DNA of 64,000 nt, from positions 6,644 to 70,643 of the forward strand of contig JBGAJW010000021.1 in the NCBI GenBank assembly GCA_044224725.1, read 5' to 3'. Of the stretch, positions 1-64,000 are shown piece after piece. The notes beneath the pieces are model-generated. The model did no database searches and had not been told where the DNA came from. It saw only the letters and a list, made by a program, of their open reading frames with translations. Numbering within the stretch: position 1 is the stretch's first letter; every line of letters starts with the position of its first letter. The stretch is from Flavobacteriales bacterium (GTDB taxonomy: Bacteria; Bacteroidota; Bacteroidia; Flavobacteriales_F; PHOS-HE28). The position numbers and the translations under genes are program-made.

Positions 1-584
1 ACTTTCACGCTCGGGTGCTTGTTCACGAACGCGGCGATGGCATCGCTGGCCACCAGCATGATCAGCACCGCGATGATCACCGCCAGCATCATGATGAGTA
101 TCTCGTTGCTCATGCCCACCGCCGTGATCACCGAATCCAGGGAGAACACGATGTCGATGAGGACGATCTGCGTCACGATCATCCAGAAGATCGCCGCCTT
201 CTTCCGGTGCCCTTCCTGCTGGTCCACCAGTTCCACCGTGTCACGCAATTCCTTGCCCGACTTGTACAGGAGATAGAGCCCGCCGAGGATCAACACCATG
301 CCGCGCCCATCGAACACCACCGGACCAAGCGTGAACAGCGGTGCGGTGAGGCGGCTGAGCCAGGTGAGCGTGAGCAGCAGGAGCAGCCGGGTGATCATCG
401 CCAAGGCCAGGCCCGTGCGGCGAGCGCTGCGCTGGCGCTCCTTGGGAAGTTCCCCGCTCAGGATGCTGATGACGATGATGTTGTCGATGCCCAGCACGAT
501 CTCCAGCACCGTGAGTGTGAGCAATTGCACCCACCCGTGGGCGGTGAGGAAGACGGACGGGTCGAGTTGGCTGAGTGAGGGCAT
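1..584 (-). CDS. TerC family integral membrane protein (partial; 3' end lies beyond the window start)
   Basis: Absent from the ORF track because it is open at the window edge. My reverse-strand translation from CAT at 582-584 reads MPSLSQLDPSVFLTAHGWVQLLTLTVLEIVLGIDNIIVISILSGELPKERQRSARRTGLALAMITRLLLL...DIVFSLDSVITAVGMSNEILIMMLAVIIAVLIML. The duplicated LGIDNIIVIS / FSLDSVITAVG motifs are TerC-like. The + ORFs 15..578 and 19..276 are His/Asp-rich shadows. Confidence 0.8.
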   Translation of the reverse strand, partial: MPSLSQLDPSVFLTAHGWVQLLTLTVLEIVLGIDNIIVISILSGELPKERQRSARRTGLALAMITRLLLLLTLTWLSRLTAPLFTLGPVVFDGRGMVLILGGLYLLYKSGKELRDTVELVDQQEGHRKKAAIFWMIVTQIVLIDIVFSLDSVITAVGMSNEILIMMLAVIIAVLIMLVASDAIAAFVNKHPSVK

Positions 585-664
585 GCGCGCCGCGAAGGAA
601 GCGATCCCTTGGGATCAACGCGAAAGGACAAGACACGCTCTCACGTTCACACTATTCTACTTTC

Positions 665-2272
665 TTACCCCTTCACTCTTTTCACCCTTTCTGCAGAGCC
701 CTCCCGTTTGAACACCAGGATCACCGCGTTCCGGTTCACCGGGTTCAGCCAGTGCAATGTGCGGTCCAGCAAGCCGGGCATCGCGCAGCCCACGTATTCC
801 ACCGGACCCATGGCGAGCATCACCCGTTCCAATCGCTCGCGTAGCTGTTCATCCCCTACGAAGAGCACCGTATTGGCCTCCCGGGATGGATCGTCCCGCT
901 CCAGGAACCTTTTCATGTCCATCGAAGGGTCCGTGTAGGGTGATTTCGTCAGGTCCCACACGTCCCAGTAGTACAGCGGGGCCATCGGTGCGTCGTGCTC
1001 CACGGTGTCCTCCACCACGATACCTGTGACGCCCTGCGTGCGGCGGAGCAAGCGCATCGCTTCCAATCGCTCCGATTTGCTGGAACTGATGGTGAGCGGC
1101 ACCAGGAGTGCTGTGTTCAGCGTCCAAGTCCAGATCATCGCTCCTCGCCACAGACCGGCATGTCCTTGCCACCACTTGCTCCGCATCCGCCACTGCTCCC
1201 ACGCTACGTAACCGAGTACGAAGAACAGCGGAAGGATGGGCAGCGCGAATCGCTCCTGCTTGTTCGGGAAGATCGAATGGAAGAAGAGGAAGAGCACCAC
1301 GGGCAACCAGAGCACCAGCGGTTTCGGGCGCTTCGCGAAGCCGAACAGTACCGCCAGGGAGAGCGGAGGAATGATGACTCCCGCCAACAGCAAGAGATAG
1401 TTGTACCAGGGAGACACGATGCCCGTGTTGTCCGGATTGTCCAGGTTGTACCGAACGTATTCGGTCATCTCCACGAAGGGCTTGCCCCAGATCATCAGGT
1501 CGATGCCGCCTTGCAGGATGACGATCGGTGCGATCGCTCCCATACCGAACAGCAAACTGCCAAGCCATTCACGGCGCAGCAACAAGGCGAGGCCTGCACC
1601 TCCAGCGAAGAAGATGGTCTGGAAACGGATGTTGATGGCCAGACCGGCGAAAATTCCAGCGTAGAGCAAGTAGGCAGGAGCAGGTGCAGTAGGCAGTTGG
1701 GGTGGGTTGCCGCCAACTGCCAAAGGCGAACTGCCAACTGGCCTTCTCTCCGACCCTCTCAGCAACCACCAGGCACTGAGCATCAAAAGCGGAGCACTCA
1801 CCATTTCCACCAGATTGCGCACGCTGAGGAAGGGCATGAAGAAGAACAGCGCAAGGAAGAGTCCCGTGCGCCAAGCGATGCGCGGGTCATCGCTCAAGCG
1901 CAAGGCGATGCGGTAGCCCACGCGTACGGTGATCAGGCTCCACGCGGCGTGCAACAGGCGCACCAGTACCATCTTCCGGTCGGGGTCCTGCAGGTCCATC
2001 CAGTTCCACACCGAGAAAAGCAGGTAGTGGATGCCCGGATACACCATCATGTGCCCAGTAGGGTGGGGGATGCCCGGTTGGTTCCACGGCAGCCAATCGT
2101 TGTAGTCGAAACCCCGCACCCAGCTCATGGCCGCTTCGATCACCAGGAAATGATCGTCCTGCGCGAAATAGCCCTCGCTGAAAATGGCCGCCACGGCGCG
2201 CGGGAACGCTGCGATGAAGGTGAGCCACGCCAGCGGATAGCGCTGCATGGAGGCGGCAAGGCGCGGAAGCAT
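665..2272 (-). CDS. Polytopic GT-C type membrane glycosyltransferase (GT22/Alg9-like mannosyltransferase family, tentative)
   Basis: C-terminal 535 codons of ORF 665..2878. Start set at MLPRLAASMQRYPLAWLTFIAAF (CAT 2270-2272; alternative 2248). About 10 hydrophobic segments. An N-terminal EGYFAQDDHFLVIEAA motif resembles the acidic loop motif of GT22/PMT_2 enzymes. The upstream 200 codons of the listed ORF are Arg/Gly/Pro junk. Confidence 0.65.
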   Translation of the reverse strand: MLPRLAASMQRYPLAWLTFIAAFPRAVAAIFSEGYFAQDDHFLVIEAAMSWVRGFDYNDWLPWNQPGIPHPTGHMMVYPGIHYLLFSVWNWMDLQDPDRKMVLVRLLHAAWSLITVRVGYRIALRLSDDPRIAWRTGLFLALFFFMPFLSVRNLVEMVSAPLLMLSAWWLLRGSERRPVGSSPLAVGGNPPQLPTAPAPAYLLYAGIFAGLAINIRFQTIFFAGGAGLALLLRREWLGSLLFGMGAIAPIVILQGGIDLMIWGKPFVEMTEYVRYNLDNPDNTGIVSPWYNYLLLLAGVIIPPLSLAVLFGFAKRPKPLVLWLPVVLFLFFHSIFPNKQERFALPILPLFFVLGYVAWEQWRMRSKWWQGHAGLWRGAMIWTWTLNTALLVPLTISSSKSERLEAMRLLRRTQGVTGIVVEDTVEHDAPMAPLYYWDVWDLTKSPYTDPSMDMKRFLERDDPSREANTVLFVGDEQLRERLERVMLAMGPVEYVGCAMPGLLDRTLHWLNPVNRNAVILVFKREGSAERVKRVKG

Positions 2273-2440
2273 GCGGGGGAAAAGTAGGGGCAGTCCGCGC
2301 TTTGAAGGGCGAACCCGATCGGTGAGGACGAACAAGAAGCGCCCTGTCGAGGACGCCGGACCGGTCGCGGGGAGCTGACCTTCCGGCCCGGATGGTGCGG
2401 AAGGTGGATCCGATACCTTCGATCCCCTTTCGGAAAGCGC

Positions 2441-5400
2441 GTGCGTTCCTGTCTCCTGATCTGTGTCCTTTGGTCGTTGCCGTTCGGCGCGCACCTGCGT
2501 GCACAGACACCGCTCGTGCTCTTGACCGACGCCCCGGACCTCGCTTCCAGCGTCGCCCAATTGGACCGCGTCCGCGCGGCGGGGATGGATGTGCGCGTGA
2601 TCGCCGGACCAGGGGCGTATTTCGGCACTATCAGTGATGTACGTCATTCCGCGAACCCGCTTTTCCCACTGGGGTCGGTCCGTTTCCAAGGAGGGAGCCC
2701 CGATCGCGAGGAACTCCGCGGAGCGCACCGGCTGGCCGTGGACTACTTGGAAGCGCTGGCGGCGGGCCGATTCGAACCTCCCAGCTCGCGTGAACCCATG
2801 GATTGGAGCGGGCACCCGGACCACCAGCTTTCCCGCTCGGAACATGACGGGCACGCATCGGGCGCCCGCGATGCCCATACAGCGCCGGACTGGACCTGCT
2901 CCACCGGATACAACAGCGAGTACATGGCCGGCACCGTTTGCGTGAGCGCCTTCTTCGTGGAAAGCAACGGGGCCACGGATCCGAACCTCTATACCTGGTC
3001 CGCTGCGGCCATCACCGATGTGAAGATGCAGGTGATGGACGCTTGGAGCATCTGGAGCTACACCGCTTCACTGTACGGCAACACGGTGACCGCTGTGATG
3101 GACTTCTACGACCAGTCGAGCACCATTGCCACACAACCTTACGAGCCCGTTACCCGGTCCAGCGCGCAGGACAACCTGTGGATCGGGGCCATCATGCAGA
3201 ACGCGGGCTTCACCGGGACGGACCATTTCGCGCAGTGCGACGCGTTCAATGCTTCGCGCAGGGCCGCACTCGCCACGGACAATGCCTATTGCGCCTTCAT
3301 CGCCTACAACCCTCCCGCACAGTCGGCGCCGACGCAGTTCACCAATGGCCGCATCGGCTACGGGTATCTCGGCGGTCCCTACCTGCAGGTCCTCTACAAG
3401 GCGAATGGGTGGGGTACGGATCAGATCAATCGCGTCTTCGGCCATGAGACCGGTCACATCTTCCATGCGTTCGATGAGTACGCCTCAAGCGGTTCCTCCA
3501 ATTGCTCGCGTTGGTTCAACGGTCGGCAGAACAGCAATTTCCAAGGGTCCTCCTGTGCTGGTACCGGTACGTGCGTCATGGTGAACAACTCCTTCTCGGG
3601 TTCCGGTGCCACGCGCCGCTGGGAACTCTGTCCGCATACGCCCTACCATCTGGGCTGGAACGGACGGCTTGCACCGCCCACGCTCATCCTGCCGATCAAC
3701 GATGTGACGTTGAGCGCGCAACCGGTGAAGTTGAAATGGAACCGCAATGGCGCACCCGTTTCCGCATACGGCTACCTGAAGATCTTCAACCGGACCAGTG
3801 GCGCGCTCGTGTACTGCGGATTCACCGGCCAGCAAGATTCCACCGCACTGAACCTGGTGAACGGCCCGTATGAATGGACCATCAGCCAGGGCAATACCAA
3901 TGATGGCAGCGGCTACGCTGGCGTGATCAGCGCCATCGGTCAGTTCACCGTCAACTCGCCCTTGAACGCGTCGTTCACCTTCGCTCCGGCCACCGTGTGC
4001 GCGGGGTCGCTCGTCCCGTTCACGAATACGAGTACCGGAGCACCGGTACAGTGGACATGGAGCTTTCCCGGCGGGCAACCATCGGCCTTCATCGGTGCCG
4101 TGCCGCCGAGCATCCTGTATCCATCGCCCGGCTACTATGGCGTTTCGCTCACGGTGAACGACGGCATCTCCACCCACACGACCACGTTGAACAACGCGAT
4201 CACCGTAACGGGCGGAGCTTCATTGCCATTCGCGCAGGACTTCAACGGAGGGAGTTTCCCCCCCAGCGGTTGGACGATCACCGGGGGCGAAGGACAGGGG
4301 CAAGGACTGGTCTGGAGCGCTGACGCCGTGGCCGGTTGTGATGCGCAGACCATCGCCTTCGTGAACGCGTATTCCTTCCAAGGACAATCCGGCGGACCGC
4401 AACTCGGTACTCCGCGCATCGACCTGACCACGGCCAACATGCCCTACCTGCGCTTCCGTTATAGTTATGCGCAGGAAACCTCATCGAATACCGAGACTTT
4501 CCAGGTCTATGGGCATGACTGCGGCTACGGCGTGTACAGCACCTTCTTCAACAAGACCGGAGCGGACCTCGCGACGAATGGTGGGGCTTACGTCTCGGGC
4601 CAGGGCTGGGCACCTGCCACCTGTGCCCATTGGCGGGAGATGACGCTGCCTGTGGATCCGCTCGCCGGGCGCATCGGCCAGTTCTGGTTCTATGTCTTCA
4701 GCACGGGCGGGCAGAACCTATTCGTGGACAAGGTCAGCGTCTTCAACGGTGTGCGATTGCCCGTGCGCGTGTTGCTGCAAGGACCTTGGAATACGGGGAT
4801 GCAACTGATGAACGACGCGGTGCGGGAACAGGGCCTCGTTCCGATACAAGAGCCTTATTCCGCTGGTGGCTACAGCTACGTGGACGAAGGAGGCAGCCAT
4901 ACCGTGAACCCTGCCGTGCTCACCATCACGGGATCGAACGCCATCGTGGATTGGGCCATACTCGAATTGCGTGACCCCGCTGATGCCACGAGGGTCGTCT
5001 GCTCCCGCCCCGTGCTCCTGCAGCGTGACGGTGATGTGGTGGACTACGACGGCGGCCAAGCCCCGCGCATGGCGGCACCGACGGGCAATTATTTCGTGGC
5101 GGTCAAGCACCGCAACCACCTCGGCGTGATGAGCGCTGCACCCGTGGCCATCGCCAACGGCATGAACACGCTCGACTTCAGCGCGCCCTCCACCTTGACG
5201 TGGGGGACCGAGGCGCGTGCGATCTCCGGAACCAAGGCACTGCTCTGGACCGGCGACACCAATGGGAACGCGGTGGTGAAGTACACGGGTTCCGGCAATG
5301 ACCGGGACCCGATCCTGCAGGCCATCGGGAGCACCACGCCGAACAACTTCGTGAACGGATACCGCCGTGAGGACTGCACCTTGGACGGCGTGGTGCGCTA

Positions 5401-5488
5401 CAGTGGTTCCGGCAACGATCGCGACCCCATCCTGGTGAACGTGGGCAGCACCACGCCCAACAACCAGCGCACGCAGCAGATACCCTGA
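2441..5488 (+). CDS. Large secreted zinc metallopeptidase (HExxH..DEY, M64-like, tentative) with PKD domain and C-terminal tandem Ca-binding/dockerin-like repeats
   Basis: Signal peptide MRSCLLICVLWSLPFGAHLRAQ. Zinc site VFGHETGHIFHAFDEYASSG. PKD-like segment FTFAPATVCAGSLVPFTNTSTGAPVQWTWSFPGG...YYGVSLTVNDG. Two C-terminal repeats of VV(K/R)Y(T/S)GSGNDRDPIL..GSTTPNN. No T9SS CTD recognised. Confidence 0.8.
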   Translation: MRSCLLICVLWSLPFGAHLRAQTPLVLLTDAPDLASSVAQLDRVRAAGMDVRVIAGPGAYFGTISDVRHSANPLFPLGSVRFQGGSPDREELRGAHRLAVDYLEALAAGRFEPPSSREPMDWSGHPDHQLSRSEHDGHASGARDAHTAPDWTCSTGYNSEYMAGTVCVSAFFVESNGATDPNLYTWSAAAITDVKMQVMDAWSIWSYTASLYGNTVTAVMDFYDQSSTIATQPYEPVTRSSAQDNLWIGAIMQNAGFTGTDHFAQCDAFNASRRAALATDNAYCAFIAYNPPAQSAPTQFTNGRIGYGYLGGPYLQVLYKANGWGTDQINRVFGHETGHIFHAFDEYASSGSSNCSRWFNGRQNSNFQGSSCAGTGTCVMVNNSFSGSGATRRWELCPHTPYHLGWNGRLAPPTLILPINDVTLSAQPVKLKWNRNGAPVSAYGYLKIFNRTSGALVYCGFTGQQDSTALNLVNGPYEWTISQGNTNDGSGYAGVISAIGQFTVNSPLNASFTFAPATVCAGSLVPFTNTSTGAPVQWTWSFPGGQPSAFIGAVPPSILYPSPGYYGVSLTVNDGISTHTTTLNNAITVTGGASLPFAQDFNGGSFPPSGWTITGGEGQGQGLVWSADAVAGCDAQTIAFVNAYSFQGQSGGPQLGTPRIDLTTANMPYLRFRYSYAQETSSNTETFQVYGHDCGYGVYSTFFNKTGADLATNGGAYVSGQGWAPATCAHWREMTLPVDPLAGRIGQFWFYVFSTGGQNLFVDKVSVFNGVRLPVRVLLQGPWNTGMQLMNDAVREQGLVPIQEPYSAGGYSYVDEGGSHTVNPAVLTITGSNAIVDWAILELRDPADATRVVCSRPVLLQRDGDVVDYDGGQAPRMAAPTGNYFVAVKHRNHLGVMSAAPVAIANGMNTLDFSAPSTLTWGTEARAISGTKALLWTGDTNGNAVVKYTGSGNDRDPILQAIGSTTPNNFVNGYRREDCTLDGVVRYSGSGNDRDPILVNVGSTTPNNQRTQQIP

Positions 5489-6120
5489 TGTGGTCCGCTT
5501 GGCGCAGCGCTTGGCGCGAACCTTCCTTCCGCTGGGCCTTGCTCAGCGCGGCGGTGGCCGCATTCCCCATCGCCTTGGGGCTGCCAGTCTTCTTCGACCA
5601 TATCGGCGCGAAGCCGGGGATCCATCCCCCCGATCCGTTGCTGGCTGCCATCGGGCCTTTGGATGTTACGTGGCTGACGTTCACTGTCCTGTACGGGGGC
5701 ATCGTCCTGGCCGTGGTGTTGGCCGCCCGCGATCCCTACCTGATCGTGCGCGGGCTTCATGCGTACGCCCTGCTCCAACTGCTGCGTGTGTTCGCTATGG
5801 AATTCTGCACGTTCGAGCCACCGCCGGACATCATCCCGTTGATCGATCCGATCACTGCTTCGTTCTACCCCGGTGGCGTGCCGTTCCTGAAAGACCTTTT
5901 TTTCAGTGGGCACACGGCCACACTCGCGCTGATGGTCTTCATCTCGCGGGGCGAACGGTTACGTGTGGCGATGGTCGTAGCAACGATCGCGGTGGGTGCG
6001 CTCGTGCTCGTGCAGCATGTGCACTGGACGGTGGATGTGCTCGCCGCGCCTGTCTTCGTCTGGCTCGCTTGGCGGGCCAGCGCGCTCAGTTTGCGGCTTT
6101 GCGGCGTGGCAACCGCTTGA
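5488..6120 (+). CDS. PAP2_C / sphingomyelin-synthase-like membrane phosphotransferase
   Basis: About 6 TM segments. Motif FFSGHTATLALMVF...LVQHVHWTVDVLAAP (SGH ... H..D of PAP2-type lipid phosphatase/phosphotransferases). The ATG overlaps the upstream stop (cccTGATGtgg at 5486-5490). Confidence 0.75.
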   Translation: MWSAWRSAWREPSFRWALLSAAVAAFPIALGLPVFFDHIGAKPGIHPPDPLLAAIGPLDVTWLTFTVLYGGIVLAVVLAARDPYLIVRGLHAYALLQLLRVFAMEFCTFEPPPDIIPLIDPITASFYPGGVPFLKDLFFSGHTATLALMVFISRGERLRVAMVVATIAVGALVLVQHVHWTVDVLAAPVFVWLAWRASALSLRLCGVATA

Positions 6121-6895
6121 GGTAGATACCACTGGCCGTGCCCTCGTTCACGCTCATGGGCATGATGGTCTGCACAGCGGCTGTGATCCTGTTCAGCAGC
6201 CCCGGCACCACTTCCGGTTTTCCCTTCAGCATGGCGGCCACGGCACTTATGGCCACAGGCTCTGGCGGCGTTCCGAACTTCTTCGCGAGATCGTCCATGG
6301 CCTGCATGCCCGCACGGGCGGTGAACCCCGTGATCACACTCCCGGGGCAAACGGCCGTAACGGAAACACCGGTGCCCTTCAGTTCGATGCGCAGCGAACG
6401 GCTCCAGCGCAGGATGAAGGCCTTGCTCGCAGCATAGAGCGCCATACTGGCCAACGCGTGGTAGGCCGTCATGCTGCTCGTATTCAAGATATACGCGCGC
6501 TTCGACTTCTTCAGGTCGGGCAGCAAGGCATGGGTGAGCGCCACCGGCACGTCCATGTTCAAGCGCATCAACTTGCGGTGCTCCTCCATAGGCTCATCGC
6601 CGAAGAGGCCCCAATGCGCATGGCCCGCATTGTTCACCAAGCAGGTGAGGGGCAGGTTCTTCTCGCGGATGAAACGGATCACCCGGTCCGGACCGTCCGC
6701 TTCCAGGAGATCGACCACCAGGGCATGTGCGCGGCCGCCGTTCAATGCGCCCGCCTTGGCGCACACTTCGCGCAGCGCATCCGCCGATCGTGCCGTTACG
6801 ACCACCCCGAATCCTTTCCGGGCCAGTTCCAGCGCGATAGCCGCGCCGATGCCCTGGCTGCCTCCAGTGATGAGCGCGTAGCCCTGTTCGGTCAT
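6086..6895 (-). CDS. SDR family oxidoreductase
   Basis: Start at MTEQGYALITGGSQGIGAAIALELARKG (CAT 6893-6895). TGxxxGIG cofactor motif, NNAG, catalytic YAASK. Its 3' end overlaps the convergent PAP2 gene by 35 bp. Confidence 0.85.
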   Translation of the reverse strand: MTEQGYALITGGSQGIGAAIALELARKGFGVVVTARSADALREVCAKAGALNGGRAHALVVDLLEADGPDRVIRFIREKNLPLTCLVNNAGHAHWGLFGDEPMEEHRKLMRLNMDVPVALTHALLPDLKKSKRAYILNTSSMTAYHALASMALYAASKAFILRWSRSLRIELKGTGVSVTAVCPGSVITGFTARAGMQAMDDLAKKFGTPPEPVAISAVAAMLKGKPEVVPGLLNRITAAVQTIMPMSVNEGTASGIYLKRLPRRKAAN

Positions 6896-7023
6896 TGGTG
6901 TCGGTTCTTGGTTGATGGTCGTTCGTTGCTGGTGCGCAGGAAAAGCGCATCCGGTGGTCAATGATCACAAACAACCATCAACCAACAACCAGTAACGCGA
7001 AGAAGATCGTGCGGGTCGGCCGA

Positions 7024-7833
7024 TCACTTCACCAAATGGCTGAAGCGATGGTAGAACGGGGTAGGGCTGTCGGCCCGCTTGGGTGAATAGCTGCCCGCGA
7101 TGATGGGGATGTACATCACGCGGCGACGGCTGGCTTCACCGGTCAATTTGCTGCGTTCCACACGGTGCCAGCAGCGGCCATCATGTATGGTGAGGTCCCC
7201 GGCCTTGATCTCGAACGCCACTTCGCGTTCATCCGGGTCGTTGTTCAGGAAATTCGTCTTCCGGAACAGCATGTTCCACAGGTTCTGCTCGTGCGTGCCG
7301 GGGAGAATACGGAGCCCACCGTTGCGGGGGTTCTGATCGTCCAAGTGGATGCCCACATTGAGCATCGGCAGGATCCTCTTGCCCAGGAAGATGTCGCGCA
7401 CGCTGTCCGTGTGCCAGCCCATTTGGGTGAACTTGCTGGCGTCCGTGTTCACATAGTGGTTCACCACCAGGCCATCTTTCTCATTGATGCCCAAACGTGC
7501 GTGCGGTCCCACCAGGCCCAACAGGATATCGAAGCGGGGGTCCCGCAGGAATTCCGCCAGCACAGGGCTGTGCTGGTTGGCGAAGGCGAAGCGCTGAACG
7601 ATGCGCTTGCCGTCCACATCGTTGCCCCATTTCACGGGGATGCCGTTCACGAGTTTCTTGTCTTCCGCGATCCACTGCGCCTGCACCTCCTCGCAGGCTT
7701 TCCAAATGGCAGCCACGGTTTCCCGGCTGATGAAGCCTGGGAAATGGATGATGCCGTTCTTCTTGAAGAACTGCTTCTGGTCGGGCGTCAACTTGTCGCC
7801 GAGGGGAGTGCTTGCTTCAACGATCCTTGCCAC
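7024..7833 (-). CDS. Phytanoyl-CoA dioxygenase (PhyH) family Fe(II)/2-oxoglutarate oxygenase
   Basis: 269 aa. GWHTDS (HxD facial-triad part) and distal GRCWHRVERS. Overall PhyH-like layout. Confidence 0.85.
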   Translation of the reverse strand: MARIVEASTPLGDKLTPDQKQFFKKNGIIHFPGFISRETVAAIWKACEEVQAQWIAEDKKLVNGIPVKWGNDVDGKRIVQRFAFANQHSPVLAEFLRDPRFDILLGLVGPHARLGINEKDGLVVNHYVNTDASKFTQMGWHTDSVRDIFLGKRILPMLNVGIHLDDQNPRNGGLRILPGTHEQNLWNMLFRKTNFLNNDPDEREVAFEIKAGDLTIHDGRCWHRVERSKLTGEASRRRVMYIPIIAGSYSPKRADSPTPFYHRFSHLVK

Positions 7834-7969
7834 CGGTGGTTGGTTTGAGCCGGGCGAAAGTAATTCACGCCCCCGTTACACCCTGTTAACAGTTCCAAGC
7901 GGCTTGTCCACAGGTGGTTGTGGTGAAAATGATCGCGATCCTGTGACGGTTTGGGATCAACCACCGCCC

Positions 7970-8212
7970 TCAATGCTGCTTGGTGATGGCGATGTAAGCG
8001 AACAACAAGAAGGGGACACATAGGGCCAGCAGCAACACGTGGCGCGCAGGCATGACCGCTACCGCTGCAGCCGTGGCGAACAGAGCGAACACGAAGAGCA
8101 CTGCCTTGTGGATGTTGGACGGCTTGTGGTAGTCAAGGAAGATCAGGAACGCAGGAAGGGTAGCGACGCTGAGCCAGCTGAGCAGCGCTATGGCGAGTTC
8201 TTCCTTGAACAT
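7970..8212 (-). CDS. Small hypothetical membrane protein (3 predicted TM segments)
   Basis: 80-aa ORF with third-codon-position GC near 80% when read by hand. Hydrophobic segments. Sits 7 nt downstream of the TIGR02117-like gene on the same strand. Confidence 0.5.
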   Translation of the reverse strand: MFKEELAIALLSWLSVATLPAFLIFLDYHKPSNIHKAVLFVFALFATAAAVAVMPARHVLLLALCVPFLLFAYIAITKQH

Positions 8213-8218
8213 GGAACA

Positions 8219-8896
8219 CTACCTGTACTGCCGCAAAATACCTCGGGCTGTGGCGGTCCAAGCGGCGGCCGGCAGCCCGCTGTCCTTCAACACACTGTTC
8301 GCCCATGTGTTGCAGGTGAAGAACAGCCCATAGCGCCCGGTACCTTCATAGAACGCATCGTTCTGCTCATAGTACCGGTCGGCGATCCACTGGGGCATGT
8401 TGTCCGTGCTGCGTACGAATCCTTCTTCCACGCGCTCGGTCAACTTTTTCAAGGTAGCTGCATCCACCCGCACTGAGAGGCAGCGCTCGTCCAATGGGGG
8501 CGTGTTGCAGAAGGTGACGTGCATGGCAGAACCGCTCAGGCCGAACGCGGCCTTCAACGCCGTGCTCGCTTTCAGGTCCGCCCATTCCTTCGTCTCCAAG
8601 TAGAAGCCCTTGTCCCCCCAGCCGAAGGCCACATGGGTGAAGGCGCTATCGTCGGATACGGTGTTGGCGAACGGCAACTCGGTCGACCAGTCCTTCACCG
8701 CACTGCGCAACGGGAGAATGACATCCGTGTGGACCCCATTGCTGCGGAGGTAGACCGACTCACCGGTCGAGGGTTCCACATAGCCCGCGTTCACCGCGAT
8801 CATCGGCAGGGTCCATATGGCCAGCGCGTATGTGGCGGTGAAGACCAGGAGGGCGAGCGTTGCTTTGCTCAGGATCCGGAAGAGCTTGCGGAGCAT
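8219..8896 (-). CDS. TIGR02117/DUF2459-like conserved hypothetical protein
   Basis: Start at MLRKLFRILSKATLALLVFTATYALAIW (CAT 8894-8896; membrane anchor). SNGVHTDVILPL and FGWGDKGFY motifs are typical of this family. Confidence 0.7.
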   Translation of the reverse strand: MLRKLFRILSKATLALLVFTATYALAIWTLPMIAVNAGYVEPSTGESVYLRSNGVHTDVILPLRSAVKDWSTELPFANTVSDDSAFTHVAFGWGDKGFYLETKEWADLKASTALKAAFGLSGSAMHVTFCNTPPLDERCLSVRVDAATLKKLTERVEEGFVRSTDNMPQWIADRYYEQNDAFYEGTGRYGLFFTCNTWANSVLKDSGLPAAAWTATARGILRQYR

Positions 8897-9009
8897 CGTT
8901 CTGGCAAGAGTAGGAAGTGGAAGCGCCTGTATGCGGGCCTGACCAAGGAGACCAGCGTGTACAACCCGCAGGCAACAGGCATTTAACTTCGCGCCCCGAA
9001 AACGCACCC

Positions 9010-9525
9010 ATGAAGACCCGTATTCTCCTCTTCGGCACCGCCGCCACTTTGCTTGCCGCCTGTTCCAGTCCAGCCGTTGAAAGCCAGGGCGAAGCCAAGG
9101 ACACCACCGCCACTTCTCAGACCGCCCCTGCGATGAAGTACTTCGGTGACACCATCACCGCCGATGGCGCCCTCGCGATAGCCGACTTCGTGAACGCCAC
9201 CGCGGGCAAGGATTCCCTCGACGCGAAGGTCGATTGCGAGATCATCACCAGCTGCCAGAAGAAAGGCTGCTGGATGACCGTGAAGATGCCCAACGGGGAG
9301 CCGATGCGCGTGAGCTTCAAGGACTATGGATTCTTCGTGCCCACGGAAGGCCTCGAAGGCAAAAAGGCGATCATCCAAGGGCATGCTGTGAAGGAGGTCA
9401 CGGACGTGGCCGCCTTGAAACACTACGCCGAGGATGCCGGAAAGAGCCCCGAGGAGATCGCCAAGATCACCGAGCCGGAGACCAGTTGGAGCTTCACCGC
9501 TGATGGCGTGATCATCCGGGATTGA
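9010..9525 (+). CDS. DUF4920-like lipoprotein
   Basis: Start MKTRILLFGTAATLLAAC (lipobox LAAC). CQKKGCWMTVKMPNGEPMRVSFKDYGFFVP resembles the DUF4920 core. Confidence 0.75.
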   Translation: MKTRILLFGTAATLLAACSSPAVESQGEAKDTTATSQTAPAMKYFGDTITADGALAIADFVNATAGKDSLDAKVDCEIITSCQKKGCWMTVKMPNGEPMRVSFKDYGFFVPTEGLEGKKAIIQGHAVKEVTDVAALKHYAEDAGKSPEEIAKITEPETSWSFTADGVIIRD

Positions 9526-9543
9526 GCCTTTTATCCGTTGAAC

Positions 9544-9576
9544 GGGCCGTCCGCTGCGCGGGCGGCCCTTTTTTTT
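9544..9576 (+). terminator. Rho-independent terminator downstream of the DUF4920 gene
   Basis: GGGCCGTCCG (9544-9553) pairs with CGGGCGGCCC (9559-9568), with one G-T wobble and a 5-nt loop. Eight T residues follow at 9569-9576. Confidence 0.65.
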
Positions 9577-9648
9577 GCGTGGCACCGCTCGGTTCACCAA
9601 GGGCTCCGGCCGCTTCTACATTCGCCCCGCATTATTATCCAGCGCATC

Positions 9649-10587
9649 ATGAACTACGGCATCGCGGTACACGGTGGGGCGGGCACCATCCCGAAGGAGG
9701 ATATGACGCCCGAGCGCGAGCAGGCCTATCGGGCCGGATTGGAGGATGCACTGCGGCGTGGACATCTGGTGCTGAAGGACGGAGGTTCCGCCCTCGATGC
9801 CGTCGAAGCCGCCGTGCGTGCGCTCGAGGATTGCCCGTTCTTCAACGCGGGCAAGGGCAGCGTCTTCAATGCGGATGGCCAGCACGAGATGGACGCCAGC
9901 ATCATGGAGGGGCATACGCTCAGAGCCGGAGCCGTTGCGGGCGTGGGCAACGTGAAGAACCCCGTGGGTCTCGCACGCCGCGTGATGGACAAAAGCCCGC
10001 ATGTGCTCATAAGCGGCATGGGAGCCTTCGAGTTCGCGCACCACGAAAAGGTCCTTCTGGAGGACGACGAGTACTTCTTCAACCAGTTCCGCTATGAACA
10101 GTGGCAACAAGTGGCTGGTACGGGCACCGTGCAATTGGACCACTCATCCGGTGGCACGCAGGACGGCAAGGGCAAGTTCGGTACGGTAGGGGCGGTGGCG
10201 CTGGACCAGCATGGGCATCTCGCGGCGGCGACCTCTACCGGCGGCATGACCAACAAGCGCTGGCAGCGGATCGGCGACAGCCCCATCATAGGTGCGGGCA
10301 CCTACGCGAATGACGGTACCTGTGCCGTGAGCTGTACGGGTCACGGCGAGAGCTTCATCCGGGCGGTGGCCGCTTACGATGTGAGCGCGCTCGTGGAGTA
10401 CAAGGGTCTTACTCTCGAACAGGCCGTAAGCGAAGTGGTCCATCGCAAACTCCCCCTGCTTGACGGTGATGGTGGCCTGATCGCCATCGATCGCAACGGC
10501 AACATCGTGCTGGACTTCAACTGCAGCGGCATGTACCGCGGGCAGTGCGGTGCGGACGGCATAGTGCACACGGCCATCTTCCGGTAG
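9649..10587 (+). CDS. iaaA: Isoaspartyl peptidase / L-asparaginase (Ntn hydrolase)
   Basis: Start MNYGIAVHGGAGT (ATG 9649). Autoprocessing/nucleophile context KFGTVGAVALD. Also STGGMTNK and GAGTYA motifs. Confidence 0.9.
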   Translation: MNYGIAVHGGAGTIPKEDMTPEREQAYRAGLEDALRRGHLVLKDGGSALDAVEAAVRALEDCPFFNAGKGSVFNADGQHEMDASIMEGHTLRAGAVAGVGNVKNPVGLARRVMDKSPHVLISGMGAFEFAHHEKVLLEDDEYFFNQFRYEQWQQVAGTGTVQLDHSSGGTQDGKGKFGTVGAVALDQHGHLAAATSTGGMTNKRWQRIGDSPIIGAGTYANDGTCAVSCTGHGESFIRAVAAYDVSALVEYKGLTLEQAVSEVVHRKLPLLDGDGGLIAIDRNGNIVLDFNCSGMYRGQCGADGIVHTAIFR

Positions 10588-10679
10588 GTCACGAACGACG
10601 AAGGGGAGACCCGCAGCCTGCTCTTGTGCTGACCGGGCTTTCGCTTCCGCGCTGGAACAATCGTCGTCAGCTTGTTTGA

Positions 10680-11069
10680 TCAAGCGGGTTTGCGGAAGAG
10701 GTAACGTGTGATGAAGATCCCGTTCTTCTCTCCGCTCTGTACGCCGGTCGTCACGTTGGTCAGTTCCCAGCCTTCGTTCGTCCACTGGTTGATATTGTCC
10801 ACGATCAGGCGGTCGTTGTTCGCGATGTTCTTGAAGTTGATGCCCACCATGCTGTAGAAGTTCTGCAGGTCCTTGCCGATCTCCTGGTCGCCTTCATCAC
10901 TGATGATGATGCGTGAACGGCCCATACCTCCGGGCACAACGCTCTCGATCGTGCTGAACTGGCGCCAGGTATACGCTTGAGGGGCCGAGGGGGGCCTGAA
11001 TCCGTAGAATACGACGAGACCTGCGGTCAGTGCGGCACCGACGATCAAAGAGCGGAAGTTGATTTCCAT
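10680..11069 (-). CDS. Hypothetical membrane-anchored protein
   Basis: 129-aa ORF with an N-terminal TM segment (SLIVGAALTAGLVVFYGF) and good codon bias. No family recognised with certainty. Confidence 0.55.
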   Translation of the reverse strand: MEINFRSLIVGAALTAGLVVFYGFRPPSAPQAYTWRQFSTIESVVPGGMGRSRIIISDEGDQEIGKDLQNFYSMVGINFKNIANNDRLIVDNINQWTNEGWELTNVTTGVQSGEKNGIFITRYLFRKPA

Positions 11070-11136
11070 GACAGGGAGTGTGTGTGGTTTTTCAGGGGTT
11101 GAATATCGACCTTCGTCACCTTACCTGAGAGACCCC

Positions 11137-11577
11137 ATGAGAAACATCATCACCTTGGCGGCCATCGTCTTCTGCTCAGCGCTCTCCGCTCAAACATTGG
11201 TTGAGATCACCAACGTGAAGGTCACGGAAAAGGGCCAGACCTCGGAAGGCGCTAACTTCACATTCAACCCCAAAGGCCAACTCAACAATGCCGAAGGCGC
11301 CGATCGGGCGGTCATCTATGAGCAAGGCGACGTACGTGTGAAGCTGTGGTGCAAGATCAGTACGCACCATTCACGGCGGAGCAGCCTGAAGGACAGCGCG
11401 GTGAACATGATCTATGAGATCGACATGAAGGCGGGCGATGACAAGGACAACAAGCGTTTGGAGAAGATCTTCTACCTCGATCAGGCCCGCAAGACCTCTG
11501 TCACCCAGAAGTTCAATTTCAAGCACGGCATTACCATGCGGGTGATCACGCTCCAGTTCGACGCGGAGATCAAGTAG
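11137..11577 (+). CDS. Hypothetical secreted protein
   Basis: Start MRNIITLAAIVFCSALSAQ (signal peptide, ATG 11137) inside ORF 11059..11577. Confidence 0.55.
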   Translation: MRNIITLAAIVFCSALSAQTLVEITNVKVTEKGQTSEGANFTFNPKGQLNNAEGADRAVIYEQGDVRVKLWCKISTHHSRRSSLKDSAVNMIYEIDMKAGDDKDNKRLEKIFYLDQARKTSVTQKFNFKHGITMRVITLQFDAEIK

Positions 11578-11774
11578 TCCGGCCAACTTCGGGTCTTCGG
11601 AACCCGTGCGGTCCTTCGGGATGTCCTCACGATGCGTGGGCCATTCTCCACCATTCGTCGATCGGTACCTGCCGTATCCCGTTCCATTGGATCCCTTTAA
11701 CAGGGATCGGCAGCGTACGGACAAGGCGTCAGCGTCTTTACTGTCGGCACGGTTACTGACCGGCCACCCTTACC

Positions 11775-12254
11775 ATGAACAAGCCTTTGGACCCCGAGAC
11801 CAACGTGATGCGTACCCTGCTGGTGGATGCGCCCCCGGAGGTCATCTGGAAAGCCCTCACCGATCCGAACATCACCCGCCTGTACACCAGCACGGCTATT
11901 TCGCAAGACCTGAAGACGGGCAGTCCCATCCAGTGGTTTTCACGCGAGGACGACAGCACACGCCAAGTCGTAGCGAAAGGCACCGTGTTGGCACTCGTGC
12001 CGAATGAGCGACTCCGGTACACCAACTACAGCGTGGGGAGTGATCTCCCCGATGAACCGGCAAGCCACACCACGGTGGACGTCCACTTGGAACCCGAACC
12101 CGATGGCCGAACTCGGGTGGACCTTTGGGTAGGCGACTTCGCCGGTCTGCCCAATGCCGTGCGCCGGGCGCGCGAGGCGGGCAAGGTGTGGGTGGAAGCC
12201 CTCGTCGGCTTGAAGCGGGAATCCGAGGAGCAGGCGCGCGCCATGGCGGCTTGA
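11775..12254 (+). CDS. SRPBCC (AHSA1/START-like) domain protein
   Basis: 159 aa. MRTLLVDAPPEVIWKALTDPNITRLY... is the typical N-terminus of Aha1-like SRPBCC proteins. Confidence 0.75.
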   Translation: MNKPLDPETNVMRTLLVDAPPEVIWKALTDPNITRLYTSTAISQDLKTGSPIQWFSREDDSTRQVVAKGTVLALVPNERLRYTNYSVGSDLPDEPASHTTVDVHLEPEPDGRTRVDLWVGDFAGLPNAVRRAREAGKVWVEALVGLKRESEEQARAMAA

Positions 12255-12382
12255 TGTGCTGATCGGCCCCGCGTGGAGCGTTCCGTCAGGTGCCTGCGCC
12301 GTTCATCAACCCTTCGTTACGGTGAAGACGTGAGCATCATCTTTGTGCGACCAAACCAACACGTCCCGCACAGGGATACACC

Positions 12383-12976
12383 ATGAAACGTTCGCTCATC
12401 GTGCCGCTCGTCCTCGTCGGCATCGTCGCGCTCATCGGCTTCTGGGCCATGGGTTTCCAGCGTTCAACGACCAGCCTCAACGAAGGCGTGGCAGAACAAT
12501 GGGCCAATGTGGAGAACGCCTACCAGCTCCGTGCGGACAAGACCAAGAACCTGGTGGAGATCGTGAAGGGTGCGGCTGACTTCGAGAAGACGACGCTTAC
12601 CGATGTGATCGAGGCGCGGGCCAAGGCAACCAGCATCCAGTTGAAGGTCGACGATCTGTCGCCGGAGAAGATCGCGGAATTCGAGGCGGCCCAGGCCAAG
12701 CTCGGCGGGGCGCTCAGTCGCTTGCTCGTTGCGGTGGAGCAATACCCGAACCTGAAGGCCACGGACGCCTTCCGCGATCTGCAGGCGCAGTATGAGGGCA
12801 TGGAGAACCGCATCGGCGTGGAGCGCCGCAAATACAACGAGGTCGCCCGTACCTTCAACACGAAGATCAAGCAGTTCCCCGGCAACATGCTCGCAGGCAT
12901 GTTCGGCTTCAGTGAGAAGGGCTACTTCAAGGCCCAGGAAGGAACGGAGAACGCTCCTGACATCAGTTTCAAGTGA
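12383..12976 (+). CDS. lemA: LemA family protein
   Basis: N-terminal TM segment, then WANVENAYQLRADKTKNLVEIVKG...VEQYPNLKATDAFRDLQAQYEGMENRIGVERRKYNEVARTFNTKIKQFPGNM, a near-canonical LemA sequence. Confidence 0.9.
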   Translation: MKRSLIVPLVLVGIVALIGFWAMGFQRSTTSLNEGVAEQWANVENAYQLRADKTKNLVEIVKGAADFEKTTLTDVIEARAKATSIQLKVDDLSPEKIAEFEAAQAKLGGALSRLLVAVEQYPNLKATDAFRDLQAQYEGMENRIGVERRKYNEVARTFNTKIKQFPGNMLAGMFGFSEKGYFKAQEGTENAPDISFK

Positions 12977-13419
12977 ACCCGCTTTCCGCTGAGGAACTGC
13001 TTTCCCGGGCCGAGCTGGAGCGCGTGCGCGAAGCCGTACGCAAAGCCGAGGCCCGCACCAGCGGGGAGATCCGTGTGCACCTGGACGATACCATCGTGGA
13101 CGACGTGCTCGATCATGCCGCTTTCGTGTTCGAAGAACTAGGCATGCATCGCACACGGGACCGTAACGGTGTGCTCATCTTCGTCAGTGTGGCCCAGCGT
13201 AGGGCCGCGGTGATCGGTGACATCGGTATCCACGAGAAGCTGCCCCACGGCTTCTGGAATGACACCTTGGCCGTTATCCTCGAACAGTTCAAGGCCGAAC
13301 ACTATTGTGAGGGCTTGTGCGCGGGGGTGGAGCGGTTGGGCGAACAACTGCGCACCCACTTCCCCCGGATGCGCGACGACCGCAATGAACTGAGCGACGA
13401 GGTCAGTATCAATCGATGA
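12973..13419 (+). CDS. TPM domain protein (TLP18.3/Psb32/MOLO-1 phosphatase-like)
   Basis: The GTG start overlaps the LemA stop (AAGTGA). SGEIRVHLDD...RNGVLIFVSVAQRRAAVIGDIGIHEKL is TPM-like. Confidence 0.8.
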   Translation: MNPLSAEELLSRAELERVREAVRKAEARTSGEIRVHLDDTIVDDVLDHAAFVFEELGMHRTRDRNGVLIFVSVAQRRAAVIGDIGIHEKLPHGFWNDTLAVILEQFKAEHYCEGLCAGVERLGEQLRTHFPRMRDDRNELSDEVSINR

Positions 13420-14225
13420 AGCGCGCGCTCCTTTTCCTTCTGGCCGCATGGCCGCTGGTCGCGTTCACCGCTGCGGACCCCTGTCTGCCGCCCAAGCCGT
13501 CCAACGAGGACCACTTGGTCTTTCAGTTCACCGACTTCCTCAGTGACTTCGATGCGGACCGGCTTGATGCCAAACTCGTCCGTTTCGCACAGGAATCCAG
13601 CAACCGCATCGCCGTGGTGGTCGTGGACGATCTGTGCGGCCAGAACGCGAGCGACTTCGCCTTCGAACTGGGCGAGAGTTGGGGCATTGGTGGCAAGCAC
13701 GACAATGGTGTCCTCGTCCTGGTGAAGCCGACCGGCACTCCTGGCGAGCGGAAGGTGTTCATCGCTACCGGCTATGGTCTTGAAGGCGCGATCCCGGACG
13801 CATTGTGCAAGCGCATCGTGGAAGAGGAGATCATTCCACGCTTCAAGCAGCAGGCGTTCTATGAAGGGCTGGACAACGGTACCGATGTGCTGATGAAGCT
13901 CGCTAAAGGCGAGATCAACGAAGAGAGCTACGGCAGCGGATCCTCTCCGCTCACCGGGCTGCTCATCTTCGGTGCGGTCCTGCTCATCATCATCATCGCG
14001 GTCGTGTCGCAGCGCAACAAAGTGAAGCGCTACGCCACCACCAACGGCATCGACTTCTGGAGCGCTTGGTGGTTGCTGAACCAGGCTTCGCGGAGCCATC
14101 GCGGCAGCTGGGGCGGTTTCACCGGAGGTGGCGGCGGTGGCTGGAGCGGTGGCGGAGGAGGGGGAGGTTTCGGTGGCTTCGGTGGTGGATCCTTCGGTGG
14201 GGGGGGGGCAGGCGGTAGCTGGTAA
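13416..14225 (+). CDS. TPM domain protein (YgcG-like) with TM segment and Gly-rich tail
   Basis: ATGA overlap with the previous gene. Signal peptide. NRIAVVVVDDL...DNGVLVLVKP...ATGYGLEGAIPD. TM segment LLIFGAVLLIIIIAVV. Tail GGGGGGWSGGGGGGGFGGFGGGSFGGGGAGGSW. Confidence 0.85.
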   Translation: MKRALLFLLAAWPLVAFTAADPCLPPKPSNEDHLVFQFTDFLSDFDADRLDAKLVRFAQESSNRIAVVVVDDLCGQNASDFAFELGESWGIGGKHDNGVLVLVKPTGTPGERKVFIATGYGLEGAIPDALCKRIVEEEIIPRFKQQAFYEGLDNGTDVLMKLAKGEINEESYGSGSSPLTGLLIFGAVLLIIIIAVVSQRNKVKRYATTNGIDFWSAWWLLNQASRSHRGSWGGFTGGGGGGWSGGGGGGGFGGFGGGSFGGGGAGGSW

Positions 14226-14228
14226 GGC

Positions 14229-15002
14229 ATGGGCTACGGAAAGTGGATCTTCGGAAGTCTCGGCTTCGCGCTCACGGGACCTCTCGGTGGGGTGATCGGC
14301 TTCGCGCTGGGCTCGCTCATTGACGGGGCCACGGACCTGCAGCAACGTAACGGCGCGCGCCCCTCCGGCCAGCGTTCGACCAGCGGCCCGCAGAGCGGCC
14401 GCACCCAGCACGCCACGGCGGGTGACGTCGCCATGAGCTTGGTCGTTCTCACGGCCGCGGTGATGAAGGCCGATGGCCAGGCCACCCAACGTGAGCTGGG
14501 CCACGCGCGCACTTTCTTCAACCGGCAGTTCGGACCGCAGCATGCCGCCGAGCTCTTGCGCTTGCTCCGTGACATGCTCCAACGCACCATCCCGCTGAAG
14601 GAGGTCTGTGAGCAGATGCGCGCCCACCTCGCCCATGCGGAGCGCCTGCAGTTGCTGCACTACCTCATCGGGCTCGCGCATGCGGACGGCTCCTTGGACC
14701 GCGCCGAGAAGCAGGTGATCCAGGACATCGCGTTCTACTTCGGTGTTTCGGAGAAGGACCTCGCTTCCCTGCACGCGATGTTCGGTGTACGCGTTACAAC
14801 GAACTCGGCCTATGCCGTGCTTGAAGTGGACGCCAAGGCCAGCAACGATGAAGTGAAGAAGGCCTACCGCCGGATGGTGGTGAAGCATCACCCGGACAAA
14901 GTGGCCCACTTGGGCGAGCAGTTCCAGAAGGACGCCGCGGAGAAGTTCCGCAAGGTGCAAGAGGCCTATGATCGGATACGCGAAGAGCGCGGCATGGCAT
15001 AG
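14229..15002 (+). CDS. djlA: DjlA-like co-chaperone: N-terminal Gly-zipper TM, TerB-like domain, C-terminal J domain
   Basis: Starts 3 nt after the TPM stop. J domain AYAVLEVDAKASNDEVKKAYRRMVVKHHPDKV (HPD). The central region LQLLHYLIGLAHADGSLDRAEKQVIQDIA is TerB-like. Confidence 0.85.
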   Translation: MGYGKWIFGSLGFALTGPLGGVIGFALGSLIDGATDLQQRNGARPSGQRSTSGPQSGRTQHATAGDVAMSLVVLTAAVMKADGQATQRELGHARTFFNRQFGPQHAAELLRLLRDMLQRTIPLKEVCEQMRAHLAHAERLQLLHYLIGLAHADGSLDRAEKQVIQDIAFYFGVSEKDLASLHAMFGVRVTTNSAYAVLEVDAKASNDEVKKAYRRMVVKHHPDKVAHLGEQFQKDAAEKFRKVQEAYDRIREERGMA

Positions 15003-15040
15003 CGCCGATCACGACATTTGCGGGTGAGCGCACCATCCGC

Positions 15041-16426
15041 ATGCTGAAAAAGTACCTGGACTCCCTTCATGAGCTGGTCGACCCACGGCCGCTCGCGCTA
15101 TTCCGCATCGTGTTCGGCGCGGCCATTCTCTACCAGATGGTCCACTACATGGGCAGCGGGCTCATCGAGAGCGGCCTGCTCGCACCGAAGATGCTCTTCA
15201 AGTACGAGGGCTTCGGATGGGTGCAGCCTTTCGGGGCGGGGGCCATGCACCTGCTGCTGATGCTCTTGGCCCTCAGCGCTGTCGCCCTCATACTCGGTCT
15301 GTACTCCCGTGCCGCAGCGGCCTTTTTCGGCGTCGGGTTCCTTTACATCCTGCTGCTGGAGAAGTCGCTCTTCAACAACCACCTCTACCTGTTCTGTCTG
15401 CTCGGGATCCTGTTCGCGTTCATGCCGGCCGACAACGCATGGAGCGTGGGACGTTTTTTCTCCAAGAAGGAACAGGACGAAGTGCGCGTGCCCCGTTGGA
15501 CGATACTCCTGCTGCGTGCCCAGTTCTTCATCGTCTACTTCTATGGGGGGGTCGCCAAGCTCAACCCCGATTGGCTGCTCCACCAGGAACCCATGCGCAC
15601 CGTACTGCGCTATTTCGTGGAACGGCATCCTGCTTTTGGCTTCATGGGAGCGTCCGCTCCCGTTTACCTGTTCACCTATGGCAGCTTGGTGTTCGATCTG
15701 TCCATCGGCTTTCTGTTGCAGTGGCGGCAGGCACGCTGGTGGGCCTTGCTGGGCGTTCTTTTCTTCAACGTCACCAACCACTTCCTGTTCAACGATATCG
15801 GCGTTTTCCCGTTCGTGATGCTGTGCGCCACACTGCTGTTCTTTCCACCGGAGGAAGTGGCCGCTTTCCTCGATAAGCGCGGCTTGCGCTTGAATGTCCA
15901 GGGCAAACGCAAGCGCTCCGAGCTGCCTTCGCACGAGCCGACCGGACGTTGGTTCCCGGTGCGGGCGCTGATCGGGGCGTACATGACCTTCCAACTGCTC
16001 TTCCCTCTGCGATGGATCTTCCTGCCCGGCAATGTGGATTGGACCAGCGTGGGCCTACGCTTCAGCTGGCGGATGAAATCGACCGTGCGCGAAGTGGACA
16101 CGTTGAAATTCCTGGTCACAAACGACAAGGGCGAGCACGGTGAGGTCGGGGCGAACACCTACCTGAATACCCTGCAACTGGAAGTGCTGCCGCGCGATCC
16201 CCGCATGGTCATCGACTTCGCACGCTTCGCGCTGGCCGACATGAAGAAGCGGGGCCTTCCTGCCGACCACATCCCAACGGACATCGTGGTGCGCTTCAAT
16301 GGAAGGCAGCCGCAGCCGTTGTTCCCGCCAGGACTGGACGTGGCTGCGCTCAGGCCAGAGAGCGATCCGTGGGAGAAGTGGATGCCGGTTCTGAGGGAGA
16401 ACTGGGCAGTTGCCAGGGGGCAGTAG
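15041..16426 (+). CDS. HTTM domain protein (vitamin-K-dependent gamma-carboxylase-like membrane protein)
   Basis: 461 aa. N-terminus DPRPLALFRIVFGAAILYQMVHY and multiple TM segments, ...LLRAQFFIVYFYGGVAKLNPDWL, typical of HTTM. Confidence 0.85.
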   Translation: MLKKYLDSLHELVDPRPLALFRIVFGAAILYQMVHYMGSGLIESGLLAPKMLFKYEGFGWVQPFGAGAMHLLLMLLALSAVALILGLYSRAAAAFFGVGFLYILLLEKSLFNNHLYLFCLLGILFAFMPADNAWSVGRFFSKKEQDEVRVPRWTILLLRAQFFIVYFYGGVAKLNPDWLLHQEPMRTVLRYFVERHPAFGFMGASAPVYLFTYGSLVFDLSIGFLLQWRQARWWALLGVLFFNVTNHFLFNDIGVFPFVMLCATLLFFPPEEVAAFLDKRGLRLNVQGKRKRSELPSHEPTGRWFPVRALIGAYMTFQLLFPLRWIFLPGNVDWTSVGLRFSWRMKSTVREVDTLKFLVTNDKGEHGEVGANTYLNTLQLEVLPRDPRMVIDFARFALADMKKRGLPADHIPTDIVVRFNGRQPQPLFPPGLDVAALRPESDPWEKWMPVLRENWAVARGQ

Positions 16427-16485
16427 CGGAGGCGGTCGGCAACAGGCATTCACCGCCACTGCCTGCTGCCGCTTCCAACTCGTGT

Positions 16486-18453
16486 TCACACGCCTTTCCC
16501 GACCCGTTTCAGTGGCAGCTCCCTGCGCTGCTGGATCACCAAGGGCATCTGCTCCACAACGGTCAGGTTGGGATCCAGTCCGAAGGCTTCGCGGTCGCTC
16601 AAGGCCACACGCTTCAGGGCGAAGTAGGCGTCGAGGATAAGGTCGTCGCGCAAGGTGAACTCGTTCTCCACGCTGAGGATGCGCTCGGTGAGGATGTAGC
16701 AGATATCCGTGTGGAAGTCGCCCTTCTTGATGCTCTCGTACTTGCTGCGGAACTCGAGTTCGTGATCGTCGCCCATCTCCTCCAATACCCGTTTGAACAG
16801 CATATTGATGCGTGGTTGTATGCGGAAGCCCAGATCGAAGTCCACGCGGATCACCTTGTCATCGAGCAGCTCCTTCACGCGGTACTCCATCGTGTAGGGC
16901 TCGTCCGTGTAGTTCACATGCACGAACCAGTAGATGTCCGCGCGTTTCACCTTTTTGGCCAGGATGCTGTCGATCACCTGTTTCTCCACGTTCGTGGGCC
17001 GGTCCGCTTTGGTCAGGTACACCAGGTGCGTGGCATACTTCGGGATCTCTTTGTCGTCGCTCAGGTCGCGCAGGGCTTGGGCGTATTTGGTCAGCTGAAC
17101 GAACTCGAGGAAGCGGTTGGTGATCTTGCGTGCACGGAACCAGATGAACATGACGGCTACCAGCGAAAGCACGCTGAACACGAACCACGGACGCTGGATG
17201 ATCTTGGCCGTGTTCGCCACGAAATAGGCCGCCTCCACACTGAAGAAGACGCCCATCACCGGCAGGACCAGCCACAAGGGCCACTTCCGAACGTAGTGCA
17301 GGTACCCGTACATCAGTGTACTGGTCATGATCATCGCCACGGTGATGAAGAAGCCGTAAGCCGCCTCCATGTGGCCGCTTTCCTGGAAGTAGAGCATTAC
17401 GCCCACGCACCCCGTCCAGAGGAGCCAATTCACACTGGGGATGTAGATCTGCCCGCGCACCTCGGTAGGGAACTTCACCCGTACGCGCGGCCAGAAATTC
17501 AATTGGATGGCTTCACTGATGAGCGTGAACGAACCACTGATGAGCGCTTGGCTCGCGATGATCGCCGCCAGGGTGGCCACCACGACCCCAGCGAGCAGGA
17601 ACCATGGCGGCATCAGTTCATAGAACGGGTTGCGTTCGCCCAGGAGCGGATCGCCCTGCGTCAGAAGCCAGGCTCCCTGGCCCATATAGTTGATGATGAG
17701 CGCGACCTTCACATAGATCCAACTGAACTGGATGTTCTTCCGGCCACAATGGCCCAGGTCGCTGTACAGTGCCTCAGCACCCGTCGTGCAGAGGAACACA
17801 GCCCCCAGGAGCCAGAACCCGTGCGGGTAGTTCACCAATAGGTCGTACGCGTAGTAGGGGTGCAGGCAGAGGAGAACATGCGGGAATCGGATGATACTGG
17901 CGAGCCCCAGCACCAGCAGCATCGTGAACCAGATAAGCATCATCGGTCCGAATGCGAATCCCACCACCTTCGTGCCGAACCGCTGGAAGAAGAACAACAA
18001 GGACAGGATGATGACGACGATGGTGATGGTCATCCTTCCTCCCGGTACGATCACGGCTGCAAAGGCCTTTACCCCGCCCAGGCCTTCCACTGCGGAAGCC
18101 ACTGAGATCGGCGGGGTGATGATGCCGTCAGCGAGCAATGTCGCCGCACCGAGTATCGTGGGCAAGTAGACCCATCTGCCGTAGCGGCGTACCAGTGCAT
18201 AAAGTGAGAAGATCCCGCCCTCTCCGCGGTTGTCCGCATGCAGCGTTAGCAGGATGTACTTGCAGGTGGTCTGTAGCGTCAGGGTCCAGAAGACACAACT
18301 GATCGCGCCGAACACCAGCTGTTCGGTGATCTCACGTGCGCCGATAATGGCCTTGAACACATATAGCGGTGAGGTACCGATGTCACCATAAATGATCCCC
18401 AGTGTAACCAGCAATCCCGCCCAAGAGAGCGGGTGGGAGGAGTGCTTGCTCAT
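16486..18453 (-). CDS. kup: KUP/HAK/KT family potassium transporter
   Basis: Start MSKHSSHPLSWAGLLVTLGIIYGDIGTSPLYVFKAI (CAT 18451-18453). The GDIGTSPLY signature, 12 TM segments and a cytoplasmic C-domain. Confidence 0.92.
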   Translation of the reverse strand: MSKHSSHPLSWAGLLVTLGIIYGDIGTSPLYVFKAIIGAREITEQLVFGAISCVFWTLTLQTTCKYILLTLHADNRGEGGIFSLYALVRRYGRWVYLPTILGAATLLADGIITPPISVASAVEGLGGVKAFAAVIVPGGRMTITIVVIILSLLFFFQRFGTKVVGFAFGPMMLIWFTMLLVLGLASIIRFPHVLLCLHPYYAYDLLVNYPHGFWLLGAVFLCTTGAEALYSDLGHCGRKNIQFSWIYVKVALIINYMGQGAWLLTQGDPLLGERNPFYELMPPWFLLAGVVVATLAAIIASQALISGSFTLISEAIQLNFWPRVRVKFPTEVRGQIYIPSVNWLLWTGCVGVMLYFQESGHMEAAYGFFITVAMIMTSTLMYGYLHYVRKWPLWLVLPVMGVFFSVEAAYFVANTAKIIQRPWFVFSVLSLVAVMFIWFRARKITNRFLEFVQLTKYAQALRDLSDDKEIPKYATHLVYLTKADRPTNVEKQVIDSILAKKVKRADIYWFVHVNYTDEPYTMEYRVKELLDDKVIRVDFDLGFRIQPRINMLFKRVLEEMGDDHELEFRSKYESIKKGDFHTDICYILTERILSVENEFTLRDDLILDAYFALKRVALSDREAFGLDPNLTVVEQMPLVIQQRRELPLKRVGKGV

Positions 18454-18673
18454 CGCGTGCGCGGAAAATGAAAACAAGGGCAAGGAACAGCGCGCACAGG
18501 AGGAAGGGGTTGGCTGTTCGGATGGAAGCACTTCAGACAGTGCTTCATGGGTCGAATTAACACAGTCGGCGGCGATCGGTGCAAATCATCGGTGGAACGG
18601 TGTCCCCGCGCGCACGACCGGTCAGCATCGGCCGTACGGCGCGTGGTAGCTTTCGGTCCTTGTCTCCCTTGTC

Positions 18674-19507
18674 ATGAAACCCCTCACCATCGCCGTTCCC
18701 CTTCTCATCGGACTCATCTGTTCCGCTCAGACCTTCGCCTCTGAAGGCGCCGCCGGTCCGGACCAGTCCATTTGCGGCACCGCGGCCGCGCTGGCAGCGG
18801 ATCCGCTGGCCTCCGGTGAATCCGGCTCATGGTCCGTGGTGAGCGGAACTGCGGTCTTTGCCGATCAGACCAACCCACTTACACAGGTCACCGGACTTGC
18901 TCTTGGGGACAATGTGCTGCGGTGGACCCTCGTCAGCAATGGCTTGCCAGAAGTCGATGAAGTGGTCATCACCGTGTTCGATCCGGCCGCTACTATAGCC
19001 CTAGCGGGACCGGACAGTGTGCTGTGCCTGCCGATCGACACGATGCATCTGGTGGCCCAGCCCCCTTCACTGCCGGCGATCGGCTCTTGGTCCTCGGTGG
19101 GCATCGCGCTGGTCGATGTTTTCACCGATCCGCATTCTTTCGTTGAATTCCCCTCGGGCGGGACCGCACAGATGATCTGGACGGTATTCAATGGGACCTG
19201 TGGCCAAGTTTCGGATACGGCCATCATCAACGTGCAAGCGTGCATCATCGGTGTGGAGGAGCAGCCCACGCAGGCGGGTGTGATCCTGTTGTTCGATGCC
19301 GCTTCCCGGACGCTGTTGCTGAGGAATGTGCCAGCAAGTGCTCGAGCTGAGATCATCGACCAGGCCGGACGTAGCGTGATGAGCCATACTGTAAGGGCTT
19401 CGGCTGAAGCCCGCGTTCCGCTGACCGGGTTACGACCAGGTACTTATCTGGTCCAGGTCATTGCTGAAGGCGCCAAACACGTGTTGCGCATCGCGATCGA
19501 CCGCTGA
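18674..19507 (+). CDS. Secreted protein with type-A T9SS C-terminal sorting domain
   Basis: Signal peptide MKPLTIAVPLLIGLICSAQ. C-terminal about 75 aa (LLFDAASRTLLLRNVP...GTYLVQVIAEGAKHVLRIAIDR) fits the Por-secretion-tail pattern. Confidence 0.7.
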   Translation: MKPLTIAVPLLIGLICSAQTFASEGAAGPDQSICGTAAALAADPLASGESGSWSVVSGTAVFADQTNPLTQVTGLALGDNVLRWTLVSNGLPEVDEVVITVFDPAATIALAGPDSVLCLPIDTMHLVAQPPSLPAIGSWSSVGIALVDVFTDPHSFVEFPSGGTAQMIWTVFNGTCGQVSDTAIINVQACIIGVEEQPTQAGVILLFDAASRTLLLRNVPASARAEIIDQAGRSVMSHTVRASAEARVPLTGLRPGTYLVQVIAEGAKHVLRIAIDR

Positions 19508-20266
19508 TCACCAACCTGAAACGAGCAGGCGGCGGGCACCGGTGATCCCGCATTTCTGCCATTGATGATAGGCCTGCGCAGCTCTTTCGCGTACCTGCGC
19601 AGCGCTCTCATTGCGCACCCAGCCTTGCAGCGCGGCATCGAGCGTATACGCTTCAGGTGACATCAGGCCTGTGCTCCAAACCAAGGGCTGCGCGCCTGTT
19701 GCCTTCAACGGCTCCGCGAAGAAGCGCTTGCTGATGCACGCGAGGATGATCGTCTCCCGCTTCCGCGTGTTCGCGCGGACCTTCGATGGCGGCGGTGCGA
19801 ATTCCATCAATCCATCATGACCGCAATAGGCGATCAGGTCGGCCGCACCGCCGAAGCGGATGGTCGTGCTGTCCACACGAAGGTTCTTCACCTGATGACC
19901 GCCAGCGAAGTCGAGCATGTCGTTCGTTGCCTCCTGAATGAAGGCCCCGTCGTACGCGTCGGCCACCAGGTACACGTCTTCCGTGCGATGCTTCCACGCG
20001 GCCCGTTCAAGGATGTGTTCCTCAGGATCCATCCACTTCTTCAGCTGTATCCACTCACCGCTCTTCTTGGTGAACCAATGCCGCACGCCGCAGCCCGCGC
20101 CCCAATAGAGGTTGCGGTCCGGGTCCTGTCCGTTGCCGATCGCGGCCGGCACCTTCACGATCCCTTGGTTCACATTGTCGCACAAGGCCACGACCACATG
20201 CACCACGCGTTGGGCGCGGAGCACGACGCAGGTCACGAAGCAGGCGAGGAGGAAGAGTGGGCGCAT
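19508..20266 (-). CDS. Hypothetical secreted protein
   Basis: 252 aa with signal peptide MRPLFLLACFVTCVVLRAQ and good codon bias. Its stop codon abuts the convergent stop (TGATCA at 19505-19510). No family recognised. Confidence 0.6.
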   Translation of the reverse strand: MRPLFLLACFVTCVVLRAQRVVHVVVALCDNVNQGIVKVPAAIGNGQDPDRNLYWGAGCGVRHWFTKKSGEWIQLKKWMDPEEHILERAAWKHRTEDVYLVADAYDGAFIQEATNDMLDFAGGHQVKNLRVDSTTIRFGGAADLIAYCGHDGLMEFAPPPSKVRANTRKRETIILACISKRFFAEPLKATGAQPLVWSTGLMSPEAYTLDAALQGWVRNESAAQVRERAAQAYHQWQKCGITGARRLLVSGW

Positions 20267-20489
20267 GCGCTCACGAATGAACGGAGTTCCGGGAGGTAAC
20301 AGTGCTGGCTGAAGAGGTCTTGCTTGCGCGTTTCACGATCGTTGGCCCAAGCTCTTCCGAACGGTAGCGTCCGCGATCCCCTTCGTCGAGTCCTGCCGCA
20401 CGCTCGGACGAATTATGCGGGCGAAGGCTCCGTGATAGGAATACACTTGCCGCAATCGGAACAACGAACGCGCTTCCCGACGCATCGGG

Positions 20490-23138
20490 ATGGAACACAT
20501 GAGAAACCGCTTCATCCTCCCTGCTTTCCTCGCGCTTTGCTCCACCGCGAATGCCCAAGGTCCCCGTTCGGGCCCGGGACTCGTTCCGCAGCGCATCGCA
20601 TCATTGCACCAGGTTGGAGCCACCTTCGCACCGGTGGCTCTTTTCACACCCGCGCATGCCAGTGCCGAGCGGGATGCGCGGTGGCATGAGGCATTGGACC
20701 AAGCGGTCGTTCTTTCACCTTCGACAGAAGCGATCTCGAGTGTGCTGGGCGACCACCCGGGTACCCTGCGGCTGGACCTGCCCACGACCGATGGGACGCT
20801 CTCATTGGAACTCGAACGTGCCGACCCCTTCACGGATGATTTTTCCGTAGTCGTGGCGAGCACCGGTGAGGCCTTCGCCTACGACCAAGGCGTCCATTAC
20901 CGGGGGGTGGTCGCGGGTGATCCGAATTCGCTCGTATCCATCAGCATTTTCAAGGACGAGGTGATGGGCTTCATCAGCCAGTCGGATGGTGATCTCACCA
21001 TCGGCAGGCTCGATGGAGATATGGAAGGCACGCACATCCTGTACCGCACCAGTGACATGCATGAGTCTCCCACCAATGTATGCGGAACGGCGGATGATGG
21101 GCACGGCTATACCGCGGAAGACCTCACACCGACGGGGGACAACCGGACCGTGAAATGCGTTCGGCTGTATTGGGAAGTGAATTACGACATCTTCCAAGGC
21201 AAGGGCAGCGTTACGGCCGCCACCAACTATGTGACCGGCCTCTTCAACCAGAGCTCCACGCTATACAACAATGACGGGATCAGTGTCACTCTTTCGCAGG
21301 TGTACGTATGGGACGTTGCGAGCCCCTACACATCCACCAGCACCAGCACCTTGCTCGACCAGTTCGGAACGTACCGGACCAGCTTCAACGGTGACCTGGC
21401 CAATCTGCTGGGTTACGCGGGCGGTGGTGGTATCGCTTGGCTGAATGGGCTGTGCAACAGCCAAGCCCGCTACAAAATGGGCTACAGCGGCATCAGCAGC
21501 AGTTATCAGACCGTACCGACGTACAGTTGGAGCGTGGAGGTGGTGACCCACGAGCAGGGACATCTCATGGGATCGAGGCACACGCACGCCTGCGCGTGGA
21601 ACGGCAACAACACGGCGATCGATGGCTGTGGGCCAACGGCGGGCTACACGGAAGGCACCTGCGCGACCGGTCCATTGCCGACCGGAACCGGCGGTACGAT
21701 CATGAGCTACTGCCATCTGGTGAGCGGCGTCGGCATCAACTTCAACAACGGCTTCGGTGCGCAGCCCACAACCCTCATTGTCAACAACATCAACAACGCT
21801 TCGTGCCTTACGGCCTGTTCAAGTGGCGGCACCTGCGGGGTTCCCGGTGGACTCAGTGCGGGAAGTCTCACGACTTCGAGTGCCGCGCTCCTGTGGAGTG
21901 CGGTGAGCGGCGCCGCGAGCTATACCCTGCAATGGAAGCCGACCAGCGCCAGCACATGGACCACCCTGACCGGTCTGCCTTCAGCAGGCTACAACCTGTC
22001 CGGGCTGACGGCGAACACGGCCTATCAGTTCCAAGTCCTTGCGGTGTGCAGTGGTGGTTCTTCCGCATACTCCGCAACCACGGGTTTCACCACGATCGGC
22101 ACGAGCGGTTGCCCGGATATCCAGGAGCCGAACGGCACCACGGGAACCGCAGGTACGATCAACAGCGGAACCACCTACAACGCGGTCATCTCGTCGGCCA
22201 CGGACGCTGACTACTACAAGCTCGTGATCGGTTCCACATCCACCATCACCATCGCTCTCAGCAATCTGCCCTCCGACTACGACCTGCGGTTGCTCAACAG
22301 CAGTGGCACCGTGCTCGCCACTTCTTCCGCAGGCAACACGACCGCAGAGAGCATCATGTACAACAACGCGTCGGCGGGCAACTACTATGTGCATGTGTAC
22401 GGGTACAATGGTGTGTTCAGCACAAGTGCGTGCTATGCGCTCACGGCCACGGCCACCGTGGTGTCGAGCTGCACTGACAACTACGAACCGAACGAAACGA
22501 ACGGCGGCGCACGTACCATCGGAGCGAACAGTGCCAAGACCGCGCGCATCGGCTCCTCTACCGACGTCGATTGGTTCAAGTTCGCCAACAGCAGTGCACA
22601 GCGCTACATCAAGGTATCGCTCACGAACCTCCCGGCCAACTACGATATGCAGCTCTGGCGCGGTAGCGGACAGCTGGCCACTTCAGCGAACAGCGGCACC
22701 ACCAACGAGCAGATCATCTACAACAGCAACACCATCAGTAGCAACTACAAGGTGAAGGTGTATGGCGTTTCAGGTGCGTTCAATGCCAGCGCCTGCTACA
22801 CGATCACCGCCCAGATCTCCGGCACGGCCTTCATGCCTTCAGGCGAGATGGAAGGGGGAGAGACCTTCGTCGAGGAGACTTCCACGGACGGCACCGTAGC
22901 GGTGTTCCCGAACCCCGCGCGTGAAACGGTGAACGTGATCATCCCCGCTGGGAGCCTCGGTGCCACCGTCGACCTGATGGACGCTACCGGCCGCATCGCA
23001 ATGAGCTTCACTTCACAAGCCTTGAACGCCGAGCAACGCATTGTGATGGACGTCCGGGACCTGTCAGCGGGAATCTGGTTCCTGCGTATCACGCAGGATG
23101 GCGTACCGACAGTGAAGCCGGTGATGATCGAACGCTGA
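20490..23138 (+). CDS. Secreted reprolysin-like (M12B-type) zinc metalloprotease with FN3, PPC-type domains and T9SS CTD
   Basis: Signal peptide. HEQGHLMGSRHTH (HExxHxxGxxH). FN3 segment LLWSAVSGAASYTLQWKP...YQFQVLAVC. Repeated EPN(G/E)T...DxDYYK/DVDWFKF pre-peptidase C-terminal-like modules. Tail VAVFPNPARETVNVIIP...GIWFLRITQDG. Confidence 0.85.
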   Translation: MEHMRNRFILPAFLALCSTANAQGPRSGPGLVPQRIASLHQVGATFAPVALFTPAHASAERDARWHEALDQAVVLSPSTEAISSVLGDHPGTLRLDLPTTDGTLSLELERADPFTDDFSVVVASTGEAFAYDQGVHYRGVVAGDPNSLVSISIFKDEVMGFISQSDGDLTIGRLDGDMEGTHILYRTSDMHESPTNVCGTADDGHGYTAEDLTPTGDNRTVKCVRLYWEVNYDIFQGKGSVTAATNYVTGLFNQSSTLYNNDGISVTLSQVYVWDVASPYTSTSTSTLLDQFGTYRTSFNGDLANLLGYAGGGGIAWLNGLCNSQARYKMGYSGISSSYQTVPTYSWSVEVVTHEQGHLMGSRHTHACAWNGNNTAIDGCGPTAGYTEGTCATGPLPTGTGGTIMSYCHLVSGVGINFNNGFGAQPTTLIVNNINNASCLTACSSGGTCGVPGGLSAGSLTTSSAALLWSAVSGAASYTLQWKPTSASTWTTLTGLPSAGYNLSGLTANTAYQFQVLAVCSGGSSAYSATTGFTTIGTSGCPDIQEPNGTTGTAGTINSGTTYNAVISSATDADYYKLVIGSTSTITIALSNLPSDYDLRLLNSSGTVLATSSAGNTTAESIMYNNASAGNYYVHVYGYNGVFSTSACYALTATATVVSSCTDNYEPNETNGGARTIGANSAKTARIGSSTDVDWFKFANSSAQRYIKVSLTNLPANYDMQLWRGSGQLATSANSGTTNEQIIYNSNTISSNYKVKVYGVSGAFNASACYTITAQISGTAFMPSGEMEGGETFVEETSTDGTVAVFPNPARETVNVIIPAGSLGATVDLMDATGRIAMSFTSQALNAEQRIVMDVRDLSAGIWFLRITQDGVPTVKPVMIER

Positions 23139-23257
23139 GCGGGGACGCTCGGAAGCGGCCCCCGGTCGCTGAACCGGGGTTGTCCTGTAGGTGGACAGGT
23201 CGGGCCGCCGCGACTATTTCCGTGATCGCCGCAAGCTCAGTGTGGACCTGGAGAACA

Positions 23258-24058
23258 TCAACGCTTCCGCGCCCGCAGCGCGAACACCATCGGCAGTTTG
23301 CCCTCCATGCCCTTGATCATGAAGTGCCCGTCGTCGGTGGGCACGGTGTTCTGGAAGCAGTTGTACGGCGAACGGTCGAACTCGCGGAAGGCTTCGATCC
23401 GCAGGCCCGCGTCGATGAGGTGTTGCAGCACATCAGCGATCGCGTGGTTCCAACCGTAAGAGGGAAGCTGCAGTGGTGCATTGCGCACGGCGTAGGTACC
23501 GGATCCGTTCTCGGTGATCACTTCCAGGTTGAAGTAAGAGTACTCCACGTGCGAGAAGTCGTTGCTGAACATCCACAGCGCCGGATGGAAGTCCGCGAAG
23601 ACGAAGCGGCCTCCCGGCTTCAGGTAAGCTGCGATGTTCCCTGCCCATGCGCCCAGATCCGGTAGCCAGCCGATCGTGCCGTACGAGGTGAAGACCAGAT
23701 CGAACTTGCCCTCCAGTTCCTTACGACGATCCAACACATTGCTCACGATGAACGCGGCAGGCAGTCCGCTGCGCTGGGCCAGCTCGGTCGCCTTCGCGAT
23801 CGCGGTATCGGAGATGTCCAGTCCCGTGATACGGGCGCCCAGTCGCGCGAGCGATAGCGTATCCTGCCCGAAGTGGCATTGCAGGTGGAGCAGTTCCCTG
23901 TGGCGCACATCGCCAAGCAGGTCAAGCTCGATGGCGTTCAGTGTGCTATTGCCGCTCAGGAATCCATCCACATCATAGAAGGCGGACGCGTAGTGCAATT
24001 CGGCACGTGCGTTCCACAGGGCGCGGTTCGCGGCGAAGTGTTCCGAGTGGTCGCTCAT
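23258..24058 (-). CDS. Class I SAM-dependent methyltransferase
   Basis: Start MSDHSEHFAANRALWNARAELH (CAT 24056-24058). LLHLQCHFGQDTLSLARLGARITGLDISDTAI (motif I). The upstream 60 codons of ORF 23258..24238 belong to the overlapping upstream gene region. Confidence 0.85.
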   Translation of the reverse strand: MSDHSEHFAANRALWNARAELHYASAFYDVDGFLSGNSTLNAIELDLLGDVRHRELLHLQCHFGQDTLSLARLGARITGLDISDTAIAKATELAQRSGLPAAFIVSNVLDRRKELEGKFDLVFTSYGTIGWLPDLGAWAGNIAAYLKPGGRFVFADFHPALWMFSNDFSHVEYSYFNLEVITENGSGTYAVRNAPLQLPSYGWNHAIADVLQHLIDAGLRIEAFREFDRSPYNCFQNTVPTDDGHFMIKGMEGKLPMVFALRARKR

Positions 24059-24738
24059 TGCTTCGGCAAGGGCACTTCCTTCTCCTGCACCGGTTGGAAG
24101 CGGCCATCCTTCATGCCCCAGATCACCCAACGCTCGTGGTCGCCTTCCTTGAATTTCTCCATGTTGCTCACCATGGTGAGTTGGCCGTTCTGGAACCGGA
24201 AGGTGCTGCCACCGCGATGTACAGGGCCATCGTACCACTGCGAGCTCACCAGCCGGCGTTCATTGTCGAACATGGGCTCGTGGATGCTGTCCAGCGCTGC
24301 GGAAGGAATGAAGGTCCGTTGCGCCTCATTCCACAGCCAATAGCGGTGCTCAGGGTTCGTCAGGTCTTTCGCAGCGCGGATCACGCGGATGTCCTTACGC
24401 CCGTCGAAGTCGAAGTCCATGAGTTGCACGCCGGGGAACTGGCCATCGGCGGTGGGGCAGGGGCATAGCATGTTGTCCACCGCGACGGTCGCGTACGGTT
24501 GCTTTTCGCCTTTCGTGGTCACGGTGATCCCTTCCACTTGGCATTGCACTCCCAGCGACATGTGCATGTGCGTGCTCACCAGGAAGCGGATCTCGTTCAG
24601 GCTGTCGATGAACAGGTAGCTGTCCTGCTTGGGCTGCTGTTCAGGCTGTGCGGGCGGGGCGACCATCGGTTCGCTGGATGGCCGGTAGTCGCTCATGCAA
24701 GCGACAAGAAGAAGCAGGGGGAAGACGCGGGCGGGCAT
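24055..24738 (-). CDS. Hypothetical lipoprotein
   Basis: MPARVFPLLLLVACMSD (lipobox). ATGA stop/start overlap with the methyltransferase gene, indicating co-translation. Confidence 0.6.
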   Translation of the reverse strand: MPARVFPLLLLVACMSDYRPSSEPMVAPPAQPEQQPKQDSYLFIDSLNEIRFLVSTHMHMSLGVQCQVEGITVTTKGEKQPYATVAVDNMLCPCPTADGQFPGVQLMDFDFDGRKDIRVIRAAKDLTNPEHRYWLWNEAQRTFIPSAALDSIHEPMFDNERRLVSSQWYDGPVHRGGSTFRFQNGQLTMVSNMEKFKEGDHERWVIWGMKDGRFQPVQEKEVPLPKQ

Positions 24739-24798
24739 GGTTCAAAATGAGCAGGGCATCGTTCCCGATGCCCTGCGAAGTTCTTTGATATCCGTGGA

Positions 24799-25449
24799 TC
24801 AGCGCACGTCGTTGATCTCAACGCCCGGGAACTTGCTCTTGTCGAACACGAACACGCTCTCGTACAGGTCCACGTTCGGCGTGAATTTCTTCAGCGTGTA
24901 GGTCACTTCGTTGCCATCCTTGTAGAGCACCTTCACCACTTTGGGTTCCACCTTGGCCTTGTCGATCGTCATGATCACCGTGTGGTAAGGCTTCTTGCCG
25001 GGTTCCAAGGGGAAGAGCTTGATCACCTGTTCCATCGAACCATCAGCGGCCTTCTTCTCTTCCACGAACTGGCTCTTGAAGCCTTGCTCATAGATGGTGA
25101 AGAGCTTGGTGGGGTCCAGTTCCTTGTCCATGTCAGCAGGGTCGCTGATGGTGACCTCGTTGCTCTTCTTGCTGTAGGTGTAGATGGCCTTGCCGTCGTT
25201 GATCACCGTGTTGTCGGTAAGCGCCAAGTGGAAGAGCTTGCCCTTCACGCGGACGTTGCCCTCCTGCTTCACGTTCAACTTGCTCGCGTTGTTCACCAGC
25301 ACGCTCACGAAGTCGGCCTCGAAACTCGTCCACGCCTTGCTCTTGGCGATGAGCTTGTCGATCACCGCTTTGCTCTTGGGGTCGTCCTGCGCATAGGTCG
25401 AAGCGATCGAGGACAAGAGTATCGAGGCAAAAAGGAGCAGGTTTTTCAT
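24799..25449 (-). CDS. LolA-like outer-membrane lipoprotein carrier/sorting protein
   Basis: Signal peptide MKNLLLFASILLSSIASTYAQ. About 215 aa of beta-rich sequence, with the WTSFEADF...KGKLFHL...AIYTY pattern seen in Bacteroidota LolA-like proteins. Confidence 0.7.
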   Translation of the reverse strand: MKNLLLFASILLSSIASTYAQDDPKSKAVIDKLIAKSKAWTSFEADFVSVLVNNASKLNVKQEGNVRVKGKLFHLALTDNTVINDGKAIYTYSKKSNEVTISDPADMDKELDPTKLFTIYEQGFKSQFVEEKKAADGSMEQVIKLFPLEPGKKPYHTVIMTIDKAKVEPKVVKVLYKDGNEVTYTLKKFTPNVDLYESVFVFDKSKFPGVEINDVR

Positions 25450-25516
25450 GGGTCGGCGAAATTATCCGCACCAGACTGGCAATCCACATGCCATGGGTTG
25501 TTTCGCGCAGCTGAGG

Positions 25517-26887
25517 TTAGTCAAGGAGGATCACGCTCAGATGCCCTAGACCTTCTTCACTCTGTACGGACAGCACGTAGATCCCAGCGGTCAGATCGCC
25601 CAAGAACAAGCTGCTGCGGTCCGTGAGGTCGGTACGAAGCAGGATCCGGGCCCCGCTTAGAGCCCAAGCCGAGGCATCCTCGATGCGGTGTTGTGGACCA
25701 GGGAGGCGGAGATACGGTCCGTTGACCGAACGGCTCAGGATGAGGGCCGGCGAGGGCGGAGTGTTCTGTGGCACCCCTAAGGCGGATCCTTCGTTCCCGA
25801 AGTAGGCGACCCGATTGACGCTGTTCGAGTAGAACAATTCAGGGGCCTGGCTCCAGCCGATGTCAGCCAATTCGAAATAGACCACCGCGCCCGGGGGTAT
25901 CGGAACACCGGTATGGAAATCGCCCAGATCCATGGGACCTGTTCTTTCAACCCAATTGATGTTCGCGCCATTCGACTTCATCACATCGAAGTCACCATCA
26001 TTGTCGAAATCGAACATTACGAAGTCCGCAGTGTGGTCGTTGTCTGGTGACGATATCTCATCAACCTGTGTGAACGTGCCTGAGCCGTTGTTCTCGAACA
26101 GAAGGACCCGGTCGTAGTCAGAGAGTACAACATCGAGATCCCCGTCCTGGTCCAGGTCCATGGGTCGAGCCACGGGATCATTGTTGTAGTCGGAGATGAG
26201 GTGCCCTGCGGTGAATATTCCGGACCCTGCATTCTCTACCCAATAGGTACTCAGACATGTCCCGTCCCCTGCAAGGAGATCCCTATCCCCGTCACCGTCG
26301 AGGTCGACATCAGCGAAGATCAGGGGGTTGATAACCGCGCCGCAATCCGACTCCGGTATGGCGATGGTAGGAGCCGTCAAGGAGAACGATTGATCACCAT
26401 TGTTGAGGTAAACGCCCAATCCCGACCCCATCGATCCCAAGACATCCACATCACCATCGTCGTCGATGTCGGTCACATAAGGCTGGTGCAGGAGCGTGGA
26501 TTCATCCAATTGGACAAAAGCCGCTAGCACTCCCTGCCCTTCGTTCTCATACCAACCAAGCTCGGCTTGGCCGGTACCGACATTCGCCACCAGGTCCACA
26601 TCTCCATCGGAATCCAGATCCGCAGGGGTCAGATAGTTCACTGCGGAACCGAAATAGGTCGGCGCGTTGCTGAACTGACCATTCCCCTCATTCTCGCGGA
26701 TGCTGATGAACTGGTCATAGTGCAGTCCTACGAGGTCCTTGTCTCCGTCACCATCGATGTCCACAAGCCGGAGATCCAGCAACTGGAGCGAGGCATCGGT
26801 GATGATATGCTCTGTACCCAATTGCGCAATGGATGCGGTGCATTCCAGTGCGGCGGTGAAAGCCAGTATGAGGCGTGTGCAGGTCAT
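25517..26887 (-). CDS. FG-GAP/VCBS repeat protein with T9SS CTD
   Basis: Start MTCTRLILAFTAALECTASIAQ. Many DxDGDGDxD Ca-binding loops (DIDGDGDKD, DLDSDGDVD, DVDLDGDGDRD, DLDQDGDLD, DFDNDGDFD). Tail GIYVLSVQSEEGLGHLSVILLD. Confidence 0.8.
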   Translation of the reverse strand: MTCTRLILAFTAALECTASIAQLGTEHIITDASLQLLDLRLVDIDGDGDKDLVGLHYDQFISIRENEGNGQFSNAPTYFGSAVNYLTPADLDSDGDVDLVANVGTGQAELGWYENEGQGVLAAFVQLDESTLLHQPYVTDIDDDGDVDVLGSMGSGLGVYLNNGDQSFSLTAPTIAIPESDCGAVINPLIFADVDLDGDGDRDLLAGDGTCLSTYWVENAGSGIFTAGHLISDYNNDPVARPMDLDQDGDLDVVLSDYDRVLLFENNGSGTFTQVDEISSPDNDHTADFVMFDFDNDGDFDVMKSNGANINWVERTGPMDLGDFHTGVPIPPGAVVYFELADIGWSQAPELFYSNSVNRVAYFGNEGSALGVPQNTPPSPALILSRSVNGPYLRLPGPQHRIEDASAWALSGARILLRTDLTDRSSLFLGDLTAGIYVLSVQSEEGLGHLSVILLD

Positions 26888-26947
26888 GGGCGTGGTGTTA
26901 AAGGCACCTCGCAAGATATGTGCATCGCTGGCAGGAACCGTTCTCCC

Positions 26948-27460
26948 TCAGGCCGCCTTTCGCATGCCTTTCCTTGGCACCGCCTTTTTCGGCCGCTTCT
27001 TCCACTTCAGCATGGTGCCCTTGCACTTGGGCGAGCCGCAGCGGCATTCCCAGGCCTTCAGTTCCGCTTTCGTGGGTGGCGCGCTGATCACGATGCCGTA
27101 GTCGTAGGTGATCTCTTCGCCCTTCTTGATGTTGCGCTTCGCCTCGATGATCACCTTGTCCTTGCGGCGGTCCTTGCCCTTGTGCTCGTGTACGAAGGCC
27201 ACCCCATTGGGCTCGCAGCCCGTGTTGATCCACCGCGCATCGTTCCCGTCGACGTTCGCGTCGATCACCCAGTCATCGTTCAGGATGAAGATGAAGGTGT
27301 GGCCCGTTTCCAGGTCGGTACTGTACAGGTCGTCCGACTCCTGGTGGGTGATGAGCTTGCCCTTGTACTCCATGATGGGCTCTCCCTTCTTGATGTCCGC
27401 GATGGCGAACACGCCGTTGCCGTGGATCTTCGACTTGCGCGTTTCTACTTTGAGTTTCAT
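26948..27460 (-). CDS. SET domain protein (lysine methyltransferase fold) with post-SET Cys cluster and basic tail
   Basis: 170-aa C-terminal part of the chimeric ORF 26948..28687. Start MKLKVETRKSKIHGNGVFA (CAT 27458-27460). RWINTGCEPN, EEITYDYG, then CRCGSPKCKG and KWKKRPKKAVPRKGMRKAA. Confidence 0.85.
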   Translation of the reverse strand: MKLKVETRKSKIHGNGVFAIADIKKGEPIMEYKGKLITHQESDDLYSTDLETGHTFIFILNDDWVIDANVDGNDARWINTGCEPNGVAFVHEHKGKDRRKDKVIIEAKRNIKKGEEITYDYGIVISAPPTKAELKAWECRCGSPKCKGTMLKWKKRPKKAVPRKGMRKAA

Positions 27461-27555
27461 GCTGGATCGATGTGGGCGCCTGTGGCGCGGGCCGCGAAAT
27501 TGCGTCAACGGACCTTCAGATCCGCACGGATGAACACAGATGATCTGAACAGCGA

Positions 27556-28983
27556 TCAGAAATAAGCTGTGCATACGATCACCGCCGTGATCACGCACAC
27601 CAGGTCCACCAGCAGCATCACGCCGAGGGTGTAGCGGCTGTTCTTCACCGCCACGCTGCCGAAGTAAAGGGCCACCACATAGAAGGTGGTTTCCGCCGCA
27701 CCTTGGAAGAGGCATACAAGTTGACCGGTCAGGCTGTCCGGGCCGTAGGTCTTCATCGCATCCAGCAGAAAGCCGCGTGAGCCGCCCGCGCTGAAGGGGC
27801 GCATGAGCGCCACGGGGACCGCATCGATCACTTCCTTGTTCACGCCGACAGCGGCCATCATCGCCGAGAGCCCGTCCATCACGATACCCATCAAACCGCT
27901 GTTGCGGAAGATGCTCAACGCAGCCAACATCGCGATCATGTATGGCAGTACACGCAGCCCCGTGGTGAAGCCATCTTTCGCACCGTGCACGAAGGAGTCG
28001 AACAGGTTGGTGCCTTTTTCGGTGAAGTACTTCTCCTTCCACAACGCGTAGGCGACGATCAGCCCGATGATGAGCAGCAGCATGCCATTGCTCAGATTGT
28101 CCGTGAAGTGGAATTTGCCCACGCCCGCGAGTGTGGCGAGGTAGGCCATCAACCCAGCGATCACGCCACCGATGCCGACCACGAAGAGCATCACCGGCAC
28201 ATTGAACAGGTTGATGCGCTGCCGGATGGATACGAATACCATTGCCGCGAGCGTGCCCACGAACGAGGTGATGATCAACGGGATCATGATGTCCGCCGGG
28301 TTCGCCGCGCCCATCGCAGCGCGGTAGCCGATGATGCTCGTGGGCAACAGCGTAAGGCCCGCCGCGTGCAGGCAGAGGAACATGATCTGGCTGTTGGTCG
28401 CCGTTCCCTTGGAAGGATTGTCCTCCTGCATGCTTTCCATCGCCTTCAGGCCGAAGGGCGTGGCCGCACTGTCCAGGCCGAGGAAGTTCGCCGCGAAATT
28501 CAAGGTCATGAAGCCGTAGGCCGGATGGTCTTTCCGCAGGTCCGGGAAGATCCGGTGGAAAATGGGGGAGAGGAAGCGCGCGACTTTCTCCATCGCGCGC
28601 GAATCCACCAGCAGGTTCAGCAAGCCGCAGAAGAAGGTGAGGTAACCGATGAGCGGTAGCCACAGATCGGTGATCGTGTTCTTGCAAATCGGGAAGAGGC
28701 CATCAGCGGGCACGGTGCCGTGGTGGGCCTTGATGGTGCCGGTATTCGTCAGCTGGTAGAGCGTGTCGCCGTGCAGGAGGCTCGGAGCGTCGCCTCTGCG
28801 CAATTCTTCGAGCAGCAAGGTGCCGCGCAGGTCCGCCGTGTCGATCTCATTCACCACCAACGGCTCGCCCTGCTTGCCGTTCACCAAGGAGCCGAGCGAA
28901 TATTGCTGCCCGGTGAAAAGCATGATCAGGATGTACGCGATGCTCAGCAAGAGCATCCACGTCCAGAAGCGGCTGAGGGCCAT
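27556..28983 (-). CDS. Nucleoside-recognition (Gate) domain membrane protein, fused SpmA/SpmB-like
   Basis: Start MALSRFWTWMLLLSIAYILIML (CAT 28981-28983). Polytopic. FGLKAME and ALMRPFSAGGS segments resemble SpmA/SpmB family proteins. Confidence 0.75.
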   Translation of the reverse strand: MALSRFWTWMLLLSIAYILIMLFTGQQYSLGSLVNGKQGEPLVVNEIDTADLRGTLLLEELRRGDAPSLLHGDTLYQLTNTGTIKAHHGTVPADGLFPICKNTITDLWLPLIGYLTFFCGLLNLLVDSRAMEKVARFLSPIFHRIFPDLRKDHPAYGFMTLNFAANFLGLDSAATPFGLKAMESMQEDNPSKGTATNSQIMFLCLHAAGLTLLPTSIIGYRAAMGAANPADIMIPLIITSFVGTLAAMVFVSIRQRINLFNVPVMLFVVGIGGVIAGLMAYLATLAGVGKFHFTDNLSNGMLLLIIGLIVAYALWKEKYFTEKGTNLFDSFVHGAKDGFTTGLRVLPYMIAMLAALSIFRNSGLMGIVMDGLSAMMAAVGVNKEVIDAVPVALMRPFSAGGSRGFLLDAMKTYGPDSLTGQLVCLFQGAAETTFYVVALYFGSVAVKNSRYTLGVMLLVDLVCVITAVIVCTAYF

Positions 28984-29246
28984 GTCGTGCAAATCTGCGC
29001 GGGCTATGCGCCACGAGAGGCAGGTACGGAGGCACTCGGCGAACACTCCATTGTGGACGGGGTAACCTCGTTCAGTCGATCATCGTTGCATCACCAGCGG
29101 CTCCGGCGAAATGTTCCGGCCTGGGCGGCAGGTAAGGGTAGGGAGCACTCGCACGAGTGTTCCCTATTCTGTTCATTACCTCTTTTGCGGTGGTAAGGGC
29201 CGGTGTGGGGCACTTCTATCTTCGTCCCCGTACCAACCCTTTTCCG

Positions 29247-30128
29247 ATGACACGTTCCATACTCTGCGCCTTCGCTGCCATCATCCTTCTCGGCTCCTGC
29301 GTTTCCAAGAAGAAGTACATGGCCTTGCAGGCCTCCAACGAAACGCTCAACCAGAAGCTGGCCGACTGCAACCACGGTTTGGATGCCTGCAACTCCGCCA
29401 AAGCGGCAGCCGAGGGCAAGATCTCGAACCTCGAAACCAGCAATCAGCACCTGAAGGAGCAGGTCGCGGAGATGAGTGTGACCAATCAGGCGCTCCTGAA
29501 CAACGTGGGCAACATGGCCACGCTCTCCTCGCAGGAGGCCGCCAATCTGGAGAAGTCGCTGGAGAACATCAAGGAGAAGGACCTGCAGATCACACGGCTG
29601 CGCGATGCCCTGGACAAGAAGGATTCGGTCACGCTCGCTTTGGTCGTGAGCCTGAAGAGTTCACTCGGCAACTTGAACGACACGGATGTCACCATCAATG
29701 TGGAGAAGAGCGTGGTGTTCATCTCCCTCAGCGACAAGATGGTCTTCACCAGCGGCAGCACGGAGATCTCCTCACGCGCGCATGACGTTCTGGCCAAAGT
29801 GGCCACCGTGGTGAACGACAAGCCGGACATGGAAGTGCTGGTGGAAGGACACACGGATGATGTTCCCATCAAGAAGGACTGCATCAAGGACAACTGGGAT
29901 CTGAGCGTGCTGCGCGCCACGGCCATCACGCGCGTGTTGCAGAAGGACTTCAACGTGGACCCGGCCCGTGTGACCGCAGGTGGCCGTAGCCAATACGTGC
30001 CTTTGGTGCCGAACGACACCCCCGAGAACCGCAGCACCAACCGCCGCACTCGCATCGTGATCCTGCCCAAGATGGACCAGTTCTACAACATGATCGAGGA
30101 TGGCTTGAAGAAGGCCAGCGAACAATAG
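29247..30128 (+). CDS. OmpA-family lipoprotein with coiled-coil N-domain
   Basis: Start MTRSILCAFAAIILLGSC (lipobox). C-terminal OmpA-like peptidoglycan-binding domain: VEGHTDDVPI...NWDLSVLRATAITRVL...NRRTRIVILP. Confidence 0.85.
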   Translation: MTRSILCAFAAIILLGSCVSKKKYMALQASNETLNQKLADCNHGLDACNSAKAAAEGKISNLETSNQHLKEQVAEMSVTNQALLNNVGNMATLSSQEAANLEKSLENIKEKDLQITRLRDALDKKDSVTLALVVSLKSSLGNLNDTDVTINVEKSVVFISLSDKMVFTSGSTEISSRAHDVLAKVATVVNDKPDMEVLVEGHTDDVPIKKDCIKDNWDLSVLRATAITRVLQKDFNVDPARVTAGGRSQYVPLVPNDTPENRSTNRRTRIVILPKMDQFYNMIEDGLKKASEQ

Positions 30129-30149
30129 GGTAACGCAGACCATCTCCGC

Positions 30150-30176
30150 GAACGCCCGGCCGATGGTCGGGCGTTC
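30150..30176. terminator. GC-rich hairpin between convergent ORFs (possible bidirectional terminator, no U-tract)
   Basis: GAACGCCCG (30150-30158) pairs with CGGGCGTTC (30168-30176), and further pairs are possible inside the loop. No T-run on either strand, hence the low confidence as an intrinsic terminator. Confidence 0.35.
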
Positions 30177-30186
30177 TGCTAAGGGC

Positions 30187-30285
30187 TCATTTCGCCCGGC
30201 TGTTCCGCCAGATGAAGAGGCCCACGACCACCACGATCACGGCTATCAGCAGCCAGGAATACAAGCTGGCATTGTCCCCGTTCAT
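30187..30285 (-). CDS. Candidate 32-aa single-pass membrane micro-protein
   Basis: Below the ORF-track length cutoff. My translation is MNGDNASLYSWLLIAVIVVVVGLFIWRNSRAK*. 27 of 31 third positions are G/C. A TACTTTCG box lies 5 nt upstream of the ATG. Confidence 0.35.
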   Translation of the reverse strand: MNGDNASLYSWLLIAVIVVVVGLFIWRNSRAK

Positions 30286-30290
30286 GGGGC

Positions 30291-30298
30291 CGAAAGTA
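30291..30298 (-). promoter_or_regulatory. TAnnTTTG-like -7 box (TACTTTCG on the minus strand)
   Basis: One mismatch to the Bacteroidota sigma-A -7 consensus TAnnTTTG. Ends 5 nt before the ATG of the 32-aa ORF. Confidence 0.2.
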
Positions 30299-30480
30299 GG
30301 GACGCGGCTGGTGACCGGGCGTTGTCGGCAGAAGGCCCGTCCTTTCGCCGATCTTTTTTCCGCCGTTCGGCGAACGCATCGCGGCGTTCAACCATGCGGG
30401 CTCAACACTGGTCCGATCAGGCCCTTTTGGGCGGCAACATCCGCCGGAAGGCCCTCGTTTCGGCCAGCATAACCGATCAC

Positions 30481-31002
30481 ATGCGAACCAGTAAGCCCCT
30501 CTTCATCGCAGCCACGCAGATGGCCCTGTTCACAACGGCGATCACCCCTTCGCGCGCCGCAGGGCCGCCGCCCGCTTCGGCCTTTGAAGAGGCTGTGGAA
30601 CTCACCGGATGGTTGCATGTGGAGGACTTCGACTTCGACGATGCCACGGTGCTGTTGGAGGTGAACGGCCAGATCAGTTCCGTTCCCATTTCCAAGACCG
30701 GTCGCATCGACATCTCCCTGCCCGTAGGTACCGATGCGCTGCTGCGTTTCGAACATCCAGGGCATTTGACCAAGGAGGTCCTGGTGGACACGCACCACGC
30801 GCGGGACGGCTACGTGGGCCGGGATGTGCGCCATGTGCGCTTCGCGGTGATCCTGGAGGAGACACGCCTGATGGCCGGTATGGACTACGCCGGTCCTGTG
30901 GGCAACGTCGGCTTCGACAAGGATGGTGGCTGTTTGGCCATCGAACACACACGCAAGCTGGTTGTAGGCCGCAGCAGGAGCAAGAAGCCGATGGTGTTCT
31001 GA
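30481..31002 (+). CDS. Hypothetical secreted protein
   Basis: Start chosen at MRTSKPLFIAATQMALFTTAITPSRAAG (signal-peptide-like, ATG 30481). An alternative start is ATG 30394, since codon bias stays good upstream. No family recognised. Confidence 0.5.
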   Translation: MRTSKPLFIAATQMALFTTAITPSRAAGPPPASAFEEAVELTGWLHVEDFDFDDATVLLEVNGQISSVPISKTGRIDISLPVGTDALLRFEHPGHLTKEVLVDTHHARDGYVGRDVRHVRFAVILEETRLMAGMDYAGPVGNVGFDKDGGCLAIEHTRKLVVGRSRSKKPMVF

Positions 31003-31178
31003 GGATCCGCCCCTCAGCGATCGCGCAGGGCAACCGACTTCGGGGCCCTGCGCCTTCGTTTTCGGACCGATCGCCGTTCCCTGTGCGAACCCGACCGTTC
31101 CGCATCCGGTCGGTCGTATTGTTGTGCAGGTGGACAACCGTTCACCCCGAGGCCGTGTCACCCGGCAAACCCGCACAC

Positions 31179-32081
31179 ATGCGCACCACACTTACGCTTA
31201 CCCTGTTGTCAGCTGCCTTGCTCGCCAACGCCCAGATCACCAACGGCGGCTTCGAAGACCTGAACAGCAATGCGATGCCCCAATACTGGCAGGGGGATAT
31301 CCACTTGCTGGTCATCACCATCGATTCCAATGGCGTGGAACACATGGACTCCGTCGTGTACGATGGCGGAACCGATTACGCGTTGAGCACGGATGCGCAT
31401 TCCGGCCAATACGCGATGGAATTGCGGAACGGCTACAACTACACGCAGGAAAGCGCTTTGATCGGTCGCGTGCATGCGAATTCGGACACCACGAACTACC
31501 AGGGCTTCCCGATGGTAAGCGTTCCCATTGCGCAACGGCCCTTGTCCATCGCATTCTGGGCGAAGTACGCGCCGCTCGCGGATGATTCCGCTGAGGTGAC
31601 CGTGAATGTGCTGGACGAAGCGGAGAACACCATCGGTACCGGGCTGCTCGCTTTCGGCGGTGCCATCCCCCAGTACACGGCCTTCGAGGTACCCATCGTG
31701 TACACCTCCGAAGATGTCGCCGCATTCATCCAACTCACCTTCGCCAACGCGACCTACGGCGGGACCGCATCGCTCGGCACACGCTTGTTCATCGACGATG
31801 TGTCCATGACCGTCGCACCGGATGGCGTTGGTGAGCAAGCGTTGTCCGCACCGCTGCTGAACATCTTTCCGGTCCCTGCGGATGCGCATTGCACGGTGCG
31901 CCCTGCCGATGGCTCAAAGGTGTTGGCCGTGTCCGTTCTTGGAGCCGATGGCCGGGTCATCAGTTCACCCGTGCTGATGGGCGACGTGTTGGATACCGGT
32001 TCGCTCTCGGCTGGCAGTTACTTGCTCTCGGTGCGTACGACAACCGGCGTATCGAAGGTGCGCTTGGTGGTCGGGCACTAG
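31179..32081 (+). CDS. Secreted protein with type-A T9SS CTD
   Basis: Start MRTTLTLTLLSAALLANAQ (ATG 31179) inside ORF 30609..32081. Tail LLNIFPVPADAHCTVRP...GSYLLSVRTTTGVSKVRLVVGH. Confidence 0.7.
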   Translation: MRTTLTLTLLSAALLANAQITNGGFEDLNSNAMPQYWQGDIHLLVITIDSNGVEHMDSVVYDGGTDYALSTDAHSGQYAMELRNGYNYTQESALIGRVHANSDTTNYQGFPMVSVPIAQRPLSIAFWAKYAPLADDSAEVTVNVLDEAENTIGTGLLAFGGAIPQYTAFEVPIVYTSEDVAAFIQLTFANATYGGTASLGTRLFIDDVSMTVAPDGVGEQALSAPLLNIFPVPADAHCTVRPADGSKVLAVSVLGADGRVISSPVLMGDVLDTGSLSAGSYLLSVRTTTGVSKVRLVVGH

Positions 32082-32112
32082 ATCGCCCATGGGCGCGCGC
32101 TTTGGCCGGGGA

Positions 32113-33255
32113 TCAGTTCCCCCGCCGAAGCGCGTCCGCCTTCGTCCAATTGATGAACTCGCCACCCATGAAGCGGTACACGCCGCTGGAGGTACCGAGC
32201 CATAGCTGTCCGTCCGCATCTTCCAACAGGCTCTGCACATTCTTGAGGGGGACAGCGTCCTGTTCCGTGTAGCACGTGAATGTCTTGCCATCATAACTGC
32301 ACAGCCCGTAGTTGACCGCACTGCTCCAGATGACACCGGACCGGTCCTGGTACATCGTCCAGATATGATCGCTTCTCAGGCCTTCGTCCTTGTTGAACTT
32401 CGTGAAGACCTTCCCATCGTAGGTGCACAAGCCGCCATAGCGAGTACCGAACCACACCTTGCCGGCACGGACCTCTAGGATGGACTGGACGAAGTTGTTG
32501 CAGAGCCCTTCCTTCTCTGAAAGGTTGGTCAGTGTTTTCCCATCGTAGCGATAGGCGCCACCACCGTTGGAAGCGAACCAGATGTTCCCGGCCTTGTCCT
32601 GGATGATCGCGTTGATCTGCTTCGGGTACTTGTAATACGGGAACTTTGACAGGTCAGCCGCAGGTATCGGGAACGGGCCGAAGCGCTTTCCATCGAAGCG
32701 TGAGACGCCTTCCTCGGTCCCGGCCCATAACCACCCTTCCCGATCGATCAGTAAACACCAGACTTGATCGCTGGCCAAGCCATCCTTCGTCGTGTAGCTG
32801 GTGAACCGGGTCCCATCGTAACGCGATACGCCGCCTCCCGTGGCGAACCAGATATCACCGCGCTCATCCTGCGCTATGGCACTCACCCAATTGCCGGCCA
32901 AGCCATCTGCCGTGGTGGAATACCGGAGTGATGGTCCATCACCACGTAACGCGGCCGAAGGATCATATCGGGCTACACCATCGCGGGTAGTGCCGAACCA
33001 GATGTACCCGTCGCGGTCCTGGAACATGCGGCGGATGTATTGGCTTATCTGCTCGGTGGATGTAGGGGGCTTCGCAAGGCGGGCTGCAAGGGAAGCACTG
33101 TCAGGTTGCGTGATGGTCGGGCCGGTCACATGCTCCAGGGGTTGCGTTGTCTTGACCGGTTCCGAACAGGAAGACATGGACAGCAACGCCACCAGCAGGA
33201 AATGGTCCGGCAAGCCTCGGAGTCTTCCGGATCGAACCGTATCGCGCATCTGCAT
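32113..33255 (-). CDS. Beta-propeller lipoprotein with two-component-regulator-propeller (Reg_prop) type repeats
   Basis: Lipobox LLSMSSC. Repeated units of the form DxxGxIWF(G/A)Txx.G(V/L)xRYDG.xF..Y...DGL (at least 7 copies). Confidence 0.8.
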   Translation of the reverse strand: MQMRDTVRSGRLRGLPDHFLLVALLSMSSCSEPVKTTQPLEHVTGPTITQPDSASLAARLAKPPTSTEQISQYIRRMFQDRDGYIWFGTTRDGVARYDPSAALRGDGPSLRYSTTADGLAGNWVSAIAQDERGDIWFATGGGVSRYDGTRFTSYTTKDGLASDQVWCLLIDREGWLWAGTEEGVSRFDGKRFGPFPIPAADLSKFPYYKYPKQINAIIQDKAGNIWFASNGGGAYRYDGKTLTNLSEKEGLCNNFVQSILEVRAGKVWFGTRYGGLCTYDGKVFTKFNKDEGLRSDHIWTMYQDRSGVIWSSAVNYGLCSYDGKTFTCYTEQDAVPLKNVQSLLEDADGQLWLGTSSGVYRFMGGEFINWTKADALRRGN

Positions 33256-33351
33256 GCGGCACCAAACCTACGCGGGGCCGGGCTCCAAGGGGCAACGGAA
33301 CAAGAGTCTGCCCCGTCAATCCGGGTGAAGCGTTGCCAGAGCGCTGATCGC

Positions 33352-35481
33352 ATGAGGCTGCCACCGATAGTACCCCTTTGCGCGTTGCGCCTGATGGCGG
33401 TGGCCGGTTGCGCCGCTTGGGTGTCCGGAGAAGCACTTCAGGCACAGGATTGCCTCGGCGATTTCACCGTTACGGTCACTCCGCTTCCGGAGGATGGCAC
33501 CTACGACTGCGGTCAGACGGTGACCTTCTGCCTTACGGTGAACACGTGGAACACGACCAACGCCAACTGGTTGCAAGGCGTGGTGGCTTCCTTCGGTCCC
33601 GGTTGGGACATGAACACCTTGGTGCCGGGCGCGCCGCCGGGCACGATCGGCGGATCGGGCGGCACATGGGGCTGGTACGACAGCGTTACAGGCACGGCCC
33701 CTACGAACATCGGACCACAAGGTCCCGGCTTCTTCTTCGATCTGGACAACGACGGCAACCCCGGCAACAACTTCGGCGACTTCGCCAACGCAGGACCTTG
33801 GACCTTCTGCTGGACCATCTCCGTGGCCAGCGGCGCTGATTGTGAGAATGGTGCCGACCTCACGGTATCCATCAACACCTTCGGGGACAGTGAGACCGGA
33901 AGCTGGGGAAGCGCGGGCTGCCTCGATGACGAGATCGTGGTGCTCCCGGCTACGGTGATGGCGTGTCCCACAGCAGGCATCGGCAGCCCGCAAGTGCTAT
34001 GCAACAATGGCACTGCGCTCGATCTCTTTTCCACGCTGACCGGAGACCCGGACGCCAGCGGCGTATGGACAGGACCGGGCGGCGTGCCCAGCAGCGGCGT
34101 GGTAGACCCCGCATCAAGTCCTTCAGGCGACTATACCTACACGGTAACTCCCACGGATGATTGCCCAGTGGTGAGCACCACCGTACCGGTCACCATCAAC
34201 CCCTTGCCGGATGCGGGCACGGACGGCAGCATCGCACTTTGCGAAACCGATCCGATTACAGACCTGTTCCCGGTATTGGGCGGTACGCCGCAACCGGGAG
34301 GTTCATGGACCGCACCCGGTGGTGGCCCTTCCACGGGTGCCGTGGATCCGGCTACGGCCGGCAACGGCGTCTTCACCTATACCGTGAATGGCGTACTTCC
34401 TTGCCCGAACGTGTCAGCGACGGTGACGCTGACCATCGACCACCTACCGGATCCCGGCACGGGCCAGGCGCTGAGCATGTGCCCCGAAGCGGATGTGGTG
34501 GACCTCTTCGCGCAGCTCGGTAACCAGGCCGAAGCGGGAGGTGTGTGGACCGACCCCAACGGCACGACCACGGATCCCGTTTTCGATCCCGCCCACGAGG
34601 CGCCCGGTAACTACACCTACACGGTGAGCGGCACGGGCGCCTGTGCGGGCGAGCAGTTGACCGCCGTGATGCATACCATCGTTTTCCCTTCGCCCGATCC
34701 GCTCTTCACCTTCGCGCCCGATCACGGTTGCACCCCGCTGGACGTGGACTTCGGATTGAAGAACATGGGCAACACCGTCGCCGCCGAGTGGACCTTCGGC
34801 GACGGTTCCACTGGAACGGGCGTGCCCGGCATCACCCATACCTACACCGCTCCGGGTACCATCTCCGTGGGCACCTTCGTAACGGACGTGAATGGTTGCG
34901 TGGCGGATACCATGCTGTACCACATCATCCGCGTATACCCGCCGCCCACGGCGCTTTTCCATTACACGCCCTTCCCGGAACTCACCACCGAGAACACGCA
35001 CCTCACGTTCACCGCCTTCCAGCCTGAACTGGAGAACTACGCATGGACGATCGACCAAGTGCAGCGGACCGGCCAGGAGGTGAGCTACGACTTTCCGTAT
35101 GGGTGGGCCGGCAGCTATCCCGTTTGCCTCACCGTTACCGATTCCATCGCGTGCACGGCCACACTCTGCGATACGATCGTGATCCATGATCCACTCGCCG
35201 TCTACGTGCCTAACACCTTCACACCGGATGGCGATGGCGTGAACGATGTGTGGAAACCTTCGCTGGTGAGCGCCGACCCGAAAGACCTTACGATGGAAGT
35301 CTATGATCGCTGGGGCCAGGTGGTCTTCGCCTCGAATGCACCGGATATGGGGTGGAACGGTGGCAAGGGCAACAGTGGCGGCGTGCTTCCGCAGGGCATC
35401 TACAACTGGCACTTGCGGCTGCGCAACATTTTCACCGCCGAGAGCAAGGAGTACTTCGGGCACGTGAGCTTGCTGAAGTAG
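33352..35481 (+). CDS. Large surface protein with SprB-like repeats, PKD domain and type-B (gliding-motility, CHU_C/TIGR04131-like) T9SS CTD
   Basis: Start MRLPPIVPLCALRLMAVAGCAAW (ATG 33352). Repeated D(A/P)GT(D/G)...LC.....DLF..LGG.P..GG.WT.P.G units. PKD segment FTFAPDHGCTPLDVDF. Tail VYVPNTFTPDGDGVNDVWKP...MEVYDRWGQVVF...GIYNWHLRL...YFGHVSLLK. Confidence 0.85.
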   Translation: MRLPPIVPLCALRLMAVAGCAAWVSGEALQAQDCLGDFTVTVTPLPEDGTYDCGQTVTFCLTVNTWNTTNANWLQGVVASFGPGWDMNTLVPGAPPGTIGGSGGTWGWYDSVTGTAPTNIGPQGPGFFFDLDNDGNPGNNFGDFANAGPWTFCWTISVASGADCENGADLTVSINTFGDSETGSWGSAGCLDDEIVVLPATVMACPTAGIGSPQVLCNNGTALDLFSTLTGDPDASGVWTGPGGVPSSGVVDPASSPSGDYTYTVTPTDDCPVVSTTVPVTINPLPDAGTDGSIALCETDPITDLFPVLGGTPQPGGSWTAPGGGPSTGAVDPATAGNGVFTYTVNGVLPCPNVSATVTLTIDHLPDPGTGQALSMCPEADVVDLFAQLGNQAEAGGVWTDPNGTTTDPVFDPAHEAPGNYTYTVSGTGACAGEQLTAVMHTIVFPSPDPLFTFAPDHGCTPLDVDFGLKNMGNTVAAEWTFGDGSTGTGVPGITHTYTAPGTISVGTFVTDVNGCVADTMLYHIIRVYPPPTALFHYTPFPELTTENTHLTFTAFQPELENYAWTIDQVQRTGQEVSYDFPYGWAGSYPVCLTVTDSIACTATLCDTIVIHDPLAVYVPNTFTPDGDGVNDVWKPSLVSADPKDLTMEVYDRWGQVVFASNAPDMGWNGGKGNSGGVLPQGIYNWHLRLRNIFTAESKEYFGHVSLLK

Positions 35482-35536
35482 GTCACGCGATAGCGCAACC
35501 CGATGGGGAATGTGTGCCCCATTCTGAAACGGTTGC

Positions 35537-36421
35537 TCACCAGCTTCCATTCAAATGCACTGTGCTTGGCCGTGTGGTCCCCGTTTTGTTCAATGCTGGG
35601 AAATTGCACGACCATGTCACAGCCCGAGAACAAGAAGCCCGGCACCTCGCAAGCGGATGCCGCAACGACTGACCAGAACACGCAGCGCAAGCCAGCGCAA
35701 ACACCACCGGGGAAGGATCCGAATGAATACGACCCGGTTGGCATGGCCGGTAAGCCGGCAGGTATCCTGCTCTGGCATTCAGCAGTTCGGCATACCGCAG
35801 GAGGATGAAGTCCCAATCCTGATCAGGCTCCGCGTTGAACTTCTCCAACAGTTCTGTCTTTCCGCGATCCTTGAAACGTGCGATCAGGTATTCCTTGGTC
35901 AGCGTACGACTATTGCCCGTGCTCAGGCTGAGTATGAAGTGCTGTCGATCCGCGGGATCGGCCCTGCCAGCGGCCGCCCCGGCGATCGCGCCACCGACCG
36001 CGCCACCCAATAGACCGCCCATGACGGCAGCACCCATGGCTCCATCAGGAGCTATGGCCGTGCTGAAAACGAGGTATTCGCCACGGATCAAGACCAGGCT
36101 ATACCAGGGTCCAAGCTCTTGGCGCTCACAATTGAGGAAGAGCGAATCGTTGCTCACGTAAGCGAACACCTCGCGATTCAGGAACTTCTTCGAGAGACTG
36201 TCCGAGGGGTCGGATATCCTGAAGTCGCTGCCACCCCGGAAGGCCATGCCCCCGCCCGAACGCAGCGTTACTTGAAGCTTGGCTTTCTTGGCCGGGCTCT
36301 TGGCCTTCAATTCCTGCAAGTTCATGTAGATGCCCGGGGGCAGCACGTCCGGTTGCGCACAGGCTTCTGTGAGCATTCCGGCAATACCGAAGGCGATAAG
36401 CAAGGAACGAGGGAGCCTCAT
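35537..36421 (-). CDS. Hypothetical secreted protein with Gly-zipper segment; the C-terminal ~80 codons are of doubtful coding quality
   Basis: Start MRLPRSLLIAFGIAGMLTEACAQ (CAT 36419-36421). Convincing up to ...EKFNAEPDQDWDFILLRYAELLN. The remaining tail (ARAGYLPAYRPCQPGRIHSDP...CSRAVTWSCNF...) is Arg/Cys/Ser-rich with many T-ending codons. Confidence 0.55.
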   Translation of the reverse strand: MRLPRSLLIAFGIAGMLTEACAQPDVLPPGIYMNLQELKAKSPAKKAKLQVTLRSGGGMAFRGGSDFRISDPSDSLSKKFLNREVFAYVSNDSLFLNCERQELGPWYSLVLIRGEYLVFSTAIAPDGAMGAAVMGGLLGGAVGGAIAGAAAGRADPADRQHFILSLSTGNSRTLTKEYLIARFKDRGKTELLEKFNAEPDQDWDFILLRYAELLNARAGYLPAYRPCQPGRIHSDPSPVVFALACAACSGQSLRHPLARCRASCSRAVTWSCNFPALNKTGTTRPSTVHLNGSW

Positions 36422-36522
36422 TTTCTCGGAGCACGGGGTGGGAGGGCCCAACCGTGCGGGATGAAGATACCCGCGCTGGACCACGTAGTGGTCATGCAAA
36501 CACGGATGTGCGTTCAAGCGGG

Positions 36523-36888
36523 TTAGGTACCTCTTACGGGGAGTGGCACGAGCCAAAGCGAGCGCACGGTGAGGGCCGGAGGCATGCATAGGCGTGACCC
36601 TGCGTGGACACACACCAACTTGTACAAGGTGATCGCTCCATATCTGGCCTCCGGTTCCGGGTTGTACACGACGGGTAACGCATCATCCACCTTCCGCTGG
36701 ATCCTGTGAAAGAACGGCACTGCGCCCTTTCAATGCTGCGCGGTCTTGTACAGGGAACCGGTCATGTTGGGAAGCATGGCGGGCTGGTTGTACAGCACCA
36801 GGATGATCGTGTACACGATGGACGACAGGTTGTGCGGCACGCGCTCCATCTTGCACAAGAACGCGCCCATCTTGTACAAGAAATCGCG
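36523..36888 (-). other. High-GC3 reading frame interrupted by one in-frame TGA (36730-36732); small ORFs, pseudogene remnant, or a by-product of the 21-bp repeat
   Basis: My translation is (RD)FLYKMGAFLCKMERVPHNLSSIVYTIILVLYNQPAMLPNMTGSLYKTAQH*KGAVPFFHRIQRKVDDALPVVYNPEPEARYGAITLYKLVCVH... 43 of 46 third positions are G/C in the first part. The downstream half equals track ORF 36523..36720. Confidence 0.3.
36621..36888. repeat. Degenerate 21-bp tandem array (13 registers) with palindromic core CTTGTACAAG
   Basis: Exact TGTACA at 36621, 36663, 36747, 36789, 36810 and 36873, and TGCACA at 36852. All spacings are multiples of 21 bp (42, 84, 42, 21, 42, 21). The two best units are ttcttgtacaagatgggcgcg and ttcttgtgcaagatggagcgc (minus strand). 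Confidence 0.8.
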
Positions 36889-37020
36889 TCAAGCTGGCAG
36901 GGTCAAGCACATGGCCAATGGGGCTCCACCGCGCCAAGCACCTTATCCGGCTTGGGTTGTGTGCATTCTTCCCGCGAACTGACGATCCTCGCGCAACCTC
37001 TGGAAAGATCCACGCGTTCC

Positions 37021-37653
37021 ATGGCCCCAAATGCCATGAAAAAGCTCATCAAAGCCGAGGTTCACGAGCTGCCCGCCGAAGCGCTTGTGGGCAAGACCGG
37101 GTACATCCTGCAGGCCATGAACGGCAACCCGCACTTTCCCGAACCGATACCGGCGTTGGCGATCGTTGATGCTTCGCGCCTGCGCTTGATGAAGGCCTTG
37201 GAAGAAGCGAAGGACTTTTCCCGGCCCGCCATCGTTGCCAAGAACTTGGCCGCCGAAGAGTTACGGAGTCAATTGGGCGCCTTGGCCGAATACGTGAACC
37301 TGGCCGCCGCGGGCGATCTGCTCGTGGCACTCAGCAGCGGCTTCGACGAGCGCAAGAAGCGCACGTTTGTCACCCTCAGCAGCCCGGAACTGCTGATCGC
37401 GCGCAGAGGTGCGCGCGAAGGCAGCATCGAACTCGAATGGCGACGTGTACCGGGCGTTCGCATGTTCAATGTGTACATGACCACGGGGGAAGTGTCCGCG
37501 GACAGCGTTTGGACCTGCGTGGCCCAGACCAGCCGCGCCAGGTACATCGTCAGCGGCTTGCGCCGCGATGCGTATTTCAGCTTCCGCGTTACTGCGGTAG
37601 GTGCCGCTGGAGAAGGTCTGCCCAGTGCGATCAGCACGGCCAAAGCGGCCTGA
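37021..37653 (+). CDS. Hypothetical protein with C-terminal fibronectin type III domain
   Basis: Start MAPNAMKKLIKAEV (ATG 37021; alternative 37036) inside ORF 36706..37653. C-terminal IELEWRRVPGVRMFNVYMT...YFSFRVTAVGAAGEG is FN3-like. Confidence 0.6.
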   Translation: MAPNAMKKLIKAEVHELPAEALVGKTGYILQAMNGNPHFPEPIPALAIVDASRLRLMKALEEAKDFSRPAIVAKNLAAEELRSQLGALAEYVNLAAAGDLLVALSSGFDERKKRTFVTLSSPELLIARRGAREGSIELEWRRVPGVRMFNVYMTTGEVSADSVWTCVAQTSRARYIVSGLRRDAYFSFRVTAVGAAGEGLPSAISTAKAA

Positions 37654-37789
37654 CCGTTGTACGTCAGCTGTTGGATCGGATCAAGGACTTCACGAAGTCG
37701 GAGGGTCGGGGAGGGTAGTTGGGCACGAGACGCCGTCTTGCCCACGGACCGGCTTCAGCGCGCGGAAGTCCAGCGCCAGCAACCAGTAT

Positions 37790-38665
37790 TCAAGGATCCT
37801 CGACAGATCGGAACTTCGATACCCGTGGTTCGCATGGAGGGTCCCAAGCCACCTCCTCCAAGTTCCGCTCGTTGAGCACCCGTTTCAACTCCTTCTGCTC
37901 GTAGAGAACAATGCGTTCACCATCCCATTCGCTCTGCAGGACGAACCGTTTGTACGTGGCCTTCAACGTGAACGTCTCTCCGCTTCGGGTGTGCGCTAGA
38001 ACGAGCCTGCCCTTCATCTCCGGGTCGGAGCCTTCCGCCGTGCGCTTATAGCTGATGTCGCCTACAAGATTGCCGTTCGGACACCATTGCTTCTGATAGA
38101 GGATCCCAGCACTGTCTACCCAAGCCGATGCGATCTGGCCATCCGGATACCACTCGCGCGTAGTGCGTGAATTCCCTTCCAACCATACAAGCTGTTGAAC
38201 CGTGCCGTTCTCGTAGAAGGTGCGATGCGTTCCCGGTGCGGTGGAAACAAAGATCCGGGAGAATGCCGCTCCCGGTCGGTAGATCGGGCCTTGGCTGTAC
38301 TTCGCGCCGGATGCGAAATAGTGGACGTAAACACCCGTGGTCGATCCCGTGTCGAAGGTGCAAATGCTGCTGACCCGCCCTGTGGTGTCGAAGGCATACC
38401 AGCTACCATGAGCGATGCCCTCGATATACTGAAAAAGCTCGGTCACGCGGCCCGCGCTGTCGCGACCAACGACGGTCCCGGTCAGATCATGAAACGCCGT
38501 CTTCAAGTTCCGAGGTCGCTGCGATTCGCAAACGCTGTCCAAGTTGTAGGCATTGGTGGTGTCCATGCCCAAGAGCACTTCGGAACGGTAGGGAGCACTA
38601 TCCGGAAACTGCGCCGTGCTTTCCAGTGCCGCCAAGCACGCGACCGTGTGCAGGATGTGCTTCAC
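37790..38665 (-). CDS. Secreted MORN-variant (YwqK-like) repeat protein
   Basis: Signal peptide MKHILHTVACLAALESTAQ. Repeats such as HGSWYAFDTTGRV, THRTFYENGTVQQLVWLEGNSRTTREWYPDGQIAS and LYQKQWCPNGNL. Confidence 0.65.
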   Translation of the reverse strand: MKHILHTVACLAALESTAQFPDSAPYRSEVLLGMDTTNAYNLDSVCESQRPRNLKTAFHDLTGTVVGRDSAGRVTELFQYIEGIAHGSWYAFDTTGRVSSICTFDTGSTTGVYVHYFASGAKYSQGPIYRPGAAFSRIFVSTAPGTHRTFYENGTVQQLVWLEGNSRTTREWYPDGQIASAWVDSAGILYQKQWCPNGNLVGDISYKRTAEGSDPEMKGRLVLAHTRSGETFTLKATYKRFVLQSEWDGERIVLYEQKELKRVLNERNLEEVAWDPPCEPRVSKFRSVEDP

Positions 38666-38786
38666 GGTGCGGATAACGCAAGGAATGGAAGACCATTGCT
38701 CGTGTTCTTCTTAGAGACAATCATCAACCACGTATGTGCGCTCAAGAAGGGTAGGGGACCCTGCGCCCGCGCAAATCGAGCTGCGA

Positions 38787-39155
38787 TCAACGGATCTTCA
38801 TGACCACATTCTTCTTCATCAAACCATTGCAGCGGCTGTTTCGCAAGAGGTCGAATAAGGGTTCCTGGCCAGATATGCTGGTGGAGTCCGCTTTTGTGAT
38901 GAAGTCGATACGCTCAATACGAGACACATAGTTTTCAATGTTCTTGTCCGACCAATTCCAACCAAATCCGAACATCTGGTAGGATTTCCGCTTTGGACCA
39001 CTGGCATCAAGGGAATAGACGTGCTGGTTCCAATAGTCCTCGCCCTTCATGATGGTGCGAACGGTCGAAGGGTAACCACTTCGGTTCACCAAGACCAATC
39101 TCCCCGGAACATCACAACCAGTGAGAATGACGGCAACAAGGACGATGGCTTTCAC
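38787..39155 (-). CDS. Small lipoprotein encoded in a lower-GC patch
   Basis: GTG start (CAC 39153-39155) gives MKAIVLVAVILTGC (lipobox). Using the ATG at 39233 would overlap the ftsK 3' end. The sequence is visibly more AT-rich than its neighbours. Confidence 0.5.
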   Translation of the reverse strand: MKAIVLVAVILTGCDVPGRLVLVNRSGYPSTVRTIMKGEDYWNQHVYSLDASGPKRKSYQMFGFGWNWSDKNIENYVSRIERIDFITKADSTSISGQEPLFDLLRNSRCNGLMKKNVVMKIR

Positions 39156-39192
39156 CAGTTGAAGTGTGCCATCGAAGGTATGAAACCTCTGC

Positions 39193-41832
39193 TCAGAATC
39201 CCCCCATCCCCGGCCCCGCAGGCACACCCGCATTCAAATGCGCGTGCAACGCCGCTTCGTTCGGGATCAGCACCCGCCGCGCCTTGGAGCCTTCAAACCC
39301 ACCGAGGATCCCCGCTGATTCCAGCTGGTCCACGATGCGGCCAGCGCGGTTGTATCCGAGCTTCAGCTTGCGTTGGATCAGTGAAGTAGATCCTTGCTGC
39401 GTTTGCACCACGATCCGTGCGGCTTCTTCGAACATGCTGTCGCGCTCGCCATCGTCGCCATCTACGCCGCCTTCGCCTTCTTCGGTCGGCACTTCGGGGA
39501 GGATCAGCGCATCGGGGTAGCCGCGTTGCTCACCGATGAACTCGGTGATCTTCTCCACTTCCGGCGTGTCCACGAAGGCGCACTGGATGCGGATAAGGTC
39601 GTTGCCGGTACTCAGGAGCATGTCACCGCGGCCGATCAGCTGGTCGGCGCCACCGCTATCGAGGATGGTGCGGCTGTCGATCTTGCTCGTTACGCGAAAA
39701 GCGATGCGCGCAGGGAAGTTGGCCTTGATGGTACCGGTGATGATGTTCACGCTGGGACGCTGCGTGGCGATGATGAGGTGGATACCGATGGCGCGCGCGA
39801 GTTGGGCCAAGCGGGCGATGGGCGTTTCCACTTCGCGGCCAGCGGTCATGATCAGGTCGGCGAACTCGTCCACCACCAGCACGATGTAGGGGAGGAAGCG
39901 GTGGCCGTTCTCGGGGTTCAAGCGGCGGCCGACGAACTTGGCGTTGTACTCCTTGATGTTCCGCACCTGCGCATTCTTCAGCAGCTCGTAGCGGTCGTCC
40001 ATCTCGATGCACAAACTGTTCAAGGTGGCCACCACCTTCTTGGTGTCGGTGATGATGGCTTCGCCTTCGCCGGGGAGCTTGGCCAGGAAGTGCCGCTCGA
40101 TCTTGTTGAAGAGGGTGAGCTCCACCTTCTTCGGATCAACGAGCACGAACTTGATCTGGCTCGGGTGTTTCTTGTACAGCAGCGAAACAAGGATCGCGTT
40201 CAAGCCCACGGATTTGCCCTGACCGGTCGCGCCCGCCATCAGCAGGTGGGGCATCTTGGTGAGGTCGGTAACGAAGGTCTCGTTGGTGATGGTCTTGCCG
40301 AGCACGAGCGGCAGTTCCATGTTCGCGTTCTGGAATTTCTCGCTCGCGAGCACCGCGCGCATGCCCACCACTTGCGGCTTGCTGTTCGGTACTTCGATGC
40401 CGATCGTTCCCTTGCCGGGGATCGGCGCGATGATGCGGATGCCCAGTGCGGCGAGGCTCAGCGCGATGTCGTCCTCCAGGTTCTTGATCTTGCTGATACG
40501 GACGCCCGCCTGCGGGATGATCTCGTACAGCGTCACCGTCGGCCCGATCGTCGCCTTGATCTTGTCGATGCCGATGTTGTAGTGGGAGAGGGTCTCCACG
40601 ATGCGGTTCTTGTTCGCTTCGAGTTCCTCCTTCGTTACGGTGAGCTCGCCGCTGCCATGGTCCACGAGCAGATCGAGCGGCGGCAGCTCGTAGTCGCTCA
40701 GGTCGAGCTTCGGGTCGTATTCGCCGAACTCCTGCAGCTTGGCTTCGATCTGTTCTTCGGTGAGCACTTCATCCGCTGCGGGGGCCTGCACGCTCATGCC
40801 ACCCACGTTCATCGGAATAGCGGCCATGATGGGATCGATCGGGGCACTGTCCGCCAGCACGCCCACCGTTTCCAATTCCAGTTCAGTCTCCTCCGCGCCT
40901 TCCTCCAGTTCTTCTTCCGCCTCGAGTTCGTCCAATTCGAGTTCCACGGCGTTGGTCACTTCCATCGGCTCTTCGATGATCGGGGCTTCCACCTCGAAGG
41001 CGGGTCCCGATCGTTTCGCCTCGACGGGGTCCGGAGTGACGACAGCGGCGAGCGATGAAGCAGCGGCGGCCATCTTCTCTTTCAGCCGGTTCGGCGTTAC
41101 CCAGCCTTCGGGATCCTCTGCCGTTTCCGCTTCGGGCACGGCTTCCGCGCTCGCCTTGCGCGTGAAGAGTTCGCCCAGCCAGTTGAACGACGGGTTGAAG
41201 GTGTACACCGCGAAGGCCGCCGCGCTGAAGAGGATCAGCGCGCCCGCCCCGAAGCCGCCGAGCCAACTGCTCAAGTGCGCATTGATCGTGTAACCGATGC
41301 CGCCGCCGAGGAACATGTATTCGCTCTTGGCGAAGAAGAAACCCAGCAAGGTGGGTACCCAGAACAGCGACATCACCGTCCAGCGGAAGGTCTTGTTGCG
41401 CGGGAGCAGCCATGTGCCCAGCACCACGCGGATACCACCGAGGAAGCTCCACAGCACCGTAGCGAAGGCCGCCACGCCGAACCACTTGTAGATGAACTGG
41501 TGGCTCACCAGCGCCCCCAATTTGCCGAGCCAATTCTCCACCTGCACGCCTGGGCTGAAGATCTCGCCCCACGGCCGCGCCATCAGGTCCTGGTCGATAC
41601 GCCAAGTGATCAGGTAGCTGGTGAAAGCCACCAGCAGGTACACCGAAGCGAGCACGAGGAAGAGCCCGCCCACCTTGTGAACGCGCTCATCGGCCATGGC
41701 CGCCTTGAACTTGGACCACCGGCTTTCGGTGATGGCCTCCTTCTTCTTGCGCGGCTTGCGCTCCTTTACGGGAGCGGCATCCTCGATGGGTTCTTCCTCA
41801 TCGCGGACTTTGTTCTTCTTCTCGGTGGCCAA
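39193..41832 (-). CDS. ftsK: DNA translocase FtsK/SpoIIIE
   Basis: 879 aa. N-terminal TM segments, an acidic linker, Walker A LMAGATGQGKSVGLNAIL, DEFADL, and the gamma winged-helix LIQRKLKLGYNRAGRIVDQLESAGILG. Confidence 0.95.
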   Translation of the reverse strand: MATEKKNKVRDEEEPIEDAAPVKERKPRKKKEAITESRWSKFKAAMADERVHKVGGLFLVLASVYLLVAFTSYLITWRIDQDLMARPWGEIFSPGVQVENWLGKLGALVSHQFIYKWFGVAAFATVLWSFLGGIRVVLGTWLLPRNKTFRWTVMSLFWVPTLLGFFFAKSEYMFLGGGIGYTINAHLSSWLGGFGAGALILFSAAAFAVYTFNPSFNWLGELFTRKASAEAVPEAETAEDPEGWVTPNRLKEKMAAAASSLAAVVTPDPVEAKRSGPAFEVEAPIIEEPMEVTNAVELELDELEAEEELEEGAEETELELETVGVLADSAPIDPIMAAIPMNVGGMSVQAPAADEVLTEEQIEAKLQEFGEYDPKLDLSDYELPPLDLLVDHGSGELTVTKEELEANKNRIVETLSHYNIGIDKIKATIGPTVTLYEIIPQAGVRISKIKNLEDDIALSLAALGIRIIAPIPGKGTIGIEVPNSKPQVVGMRAVLASEKFQNANMELPLVLGKTITNETFVTDLTKMPHLLMAGATGQGKSVGLNAILVSLLYKKHPSQIKFVLVDPKKVELTLFNKIERHFLAKLPGEGEAIITDTKKVVATLNSLCIEMDDRYELLKNAQVRNIKEYNAKFVGRRLNPENGHRFLPYIVLVVDEFADLIMTAGREVETPIARLAQLARAIGIHLIIATQRPSVNIITGTIKANFPARIAFRVTSKIDSRTILDSGGADQLIGRGDMLLSTGNDLIRIQCAFVDTPEVEKITEFIGEQRGYPDALILPEVPTEEGEGGVDGDDGERDSMFEEAARIVVQTQQGSTSLIQRKLKLGYNRAGRIVDQLESAGILGGFEGSKARRVLIPNEAALHAHLNAGVPAGPGMGGF

Positions 41833-41948
41833 GGCTGGAAAGGGATTGCTCCGCGCACGCGCACGGCAGGAGCGAAATTCCGCGTACCACAGGGGAGAAC
41901 GGACCGACAGGGCCCGCGATTATGAACAGGGGATCGTGCGGCGGGGGA

Positions 41949-42034
41949 CAAGCTTCAAGGCCCAAGCCCCAAGCTTCAAGCTCCAAACAGGAGCACTTGA
42001 AGCTTGGAACTTGGGCCTTGTGACTTGAAGCTTG
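41949..42034. repeat. 86-bp compound inverted repeat / long hairpin made of four CAAGCTTCAAG units
   Basis: CAAGCTTCAAG at 41949-41959 and 41970-41980. Reverse complement CTTGAAGCTTG at 41996-42006 and 42024-42034. Internal GCCCAAG/CTTGGGC pairing. Apical CTCC..GGAG. Starts 10 nt downstream of the stop at 42045-42047 and lies upstream of ftsK. Confidence 0.8.
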
Positions 42035-42044
42035 ATAGGCTTGG

Positions 42045-42758
42045 TCAGCTTTGGAAGGTGCTCAGCACCTCTTCCAGCTCATGGTGCAGCACTTCGGGCG
42101 TCACCTTGTCGTAGTCCGGCTTGGACTCGAACTTGGAAGGATCCACGGGGCCGGGGGTCACGGTGGTGGCATCCAGGCGCATGCGCATGCCGTACTGCAC
42201 CATCTCGTAGCGCAGCAATACGCCGGGGATCTCCGTGTACGGGCCGAACCAGTTCGGCTTGTCCATCTTGATGGCGTCCGTGTACCAGAGCTCCACTTCG
42301 GGCTGCGCGATACCGTTGTAGACCGCGATGGCCTTCTTGCAGGGGTAGCCCGCGATGGTGTCGGTGGCATTGGTGTACAGGATCGTGAGCGCGGCGGATT
42401 CCTTGTTGAAGAGGGCAAGGTCACGCGGGCCGAGCGCGCTCACGAGCTTCTTGCTCATCACGCTCATATGGTAGTCCAGGATCTGCTTCGGCGTGTTCAC
42501 CACCATGCTGGTGCGGAAAACGCCCATGCCGGCGCTCAGGTCGGCCACCTGTTGCTCTTCATTGAAGTAAAGAGTGGTCTTCTCCGGAAGCATCCCGGCC
42601 ATCAGGCCGTTCGGGTCGTAGTCCGGGAAGGTGAGGGCGTATTCGATCACCCCTTCTTTCACCTGCTGCTGCATCATGGAACCGCCGCAGCCGCTTAGCA
42701 GGAAAGCCACGGGCATCACGCCAAGGACCGGCAGAACAAGGGACATGGGCATGGACAT
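42045..42758 (-). CDS. Hypothetical lipoprotein
   Basis: Start MSMPMSLVLPVLGVMPVAFLLSGC (CAT 42756-42758; lipobox) inside ORF 42045..43097. The upstream 113 codons are Arg/Gly-rich junk. Confidence 0.6.
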   Translation of the reverse strand: MSMPMSLVLPVLGVMPVAFLLSGCGGSMMQQQVKEGVIEYALTFPDYDPNGLMAGMLPEKTTLYFNEEQQVADLSAGMGVFRTSMVVNTPKQILDYHMSVMSKKLVSALGPRDLALFNKESAALTILYTNATDTIAGYPCKKAIAVYNGIAQPEVELWYTDAIKMDKPNWFGPYTEIPGVLLRYEMVQYGMRMRLDATTVTPGPVDPSKFESKPDYDKVTPEVLHHELEEVLSTFQS

Positions 42759-42887
42759 GGGCAAGGTGGTTTTGCGGACAGTGGGCGCTGGTACGTGGAA
42801 GGGGGGCGATCCGTTTCGTCCGGGCCTTTCCACTGTCGGGCCGCTGAACCTTCGGAACGATCTTTGGTCCCACCGCGCGTTACCTCC

Positions 42888-44306
42888 ATGGCTTCCACCC
42901 CGACCCGTCTCGCACACCACCTCTTTTGGCGGGCAGGCATGGGCCTTACGCCGAAGGAACTCGAAGCGCTCTCGGAAAGACCGTACGAGGAACTGGTCGA
43001 TGGGCTTTTTCGGGCATCCAGGGAATTCACACCGATCCGGACGACGCATGTAACCACCAGTGATGACGGTTACAGTGCGATGAAGGGCGTTGAGCAATTC
43101 AAGTACCGCAAGGCCAGCCGCGAAGCCCAGCGTCGGCTGAACGCGTTATGGCGTCAGCGGCTCATCACCACCGAAGGGTGCTTGCGGGAGAAGATGGCCC
43201 TCTTCTGGCACGGGCACTTCGTGGCGTGGAGCCATTGGTCCAACAGCACCGAACAGTACCTGAACGTGCTGCGCGAACACGCCTTGGGTGACCTGGGTAC
43301 CCTGCTCAAGAAGGTAAGCCGGTCCTCGGCCATGCTTGGCTACCTGAGCAACCAGCGCAACCGGAAGGACGCGCCCAACGAGAATTTCGCCCGCGAGTTG
43401 ATGGAGCTCTTCACCCTCGGTCGGGGGCATTATTCCGAGCAGGACATCCATGAAGCGGCCCGGGCCTTCACCGGCTGGGGCTTCAAGCTGGATACCGCCG
43501 AGTTCCATTTCCGGGAGAATCAGCACGACTTCGGCGAGAAGACCTTCCGCGGCAAGACCGGCAATTTTGATGGCGATGACATCCTGGACCTTCTGCTCGC
43601 TGACAAACAGACGGCCGTCTTCATCACCCGCAAGATGTACCGCTGGTTCGTGTGTCCCGAGATCCCCGGAGCCTCATCCGGGGTGGAGGAGGCATTCGCC
43701 GCACGCATGGCCGATCGCTTCTTCACCAGCGGATATGACATCGCCGATCTGATGCGCTTCGTCTTTTCCAGCGAGCACTTCAAGGACGCGGCTGTGCATG
43801 GTCGCCGCATCAAGTCGCCGATCGAGCTCATCTGTGGGCTGGACAAGAATTTCAAGCTCCGTTTCGAACGCGAGGAGGACGGCATGTTCCTGCAGCGGCT
43901 CTTGGGCCAAACGCTCCTGAATCCGCCCAACGTGGCCGGCTGGAAGGAAGGGAACGCTTGGATCGACAGCAATTCCTTGATGTTGCGGCTGAAGCTCCCG
44001 TCCGCGCTGTTGAACAAGGGCAACTTGGAGTGGGATGAGCCCGGAGCCAGTGCCGGGGATCTGGACAAGATGATGGCTCCGGCCGGCGATGCGCCGATGC
44101 GCGATGCGGACGGACGCCTGTTCCGCGTAGCACCGGACAAGGCGGCTTTCCTGGCACAGCTCGACCCGGCGGTGACGAACGATGCGCTCTTCACCAAGCT
44201 GCTCCAGGTGGACGCCAGCGAGCCCTTGCGCGCCAACGTGGGCAACGGCGACCTCATGGAACGTGTGCTGGAGATCCTGTCTTCACCCGAATATCAACTC
44301 TGCTGA
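42888..44306 (+). CDS. DUF1800 domain protein
   Basis: Start MASTPTRLAHHLFWRAGMG (ATG 42888). MALFWHGHF...NENFARELMELFTLG.GHYSEQDI.EAARAFTGW is the characteristic DUF1800 core. Confidence 0.85.
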   Translation: MASTPTRLAHHLFWRAGMGLTPKELEALSERPYEELVDGLFRASREFTPIRTTHVTTSDDGYSAMKGVEQFKYRKASREAQRRLNALWRQRLITTEGCLREKMALFWHGHFVAWSHWSNSTEQYLNVLREHALGDLGTLLKKVSRSSAMLGYLSNQRNRKDAPNENFARELMELFTLGRGHYSEQDIHEAARAFTGWGFKLDTAEFHFRENQHDFGEKTFRGKTGNFDGDDILDLLLADKQTAVFITRKMYRWFVCPEIPGASSGVEEAFAARMADRFFTSGYDIADLMRFVFSSEHFKDAAVHGRRIKSPIELICGLDKNFKLRFEREEDGMFLQRLLGQTLLNPPNVAGWKEGNAWIDSNSLMLRLKLPSALLNKGNLEWDEPGASAGDLDKMMAPAGDAPMRDADGRLFRVAPDKAAFLAQLDPAVTNDALFTKLLQVDASEPLRANVGNGDLMERVLEILSSPEYQLC

Positions 44307-44307
44307 C

Positions 44308-45489
44308 ATGCGTCGCCGTGACTTCCTCCGCAGCACCGGACTGGTCACTACCAGCTTGCTGCTTCCGCGCTTCCTGCACGGCATGGGCGGGGCGAAACCG
44401 GTGAATGCCCGCAAGCTGGTGATCGTGCAGCTGACCGGGGGCAATGACGGCCTGAACACCGTGGTGCCCTACCGGAACGATGCGTACTACCGCGCACGAC
44501 CGAAGCTGGCCATCGCGCGGGAACTCGCGCTGCCGCTCACGGACGAGCTCGGTTTCAATCCCGGAATGACGGCCATGCGCAGGTTGTACGATGCGGGCCA
44601 AGTGGCCATCATCAACGGGGTGGGCTACCCACAGCCCGACCGTTCGCATTTCCGCAGCATGGACATCTGGCACACGGCCAGCGGCAGCGAGCGTTTCCTG
44701 GAGACGGGCTGGCTGGGTCGCTACATGGACGAGCAGAACGCCGACCCGCACGATGTGGTGGAGTTCGGCGGAACGCTTTCCTTGGCCAACAAGGGCGAGA
44801 AGGTGAAGGCCCTCGCGATCAACGATCCCGGTCGTTTCTACCAGGCCACGCGCGAACCCTACTTCGCGAAGTTGGCCTCGCAGCAACATGCCCTCGCGCA
44901 CCAGCAGCTCGGCTACCTGTACCGAACCATGGCGGAAACCTACCGCAGCGCCGGTTACATCCAGGAACACCTGCGGCCGCGGAACACCACCATCACGTTC
45001 CCCAAAGGGGACCTGGCCAAGCAATTACGGCATGTGAGCGCCTTCATCCAGAGCGGCATGGAGACCAGCGTGTACTACACCAGCACCGCCGGGTTCGATA
45101 CGCATGTGAACCAGGCCGGGAACCACCAGAAGCAGCTCGCCGAGGTGAGCGGGGCGATCGGCGCATTCATGGACGACATCAAGGAGGCGGGCCGATCGAA
45201 CGAGGTGCTCGTCATGGTCTTCAGCGAATTCGGTCGGCGGGTGAAGGAGAACGCCAGCAACGGCACGGACCATGGCACTGCCAGCAACGTGTTCCTGATC
45301 GGCGACGGCTTGAAGAAGGCAGGTGCATACAACGACCTGCCATCGCTCGAAAAGCTCGATGAAAACGGCGACCTGGAGTTCTCCGTTGATTTCCGCAGGG
45401 TGTACGCTACCGTGCTGGACCGCTGGTTGGGATTCGCCCCTCTGAAGGTGCTCGGCAGCCGATTCGAAACACTACCCGTCCTGGGTTAA
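44308..45489 (+). CDS. DUF1501 domain protein (sulfatase/alkaline-phosphatase-like fold) with Tat-type signal
   Basis: Start MRRRDFLRSTGLVTTSLLLP (twin-Arg), 1 nt after the DUF1800 stop. VQLTGGNDGLNTVVPY, SHFRSMDIW, FSEFGRR and GTDHG motifs. Confidence 0.88.
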   Translation: MRRRDFLRSTGLVTTSLLLPRFLHGMGGAKPVNARKLVIVQLTGGNDGLNTVVPYRNDAYYRARPKLAIARELALPLTDELGFNPGMTAMRRLYDAGQVAIINGVGYPQPDRSHFRSMDIWHTASGSERFLETGWLGRYMDEQNADPHDVVEFGGTLSLANKGEKVKALAINDPGRFYQATREPYFAKLASQQHALAHQQLGYLYRTMAETYRSAGYIQEHLRPRNTTITFPKGDLAKQLRHVSAFIQSGMETSVYYTSTAGFDTHVNQAGNHQKQLAEVSGAIGAFMDDIKEAGRSNEVLVMVFSEFGRRVKENASNGTDHGTASNVFLIGDGLKKAGAYNDLPSLEKLDENGDLEFSVDFRRVYATVLDRWLGFAPLKVLGSRFETLPVLG

Positions 45490-45509
45490 CGAAGGTCCCC
45501 CGGAGGAGG

Positions 45510-45722
45510 TCAGTGATGCGTCCAGTGCATCAACATGATCGCCAGATGCGTGCCGCCGATCACCGAGTAGGTGATGCCCAGGAAAAGCCCGAGTTCGCTC
45601 AGGTTCAGCCAGCCCACGGTGTTGAATTCGATCTCCTTGCGCCCATAGTGCGGCTTCATCGGCGGGAGCGGGATGCGCTCCTCTTCCGTGGGCAGGTCAT
45701 TCCAGAATCCGTGAGAGGTCAT
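45510..45722 (-). CDS. Small hypothetical membrane protein (70 aa)
   Basis: Start placed at MTSHGFWNDLPTEEER (CAT 45720-45722) because third-position GC rises sharply from here. One C-terminal TM segment (LGLFLGITYSVIGGTHLAIMLM). Confidence 0.45.
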   Translation of the reverse strand: MTSHGFWNDLPTEEERIPLPPMKPHYGRKEIEFNTVGWLNLSELGLFLGITYSVIGGTHLAIMLMHWTHH

Positions 45723-45977
45723 TGGCCGGTGGGGAGTACCGTCGCTCGAAAGTAGGGGGTTCGCCGATCCGATGCCAGTTGCCCCAGGCATTTGTCCGAA
45801 GAGCGTGGATCCTGTGGCGTGCATTCGCTTGGTCTATTCCGTCTTCTGCGTCCGCCGCAGCCGTCGCATGGTGCCACCGAAAGTCGCTTTACGCCCCGGA
45901 AAGATCCGGGCTTATCGCCCAGCCGGAACATCCCGTAGCTGAGATGCGGGTGCGCTTAGACGAACGTTATAGTGGCG

Positions 45978-47696
45978 CTATCGGGTGAAAGACGTGCGCA
46001 AGGTGGAGGTGTTGCCTCGCTCGTCCCGTACGTCCACTACGAGCTCATGCTTGCCCGGCTTGCCGCTGTACTTGTCGAAGCGATGCGTGATCAGCTTCTT
46101 CTTCGGATCGTACTCGAAGAGGACCCACTCGCCGTCCAATTTGCCCACCCACTGGTCCACTCCGCTCAGATCGTCCGACACTTGGATCTTGATGCTGTCG
46201 CGGCCGGTCATCACGGGTTTCAAGTCCACCGCGACGACCTTGGGGGGGAGGGTATCGATCATCAAGGTATAGTCACCGAAGCTCTTCACCTTGGAACCGA
46301 CCCAGCCGTCCTGATAGGTGCCGCCGATAGGAGAGGGTTTGCCCTTGTCATCCAGTTTCACCAGCAGCAATTTGTCCGTGTGGCCATTGGCTTGGGTGAT
46401 GTCCGCTTTCAGGGAGAGTTGTCCGGCCAGGTTCAACGGCGTGAGCGGATCATGCAAGTTGGCGACAGGAGCGAAAGGACTTGTGCCTTTCGACGTTCCG
46501 CAGCTGATCCGCTCGTTCGCATAGAGCGCGTTCGGCGGTAGGGCGAAGCTCGCGGTCGCGGTGGTCAATGTGTTCTCGCGGTCGTAGACGAAGAGTTGTC
46601 CTCCCGCATTCGGCACCTTCCAGTTGGCAGCCTCCGTCGCATCGGCCCCATGCAGGGTGAAGGGGAGCACGGCGCGGTTGCCGTTCGCGTCCACGGCTTC
46701 CACCAGCACCTTGAGGTTGTCGCCCGTGCGCACCTGGATGCGGCCTTCGGCCGATTCCTTGCCATAGAGCTTGAGCTTGTTGTTCGGCAGCTTGTAGCAG
46801 CGGTTGTAGTTCATGTCACTGCCCTTGAACAAGGCATAGTCCATGTACGCATCGGCATACCGCTGGAGACCGAAGTCGATCTCGTCCAGGTGCACGCTGA
46901 ATACCGTTGTTCCGTCCACGCTCACCTTCAGTGAACGGATGCCGCAGGTGCTCCAACTGTTGCTGTAGCGGTCGATCACGTTCACCGAGACACCCACCGT
47001 GCCCAACGCGGTGGGTGTGAGGTCGCCCTTCACGGCGTACGCGCCATCCTTGCCGGAGAGCACCAGGCCGCGCGCTTTGCCGGGGTAGGGCTGCACGCGG
47101 GCGTTGCTGTCCAGCGGATCGATCCGCAGCCCGATGAACACAGGCGCACTGCTGTCTGGTACCTCCATGCCGAAGCGCTCGGGGTCCAAGGCGTGCTGGT
47201 CGCCGGTGCGCCGCACCTCGAAGTGGAGGTGGGGGCCGCTGCTGCCTCCCGTATTGCCGCTGTTCGCTACCAGCTGTCCTTTCTTCACCGGCAGTTCACC
47301 CTTCTCGAACTCAAGGTCCACATCGAACTCCCGGGCTTTGTACTGGCGATCGAGCACGGCGTCGGCGATGGCTCCCGTGAAATTGCGCAAGTGGCCATAG
47401 ACCGTGGTGTAGCCGTTCGGATGGTCGATGTAGAGCGCCTTGCCGTAGCCCCATGGGCTGATCTTCACGCGGCTCACCCAACCGTCCTCCGCCGCCTTCA
47501 CATCCAGACCTTCCCGGCCATCGGTGCGCATGTCCAGTCCGCTGTGGAAGTGGCTCGTCCGGAGCTCCATGAAATTCCCGGCAAGCGATATCGGGATGTC
47601 CAGCGGTGGCGCGAACCGGGGTTCCTGACCGCCCGACTGAGCGATCGACATCCGACCCATCAACAAGCTGAAGATCAATAAGCTGTTCTTCTTCAT
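45978..47696 (-). CDS. M23 family (LytM-type) metallopeptidase with large C-terminal extension
   Basis: Start MKKNSLLIFSLLMGRMSIAQ (CAT 47694-47696). HFHSGLD ... IDHPNGYTTVYGHL ... GNTGGSSGPHLHFEV. Confidence 0.88.
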   Translation of the reverse strand: MKKNSLLIFSLLMGRMSIAQSGGQEPRFAPPLDIPISLAGNFMELRTSHFHSGLDMRTDGREGLDVKAAEDGWVSRVKISPWGYGKALYIDHPNGYTTVYGHLRNFTGAIADAVLDRQYKAREFDVDLEFEKGELPVKKGQLVANSGNTGGSSGPHLHFEVRRTGDQHALDPERFGMEVPDSSAPVFIGLRIDPLDSNARVQPYPGKARGLVLSGKDGAYAVKGDLTPTALGTVGVSVNVIDRYSNSWSTCGIRSLKVSVDGTTVFSVHLDEIDFGLQRYADAYMDYALFKGSDMNYNRCYKLPNNKLKLYGKESAEGRIQVRTGDNLKVLVEAVDANGNRAVLPFTLHGADATEAANWKVPNAGGQLFVYDRENTLTTATASFALPPNALYANERISCGTSKGTSPFAPVANLHDPLTPLNLAGQLSLKADITQANGHTDKLLLVKLDDKGKPSPIGGTYQDGWVGSKVKSFGDYTLMIDTLPPKVVAVDLKPVMTGRDSIKIQVSDDLSGVDQWVGKLDGEWVLFEYDPKKKLITHRFDKYSGKPGKHELVVDVRDERGNTSTLRTSFTR

Positions 47697-47851
47697 TTCC
47701 ACCCTTGCTCGCGTTGATCCAACGATCCGCACGGCCTGCCCGCGCCTACTGCAAACCAAGGTCCGACCTTCGCTTCCCCATGCTGGGCGCGGGGGCAACC
47801 GTCAACAGCGGGTCGTTCATACTCCGGAGACCTGTCGTTCACCCCTGATCC

Positions 47852-47859
47852 TATCTTTG
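47852..47859 (+). promoter_or_regulatory. Candidate Bacteroidota -7 promoter element TATCTTTG
   Basis: Exact match to TAnnTTTG, 38 nt upstream of the GTG start at 47897. No TSS data. Confidence 0.3.
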
Positions 47860-47896
47860 GAGCGGACCCTGAGAACGGTCTTTTGTATCCAGAACC

Positions 47897-48199
47897 GTGA
47901 GCGACCTAGCCATCCGACTTCGCCAAGTGCATGCGCGCGTGGAGGGCCTGCTCAAGGACCGTGACCGGCACGCTGCCCGGCATCTCTCCTTGGAAGAGGA
48001 ACTGCGTGAGCTGAAGCGCAGCAATGAGGTGCTCCAAGCGCGCTTGACGGAACTGGAGCAGGAGAACGAGGTCCTCCGTGCGGTGAAGGCGTCAACTCCG
48101 GAGAGGTCCGGAGCCGCCAGCGACCGTTCGGGATCGAAGGAACGGATCGATGAACTGGTGATCGAGATCGATCGCTGCCTGGCCCTTTTACAGAACTGA
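47897..48199 (+). CDS. Coiled-coil protein upstream of zapA (ZapB-like role possible)
   Basis: GTG start. 100 aa of heptad-rich sequence (LEEELRELKRSNEVLQARLTELEQENEVLR). Lies 17 nt upstream of zapA. Confidence 0.6.
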   Translation: MSDLAIRLRQVHARVEGLLKDRDRHAARHLSLEEELRELKRSNEVLQARLTELEQENEVLRAVKASTPERSGAASDRSGSKERIDELVIEIDRCLALLQN

Positions 48200-48216
48200 C
48201 CAGAGCGACCTCCACC

Positions 48217-48498
48217 ATGAGCGAATCATCGATCAGGATCGAACTGGCCGGGCGGGCCTATCCTCTTACGGTGCATCCGGACGAGGAAGCCAATATCCGC
48301 AAGGCCGCTACCGAGATCAACGAGAGCATCGCCCGCTTGAAGGCATCCTACCCGATGACCGACAAGCAGGACCTGTTGGCCATGGCCGCGCTGGAAGTCA
48401 CCACCCGCGCGCTCAACCAGGCCACCGCACAAGCCCACGCCGAAGACAACGCGGCCGTGGAAGACCTTGAGCGATTGCTCTCCGAGATCCGCGGCTGA
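48217..48498 (+). CDS. zapA: Cell division protein ZapA
   Basis: 93 aa. [33 protein letters not shown]...LLAMAALEV matches the ZapA pattern. Conserved zapA-rny neighbourhood. Confidence 0.85.
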
Positions 48499-48614
48499 TC
48501 CGCCTTCGCTCCCCGGAGCACCCGGGGTCCACGAAAACAAACGTGGACCAGCCCCTTTGCGTTCCTGCGCGATGGAGGCCCCGCAAAAAAACACACGCTT
48601 CGGCGTACGAAGAC

Positions 48615-50156
48615 ATGGACATCGTAGCAGCATTGATCGGGGCGCTCGTCGGCCTCGCGGCAGGGGGCGGCATCGTCTACCTCCTCCTGAACAGCCTCAT
48701 GACCAAACGGCGTGACGGCATCTTGAAAGAGGCGGAAGCCGAGGGCGAAGCCCTGAAGAAGCAGAAGCTCGCGGAAGCCAAAGAGAAGTTCCTCCAGCTC
48801 CGTGAAGAGCATGAGAACGAGGCCCGTGAAAAGGAGAAGCGCGCCAACCAGACCTTGGAGAAGAGCAAGCAGCGCGAGCAGCAGCTCAGCCGCCAGCAGC
48901 AGGACATCGCCAACAAGGAGAAGCAGCTCGACAGCCTGAAGAACGACCTGACCCAGCGCCTCCAAGGGCTGGAGCGCAGGCAGGAGGACATGGAGAAGAA
49001 CCACTCCAAACAAGTGCAGCTTCTGGAGAAGATCAGCGGCCTGAACGCCGAGGAGGCGAAGAAGCAGTTGATGGACAGCCTGCGCGATGAGGCCCGCACC
49101 GGAGCCATGGCGCACATCAAGGAAGTGACGGAAGAGGCGAAGCTCACGGCCAACAAGGAGGCCAAGCGCATCATCATCCAGACCATCCAGCGCACGGCCA
49201 CCGAACACGCCGTGGAGAACGCAGTGAGCGTGTTCCAGATCGAGAACGATGACGTGAAAGGCCGCATCATCGGCCGCGAGGGACGGAACATCCGCACCTT
49301 GGAAGAAGCCACGGGCGTGGAGATCGTCGTGGACGATACCCCGGGAGCGATCATCCTTAGTTGCTTCGATCCCGTGCGCCGTGAAATGGCCCGCTTGGCC
49401 CTGCACCAGCTCGTGAAGGATGGACGCATCCACCCGGGCCGTATCGAGGAGATCGTCGCGAAGACCAAGAAGCACCTCGAGGAGGAGATCGTCGAGATCG
49501 GCAAACGCACCTGCATCGACCTGGGCGTGCATGGCTTGCATGCTGAACTGATCCGCATGGTGGGCCGCATGCGCTACCGCAGCAGCTACGGCCAGAACCT
49601 CCTCCAGCACAGCCGCGAGGTGGCCAACTTGGCCGCTACCATGGCCGCTGAACTGGGCCTGAACGTGAAGGCCGCCAAGCGCGCGGGCCTGCTGCACGAC
49701 ATCGGCAAGGTGCCCGACGAGGCCCCCGAGCTGCCGCATGCCATTCTGGGCATGCAGATCGCGGAGAAGTACGGCGAGAAACCCGACGTGCTCAACGCCA
49801 TCGGGGCCCACCACGACGAGATCGAGATGACCGGGCTGTTGAGCCCCATCGTTCAAGCGTGCGATGCCATCAGCGGTGCCCGCCCGGGTGCCCGCCGCGA
49901 GGCCATGGAGCAGTACATCAAGCGCCTGAAGGACCTCGAAAGCTTGGCCATGAGCTACCAAGGTGTGCAGAAGGCCTATGCTATCCAAGCTGGCCGCGAG
50001 CTGCGTGTGATGGTGGAAAGCGAGCGTGTTACCGATGAGCAGGCCGATACCATCAGCATGAGCCTCGCCGAGCGCATCCAGAACGAAATGACCTACCCGG
50101 GTCAGGTGAAGATCACCGTGATCCGTGAGCGCCGCTCCACGGCGGTAGCCAAGTAA
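48615..50156 (+). CDS. rny: Ribonuclease Y
   Basis: Start [25 protein letters not shown] (TM anchor, ATG 48615). Lys/Glu coiled coil. KH domain ([15 protein letters not shown]). HD domain (LLHDIGK). Confidence 0.95.
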
Positions 50157-50171
50157 CTCCCACAGGGGAAG

Positions 50172-50205
50172 ACAGGGGCGGCATCATGCCGCCCCTGTGC
50201 TTTTA
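50172..50205 (+). terminator. Rho-independent terminator after rny
   Basis: ACAGGGGCGGC (50172-50182), loop ATCAT, GCCGCCCCTGT (50188-50198), then GCTTTTA. Confidence 0.65.
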
Positions 50206-50211
50206 CGGCAC

Positions 50212-50219
50212 TACATTTC
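50212..50219 (+). promoter_or_regulatory. TAnnTTTG-like -7 box (TACATTTC) immediately upstream of dltC
   Basis: One mismatch to the consensus. Ends 5 nt before ATG 50225, which would imply a leaderless or near-leaderless transcript. Confidence 0.2.
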
Positions 50220-50224
50220 ACCCG

Positions 50225-50464
50225 ATGACCGACACCGAGATCAAGGACCTCATCAAGCAGGAGATCGCCAATGTGGCCTTTGCTACCGTGGACGATCAGG
50301 ATGCACTGCTGGAACAGAACATCTTGGACAGTGTGGGCGCGGTGGACCTTGCCGTGGCCTTGGAAGGCGTCTTCGGGATCAGCATCCCCTTCGTGGACAT
50401 CAACAAGCAGCAGTTCCACAGCGTGGAGACGCTTGCGGCTTACGTCCGCCTGAAGAAGGCATGA
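50225..50464 (+). CDS. dltC: D-alanyl carrier protein-like acyl carrier protein
   Basis: Start MTDTEIKDLIKQEIANV (ATG 50225). Phosphopantetheine-attachment context NILDSVGAVDLAVALE. 79 aa. Confidence 0.8.
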   Translation: MTDTEIKDLIKQEIANVAFATVDDQDALLEQNILDSVGAVDLAVALEGVFGISIPFVDINKQQFHSVETLAAYVRLKKA

Positions 50465-51657
50465 ACGCCCCGGCCCATAGCGGCTGGGTGAACCACGGGC
50501 TGGCGGTCACGCTCGCCATGGCAGGTGCATGGTGGATCGATTCGCGCGTGGAGGTCTACGATGCCGGGCTGGTCCGGGTACCCGAACGGAAGAGCATCGA
50601 ATACCCCCTGCACGGGTACATCGATAACTACCAGCATGAACCCTACCTCGCCGCCGCGCTGGGCAAGACCTTGACCGATGGGTCGAGCATCGTGCTCATG
50701 GGGTCTTCGGAACTCACCACGGCCGATCATCCGGCCAAGCCGGTGAACTTCTTCAACAACGAGCTGCATGTTCCGCTGTTGGCTCTTGGCCACGCGGGCA
50801 ATCAGAGCTTCAGCATGCATGCGCAGCTTATCGCGGCCGGTGCCGATCTGGCCGATGCGCGGCTCGCGATCCTCGTGTCGCCCAGCTGGTTCGTGGACAA
50901 GTCCGGTCTGACCGGCACGGAGCTCGCGGCCTTCCTGGAGTATCAGCCTTCACCCTCGCTTTACCGCATCCAGCAGCGCATCGAAGCCGGAGATCCGGTA
51001 ACCGCCCCGGTCGGCAGCTTCATGGCGGAACATGAGCATGAATTGGGATCGGCCCAGCCCATCGTGCAATGGATCACGCGGGATGCTTCCCCCATGGGCA
51101 GGTACCTCTATGGCTTCAGTCAACCGTGGAACGCGGCGATCATACACCACACCCGGCCGCAAATGCTCGCGGAAACGCCCCTTCGTGCTTGGAGCCCCGG
51201 ACCGCGCGCCGCACTATCCCCGGCGGAATGGGGGCCGCTTTTCGAAAAGGGTGTGGCTGAACACCTGGCCCAATGCACCAACAACAAGGTCTTCGTCTAC
51301 GACGCTTACTACTCCGAGCACGTCAATGGTCGCACCCGCATGCTCGATGTATGGCCTGTCGAGGAGAATCGCGAGATGCATGATTTCATCGCCTTATTGG
51401 ACTTCTTGCAGAACGTTCATGCGAAACCCTATTTCGTCCTGCAACCGCTGAACCCATACGTGTACACGAACCTCGCGGACGTGGACCCGACGATCGACCG
51501 CATACGGAAAGAATTGGATGTGCGCGACTTCAGCTACCTGGATCTTTGGGTGAACGATACTGCGGAGTTCCGACCGGGCACGCTAACGGACGTCATGCAC
51601 CTCGGTCCTTTGGGCTGGTACCGGATCGACAGTGCCATGGCCACCTACTTCCCATGA
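50461..51657 (+). CDS. dltD: DltD-like membrane-anchored acyl-transfer protein
   Basis: ATGA overlap with dltC. N-terminal anchor LAVTLAMAGAWWI. IVLMGSSELT (GSSE active-site-like motif). ...TDVMHLGPLGWYRID near the C-terminus. Confidence 0.78.
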   Translation: MNAPAHSGWVNHGLAVTLAMAGAWWIDSRVEVYDAGLVRVPERKSIEYPLHGYIDNYQHEPYLAAALGKTLTDGSSIVLMGSSELTTADHPAKPVNFFNNELHVPLLALGHAGNQSFSMHAQLIAAGADLADARLAILVSPSWFVDKSGLTGTELAAFLEYQPSPSLYRIQQRIEAGDPVTAPVGSFMAEHEHELGSAQPIVQWITRDASPMGRYLYGFSQPWNAAIIHHTRPQMLAETPLRAWSPGPRAALSPAEWGPLFEKGVAEHLAQCTNNKVFVYDAYYSEHVNGRTRMLDVWPVEENREMHDFIALLDFLQNVHAKPYFVLQPLNPYVYTNLADVDPTIDRIRKELDVRDFSYLDLWVNDTAEFRPGTLTDVMHLGPLGWYRIDSAMATYFP

Positions 51658-51803
51658 GAACGGACACCCGCTTTTTCCGCATCGCCAAGTGGACCGTGAT
51701 CTACGTCGCGCTCGCGTTGGGTATGCTCTGGCTGCACGACCCGCGGGTGGTGGGCATGGACGCCGCCGCCAGCACCGTCAAGTTCGTTTACCAGCAGTTC
51801 TGA
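51654..51803 (+). CDS. dltX: DltX-like 49-aa membrane peptide
   Basis: ATGA overlap with dltD. MRTDTRFFRIAKWTVIYVALALGMLWLHDPRVVGMDAAASTVKFVYQQF has one TM segment and a C-terminal FVYQQF resembling the Firmicute DltX FIYNEF end motif. Confidence 0.6.
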   Translation: MRTDTRFFRIAKWTVIYVALALGMLWLHDPRVVGMDAAASTVKFVYQQF

Positions 51804-51938
51804 GGAATGGGACCACAGGGACACAGGGGCACAGAGGACGCAGAGGGGGATCCGTTGCTCGCTGCCCATGTTGTTGCCATCCCCGTGCATGCTATGTCTT
51901 TGTACCACTGTGGTATGCATCCCTGCATCCGCTGATCC

Positions 51939-53078
51939 ATGCTGCCCTTCGCGAATATCGATTTCTATCTGCTGTTCGCGCTGCTCGTGGCCTTGCTCTA
52001 CGCGCTGAAAGGCCTGTTGAGCGGCCGCGTGCCGCTGGTGTCCGTCCTCGTCGGCATCAGCTTGTTCTATGCCGTGGCCTATTTCCCGAAGCCGTGGCAA
52101 CTGTTGCTGTTCACGGTGTACCAATGCGTGTTCACGTGGTTGCTGCTGTTCCGGTGGAAGCGGGCGAACAAACTGCTCGGCAGCCTCCTGCTCGCATTGC
52201 CCATGGTGCTGGTGAAGCTCGACTGGAATGTGGACATCATCGGTTTTGCGGGCATCAGCTACATCACCTTCCGCTGCGTCCAGGTCTACCTCGATGGGGA
52301 CCTGCTCCGCGACAAATTCCGCTTCGCGGACTTCATCGCTTTCCTGCTCTTCACGCCCAGCTTGCTCGCGGGGCCCATCGACCGGTACGAGCGGTTCAAG
52401 AGCGATCTGGACCAGGGCTGGTCGCGGTTGAACGCCTCCGCCTTGCTCGCCGGTTGGGAGCTCATCGCCTTGGGCCTGTTGCACAAGTTCGTGCTGGGGG
52501 AGCTTGTGGACCGCCATTGGCTTTCAGAATGCGACGGTTGTACGGATGCTTGGCCCATGATGAAGGACATGTACGGCTACACCGCCTACCTGTATTTCGA
52601 TTTCGCCGGGTACTCCTTGCTCGCCATCGGTCTCGGGCGCATGATGGGCATCGAACTGCCGAAGAACTTCGATCGTCCTTGGTTGACCGAGAACCCTCCT
52701 GAGTTCTGGAAGCGCTGGCATATCAGCCTCGGCGATTGGCTGCGCGATTACTTCTTCCGACCCATCTACAAGAGCCTGAGCGGTGTGCAGCGCTTGCGGA
52801 CCTGGCCCCTGTTGAAGCAGAACATCGCGCTCTTCAGCACCTTTCTGCTCATGGGTTGCTGGAACGGGCTGGAAGCGCATTACATCGCGAGTGGCGCCCT
52901 TTTCGGCCTGTACAGCGTGGGCTACAACAGCTACCAGCACCAGAGCCGCAAGCACAAGTGGAACTTCTGGGGCAGCACGCCCGCTTGGCTCGTGAAAGGA
53001 CTCTCCATCTTCGTGATGGTGCATTTGGCTTGCTTCGCCTTGTACATCTTCAGCGGACGGTTCCCATACTTGCACTGA
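51939..53078 (+). CDS. dltB: MBOAT family acyltransferase DltB
   Basis: 379 aa, polytopic. GISYITFR, AGPIDRYERF, DFAGYS, FWKRWHISLGDWLRDYFF (conserved MBOAT His). Confidence 0.88.
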   Translation: MLPFANIDFYLLFALLVALLYALKGLLSGRVPLVSVLVGISLFYAVAYFPKPWQLLLFTVYQCVFTWLLLFRWKRANKLLGSLLLALPMVLVKLDWNVDIIGFAGISYITFRCVQVYLDGDLLRDKFRFADFIAFLLFTPSLLAGPIDRYERFKSDLDQGWSRLNASALLAGWELIALGLLHKFVLGELVDRHWLSECDGCTDAWPMMKDMYGYTAYLYFDFAGYSLLAIGLGRMMGIELPKNFDRPWLTENPPEFWKRWHISLGDWLRDYFFRPIYKSLSGVQRLRTWPLLKQNIALFSTFLLMGCWNGLEAHYIASGALFGLYSVGYNSYQHQSRKHKWNFWGSTPAWLVKGLSIFVMVHLACFALYIFSGRFPYLH

Positions 53079-54589
53079 TGCGATTCGACATCGTTGGCGC
53101 GCGTTTCGAGGATGCGGATACCGCACCGGACAAACTGGCCGTGGCCGGGAGTGACCGCGACCTGTCCTGGGCAGCACTGCGCGAAGAGGTGCTGGCGCTG
53201 ACCGAACGCATCATCAAGGTGGGGTTGCCGAAAGGCCATCCCGTGATCGTCCGCGGACACAAGGAGGCGGACATGGTCGTGAGCATGATGGCTTGCATGC
53301 TGCTGGATCACCCTTACATCCCGCTGGACCTGGTGGTGCCGGAAGAACGGGTGCGCAGGATCCTCTCCATCACCGGTGCGCAGTTGGTGCTCGACTGCTC
53401 GGAACAACCGTTCACCAGCGACGTGTCGTTGATCGCACCGGGTGGGAAGGACCTGATCGTCAAGGCGGATCCGGCCAAGGGCATCCCGTACCGCGCGCAT
53501 GATCCGATCCGCTACATCATTTTCACCAGTGGAAGCACGGGCGAGCCCAAAGGCGTGCGCATCACGCGCGAAGCCGCCGGTGCCTTCCTCCGTTGGATGA
53601 GCGCGGACTTCGGTTTCACTGCCACCGATGTCTTCATCAACCAAGCGCCGTTCAGCTTCGACCTGAGCGTGTATGAACTGTTCACCAGTTCGCACATCGG
53701 TGGTACGTTGCTGCTGAACGATGCTGAGACAGCCAAGGACTCGAAGCGCTTTCTCGATCGCGTTGCACGTTACCGGGGAAGCGTGTGGGTGAGCACCCCC
53801 ACCTTCGCCTACCTCTATCTCACCGAGCCCGCTTTCACCGGAGAGCACGTGCCGTCGGTGCATTCGTTCCTGTTCTGCGGCGAAGCCCTGCCGAAGATGA
53901 CCGCCCAACGCCTGCTCGACCGTTTCCCCTCTTCGCGTGTGCTGAACACTTATGGTCCCACGGAGGCCACAGTGGCCACTTCGCTGGTCGATGTGACGCG
54001 CGAGGCGCTCGCGAAATACCCGGACATGCCGGTAGGTTACCCGAAGCGTGAATGCACACTGCGTTGCACAACGCCCGACGGTGCCGACGCCACGAAGGAA
54101 GCACCCGGAGAGATCGAGATCATTGGACCGCACGTGAGCATCGGCTACCTGAACAACGACGAACTGAATGCTGAGAAGTTCTTCGAGGTGGATGGCCAGC
54201 GAGCGTTCCGCACGGGCGACTATGGCTGGTTCCAGGACGGCATCCTTTTCTTCAATGGCCGCCGCGATGAGCAGGTGAAGTTGAACGGCTTCCGCATCGA
54301 GCTCGGGGACATCACCGCACAAATGCTCGTAGTGCCGGGCGTGGCCGACGCCATCGCTGTGCCTTTGAAAGCCGGGGAGACGGTGAAACGCATCATCGGC
54401 TTTGTACGGCCCGGGCCGGGAGCGGATATGGCAATGCTGCGCCCCATGATCGAGGCGCGTCTTCGCAAGGAGCTTCCCGCGTACATGGTCCCTGCGGATA
54501 TCTCCTTCGTTAGCGCTTTCCCTGTGAACAGCAGTCACAAGACGGACAGAAAGGCGTTGATAGAAGGCTACATGAACCGCAAGCGCTGA
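53078..54589 (+). CDS. dltA: D-alanine--carrier protein ligase-like adenylating enzyme DltA
   Basis: The ATG shares one nt with the dltB stop (TGATG). IIFTSGSTGEPKGV, NTYGPTEATV, FRTGDYG, GRRDEQVKLNGFRIELGDI. About 503 aa, the stand-alone A-domain size typical of DltA. Confidence 0.88.
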   Translation: MRFDIVGARFEDADTAPDKLAVAGSDRDLSWAALREEVLALTERIIKVGLPKGHPVIVRGHKEADMVVSMMACMLLDHPYIPLDLVVPEERVRRILSITGAQLVLDCSEQPFTSDVSLIAPGGKDLIVKADPAKGIPYRAHDPIRYIIFTSGSTGEPKGVRITREAAGAFLRWMSADFGFTATDVFINQAPFSFDLSVYELFTSSHIGGTLLLNDAETAKDSKRFLDRVARYRGSVWVSTPTFAYLYLTEPAFTGEHVPSVHSFLFCGEALPKMTAQRLLDRFPSSRVLNTYGPTEATVATSLVDVTREALAKYPDMPVGYPKRECTLRCTTPDGADATKEAPGEIEIIGPHVSIGYLNNDELNAEKFFEVDGQRAFRTGDYGWFQDGILFFNGRRDEQVKLNGFRIELGDITAQMLVVPGVADAIAVPLKAGETVKRIIGFVRPGPGADMAMLRPMIEARLRKELPAYMVPADISFVSAFPVNSSHKTDRKALIEGYMNRKR

Positions 54590-54606
54590 TCCTACATTCG
54601 CCGCGC

Positions 54607-55578
54607 ATGTCCAAGGGCACCATCCTCGTTACCGGTGGCGCGGGCTTCATCGGCTCGCATGTGTGTGATGCGCTCATCAGGGATGGCTTCGCGGTGCGTT
54701 GCTTCGACAATCTGGCCACGGGGAAGCGCGGCAACATTTCACATCTCGAAGCGGGGCCGAACTTCTCCTTCGTTGAAGGCGACCTGCGTTCGCAGGATGA
54801 TCTGAGGACGGCGGTCGTCGGCGCTTCCGCCATCGTCCATCTCGGTGCCTTGGGCAGCGTGCCGCGCAGCATCGCCGATCCCCTTCCAAGCGAAGCGGCC
54901 AACCTCACCGGTTTCTTGAACCTCCTGGAGGCTGCGCGCCACGCGGGGGTGAAGCGCATCGTTTACGCCAGCAGCAGCAGTGTCTATGGGGATAGCGCGG
55001 AACTTCCCAAGCGTGAAGGCACCGAAGGCCGTCCGCTCTCGCCGTACGCGGTGACCAAGGCGATGGACGAGGCGTACGCGAACCTCTATCATCACATGCA
55101 CGGGATGGAACTCATCGGCCTGCGCTTTTTCAATGTGTTCGGTGAGCGGCAGGATCCTGAAGGTCCCTACGCTGCGGCGATACCCAAGTTCATCCGCGCC
55201 TTGCTGAAGCATGAGCCGCCCGTCGTCAACGGCGATGGAGGACAGACCCGCGATTTCACCTACGTGGGCAACGCCGTGCATGCGGTGCAGTGCGGACTCT
55301 GCGCAGGTGGCGGAGCTGTGGGCGAAGTGTTCAACATCGCGTTCGGCGACCGTTGCGATCTGCTCTCGCTCGTCGGGCGCTTGCGAACGCACCTCGCCCG
55401 CATCGATCCGGCCATTGCTCACGTGGGAGTGCGGCACGCGCCCGACCGTCCCGGCGATGTGCGCGACTCGTTGGCGGATGTGGGCAAAGCGAGGAAATTG
55501 CTCGGCTACTCCCCGGCCTACGATCTCGAAGCCGGCCTCGAACGGGCCGTGCCCTGGTACGCCGAACACTGGCGTTAA
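54607..55578 (+). CDS. NAD-dependent nucleotide-sugar epimerase/dehydratase (extended SDR)
   Basis: VTGGAGFIGSH. Catalytic SPYAVTKAMDE (YxxxK). FNVFGERQDP and GDGGQTRDFTYV. Resembles UDP-GlcNAc/UDP-Glc 4-epimerase-type enzymes. Confidence 0.88.
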   Translation: MSKGTILVTGGAGFIGSHVCDALIRDGFAVRCFDNLATGKRGNISHLEAGPNFSFVEGDLRSQDDLRTAVVGASAIVHLGALGSVPRSIADPLPSEAANLTGFLNLLEAARHAGVKRIVYASSSSVYGDSAELPKREGTEGRPLSPYAVTKAMDEAYANLYHHMHGMELIGLRFFNVFGERQDPEGPYAAAIPKFIRALLKHEPPVVNGDGGQTRDFTYVGNAVHAVQCGLCAGGGAVGEVFNIAFGDRCDLLSLVGRLRTHLARIDPAIAHVGVRHAPDRPGDVRDSLADVGKARKLLGYSPAYDLEAGLERAVPWYAEHWR

Positions 55579-55606
55579 CCCCTGCTCGCGTTCGTGATCA
55601 CCGGGA

Positions 55607-56401
55607 TCACCGTCGCACCGCGAGGAAGTTCGTCGTGCGGAACTGCTCTTGCGTTTCGTAGTAATGCTCCATCTTGAACAGGTAGCCGGACGGTGTGATG
55701 CGGTAGAGGTCCATGCCCAGCGGCTCGAAGAAGTACCAGAAATCGCGGAAGTAGGTGTGCGTATCGATGTTGGCACCGCCGAACTCCAAGGTCACCAGGC
55801 CGATGGCCTTCTTGGCGAACATGCCCTTCGCGCCCTTGAAGCAATCGAGTTCGTGGCCTTCGATGTCCACCTTCAGCAGGTCGATACGGTCGATGCCCTT
55901 GGCCGCGCAGTAGTTGTCCACGGTGTCGATCAGCACGGTCTCGCTCCCTTCGTTGCTCATCCCGAAGTGGTCCAGTTTGCGCTTGGTGAGGCTGGCGAGT
56001 TCACTACCGGCATGGTCGTAGTGCAGCACGGCTTCGCTCTGTTCGGCACCGAGGCCGATGTTGTTCAGGTGGACCTTCGGTTTTCCCGCAGCGGTCTTCA
56101 CCAAGTGCTCGAAGGTCTGTTTGCCCGGTTCGAAGCAGTGCACTTCGACATCCTGCCCTTGCATGTGATCGAGCGCCATGCTGAGGAACTGCCCCCGGTT
56201 GCTGCCCACATCGAAAATGCGGTACGGCCCTTTCGTGAACTTCTTCAGCCGGTCCAGGATCACCGTTTCACCACTGGCGGAAACCCCTGCTCCCGATCCG
56301 ATGCCCATTAGCTCCTGTGACACCTGCACGTTCTTCTGAAGGACGCGCTGGGCGAAACGACTGGCAGTGAGATTGGCGAGGACCCTCTTCAATACGGACA
56401 T
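55607..56401 (-). CDS. FkbM family methyltransferase
   Basis: 264 aa. IFDVGSNRGQF, VHCFEP and LLKVDIEGHE motifs. Confidence 0.85.
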   Translation of the reverse strand: MSVLKRVLANLTASRFAQRVLQKNVQVSQELMGIGSGAGVSASGETVILDRLKKFTKGPYRIFDVGSNRGQFLSMALDHMQGQDVEVHCFEPGKQTFEHLVKTAAGKPKVHLNNIGLGAEQSEAVLHYDHAGSELASLTKRKLDHFGMSNEGSETVLIDTVDNYCAAKGIDRIDLLKVDIEGHELDCFKGAKGMFAKKAIGLVTLEFGGANIDTHTYFRDFWYFFEPLGMDLYRITPSGYLFKMEHYYETQEQFRTTNFLAVRR

Positions 56402-56621
56402 GGATGGACCGGTTTCGTTCGGTGAAGGGCCTTCTACGGTCCGTTCACGTCGATTTGTTCAGGTCGAAAGTAGCGTCGTGCTCTGCGACCCGTCCGGGTA
56501 TGCGTTCCCGTTCTCCACAATGCTCCATGGGTTCCGTCCATCGGCTGCGTGCGCCGGTCTCGGAAGCATGTATCCGGGGTCGGAAAAGGTGCGTCATATT
56601 CGTGCGCCTTCCCACCACCTC

Positions 56622-58280
56622 ATGCGCTCAATACTCCTCTTTCTCGCCGCTGCGGCGTTCTCGCTTTCGAGCGCCCAATCTCCCCCGACCATCGCCAACA
56701 AGGAGATGGACGCCTTGTTGGCTGAGCACTTCGAAGGGGCGAACGCACCGGGCGCCTGCATCCTGGTGTCCAAGGCAGGTCAGGTGATCTATCGGCGCGC
56801 CACGGGCGCGTCCGACCTTGCACAGCCCCTTGCTACCGACGCGATATTCCGTATCGGAAGCATCACCAAACAATTCACGGCGATGGCCATCCTGCAGCTG
56901 GTTCAGGAAGGCAAATTGAACCTGACCGATGAATTGCAGGGGCATATGGACTTCCCCAAGAAGGCTTGGCCCATCACCATCGAGCAGTTGCTCACGCACA
57001 CGGCGGGTATCCCCAACTACACCGATCTGCCCTCCTTCACACCGGAGAATTACGGCAAGGACGTTGGCCTCGCGGAGGTGATCGCGACCTTCAAGGACCT
57101 TCCGCTGGAGTTTGAACCGGGTACGAAGTGGAGCTACAGCAACAGCGGGTACGTCCTGCTCGGTGCCCTCGTGGAACGTATATCCGGAATGAGCTGGGAG
57201 ATGTACATGGGCGAGCAATTCTTCGGTCCGCTCGGCATGGCCCGCAGCAGCGCGAGCTCGGCGAACGGGCAACTGCCTGGCGAGGCGCTCGGCTACCAGA
57301 AAGGGGAGAAGGGCTGGGAACGGGCCGCTCCGCTCAGCATGACATGGCCGCATGGCGCAGGCGCGATCCGGAGCACGGTCGACGATCTCTTCGCGTGGAA
57401 TACGGCCGTGATGACCAGCAAGCTCGTACCGGCTGAACTACTGGCGAAGGCGCACACTGACCACAAATTGAACGACGGCAGTGCAACGCACTATGGCTAC
57501 GGTTGGAATTTCCAGAACGTCCAAGGCAGCCCGACGATCGAGCACAACGGCGGTATCAATGGGTTCACCAGTGCTAGCCTGTACGTGCCGAAAGAGGACA
57601 TCTACGTTGCCGTGCTCTGCAATGCGGAGACGAACGCGGCCGAGGCGCTCGCACCGCAACTCGCTGCCATTGCGATGGGCAAGCCCTACGCAGGGGCCAC
57701 CACCATGGATGTGCCAATGGAAGAGCTGAAGGGTTTCCAAGGCGTTTACCTCAGCCCGGACAGCGTGAAGCGCTACATCACGGCGGATGAACAGGGCCTG
57801 CACGCACAACGCGAGGGCTCGACCAAACGTGACCTGGTCTGCTTCGCGCCGGACAGTTTCATGTACAAGGGGGATGTCACCACGCTCACCTTCCGCCGAC
57901 AGGATGGCAAGGTCACCGGTGCCCGTCTATTGTCGCGCAGCCAGGACGAGCCGCTCGTTCTGACAGCCCTCCCATTGCCCGTGCGGACCGAGGTGAAGCT
58001 CGACGCCAAGGTCCTGAAGAAGTACGCCGGGGAGTTCGAGCTCAAACCCGGCTTTTCGATCACCTTCCGCGCGGACGGCGACAAGCTCTTCGGCAAGGCG
58101 ACGGGCCAGCCCGAGTTCGAGCTCTTCGCTGAAGGTCCGAACAAGTTCTTCTTGAAGGTGGTGGACGCCCGTATCGAATTCTACCCGGAAGCGAACGGCT
58201 CCGTGAAGCGCATGAAGCTCTTCCAGGGCGGGGAAATGGAAGGGAAGCGCATCAAGAGGCCGAAGGGCTCCAAGCCCTGA
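56622..58280 (+). CDS. Serine hydrolase, beta-lactamase/PBP4*-like family, with C-terminal domain
   Basis: Start MRSILLFLAAAAFSLSSAQ (ATG 56622). SITK (SxxK), YSNSGY, HGAG. Confidence 0.85.
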   Translation: MRSILLFLAAAAFSLSSAQSPPTIANKEMDALLAEHFEGANAPGACILVSKAGQVIYRRATGASDLAQPLATDAIFRIGSITKQFTAMAILQLVQEGKLNLTDELQGHMDFPKKAWPITIEQLLTHTAGIPNYTDLPSFTPENYGKDVGLAEVIATFKDLPLEFEPGTKWSYSNSGYVLLGALVERISGMSWEMYMGEQFFGPLGMARSSASSANGQLPGEALGYQKGEKGWERAAPLSMTWPHGAGAIRSTVDDLFAWNTAVMTSKLVPAELLAKAHTDHKLNDGSATHYGYGWNFQNVQGSPTIEHNGGINGFTSASLYVPKEDIYVAVLCNAETNAAEALAPQLAAIAMGKPYAGATTMDVPMEELKGFQGVYLSPDSVKRYITADEQGLHAQREGSTKRDLVCFAPDSFMYKGDVTTLTFRRQDGKVTGARLLSRSQDEPLVLTALPLPVRTEVKLDAKVLKKYAGEFELKPGFSITFRADGDKLFGKATGQPEFELFAEGPNKFFLKVVDARIEFYPEANGSVKRMKLFQGGEMEGKRIKRPKGSKP

Positions 58281-59154
58281 TGGTGCGATCATCGCTGGCG
58301 CTGACCAAGGTCCCGTCCGCGCACCAGTGCACCGCGTTCACGCTATGGGTGTGGCCGCCTTGCTTCAGCTCCAAGCGTTCCGCCGGTTCGAAGCTTGCCG
58401 CGTCCCACAGTTTCACGGATTTGTCACGACTGGCGGTGGCGCAGAGCTTCGCGTCCGGGCTGAAGGCGATGCCGTAGATGTTCGCCCTGTGTGCCGGTAT
58501 CGCGCGCAGTGGCTTGAAGTCCGCATCGGTCCGCCAGAAGCGAAGGTGACCATCCCGGCCCCCGCTGATGAGCGCGGGCTTGGACGGGTGCCAGCAGACA
58601 CTGGCCGCCCCACGCTCATGGGCCTCGATCGTGTGCCGCGTGTTGAGGTCGGTTGTTTCCAGCACATGCACGCGGCCATCGAGGGAAGCGACAGCGAGCA
58701 GCGATCCATCGGCGTTCACCGCCAGGCCGCGCACTTTCTCCTCGCTCAACGGTACCTGTCGTTCCAACTCCATGGTGGGCACTTTCCAAACGCTGATGCT
58801 CCCATCGCCGCCCGAGCACACGATGCGGTCCTTTCCCAGCGGAAGGATGCGGAAGATCCCGAGCCGATGCGCGTGGAGGTGACGCAGCTCTTCACCTTCG
58901 CTCAGGTCCACCACGTGCAGCCCGCCTTCGCTGTTGCCGATGAAGAGCAACTTGCGGTCACGGTCGTTATGGATCGTGTAGATCGGCTTCAGCGCATCCG
59001 CTACCTGTTCGCCATGATCGGGCATGCGCATGTCCCATCTTACCACCTTCCCGTCGCCACTGGCACTGAGAAAGAGGTTGGGGTTGGCGGTGCCTTGAAC
59101 GCTGTATACCGCGCCCCGATGCCCCGTGAATGTCGCCGTTCTGTGCCAGGCCAT
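58252..59154 (-). CDS. WD40 repeat protein
   Basis: 300 aa. GHRGAVYSV...SASGDGKVVRWD, ...GGRDGHLRFW, ...SRDKSVKLWD, ...ASDDRTIRAW. 29-bp convergent overlap with the hydrolase gene. Confidence 0.85.
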   Translation of the reverse strand: MAWHRTATFTGHRGAVYSVQGTANPNLFLSASGDGKVVRWDMRMPDHGEQVADALKPIYTIHNDRDRKLLFIGNSEGGLHVVDLSEGEELRHLHAHRLGIFRILPLGKDRIVCSGGDGSISVWKVPTMELERQVPLSEEKVRGLAVNADGSLLAVASLDGRVHVLETTDLNTRHTIEAHERGAASVCWHPSKPALISGGRDGHLRFWRTDADFKPLRAIPAHRANIYGIAFSPDAKLCATASRDKSVKLWDAASFEPAERLELKQGGHTHSVNAVHWCADGTLVSASDDRTIRAWSPSAS

Positions 59155-59270
59155 GTTCCGTGATCCCGATCGCTGACGCGGATACCGTGCCGATCCGCGT
59201 AACGAACGCCAAGACGATGGCGGAACGTGAAGGGATGCCTGTCCCTTGAAAAGTCGAGGTCCGGTCTTTC

Positions 59271-59912
59271 CTAGACCAACCGGTTCTCGCGGGCCGCTGC
59301 TTTCCGCTTGGGATCGCTCGGCATGGTCCCGAACACATAGTCCCAGAAAGGACTGCTCACACCGAACGCGCCGTCATCACCCACGAAATGATGGAGGTTG
59401 TGGTGTTTCCAGATCACGGCCAGGAAGTTCTTCGGTGGCTTGAACATATGGATGGCGTAGTGCACCGCCAAGTAGGTGCTGTAGCCGAACAGGAATCCCC
59501 CGCCGAACGCGTAGCCGGGTTCGCCCATCACCAAGCGGAAGAGCGCGATGAAGAGCACGGCCAGAACGATGCTCACCACCGGAGGAAGCGCCAACCGGCT
59601 CTTGTCCCGCGGATGATCGTGGTGAACGCCGTGTATCGTGTACTGGAATTTCTTGCGCTTCTCGGTAGGAGCGGGAATGTGGTACAGGTAGCGGTGCATC
59701 ATGTACTCGATGAGCGAGAAGAACAACGCGCCGACGATGAAGAAGAGGGCCGCACTCATCCATGATACGCCCAAACGGGCGATCGAATACCACAGGGTGA
59801 GGGCACCAGCGCTCCAGAACAGGGTGAGCGGTATGGCGATGTGCGTCTTGGTGAGCGCTTCGAGGACGGGATTGTCGAAGATCTTGCCCGGACCGGGTTT
59901 GGGGTTGCCCAT
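59271..59912 (-). CDS. Fatty acid hydroxylase / sterol desaturase superfamily membrane enzyme
   Basis: His boxes HRYLYH, HGVHHDH, HNLHH. 4 TM segments. Confidence 0.85.
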   Translation of the reverse strand: MGNPKPGPGKIFDNPVLEALTKTHIAIPLTLFWSAGALTLWYSIARLGVSWMSAALFFIVGALFFSLIEYMMHRYLYHIPAPTEKRKKFQYTIHGVHHDHPRDKSRLALPPVVSIVLAVLFIALFRLVMGEPGYAFGGGFLFGYSTYLAVHYAIHMFKPPKNFLAVIWKHHNLHHFVGDDGAFGVSSPFWDYVFGTMPSDPKRKAAARENRLV

Positions 59913-59936
59913 GGATCTGCTTTAGCGGTCGCGAAA

Positions 59937-62195
59937 CTAATCAGCCTGAACCGCCTTCCGGCTGCCGAACGTCAGTCGTGCACCGAAGAAAAAGCTGCGA
60001 CCGGGAGCAGGGTTGTAGTAACGGCCGTTGGGGTCGTTCACCGTTATCCAGCTCGAGTAGCGGGCGTCCAACACGTTCTCGCAATGGAGGAAGATGGAGA
60101 TGTCGGCGGTCTTTCCACCGAACAGATAGGACAGGCGGGCGTGCTCCACATGCTTGTCCTCCGTTGCCACGCCTCCTGTAGGGGTGCGACCGATCAATCG
60201 GGCCCCGGTCTCGATACTGAGGCGTTTCAGGCCCAGGCCGCTCGCTCGTGCGACAAGCCCTGCCGTGATCACCGGTATGCCCGGGATATCGCCCAAGCTC
60301 GCATCGCCCGCGATCCGGTCAGTCCGTAGGTCCGTGTCCATGATCGCAACGGAAGCCAGAAGGTCTACCCGTTGCGTACCTGATCGATACACCGGGCCAT
60401 GCACCAACAATTCACAGCCCGCGATGAGCGCTCGGTCCTGATTGCCGTAATAGGTGACTCCAGCGCTGTCCTGGTTCTGCATGATGAGGTCAGCGACCGA
60501 TCTGTGGAAGACGGTGAAGTCGGCGCGCACGGGAGTTCCGGCAAATTCGTTGGAGGCACCGAACTCCCATTCGCGAACGCGCTCGCCCTGCAAGGAGTTG
60601 TTGAATACGCCGGAGGTTCCCAGCAATTCCCATACGGTGGCGCGGCTCACGTTTTCGGCGTAGCGCAAATGGAGCTTGTAGCCGCCGTGAAGGGTCTGCT
60701 CCAATCCAGCGTACGGAAGAAGCTTGGGAGTGGTGGTGCGCTTGCTCAACCTGCCGACCACATGGTCGTTGTGGTCATAGTCCGTGCGTTCCATGCCCAC
60801 GCCGGCATGCAGGATGGTGCTCCGCCCGATCCGTGTAACCGTGGTGGCGAAGGCGTTCAAGTTGGCTACACGGGTGTCCCCGTTCACCTTGATCTCGCCC
60901 AGCACCTTGTCCACGTAGCCCAGTTCGCGTAGATGATCGCGTTCCGCCAGCACTTCCAAGCCCATGTCCCACGCTGTTGGCAGGTTGAACAACTCATCCC
61001 CGCACATGGACAGTCGCGCCCCGACCGCGCGGATCGTTTCCTCCTTGAACCCGCAATTGCCAGCGCTTGTGCCGTACGGGTTCGTCTTGTCGATCCGCTG
61101 TGCATGCACCCCGCTGCGCACGGTAAGGTGCTCGCCCAGGCGCAGTTCGTTGGCCAGGCCGCCCATGATCTGCTCTTTCGCCAAGTGCGCGTTCAAGAGG
61201 ATGGAGTAGGGGCGGGCCGCCTGCGGATCCTGTTCCGCTGTGGTGAGATCCACGCTGCCCGGAAGGTCCCATGCCGCTTTCTGCCAAGTGAGGAACACAC
61301 GAGAGACACTCTTCCTGAAGGCGAAAGCCGTGGCGATGAACGCTTGGTCGCGCGCGCTGGATTCCTGCTCCCGATAGCCCGCATTGCGTTGATGGATGAG
61401 CCCGGCAGTGAAGGTCGTGCCCGCGTTGTTCGTGCGGGCCATTGCGCCGAGACGGTAGTAGCCGTAGGAACCGCCGATGGCTTCAATGGAAGCATCCGAG
61501 CCGGATGCGGACCGGAACGGCGCTGCGCCGATCAACAAGCCGCTGGGGGCAGTGCCATACATCGGGCTGCCTACACTGCGGGTGATATCGACGGATCCCA
61601 GCAGCAACGGATCAAGCAGTTCCAGCGGGGTGCTGCCGTCCGCCAGCGTTAGTGGGAAGGGTCCCCAGTAGACTTTCACGCCTCGGACGCCGTAGGGCGA
61701 ACGGAGCAAGCTGCCCCGAATGCTCAGTCGCGCGCTGCCTCCATGCCCACGTTCATCCCATTGTACCCCGGGCACCCATTGTACAGCGCTGCGCAGGGAA
61801 CCGCGTTCGAAACCAGCGATCAATGCGCTGTCCACCGTGGCGGTCGCCGCCAAGGCTTGGCGGTCGCGTTTGCGGGGCCAGTGTTCGATCACCACTTCCT
61901 TCAAGGGTGTGCTCACCACTGATTCCAGTGGTATGAAGCCCCGTGCCTCGGCGACCACCGTGCTTGCCACTGTCGGCTGGAAGCCCGGCATTTCAATACG
62001 GATCGAATCACAGGGCAATGGCACGCATACCTTTCCATCAGCATCGGTGTACCAAATGCCATCCCCGTTCGTACACCAGATGGAACAGCCTTCCACACCT
62101 TTCTGACCCGCGTCCTCCACCACCCGGAAACAGGACTGGCCGCTACCCGCAAAGGCAGCGGCCAGCGCCATAAGCGCGACAAGGGGGCGCTTCAT
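59937..62195 (-). CDS. TonB-dependent outer-membrane receptor
   Basis: Signal peptide MKRPLVALMALAAAFAGSGQ. Plug-like region (RLSIRGSLLRSPYGVRGVKVYW). Long beta-barrel ending ...GRSFFFGARLTF. Confidence 0.82.
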   Translation of the reverse strand: MKRPLVALMALAAAFAGSGQSCFRVVEDAGQKGVEGCSIWCTNGDGIWYTDADGKVCVPLPCDSIRIEMPGFQPTVASTVVAEARGFIPLESVVSTPLKEVVIEHWPRKRDRQALAATATVDSALIAGFERGSLRSAVQWVPGVQWDERGHGGSARLSIRGSLLRSPYGVRGVKVYWGPFPLTLADGSTPLELLDPLLLGSVDITRSVGSPMYGTAPSGLLIGAAPFRSASGSDASIEAIGGSYGYYRLGAMARTNNAGTTFTAGLIHQRNAGYREQESSARDQAFIATAFAFRKSVSRVFLTWQKAAWDLPGSVDLTTAEQDPQAARPYSILLNAHLAKEQIMGGLANELRLGEHLTVRSGVHAQRIDKTNPYGTSAGNCGFKEETIRAVGARLSMCGDELFNLPTAWDMGLEVLAERDHLRELGYVDKVLGEIKVNGDTRVANLNAFATTVTRIGRSTILHAGVGMERTDYDHNDHVVGRLSKRTTTPKLLPYAGLEQTLHGGYKLHLRYAENVSRATVWELLGTSGVFNNSLQGERVREWEFGASNEFAGTPVRADFTVFHRSVADLIMQNQDSAGVTYYGNQDRALIAGCELLVHGPVYRSGTQRVDLLASVAIMDTDLRTDRIAGDASLGDIPGIPVITAGLVARASGLGLKRLSIETGARLIGRTPTGGVATEDKHVEHARLSYLFGGKTADISIFLHCENVLDARYSSWITVNDPNGRYYNPAPGRSFFFGARLTFGSRKAVQAD

Positions 62196-62301
62196 TGTCG
62201 GCCCAAAGTAGCGGGCAGATCGGCCCTTCAGGACCGATCACCGCCCCATCGTTGCACGGCTGTGACGAAGGATCGCGATGCGGCTTGAAGTCCACTTCAG
62301 C

Positions 62302-62805
62302 TCACTTCTTCTCGAACTCCAACGAAACCGAGTTCATGCAATAGCGCAATCCGGTCGGCTCCGGACCGTCGTCGAACACATGCCCCAAGTGCCCCCCGCA
62401 ACGGCTGCAGACCACTTCCGTGCGCTTCATCCCGAAGGTGTTGTCCGTGTGTTCCGTCACCGCGCCTTTTTCAACCGGCTTGTAGAAACTGGGCCAGCCC
62501 GTTCCACTTTCGAACTTGGTTTCGCTGGTGAACAATGCCTGATGGCAGGCGGCACAGTAATAGGTGCCATGCTCGTGGTTGTCCCAATACTTGCCGCTGA
62601 AAGCCCGCTCCGTGCCGGCTTCGCGCAGCACATGGTATTGCTCGGGGGTGAGCAGCTTCTTCCATTCGTCGTTCGTCTTCATCACGGACTTCGGGTCGGT
62701 TGTTCCAGTGCTTTTCAGGTTATCGGGTGCTTGGCCACAAGCGGAGGTGAATGCAGCAAGCGTCAGTGCGAGCAGGACAAGAGGTGTGCTTTTCATGTGT
62801 TCCAT
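62302..62805 (-). CDS. msrB: Peptide-methionine (R)-S-oxide reductase MsrB with lipoprotein-type signal peptide
   Basis: [13 protein letters not shown] lipobox. Zn site YYCAAC and [12 protein letters not shown]. Catalytic RYCMNS. Confidence 0.9.
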
Positions 62806-63046
62806 GCCGATGTAGCGGCGACGGTGCGAAATTGGGTCGACCGATAGGGTAACACCTGTCCGGTGGAAGACGTTCGGTCAGGACTCGGGTGAACCTGGAA
62901 GAGTGGATCAGATGACCGGATTTTGCAACAGCGCCATTCACGCATCGGCTTCGGGCGGTGAGGCTCTGGAGCGGTAATGGGGTGCTGGATCGGGATGAAA
63001 AGGGAGAGAGCCAGAGAGGTCGTAGTGAGGTCCGTCACTTCGACGA

Positions 63047-63062
63047 TTGCATTGCCATGCAA
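63047..63062. repeat. Inverted repeat TTGCAT-TGCC-ATGCAA
   Basis: 16-mer differing at one position from the core of the 28-bp palindrome 175 bp downstream. Confidence 0.7.
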
Positions 63063-63215
63063 ACGATCATTTCTTCACACCAATACTGCAAAGCGGCATG
63101 GGCTTATGTCATCAGAACAGATCCGTACAGCTCCTGACCGCCGCTTTCAAGCCACATCGTCCGCAGATGGAACGAACCATTTTTGGACGGAGAGTCTACG
63201 GTGACAAGCTAAAAT

Positions 63216-63243
63216 CCATAATTGCATGGCCATGCAATTATGG
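63216..63243. repeat. 28-bp perfect palindrome CCATAATTGCATGG|CCATGCAATTATGG
   Basis: Read directly. The two halves are exact reverse complements. The core TTGCATGGCCATGCAA is at 63222-63237. Confidence 0.85.
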
Positions 63244-63390
63244 TGATTGCGGAGGTGAGTGATCGCTGCAAGCCTTTCTCCACCTGCCAACCTCCTATGC
63301 TCCGGGCCAAGCTTCGGCCCGGTGCGGAATTCGACCGTGCATGTTCATTTCTCCTTCGCCGGTTACATTCGCGCCCCGTTTCCACGACCC

Positions 63391-63465
63391 GGACGCTTAG
63401 CTCAGCTGGTTCAGAGCACTACTTTGACAGAGTAGGGGTCACTGGTTCGAATCCAGTAGCGTCCA
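63391..63465 (+). tRNA. tRNA-Val (anticodon GAC)
   Basis: Hand-folded cloverleaf. Acceptor GGACGCT/AGCGTCC. D stem GCTC/GAGC. Anticodon stem CTACT/AGTAG with loop TTGACAG. T arm ACTGG-TTCGAAT-CCAGT. Discriminator A. CCA not encoded. Confidence 0.9.
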
Positions 63466-63469
63466 CATT

Positions 63470-63500
63470 ATCTATGTAGCTAGTTTTCAGCTAGATAGAT
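63470..63500 (+). other. AT-rich hairpin immediately 3' of the tRNA (tRNA terminator or att-junction sequence)
   Basis: ATCTAT-g-TAGCT ... AGCTA-g-ATAGAT: 6 + 5 bp stem with a 7-nt loop (AGTTTTC). Confidence 0.5.
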
Positions 63501-63584
63501 CGCCAAAAGTGGACGTCCAGCAGGCTGGCGGCACCGAAACGGCACAGCGGCACGAGCGCCGATCACACATCCGAAGAAGCTGTT

Positions 63585-64000
63585 ATGGACACGACTATCC
63601 CCGTGCACCGCTCACATTCGGCTCCCATCATGGGCTATGTGCCGGCTGAAGCCCACTATGGAAAGCTGACCTATGTGGAGCTGCAGGCCTTCGATCCAGT
63701 GGTGGGAAGGCTGCGAGCGAAACGATACAAGCTCAACCGGATCAAGGGCATGGCGCAGCGAAAGCTGTATGCCCGAGACTTGGCGTTCAAGCTGAACATG
63801 ATGCTGCGTGAGGGATGGAACCCTTGGGTAAAGGGGCGCTCACCGCTCACCGACTCCGAAGGGGCCTTGTCGTATCCCAACAGCCATGAGCCACGCGTGA
63901 GTGAGCACCTGCCAGCGGATGCCGTCAGCATGGAGAAGGTTCTGGAACTGTGGACAGCTGAGAAGAAGAGGACACGGTTCAGCTCACCCCACAACTACAT
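63585..64000 (+). CDS. Tyrosine-type site-specific integrase, N-terminal part (runs off the window)
   Basis: Absent from the ORF track (no stop in the window). My translation is MDTTIPVHRSHSAPIMGYVPAEAHYGKLTYVELQAFDPVVGRLRAKRYKLNRIKGMAQRKLYARDLAFKLNMMLREGWNPWVKG... The Y.E...DP..G...R.R.KLN.I....R..A..L...LN..L..GWNPW pattern is the Arm/N-terminal region of Bacteroidota integrases. Confidence 0.72.
   Translation, partial: MDTTIPVHRSHSAPIMGYVPAEAHYGKLTYVELQAFDPVVGRLRAKRYKLNRIKGMAQRKLYARDLAFKLNMMLREGWNPWVKGRSPLTDSEGALSYPNSHEPRVSEHLPADAVSMEKVLELWTAEKKRTRFSSPHNY

Follow-up and report, generated by a model that had tools for sequence, protein, structure and literature searches.

What is a long array of short palindromes, spaced at exactly two turns of the DNA helix, doing upstream of a gene of the fibronectin type III (fn3) family in a member of the Flavobacteriales? 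The array lies in a 64-kb stretch of DNA that was analysed as a whole (the window), and it had been noticed in an earlier, sequence-only reading as a series of TGTACA sites in 21-bp phase. In what follows, W is the locus in the window, and L and P numbers denote the related loci or contigs and the proteins with which it was compared.

The sites given in that reading (TGTACA at 36621, 36663, 36747, 36789, 36810 and 36873, and TGCACA at 36852) are at the exact positions stated, and the spacing of every pair is a multiple of 21. The limits of the array, first set at 36621 and 36888, could be refined to 36619–36891, a run of 13 contiguous 21-bp units (273 bp) that is apparently non-coding; homology to the related locus L017 begins exactly at 36619, the start of unit 1, and runs through the fn3 gene. 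The array and its clearest units are as follows.

36619–36891, no strand: array of 13 units of 21 bp (register table; unit-for-unit alignment with L017)
36619–36628, no strand: core of unit 1, CTTGTACAAG, a perfect 10-bp palindrome at the distal end of the array (position and register tables; start of L017 homology)
36661–36670, no strand: core of unit 3, GTTGTACACG (position and register tables)
36745–36754, no strand: core of unit 7, CTTGTACAGG (position and register tables)
36787–36817, no strand: cores of units 9 and 10, GTTGTACAGC and CGTGTACACG, the latter a perfect 10-bp palindrome (position and register tables)
36850–36880, no strand: cores of units 12 and 13, CTTGCACAAG and CTTGTACAAG, promoter-proximal and best conserved (position and register tables; L017 match)

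Each unit starts with S-N-T-G-Y-R-C-A-N-S, often with AAC or GAA next, and a clear palindrome of the TGTACA type is present in 7/13 units (six TGTACA and one TGCACA, all in one register, 36621–36878). The full 10-mer that had been proposed as the repeated element, CTTGTACAAG, was found only twice (36619 and 36871), the common motif being the degenerate one. Weaker copies had also been reported, in other registers; they are indeed present (e.g., CCTGTGAAAG at 36703, GTTGTGCGGC at 36829 and GTTGGGAAGC at 36766) and were placed in the same 21-bp register as the rest. A profile of 73 units from six loci shows the bases that are held most firmly: T at position 3 (59/73), G at 4 (60/73), C at 7 (66/73) and A at 8 (63/73), with Y at position 5 in 62 units and R at position 6 in 57, and S at positions 1, 10 and 16 at frequencies of 0.85–0.88. 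The base frequencies of positions 1 to 10 mirror one another, giving the unit dyad symmetry, and positions 1 and 10 are complementary in 45 of the 73 units where 35 were expected (p = 0.002, within-locus shuffling).

The phasing is not a product of chance, as the sequence-only reading had already argued. Only 26 copies of TGTACA occur in the whole window, so that six within 273 bp represent a strong local excess, and among the other 20 sites there is no second cluster; 12 of them lie inside filtered ORFs, in the context xTG-TAC-Axx. In 300 first-order Markov simulations of the 64-kb window, the number of in-phase TGYRCA sites within 300 bp and in one 21-bp register reached a maximum of 3, against 7 observed. 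Autocorrelation of 36600–36900, a check proposed with the original observation, gave peaks at lags of 42, 84, 63 and 21 only, and the array region has the top score in the window for lags in multiples of 21. The sole row returned for the window by Tandem Repeats Finder falls at units 12–13 (36850–36880). The GC content is 0.56–0.63 across 36400–37100.

The gene downstream had been given a start at 37021, and the ATG at 37036 is the most likely one, the sequence MKKLIKA being conserved in all homologues. The features between the array and the end of this gene are:

36881–36900, plus strand: junction motif AAATCGCGTCAAGCTGGCAG, immediately after the last core (alignment A2)
36892–37035, plus strand: conserved 145-bp spacer from array to start codon (L017 alignment; length in four loci)
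37036–37653, plus strand: gene for a 205-aa protein with an N-terminal three-helix domain and a C-terminal fn3 domain (Pfam, structure models)

The C-terminal domain was assigned by Pfam (fn3) and by fn3 matches in PDB and BFVD, and the N-terminal domain is carried by at least 422 representative clusters (50% identity). The fn3 promoter and a short 5′ leader are presumably located in this spacer. Its identity to the L017 spacer is 75% (64% for the array), its differences from L017 fall on the codon classes of the two LYK frames as 4, 10 and 7, without favouring third positions, and the distance from array to ATG is 145–146 bp in W, L017, L015 and L014. W-type relatives show almost no variation in the junction motif (consensus ..GCGCCAAGCTGGCAG, alignment A2), and in L019, L020 and L139 the array is followed by a related CCGGTAGTTCTG(G/T)CAG. 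A sigma-54 promoter with CTGGCAG as its -24 element was considered and rejected on reading the sequence, the GG to GC distance being 9 nt rather than 10 and the -12 element unconserved. By our own reading of the spacer, no Bacteroidota promoter (-33 TTTG / -7 TAnnTTTG) could be placed in it.

The fn3 gene is expressed: it was present in all eight RNA runs that were examined with the gene, and its RNA contigs begin at 36998–37066 in seven metatranscriptomes and in a less certain run, X25. From these starts the array lies roughly 100–420 bp upstream of the transcribed region. In the same seven metatranscriptomes and X25, no RNA was detected over 36426–36995 (assembled contigs of low depth, with no strand information). 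The array was covered by two runs of uncertain type (“RNA?”), and such libraries may contain DNA. That coverage counts in favour of an RNA element, in which the self-complementary units of a transcribed leader or separate RNA would pair or titrate an RNA-binding protein. The 10-mers could form 10-bp stems between adjacent units, which accounts for a weak, chance-level match to a miRNA hairpin, and TGTGCA, which tolerates G-U pairing in plus-strand RNA, outnumbers TGCACA by 11 to 3 in W-type loci. The uncovered interval in the eight runs speaks against such an element, however, as do the lack of any excess complementarity between neighbouring units and the Rfam searches of nine loci (only the chance-level miRNA in the window, E ≥ 1, and nothing in eight relatives), and we regard it as quite improbable.

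A repeat of 21 bp is also seven codons, and with its open frames and codon-like base periodicity the array resembles DNA coding for protein heptads. A small, fast-evolving ORF, encoding xxPFLY(K/N) repeats on the minus strand or LYKNGxx on the plus strand, might thus explain the repeat. The 3-base periodicity is strong (third-position class GC 0.76–1.00), both frames are nearly open with positive codon-usage scores (0.06–0.52 bits per codon), and gene callers place ORFs of 46–99 aa here, among them:

36730–36870, minus strand: 46-aa ORF (MGAFLCKMERVPHN...), judged spurious, called on contigs L002–L011

Unrelated viral 21-bp TGTRCA arrays, moreover, are real coding heptads (L103, L067, L107 and L133). 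Against this, the periodicity stems mostly from the motif itself (S-WW-S-WW-S-WW-S), and no frame shows signs of selection for coding. In both frames dN/dS is close to 1 (0.65–1.5), compared with 0.17–0.26 in the fn3 gene, and the codon classes carry substitutions in nearly equal number (31, 34 and 34). Synonymous sites of the apparent Leu and Tyr codons are frozen: the Leu codons of the motif are xTG in 41/41 cases in the plus frame and 47/48 in the minus frame (56% in genes of the genome), and the TAC:TAT ratio is 24:0 in the motif and 74:26 in the genome's genes. In-frame stops interrupt both frames in W, the minus-frame TGA aligning with TGG in L017, and ORF ends differ at every locus (W, L017, L012 and L014). 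Between lineages the peptide is not conserved beyond the DNA core, L142 has neither codon periodicity nor a called gene, a read-through peptide used as query found zero homologues in 5.8 billion proteins, and RNA coverage is lacking. The minus-strand heptad protein, first suggested by the GC3-like periodicity, was ruled out by the profile, dN/dS, the synonymous-site test and ORF boundaries; the third plus-strand frame, continuous with the fn3 ORF (36706–37653), is open but has a negative codon score and acquires stops in relatives. A conserved, translated heptad-repeat protein, the outcome that had been named as fatal to a DNA-level role, was therefore not found, and such a protein is now hardly credible.

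The comparison of orthologous regions, also proposed at the outset, showed that the array recurs upstream of the homologous gene. Arrays with a 21/42-bp period, read as DNA, lie upstream of the same gene in eleven further family members (L015, L017, L012, L014, L020/L021, L139, L142, L143, L145 and L146), with fn3 proteins 36–90% identical. A twelfth, L019, is on a contig that begins inside the array, so that its final unit and the junction motif are all that can be seen, and six more arrays are implied by mis-called N-terminal extensions with a 7- or 14-aa period (P0022, P0025, P0054, P0071, P0119 and P0155). Site number ranges from 13 to about 23. Had relatives lost the periodic sites, this would have spoken against a function; the opposite was seen, every informative relative keeping its 21/42-bp array. 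Period, array-to-gene spacing and array-gene linkage are strictly conserved. The flanking genes on the opposite side vary between loci, and no partner of the array other than the fn3-family gene is constant. One divergent, uncharacterised gene of about 180 aa is common to L142 and L146 and has no counterpart in the window.

At the level of sequence, W and L017 show zero indels from 36619 to about 37017 at an identity of only 64–75%, with conserved cores and drifting inter-core spacers. Constraint increases towards the promoter, conservation being highest in the proximal units and the junction: unit 13 matches L017 at 20/21 positions, and all 12 differences listed for a strain variant fall in distal units (36657–36778). 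The repeat itself differs between lineages (TTGTACAAG in W, CTGCGCAAG in L142, GTCTTCTGCCC in L143 and TTCGGGGAACGC in L145), and W and L015 have strongly diverged arrays beside genes that are 92% identical.

Slippage could produce a tandem repeat that then decays without any function, and the high homogeneity of the L142 and L146 arrays (units 74–81% alike) is what recent expansion or concerted evolution typically leaves, while arrays of the W type are degenerate. A neutral minisatellite is nevertheless very improbable. It would not be expected at the same place beside the same gene family across 36–90% protein identity, free of indels at 64% identity, or with cores kept while spacers drift; the array is, in addition, the same in 10 contigs that come from different samples, and so shows no copy-number instability.

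Searches beyond the family gave little. Plasmid and phage BLAST with the array and with the protein returned zero matches, and the fn3 family was absent from a scan of viral contigs. Three phased TTGTRCA sites were found at 117 loci in a viral scan; the loci that were looked at are unrelated and for the most part AT-rich coding heptads. A genome-collection scan with the DUF6563 neighbour found one truncated contig only. Literature searches turned up the TGTACA operator of YefM-YoeB and, apart from that, nothing but general studies of iterons and centromeres.

The sequence-only reading had likened the array to iterons, centromere-like partition sites and cooperative operators. A two-turn array facing one side of the helix is supported, and of the three types the iteron and the centromere differ from it in further defining features. 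Iterons, as in P1, F, RK2, R6K, pSC101 and lambda ori (P1 incA has nine), are likewise tandem repeats of ~17–22 bp at about two turns, numbering 3–10 or more, that adjoin one particular gene, evolve together with it and in many cases autoregulate it; the 13 units of exactly 21 bp agree with this. The array, however, has no Rep initiator gene (no Rep matches in Pfam, NCBIfam or PHROG) and no AT-rich unwinding element (GC 0.56–0.60 throughout), its context is chromosomal (FtsK, T9SS cargo genes) without plasmid or phage matches, and its units are palindromic where iterons are asymmetric.

Partition centromeres (R1 parC, 10 × 11 bp; pSK41 parC, 20-bp repeats; F sopC, 12 × 43 bp with an inverted repeat; tubC) are also long arrays of sites in the same phase, directly upstream of the operon they serve. 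Dimers bind them cooperatively to form a superhelical segrosome, and the promoter is also repressed. The array shares with them its position, ending 145 bp before the fn3 ATG in an arrangement kept in relatives, and with sopC a palindrome in each unit. In contrast to centromeres, its flanking genes in the window and in relatives include no ParA, ParM, TubZ, ParB, ParR, ParG or TubR and no RHH or HTH protein; it is linked to a single gene, in a chromosomal context that varies between relatives.

Phased operators are the third comparison: ARG boxes of ArgR lie 21 bp apart centre to centre, the 9-bp repeats of LytTR regulators with 12-bp spacers also give 21 bp, MetJ boxes are arranged in tandem, and LytTR regulators are common in Bacteroidota. 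Such operator pairs resemble the array in their 21-bp spacing, single face, cooperative binding and place upstream of a regulated promoter, and the array has the corresponding dyad symmetry of positions 1–10, 21-bp period and location upstream of a transcribed region. They use 2–5 sites, however, against 13–23 in the arrays, and the motifs differ, the ARG box being TGAAT..ATTCA and the LytTR site a direct repeat of [TA][AC][CA]GTTN[AG][TG] where the array has a palindrome. For LytTR sites (direct repeats of 9–10 bp with 12–13 bp between them, a period of 21–22 bp) the period fits, while the core is palindromic and off the published consensus (compared by eye) and no LytTR gene is nearby; nor could any regulator of these kinds be tied to the array. 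CRISPR arrays have repeats of 23–47 bp, unique spacers of comparable length and cas genes; here the cores are 10 bp, the 11-bp spacers are orthologously conserved, and there are no cas domains. The hexamer itself has a known binder in the YefM-YoeB system, where a dimeric repressor of the Phd/YefM antitoxin type binds 5′-TGTACA-3′ and paired palindromes lead to cooperative binding (PMC1802561). That operator has only two palindromes, 12 bp apart and overlapping a toxin-antitoxin promoter; the array has no toxin-antitoxin genes, and the likeness is confined to the hexamer.

The explanation that we prefer, tentatively and at a little under an even chance, is that the array is a DNA-level scaffold for a predicted dimeric or oligomeric protein, arranged along one face of the helix and controlling the fn3 promoter. 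A dimeric protein, probably oligomerising further, would recognise the TG-YR-CA palindrome, and the 13 sites, two helical turns apart, would be occupied cooperatively on one face to give a nucleoprotein filament or wrapped complex of roughly 270 bp. This complex, ending some 100–145 bp upstream of the fn3-family promoter, would set the expression of the gene. That a protein binds the array at all is something we infer; the dyad symmetry argues for a dimer, and position and linkage point to transcriptional control of the fn3 gene as the likely output. As had been observed before, no DNA-binding domain is found in the neighbouring genes, and among the flanking genes of the window and the relatives there is no conserved regulator either. 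Since the binder is not encoded beside the array, an unlinked regulator is taken as the working assumption. The absence of a conserved DNA-binding-domain gene beside the array also counts against the scaffold, as do a number of sites (13 to about 23) far above that of ordinary operators and the lack of a recognisable promoter in the spacer. Divergence of the repeat among distant members would be unexpected for one shared, unlinked regulator; a partner that co-evolves locally, or a role set by period rather than by sequence, is the better fit.

A co-evolving partner might be the neighbouring gene product itself, the three-helix and fn3 protein polymerising on the adjacent array, either for autoregulation or in a segrosome- or iteron-like complex. 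The fn3-family gene is the sole constant companion of the array, the conserved block spans exactly unit 1 through the gene, and the period stays fixed while the repeat changes among distant members, much as iterons and centromeres vary in sequence with their Rep or centromere-binding proteins. The N-terminal domain also has a basic ridge in which R63, K69, N70 and R77 are invariant in the six closest homologues (alignment A1). Its model (pLDDT 91), however, has no significant fold match in the PDB, DNA-binding or other (best E-value 0.76), and by our count of K/R against D/E the domain is about charge-neutral, not basic. A TGTACA core also recurs in L146, where the protein is only 40% identical, and this shows that motif and protein do not simply co-vary; the diverged arrays beside nearly identical genes in W and L015 likewise weigh against such a pair. 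We consider it unlikely. Marginally more doubtful is the broader proposal that array and gene form a self-contained, two-part module of repeat and cognate protein, wide in Bacteroidota, with a new DNA-binding fold that polymerises on two-turn-phased repeats. The role of such a module would be neither replication nor classical partition; it might, for example, be that of a chromatin-like switch or scaffold.

A role that depends on period could also be independent of any protein. Phased flexible or Z-prone tracts of alternating pyrimidine and purine (TG-YR-CA, up to 10 bp) might together make the DNA upstream of an active promoter bendable or able to absorb supercoils, with only the period and the YR character mattering. 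A constant period with lineage-variable sequence agrees with this, as does expression of the fn3 gene in situ. TGTACA, TGTGCA, TGCGCA and TGCACA all preserve YRYRYR; such transitions are the commonest mutations, so these variants do not discriminate. Tracts of 6–10 bp count as short for Z-DNA, however, YR tracts are not obvious in the L143 and L145 motifs, and the array shows neither an A-tract curvature signal nor a 10–11-bp sub-period. Purely structural DNA is rather improbable.

Returning to the protein scaffold, the pairing of array and gene across a large Bacteroidota family points to a DNA element, not described before, for protein docking or regulation, and in relation to known kinds it is best read as a variant of phased operator or iteron-like arrays, new as such. 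If it is a protein-docking element, it would be a widespread, unannotated cis-element of Bacteroidota, with 13 to about 23 sites locked at two turns and, in every case, a member of a single expressed and uncharacterised gene family beside it. Gene callers are misled by such arrays into spurious ORFs of 46–224 aa and false N-terminal extensions of fn3 proteins of up to about 220 aa, and recognition of the element would clean up this annotation. One DNA fragment and one candidate gene would then provide an experimental handle, which bears on the role of the fn3 family and on how long phased arrays control promoters in a phylum where knowledge of transcriptional regulation is limited.

The region upstream of a plus-strand gene for a 205-aa protein with an N-terminal three-helix domain and a C-terminal fn3 domain (the fn3 gene) carries a phased repeat array, laid out as follows.

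35537–36421, minus strand: DUF6563 lipoprotein-like gene, left of the array
36621, 36663, 36747, 36789, 36810 and 36873: exact TGTACA sites, all in one 21-bp register
36852: TGCACA, in the same register as the six TGTACA sites
37036 (ATG, MKKLIKA), plus strand: start of the fn3 gene (Pfam fn3 domain), right of the array

The sequence-only reading had described these seven sites as 21-bp-phased, and all are confirmed in a single register; it had placed the start of the plus-strand gene at 37021, which homologue alignment moves to the ATG at 37036. When cut at 21 bp, nt 36619–36891 gives 13 units, seven of them with a strong core of the form S-N-TGYRCA-N-S, three with weak yet recognisable cores (36703, 36766, 36829) and three with poor cores. 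The view that such phasing is very unlikely by chance is borne out, as the array holds seven in-phase TGYRCA sites while the best cluster in 300 Markov simulations of the 64-kb window held three. What had been taken as an array of one palindrome stands for the phased TGYRCA cores but not for the complete 10-mer, CTTGTACAAG, which occurs in only two copies. The proposed autocorrelation gave peak lags of 42, 84, 63 and 21, and a super-period of 42 bp is often the strongest lag, with strong and weak (or A and B) units alternating. The region is the top-scoring place for 21-bp-multiple lags in the 64-kb window (60.6% G+C), and no second array was found there. TGTACA is also in excess across the whole 64 kb (26 copies observed, 5.6 expected from dinucleotide-preserving shuffles). 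This looks like a codon-usage effect rather than a regulon, because among the 20 copies beyond the array, the 12 inside filter-picked ORFs share the context xTG-TAC-Axx.

The outer neighbours comprise a PKD/CHU_C type IX secretion cargo gene and genes for a Reg_prop protein, a MORN-repeat protein and FtsK, which places the array in a Bacteroidota chromosome. The nearest genome record is a Flavobacteriales MAG, the window sequence is present in activated-sludge metagenomes, and the array region is identical in ten metagenome contigs (L002–L011). These contigs, otherwise identical to the window, carry 142 bp (positions 1610–1751) that are missing from it at 35772, inside the DUF6563 gene just past the DUF6563 domain, which alters the C-terminal tail of the protein. 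An RNA contig of run X30 also continues into unmatched sequence at 35772, and the indel reflects a deletion at strain level or else a difference in assembly. At several otherwise unrelated loci, type IX cargo (PKD plus a CHU_C or Por_Secre_tail domain) is encoded within a few kb of an fn3-family gene, which may hint at the functional neighbourhood of the family.

Window 33040–35481, plus strand: type IX cargo
L145 601–2658, plus strand: type IX cargo, preceded by a response regulator with a GerE/LuxR domain
L012 1818–3314, plus strand: type IX cargo
L142 5748 onwards, plus strand: type IX cargo

For array comparison, contigs carrying homologues of the fn3 protein were fetched; all sequences compared are metagenomic. 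At 50% identity the family, as defined by its N-terminal domain, falls into at least 422 clusters, and almost all are ~205 aa long. The comparison of the orthologous region, which the sequence-only reading had suggested, revealed periodic arrays upstream of fn3 homologues at 36–90% identity, and we regard it as the decisive evidence.

Arrays at related loci (L numbers, fetched contigs), by fn3 protein identity
L015, 90%: TGTRCA at 15, 57, 78, 120 and 183
L017, 72%: 13 units, unit-for-unit colinear with the window
L012, 60%: TGTRCA at 643...874
L014, 59%: TGTRCA at 2300...2552
L020/L021 and L139, 51–53%: degenerate sTTGYRCRC units
L019, 53%: contig begins within the array; last unit and junction alone visible
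L142, 43%: clean tandem array of 487 bp, periods 21/42/63/126
L143, 41%: period 42 bp
L146, 40%: 16 × 21 bp, TTGCGGCATTCTTCTCTGTAC, with the TGTACA core again
L145, 36%: period 42 bp

The only apparent exception, L016, shows no array within just 161 bp upstream, on a 1.1-kb contig (NODE_54908, coverage 2.2). This contig may be chimeric rather than a true array-less family member, because the first ~30 residues of its fn3 product (P0004) fail to align with the family; they resemble a PilT/GspE-type ATPase N-terminus. Beyond the array, on the side away from the fn3 gene, the genes vary between loci, and window–L017 homology starts exactly at unit 1, so that array, spacer and gene form one conserved block. 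Divergent from the array, L142 (1566–2117, minus strand) and L146 (1664–2185, minus strand) encode homologous proteins of ~180 aa (30% identity, no Pfam family) that are absent from the window and the other loci.

Window and L017 are 64–75% identical from 36619 to ~37017 with zero indels, and array and ATG are 145–146 bp apart in four loci and ~295–307 bp apart in a second group. Base frequencies mirror across unit positions u1–u10, the core, with u1/u10 complementarity above chance (p = 0.002; 73 units from six loci, those of related loci not being fully independent), and asymmetry appears only from u11 on (A, then G at u14). There is almost no variation in unit 13, the one nearest the promoter, or in the junction ..GCGCCAAGCTGGCAG. 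In a co-occurring strain variant (run X26, contig 36621–37055) all 12 listed differences fall in distal units (36657–36778), none within 36779–37055; the distal array diverges by ~10% and the fn3 gene by only ~1.4%, a contrast pointing to a local divergence hotspot or to recombination within the array. A neutral minisatellite, in which the repeats would serve no function, is very unlikely in our estimation. The fn3 gene of L015 is 92% identical to that of the window at the nucleotide level while array and spacer are only ~55% identical; the upstream region of the window is closer to L017 but its gene is closer to L015, a pattern suggestive of recombination that broke close to the start of the gene, so that array and gene may be exchanged separately. 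The period is constant across distant lineages even as the motif drifts (TTGTACAAG, TTGTGCGCC, CTGCGCAAG, GTCTTCTGCCC, TTCGGGGAACGC). A role independent of protein, with phased alternating pyrimidine–purine tracts conferring bendability or sensing supercoiling, is possible but rather unlikely.

The array might instead encode a heptad protein. G+C at coordinates of mod 3 = 1 is 0.76–1.00 across 36614–36907, two antisense frames sharing third positions are nearly open (minus xxPFLY(K/N), plus LYKNGxx), both score positive by window codon usage, and gene calling yields a 46-aa ORF on the minus strand. However, the 3-base periodicity largely reflects the motif S-WW-S-WW-S-WW-S, and spacer positions are not clearly 3-periodic in the position profile (the same 73 units). 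Substitutions between the window and L017 arrays are even over codon classes (31, 34 and 34 of 91 each), and dN/dS (Nei-Gojobori) is 0.65–1.5 in both frames for three pairs, compared with 0.17–0.26 for the fn3 gene and 0.37–0.45 for its shadow frame. Synonymous sites are frozen: motif "Leu" codons are xTG in 41/41 (plus) and 47/48 (minus) cases, whereas 44% of Leu codons in genes here are CTC/CTT/CTA/TTA, and motif "Tyr" codons are TAC:TAT 24:0 against 74:26 in genes. Each frame of the window array has one in-frame stop, the minus-frame TGA lies opposite TGG in L017, the strain variant has lost the plus-frame stop and kept the minus-frame one, and ORF ends differ at every locus. No relative of the read-through peptide was found among 5.8 billion proteins. 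Taken together, these results argue against a product translated under selection and thus against the conserved heptad protein that the sequence-only reading had named as a refuting outcome; such a protein is the least likely of the explanations considered here. The conserved entity is the nucleotide string TG..CA and not an amino acid.

Arrays are routinely translated by gene callers, giving spurious small ORFs or fn3 N-terminal extensions to ~220 aa in public protein collections. The extensions of six family members have a 7- or 14-residue periodicity and are evidently translated arrays. Unrelated AT-rich viral contigs contain tandem repeats of 21 or 42 bp, likewise built on TGTRCA cores, and these read as truly coding, in heptads or 14-residue units; the same DNA pattern can thus come from coding sequence elsewhere.

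P0022, P0025, P0054, P0071, P0119 and P0155: mis-called N-terminal extensions
L146 2339–3013, L012 660–929 and window 36730–36870: mis-called array ORFs or extensions
L133 1166–1375, L103 479–625, L067 6597–6743 and L107 1003–1086: viral TGTRCA coding repeats

L133 may be a giant-virus contig, because it also encodes an apparent RNA-polymerase large-subunit fragment.

Transcription was assessed by placing Logan contigs from eight runs on the region: seven metatranscriptomes plus a less certain RNA run (X25), all low-depth, assembled and unstranded. All eight include the 5′ portion of the fn3 gene, with contig ends at 36998, 37039, 37040, 37045, 37055 and 37066, and some runs contain the DUF6563 gene. 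No contig in these low-depth, unstranded assemblies covers 36426–36995, which fits an array that is not transcribed and a 5′ leader that is short. The array is, however, covered in two wastewater libraries whose type is uncertain ("RNA?") and which may contain DNA. Rfam returned no match in the window or eight related loci, and an RNA element acting as transcript is decidedly unlikely.

The closest functional parallels to the array are iteron arrays, repeat centromeres (parC, sopC) and two-turn operator pairs (ArgR, LytTR). Ordinary operators have 2–5 sites, whereas the arrays here have 13–23. Unlike iteron origins, the array has no Rep, AT-rich element or replicon context, and unlike partition loci, no NTPase or centromere-binding protein was found beside it. 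YefM-YoeB operators (PMC1802561) share the TGTACA hexamer as their core, but the array locus is without toxin–antitoxin genes. The array can be placed, as a variant, among phased protein-binding repeat arrays, and is established in no named family.

As Rep binds iterons, and centromere-binding proteins their centromeres, the linked fn3-family protein could itself be the binder, which is the main alternative. This would account for the strict array–gene linkage and the lineage-specific motifs, but the confident model of the N-terminal three-helix domain (pLDDT 91) matches no DNA-binding fold, nor any PDB fold, and TGTACA returns at 40% protein identity; we consider it possible but on the unlikely side. 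Our preferred reading, held tentatively, is a scaffold for cooperative binding of an unlinked regulator along one face of the DNA, because the dyad core recurs every two helical turns and the array is indel-intolerant, apparently untranscribed and at a fixed distance upstream of one expressed gene. Loaded with protein, the array would control the promoter of the adjoining fn3 gene.

Follow-up and report, generated by a model that had tools for sequence, protein, structure and literature searches.

A 64,000-nucleotide window (the whole stretch of DNA analysed) from a Flavobacteriales bacterium harbors a five-gene cassette on its + strand, at 50225-54589, which we consider rather likely to constitute a functional Dlt-type pathway for the carrier-protein-assisted transfer of an amino acid across the inner membrane. 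The initial annotation had described five consecutive genes in the order C-D-X-B-A, and indeed all five open reading frames are present and coupled through ATGA, ATGA and TGATG overlaps. The diderm Bacteroidota host that it had deduced is borne out by two proteins encoded within the window, one with a T9SS C-terminal sorting domain (20490-23138) and the other a TonB-dependent receptor (59937-62195), and by the closest relatives, which are Flavobacteriales MAGs. The proposed survey of Bacteroidota recovered the C-D-X-B-A order also in about 60 species, every one a MAG, from activated sludge, lakes, groundwater, permafrost and marine habitats; the cassette is known from uncultured organisms only. 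Such recurrence demonstrates that the arrangement is not due to chance. Furthermore, the coupling and the order are maintained at 25-90% identity despite variable flanks, pointing towards a self-contained module that is under selection as a unit. Independent gene callers predict the identical five genes on public contigs, including the one of 49 residues, and the cassette does not differ in GC content from the window, and hence is no recent import.

As read from the sequence, an RNase Y unit ends in the region upstream (50173-50219, + strand), where the promoter of the cassette is also likely to lie. This region holds a GC-rich hairpin (50173-50197), next a T-run and then TACATTTC at 50212-50219, similar to the Bacteroidota -7 element TAnnTTTG and located 5 nt ahead of the carrier ATG. 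Two of the other loci, L001 and L003, share the hairpin and CACTACATTTCACCCGATG. An alternative start at ATG 50186, yielding a carrier of 92 residues, falls inside the hairpin loop, and the 79-residue start is therefore favored. Between the dltX- and dltB-like genes lies a lineage-specific, unstranded spacer of 135 bp (51804-51938), compared to a gap of only 6-7 bp in relatives. No second copy of its sequence was detected in the window, nor any in the other loci, and shuffled sequences are predicted to fold at least as well (z = +1.18). Neither this spacer nor the His-to-Asn replacement in the MBOAT was part of the initial annotation.

The first gene (50225-50464, + strand) encodes a DltC-like aminoacyl carrier of 79 residues with a predicted phosphopantetheine site at Ser36 (ILDS36-V-G-A-V-D-L), the modifiable serine on which the earlier assignment hinged. 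The carrier matches Pfam PP-binding (29.4 bits, cut-off 20.8) and, with E values of about 1e-3, DltC chains in the PDB; its NCBIfam matches include DltC models, all below cut-off (31 against 68 for DltC). Ser36 is invariant across loci, and the surrounding [IL]LDS[IVM]xx[VI][DE]L is kept in most of them. This context, S-[IVM]-x-x-V-[DE], is DltC-like, mirroring the S35-M36..V39-E40 residues through which DltC contacts DltB (PMC11035591).

The last gene (53078-54589, + strand), joined by TGATG to that of the MBOAT, encodes a DltA-like stand-alone amino-acid adenylase/carrier-protein ligase of 503 residues, featuring SGSTGEPKG, YGPTE, FRTGDYG and GRRDEQVKLNGFRIELGDI. It matches Pfam AMP-binding with 197.7 bits, and its best NCBIfam models are both DltA, NF003417 (446 bits, cut-off 476) and TIGR01734 (431 bits, cut-off 560). 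The amino-acid adenylation model TIGR01733 scores 303 bits, as opposed to at most 120 bits for acyl-CoA ligase models, and the best PDB matches are the DltA proteins of B. cereus (364 bits) and B. subtilis (319 bits). In the substrate pocket, the code D-L-Y-V-L-C-T-V-A-K equals D-L-M-[TV]-[LMF]-C-T-V-A-K of the four solved D-Ala DltAs at nine of ten positions, including Asp235, Cys301 and Lys517; D235 and K517 are invariant across loci. According to the papers on the B. cereus and B. subtilis DltA structures, the cysteine reportedly enforces the choice of the D-enantiomer. Considering that the pocket is a single position off and that the cysteine is retained, D-alanine is the likely cargo of the window cassette. 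The same machinery may instead place glycine, L-alanine, D-serine or beta-alanine on the envelope, a tentative reading to which we assign a clearly smaller probability. All four solved enzymes carry Met at position 239, where the entire type-I group has Tyr or Phe, the ligase remains below the DltA equivalog cut-offs, and sister cassettes display at least two further codes, D-V-C-T-L-[MI]-A-I-V-K and D-V-Y-T-[VL]-A-A-[VI]-T-K, so that the family is not fixed on one pocket. On the other hand, the V. cholerae PDB chain 4OXI, which we take to be the glycine ligase AlmE, matches the pocket segment far more weakly (E 4.7e-12) than does DltA (E 9e-35). The initial annotation had left the loaded amino acid open; the nearly DltA-like pocket narrows the choice for the window cassette, whereas the sister cassettes, with their other codes, may load other residues.

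The fourth gene (51939-53078, + strand) encodes a DltB-like MBOAT of 379 residues that carries WHISLGDWLRDYFF. Pfam MBOAT scores 59.9 bits, and the sole NCBIfam match is DltB (TIGR04091), which extends over the full length with 279 bits, missing the curated cut-off of 375. DltB (6BUG/8JEM) is matched in the PDB with 150 bits, and the AlphaFold model (pLDDT 87.5) superposes with a TM-score of 0.85 on solved DltB and of at most 0.73 on other MBOATs. The most unusual feature of the cassette, going beyond the initial annotation, is the replacement of the MBOAT hallmark histidine by asparagine. While His261 (RWHISL) corresponds to His289 of S. thermophilus DltB, the site of the hallmark His336 is taken by Asn309 (GCWNG). 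Neither H261 nor N309 varies, in sets of 40 and of 51 family members. Loss of this histidine in other MBOATs would normally count as inactivation.

It is conceivable, if improbable, that the cassette is crippled, decaying or repurposed for a structural or regulatory role, with a DltB that transfers no acyl groups. The conserved histidine is considered a hallmark of MBOATs (PMC10213974) and His336 of DltB was termed 'invariant' (PMC11035591), and the asparagine is present in 51 of 51 members, together one monophyletic clade. However, the asparagine is itself embedded in a strictly conserved G-x-W-N-G, and the change arose once, before the clade diverged into what are now 24 or more clusters at 50% identity. 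The remaining catalytic residues of all five proteins are invariant over equal divergence, and about 60 species retain intact, coupled reading frames, a pattern that marks purifying selection on an active pathway. Moreover, as the canonical MBOAT pair is Asn/Asp and His (PMC11035591), the His/Asn combination represents a swap rather than a loss. The MBOAT would then exploit a His261/Asn309 active-site pair in place of the canonical His/His, with His261 as the likely general base. The cassette is real and probably functional, as a variant of the known Dlt system.

The second gene (50461-51657, + strand), which overlaps that of the carrier by ATGA, encodes a DltD-like SGNH-type transferase of 398 residues, in agreement with the anchored protein originally proposed. 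A membrane helix near the N-terminus (about residues 7-29) precedes a periplasmic catalytic domain, with Ser82/Ser83 (G81-S-S-E-L), Asp377 and His380 (DVMH) as the candidate triad. Pfam DltD (PF04914) is matched with 139.5 bits (cut-off 22.7), and the curated NCBIfam DltD equivalog with 104, below 150. S82, S83, D377 and H380 are invariant in an alignment of 17 diverse homologues, and GSSEL and D..H line up with Enterococcus DltD. The 12 best PDB fold matches of the AlphaFold model (pLDDT 88.6) are solved DltDs throughout (E 1e-10 to 3e-8, TM 0.45-0.57).

The third gene (51654-51803, + strand), joined by ATGA to the preceding one, encodes a membrane microprotein of 49 residues, composed of a basic N-terminus, a single hydrophobic helix and a C-terminal F44-V-Y46-Q-Q-F49. 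The profile searches suggested earlier thus recovered PP-binding, DltD, MBOAT and AMP-binding, but for the microprotein neither Pfam nor NCBIfam yielded a match. A frame of 44-60 residues is however present between the DltD and DltB genes in every locus having both, ending in F[VI]YQQF except for single cases of FVYQNF, FVYQKF and FIYAQF. FXYXXF with its invariant tyrosine defines DltX function, as an acyl-shuttle motif shown experimentally (PMC12148441), and the 49-residue peptide fits this motif, making it the DltX equivalent that the initial annotation had proposed, with Tyr46 as the predicted acyl-carrying residue. Aggregated, each of the four larger proteins matches its Dlt family best in profile and PDB searches and DltX is assigned by motif, while the curated equivalog cut-offs are missed by all (DltA, DltB, DltD and DltC).

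A mislabelled AlgI/AlgJ- or PatA/PatB-type O-acetylation system, or an acyl-CoA ligase with an acyltransferase, is very hard to credit: MBOAT-SGNH pairs acetylating peptidoglycan, alginate and cellulose are common in Gram-negatives (PMC12148441), and one distant homologue (P0459) bears the UniRef name 'Peptidoglycan O-acetyltransferase', but acetyl-CoA-dependent MBOATs have FXYXXF fused C-terminally on two extra helices and operate without carrier protein or microprotein (PMC12148441), whereas the window MBOAT ends in ...SGRFPYLH with the motif on a separate microprotein, and the carrier is translationally coupled within the cassette to an adenylase that keeps the alpha-amino-binding Asp. With the MBOAT and the ligase grouping with DltB and DltA by profile, PDB and (for the MBOAT) fold, this reading is effectively refuted, and the earlier interpretation is supported.

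The known systems allow further comparison. For Firmicutes dltXABCD (B. subtilis, S. aureus, S. thermophilus), the references were the structures 6BUG, 8JEM, 3DHV, 3E7W, 3BMA and 6PFX and the mechanism of Schultz, Snow & Walker 2023, as related in PMC12148441. All five component types are shared: a stand-alone adenylase with the near-identical pocket, a small carrier with its serine in the same context, an MBOAT without fused shuttle motif accompanied by a one-helix microprotein, and an SGNH-like DltD, anchored in the membrane, with a triad of Ser, Asp and His; the models of DltB and DltD agree in fold with the solved structures. In contrast, the host is a diderm from a phylum in which we know of no teichoic acid, the order is C-D-X-B-A rather than X-A-B-C-D, His336 of DltB is Asn clade-wide with the His289 equivalent retained, pocket position 239 is Tyr/Phe instead of Met, F[VI]YQQF is the fixed form of the DltX motif, and identity is low (DltD about 18%, DltB about 28%, DltA about 40%). 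In V. cholerae AlmEFG, a DltA-like ligase and a DltC-like carrier likewise serve a Gram-negative cell, glycinylating lipid A; AlmG is however a cytoplasmic-face lipid A acyltransferase, and the system uses no MBOAT, DltX or DltD. Dlt-like loci of Proteobacteria, compared here by phylum, organisation and phenotype, also reside in diderms without teichoic acid and presumably modify surface charge. These are dltBAC with dltD(pbpG), located elsewhere in Dickeya, in Dickeya/Pectobacterium/Photorhabdus (PMC3544676, PMC5541007), and the Bordetella pertussis dra locus (Taneja et al. 2013, as related in PMC9410548); the hosts are cultured pathogens with polymyxin/antimicrobial-peptide phenotypes, unlike the environmental MAGs of the Bacteroidota cassette. 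PatA/PatB, AlgI/AlgJ/AlgX and WssH-type systems share the MBOAT and SGNH logic, the acyl-tyrosine shuttle and an extracytoplasmic polymer acceptor in Gram-negative envelopes, but rely on an acyl-CoA donor and no carrier or adenylase (PMC12148441), as opposed to the predicted carrier-bound amino acid here. Our literature search turned up no published description of dlt from Bacteroidota or Flavobacteria, congruent with the view of an undescribed system, although NCBI and JGI pipelines already label some homologues DltD, D-alanyl transfer protein or D-alanine ligase.

We infer every chemical step of the proposed pathway by homology. The DltA-like ligase would adenylate a small amino acid, with D-alanine the most probable one, and attach it by a thioester bond to the phosphopantetheine arm on Ser36. 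The loaded carrier would dock at the cytoplasmic face of the MBOAT, whose tunnel would deliver the aminoacyl group to Tyr46 on the periplasmic side. Next, Tyr46 would pass it to the catalytic Ser82 or Ser83 of the DltD-like protein, which, at the inner membrane's periplasmic face, would esterify a hydroxyl on some envelope molecule. Across the loci, neither a consistently linked acceptor-synthesis gene nor a conserved neighbor pointing to the acceptor was found. Since to our knowledge Bacteroidota have no teichoic acid, the acceptor would be some other molecule, our best guess being a lipid-anchored anionic glycoconjugate, for example LPS, an O-antigen/polysaccharide intermediate or a glycolipid. 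Such a modification would mask the surface chemically and make it less negative, in an uncultured outer-membrane bacterium that holds a complete five-gene counterpart of the Gram-positive teichoic-acid D-alanylation machinery.

The five + strand reading frames of the cassette were recovered from the sequence exactly where the initial annotation had placed them, and the ATGA, ATGA and TGATG overlaps it described between the genes are real. They encode a carrier protein of 79 aa (50225-50464), a DltD-like protein of 398 aa (50461-51657), a DltX-like microprotein of 49 aa (51654-51803), a DltB-like MBOAT of 379 aa (51939-53078) and a DltA-like ligase of 503 aa (53078-54589). All five, the 49-aa one included, were called by gene callers on independent public contigs with identical proteins. 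Upstream, at 50173-50219, the RNase Y gene is followed by a putative terminator, a hairpin with a T-run, and then by TACATTTC, 5 nt upstream of the carrier ATG, which resembles the Bacteroidota -7 promoter element and is a putative equivalent of it. This arrangement is kept in two related loci (L001 and L003), and the alternative 92-aa carrier start chosen by gene callers (ATG at 50186) falls inside the hairpin loop. Unlike the situation in the window, the carrier start of two other relatives (L013 and L015) is found only 6-8 nt past the RNase Y stop. Scanning for sigma-70 promoters and terminators was uninformative, as that consensus is ill-suited to Bacteroidota.

Profile-HMM searches placed the carrier, the DltD-like protein, the MBOAT and the ligase each in the family expected of them. 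The curated equivalog cut-offs were missed throughout, and we thus regard the proteins as divergent relatives rather than orthologues by NCBI criteria. The carrier passes the cut-off for Pfam PP-binding (29.4 bits) and scores below those of the DltC equivalog models (30.9 versus 68 and 22.3 versus 52). Its Ser36 resides in an S-V-x-x-V-D context, [IL]LDS[IVM]xx[VI][DE]L in most loci, mirroring the S35-M36..V39-E40 stretch of DltC that forms the DltB-binding surface (PMC11035591); the protein is hence a small carrier with a predicted phosphopantetheine serine and DltB-docking helix, as in DltC. The DltD-like protein is well above the PF04914 cut-off (139.5 bits versus 22.7) and below that of TIGR04092 (104 versus 150). 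Its S82/S83 (GSSEL), D377 and H380 (DVMH) are unchanged in 17 diverse homologues, and both motifs line up with their Enterococcus DltD counterparts. The predicted model (pLDDT 88.6) has an N-terminal helix at residues 7-29, and solved DltDs are the only structure matches with significant E-values, congruent with a membrane-anchored, SGNH-like protein equipped with a Ser/Asp/His triad.

No profile match was retrieved for the microprotein in Pfam or NCBIfam, DltX included, and the identification rests instead on its motif, its position and its conservation. It consists of a basic N-terminus, a single hydrophobic helix and the C-terminus F44-V-Y46-Q-Q-F49. An ORF of 44-60 aa is located between DltD and DltB in every related locus that has both, ending in F[VI]YQQF or one of three minor variants (FVYQNF, FVYQKF and FIYAQF). 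In the literature, the invariant Tyr of a C-terminal FXYXXF 'acyl shuttle' defines DltX function, taking over D-Ala that comes from DltC via DltB and acylating the catalytic serine of DltD with it (PMC12148441). Judged by these features, the single-pass microprotein with its C-terminal FXYXXF is the predicted DltX equivalent of the cassette.

The separate microprotein is also informative on the nature of the MBOAT. In acetyl-CoA-dependent MBOATs such as PatA and AlgI, the motif is fused at the enzyme's own C-terminus, and there is no carrier or microprotein (PMC12148441). Indeed, more distant MBOAT representatives in the database do end in such a fused motif, for example ...QFIYFQF. In contrast, the window MBOAT terminates in ...FSGRFPYLH without FXYXXF, and the cassette instead has the motif on a separate peptide along with a coupled carrier and ligase, a Dlt-type rather than an AlgI/PatA-type architecture. 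The scores agree: the sole NCBIfam match is DltB TIGR04091, over the full length at 279 bits (below the cut-off of 375), and the predicted model (pLDDT 87.5) aligns with solved DltB (8JEM/6BUG) at a TM of 0.85, versus 0.73 or less for eukaryotic MBOATs. Architecture and scores together rule out an AlgI/PatA-type O-acetylation system. In its fold, and in having no shuttle motif fused to its C-terminus, the MBOAT corresponds to DltB. Three database representatives (P0201, P0204 and P0211) are longer DltB-like MBOATs of ~600 aa with a C-terminal extension of ~220 aa, in which no Pfam domain was detected.

The active site is where the MBOAT departs from its relatives. That of S. thermophilus DltB comprises two histidines, one described as 'conserved' (His289) and one as 'invariant' (His336; PMC11035591). 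His336 corresponds to the conserved MBOAT histidine that reviews describe as the hallmark of the family (PMC10213974). The His289 equivalent is kept in the window protein as His261 (RWHISL), and the His336 position is occupied by Asn309 (GCWNG) within a strictly conserved G-x-W-N-G; the invariant MBOAT histidine is hence missing. All 51 cassette MBOATs from the Bacteroidota loci have asparagine at this position, and in 40 database homologues both this Asn and the His261 equivalent are invariant. When 1.84 billion representatives were searched exhaustively with HMMER, the ~30 closest clusters, with W-N-G, were set apart from nearly all others, with W-H-G. In a neighbour-joining tree the 24 full-length Asn-variant representatives form one pure clade, and the remaining full-length ones have His. 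This indicates that the His-to-Asn change arose once and was then maintained, while the other catalytic residues of the pathway stayed fixed. This pattern speaks for a working enzyme whose active site has been re-wired to a His/Asn pair, and against a pseudo-enzyme. In effect, the pair mirrors the Asn/His arrangement of eukaryotic MBOATs. One of the extended representatives, P0201, has Asn at the His289-equivalent position as well and would have neither active-site histidine.

For the ligase, an acyl-CoA ligase is ruled out by the scores, with 303 bits for the generic amino-acid adenylation domain versus 120 bits or less for acyl-CoA ligase models. The best NCBIfam matches are the DltA models NF003417 (446.3 versus a cut-off of 476) and TIGR01734 (430.8 versus 559.85), both below cut-off, and the closest solved structures are D-Ala DltAs. 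Ten specificity positions were mapped by alignment to four solved D-Ala ligases and numbered after GrsA-PheA. The window ligase reads D-L-Y-V-L-C-T-V-A-K, as compared to D-L-M-[TV]-[LMF]-C-T-V-A-K in the four solved enzymes; M239Y is the single pocket difference, and the Cys equivalent to PheA A301 is kept. Structural work on B. cereus and B. subtilis DltA reportedly found this cysteine to be the determinant of D-enantiomer selection. With nine pocket positions in agreement and the Cys retained, the pocket appears to be of D-Ala type and D-alanine is the most likely cargo of the window ligase.

Such a pocket is however not constant in the family. Comparison of the DltA genes of loci L016-L064 (for example L064:10061-11557 and L022:10307-11797) revealed three types of code and a few singletons. 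Type I, D-L-[YF]-V-L-C-T-V-A-K, is shared by the window and ~27 loci; type II, D-V-C-T-L-[MI]-A-I-V-K, with Met or Ile replacing the Cys, by ~20 loci; and type III, D-V-Y-T-[VL]-A-A-[VI]-T-K, by three. With a varying pocket on a constant chassis, sister cassettes in different lineages may load different amino acids. The type II codes are presumably unlike those for Gly. The top PDB match of one type II ligase, P0147, is the module-2 region of LgrA, with a score that adds up two domains.

The distribution was assessed by scanning one genome per GTDB species with an alignment of DltD-like proteins, yielding 64 loci, all in Bacteroidota MAGs. They represent Flavobacteriales, Fluviicola, Vicingaceae, Bacteroidales, Lentimicrobiaceae and Sphingobacteriaceae; their sources are activated sludge, lakes, groundwater, permafrost and marine sites. 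No isolate genome was present among the 64 genome matches or the named protein matches, all MAGs; a 4.96-Mb contig among them is metagenomic too. The closest homologues of DltD, DltA and DltB likewise all derive from uncultured Flavobacteriales or Bacteroidota MAGs. These homologues, together with a metalloprotease (20490-23138) that carries a T9SS C-terminal sorting domain and with a TonB-dependent receptor (59937-62195), confirm the diderm Bacteroidota setting originally proposed for the window. Other genes of the window encode an HTTM/vitamin-K-dependent gamma-carboxylase-like membrane protein (15041-16426), a DUF1800 protein (42795-44306) and a bacterial WD40 beta-propeller protein (58252-59154). 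The GC content of ~0.60 is uniform over the cassette and the remaining window, and we conclude that the cassette has not been imported recently.

The order carrier-DltD-DltX-DltB-DltA, first proposed from the window, was borne out there and in all related loci with a long enough contig, and differs from the canonical dltX-A-B-C-D. In relatives, only 6-7 bp separate dltX and dltB; the window has a spacer of 135 bp at this point (51804-51938). A repeat, a mobile element or a structured RNA was dismissed as its origin, considering that no second copy is found in the window, that it is missing from the 64 loci, and that its predicted fold is not better than shuffles. The same C-D-X-B-A cassette was also detected at L072:5243-9506, in a low-GC MAG that NCBI labels as Spirochaetia, with a DltX end of QFIYQQF and a W-N-G variant MBOAT, meaning that the cassette either reaches beyond Bacteroidota or that the bin is mislabelled. 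The dltX region of this locus was fused or overlapped into a 422-aa MBOAT call by the gene caller.

Clustering of all ORFs of the 64 loci, with flanks of ±10 kb per genome, did not identify any conserved flanking gene beyond the cassette outside a close Flavobacteriales subgroup. There, RNase Y is located upstream and a TviC-like epimerase downstream. In the window, the TviC/WbpP-like NAD-dependent sugar-nucleotide epimerase (54607-55578) is on the same strand as DltA, starting 18 nt past its stop, and is followed by a convergent FkbM-family methyltransferase (55607-56401). The epimerase lies 3' of the cassette in most close Flavobacteriales relatives and not in distant ones. The RNase Y/epimerase pattern looks like plain synteny of close relatives, and conserved neighbours were rejected as a clue to the acceptor. 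Thus, the cassette acts as a self-contained module that selection keeps together over 25-90% pairwise identity.

By predicted function and architecture, the cassette is a Dlt pathway. Formal membership in the Firmicutes system fails on four counts: curated cut-offs, operon order, hallmark histidine and presumably the teichoic-acid acceptor. In the proposed pathway, the ligase would form the aminoacyl-AMP and then load the holo-carrier at Ser36, and the loaded carrier would bind the MBOAT. On the periplasmic side, Tyr46 of the microprotein would receive the aminoacyl group, with His261 as the probable base, and would pass it to Ser82 or Ser83 of the DltD-like protein. Anchored in the inner membrane, this protein would esterify the acceptor at that membrane's periplasmic face. 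We infer the steps through the Tyr46-to-DltD transfer by homology, the pathway itself having been established experimentally (PMC12148441, PMC11035591).

No teichoic-acid synthesis gene linked to the cassette was found in the window or the 64 loci, and as a guess we favour a lipid-linked anionic glycoconjugate as the acceptor. Among Proteobacteria, LPS has been proposed as the acceptor for the dlt genes of Dickeya (PMC3544676, PMC5541007), and a dlt-like dra locus is known from Bordetella pertussis (Taneja et al. 2013, cited in PMC9410548). An orphan carrier and DltD-like pair without DltX, DltB and DltA occurs at L069:9079-10552 (same region as L058), one gene (AhpC) from an O-antigen-like cluster of Wzy, glycosyltransferase and Bac_transf genes, in a Bacteroidales MAG that also has a full cassette (L060). 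The additional DltD might steer the modification towards a further acceptor, a polysaccharide, and its O-antigen-like neighbourhood is a weak hint bearing on the lipid-linked glycoconjugate. Aggregated, we consider it possible, although rather less than probable, that the cassette represents a Bacteroidota-wide periplasmic aminoacylation module with a His/Asn MBOAT that does without the histidine regarded as essential in its superfamily, a non-teichoic acceptor (an LPS or O-antigen intermediate, a glycolipid or an envelope protein) and amino acids that vary with the lineage, the latter in view of three or more distinct pocket codes on an otherwise constant chassis.

A full-text literature search for dlt in Bacteroidota or Flavobacteria recovered no paper. 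Some of the homologues are already auto-labelled as 'DltD', 'D-alanyl transfer protein' or 'D-alanine--poly(phosphoribitol) ligase'. On sequence grounds the cassette is real and probably functional, with an unusual active site and with every part homologous to a known one. Its significance is bounded by the homology of all components to known ones, the automatic annotation of some homologues and the uncultured hosts; the points of note are the clade in which His has become Asn, the variation among ligase pockets and the question of the acceptor.

Textbooks treat carrier-protein-dependent D-alanylation as a Gram-positive trait, and it is a target for antibiotics. An active cassette would carry this chemistry into an outer-membrane phylum and would imply an ester modification of the envelope that has so far been unsought in Bacteroidota. 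The clade-wide His-to-Asn change represents a natural experiment on MBOAT acyl-transfer catalysis, suggesting that the second histidine, the His289 equivalent, alone is sufficient for MBOAT chemistry. Moreover, the several pocket types on one chassis hint that the amino acid may vary and that the cargo may be programmable, and the compact five-gene module offers an approach to what Dlt systems modify in Gram-negative cells.
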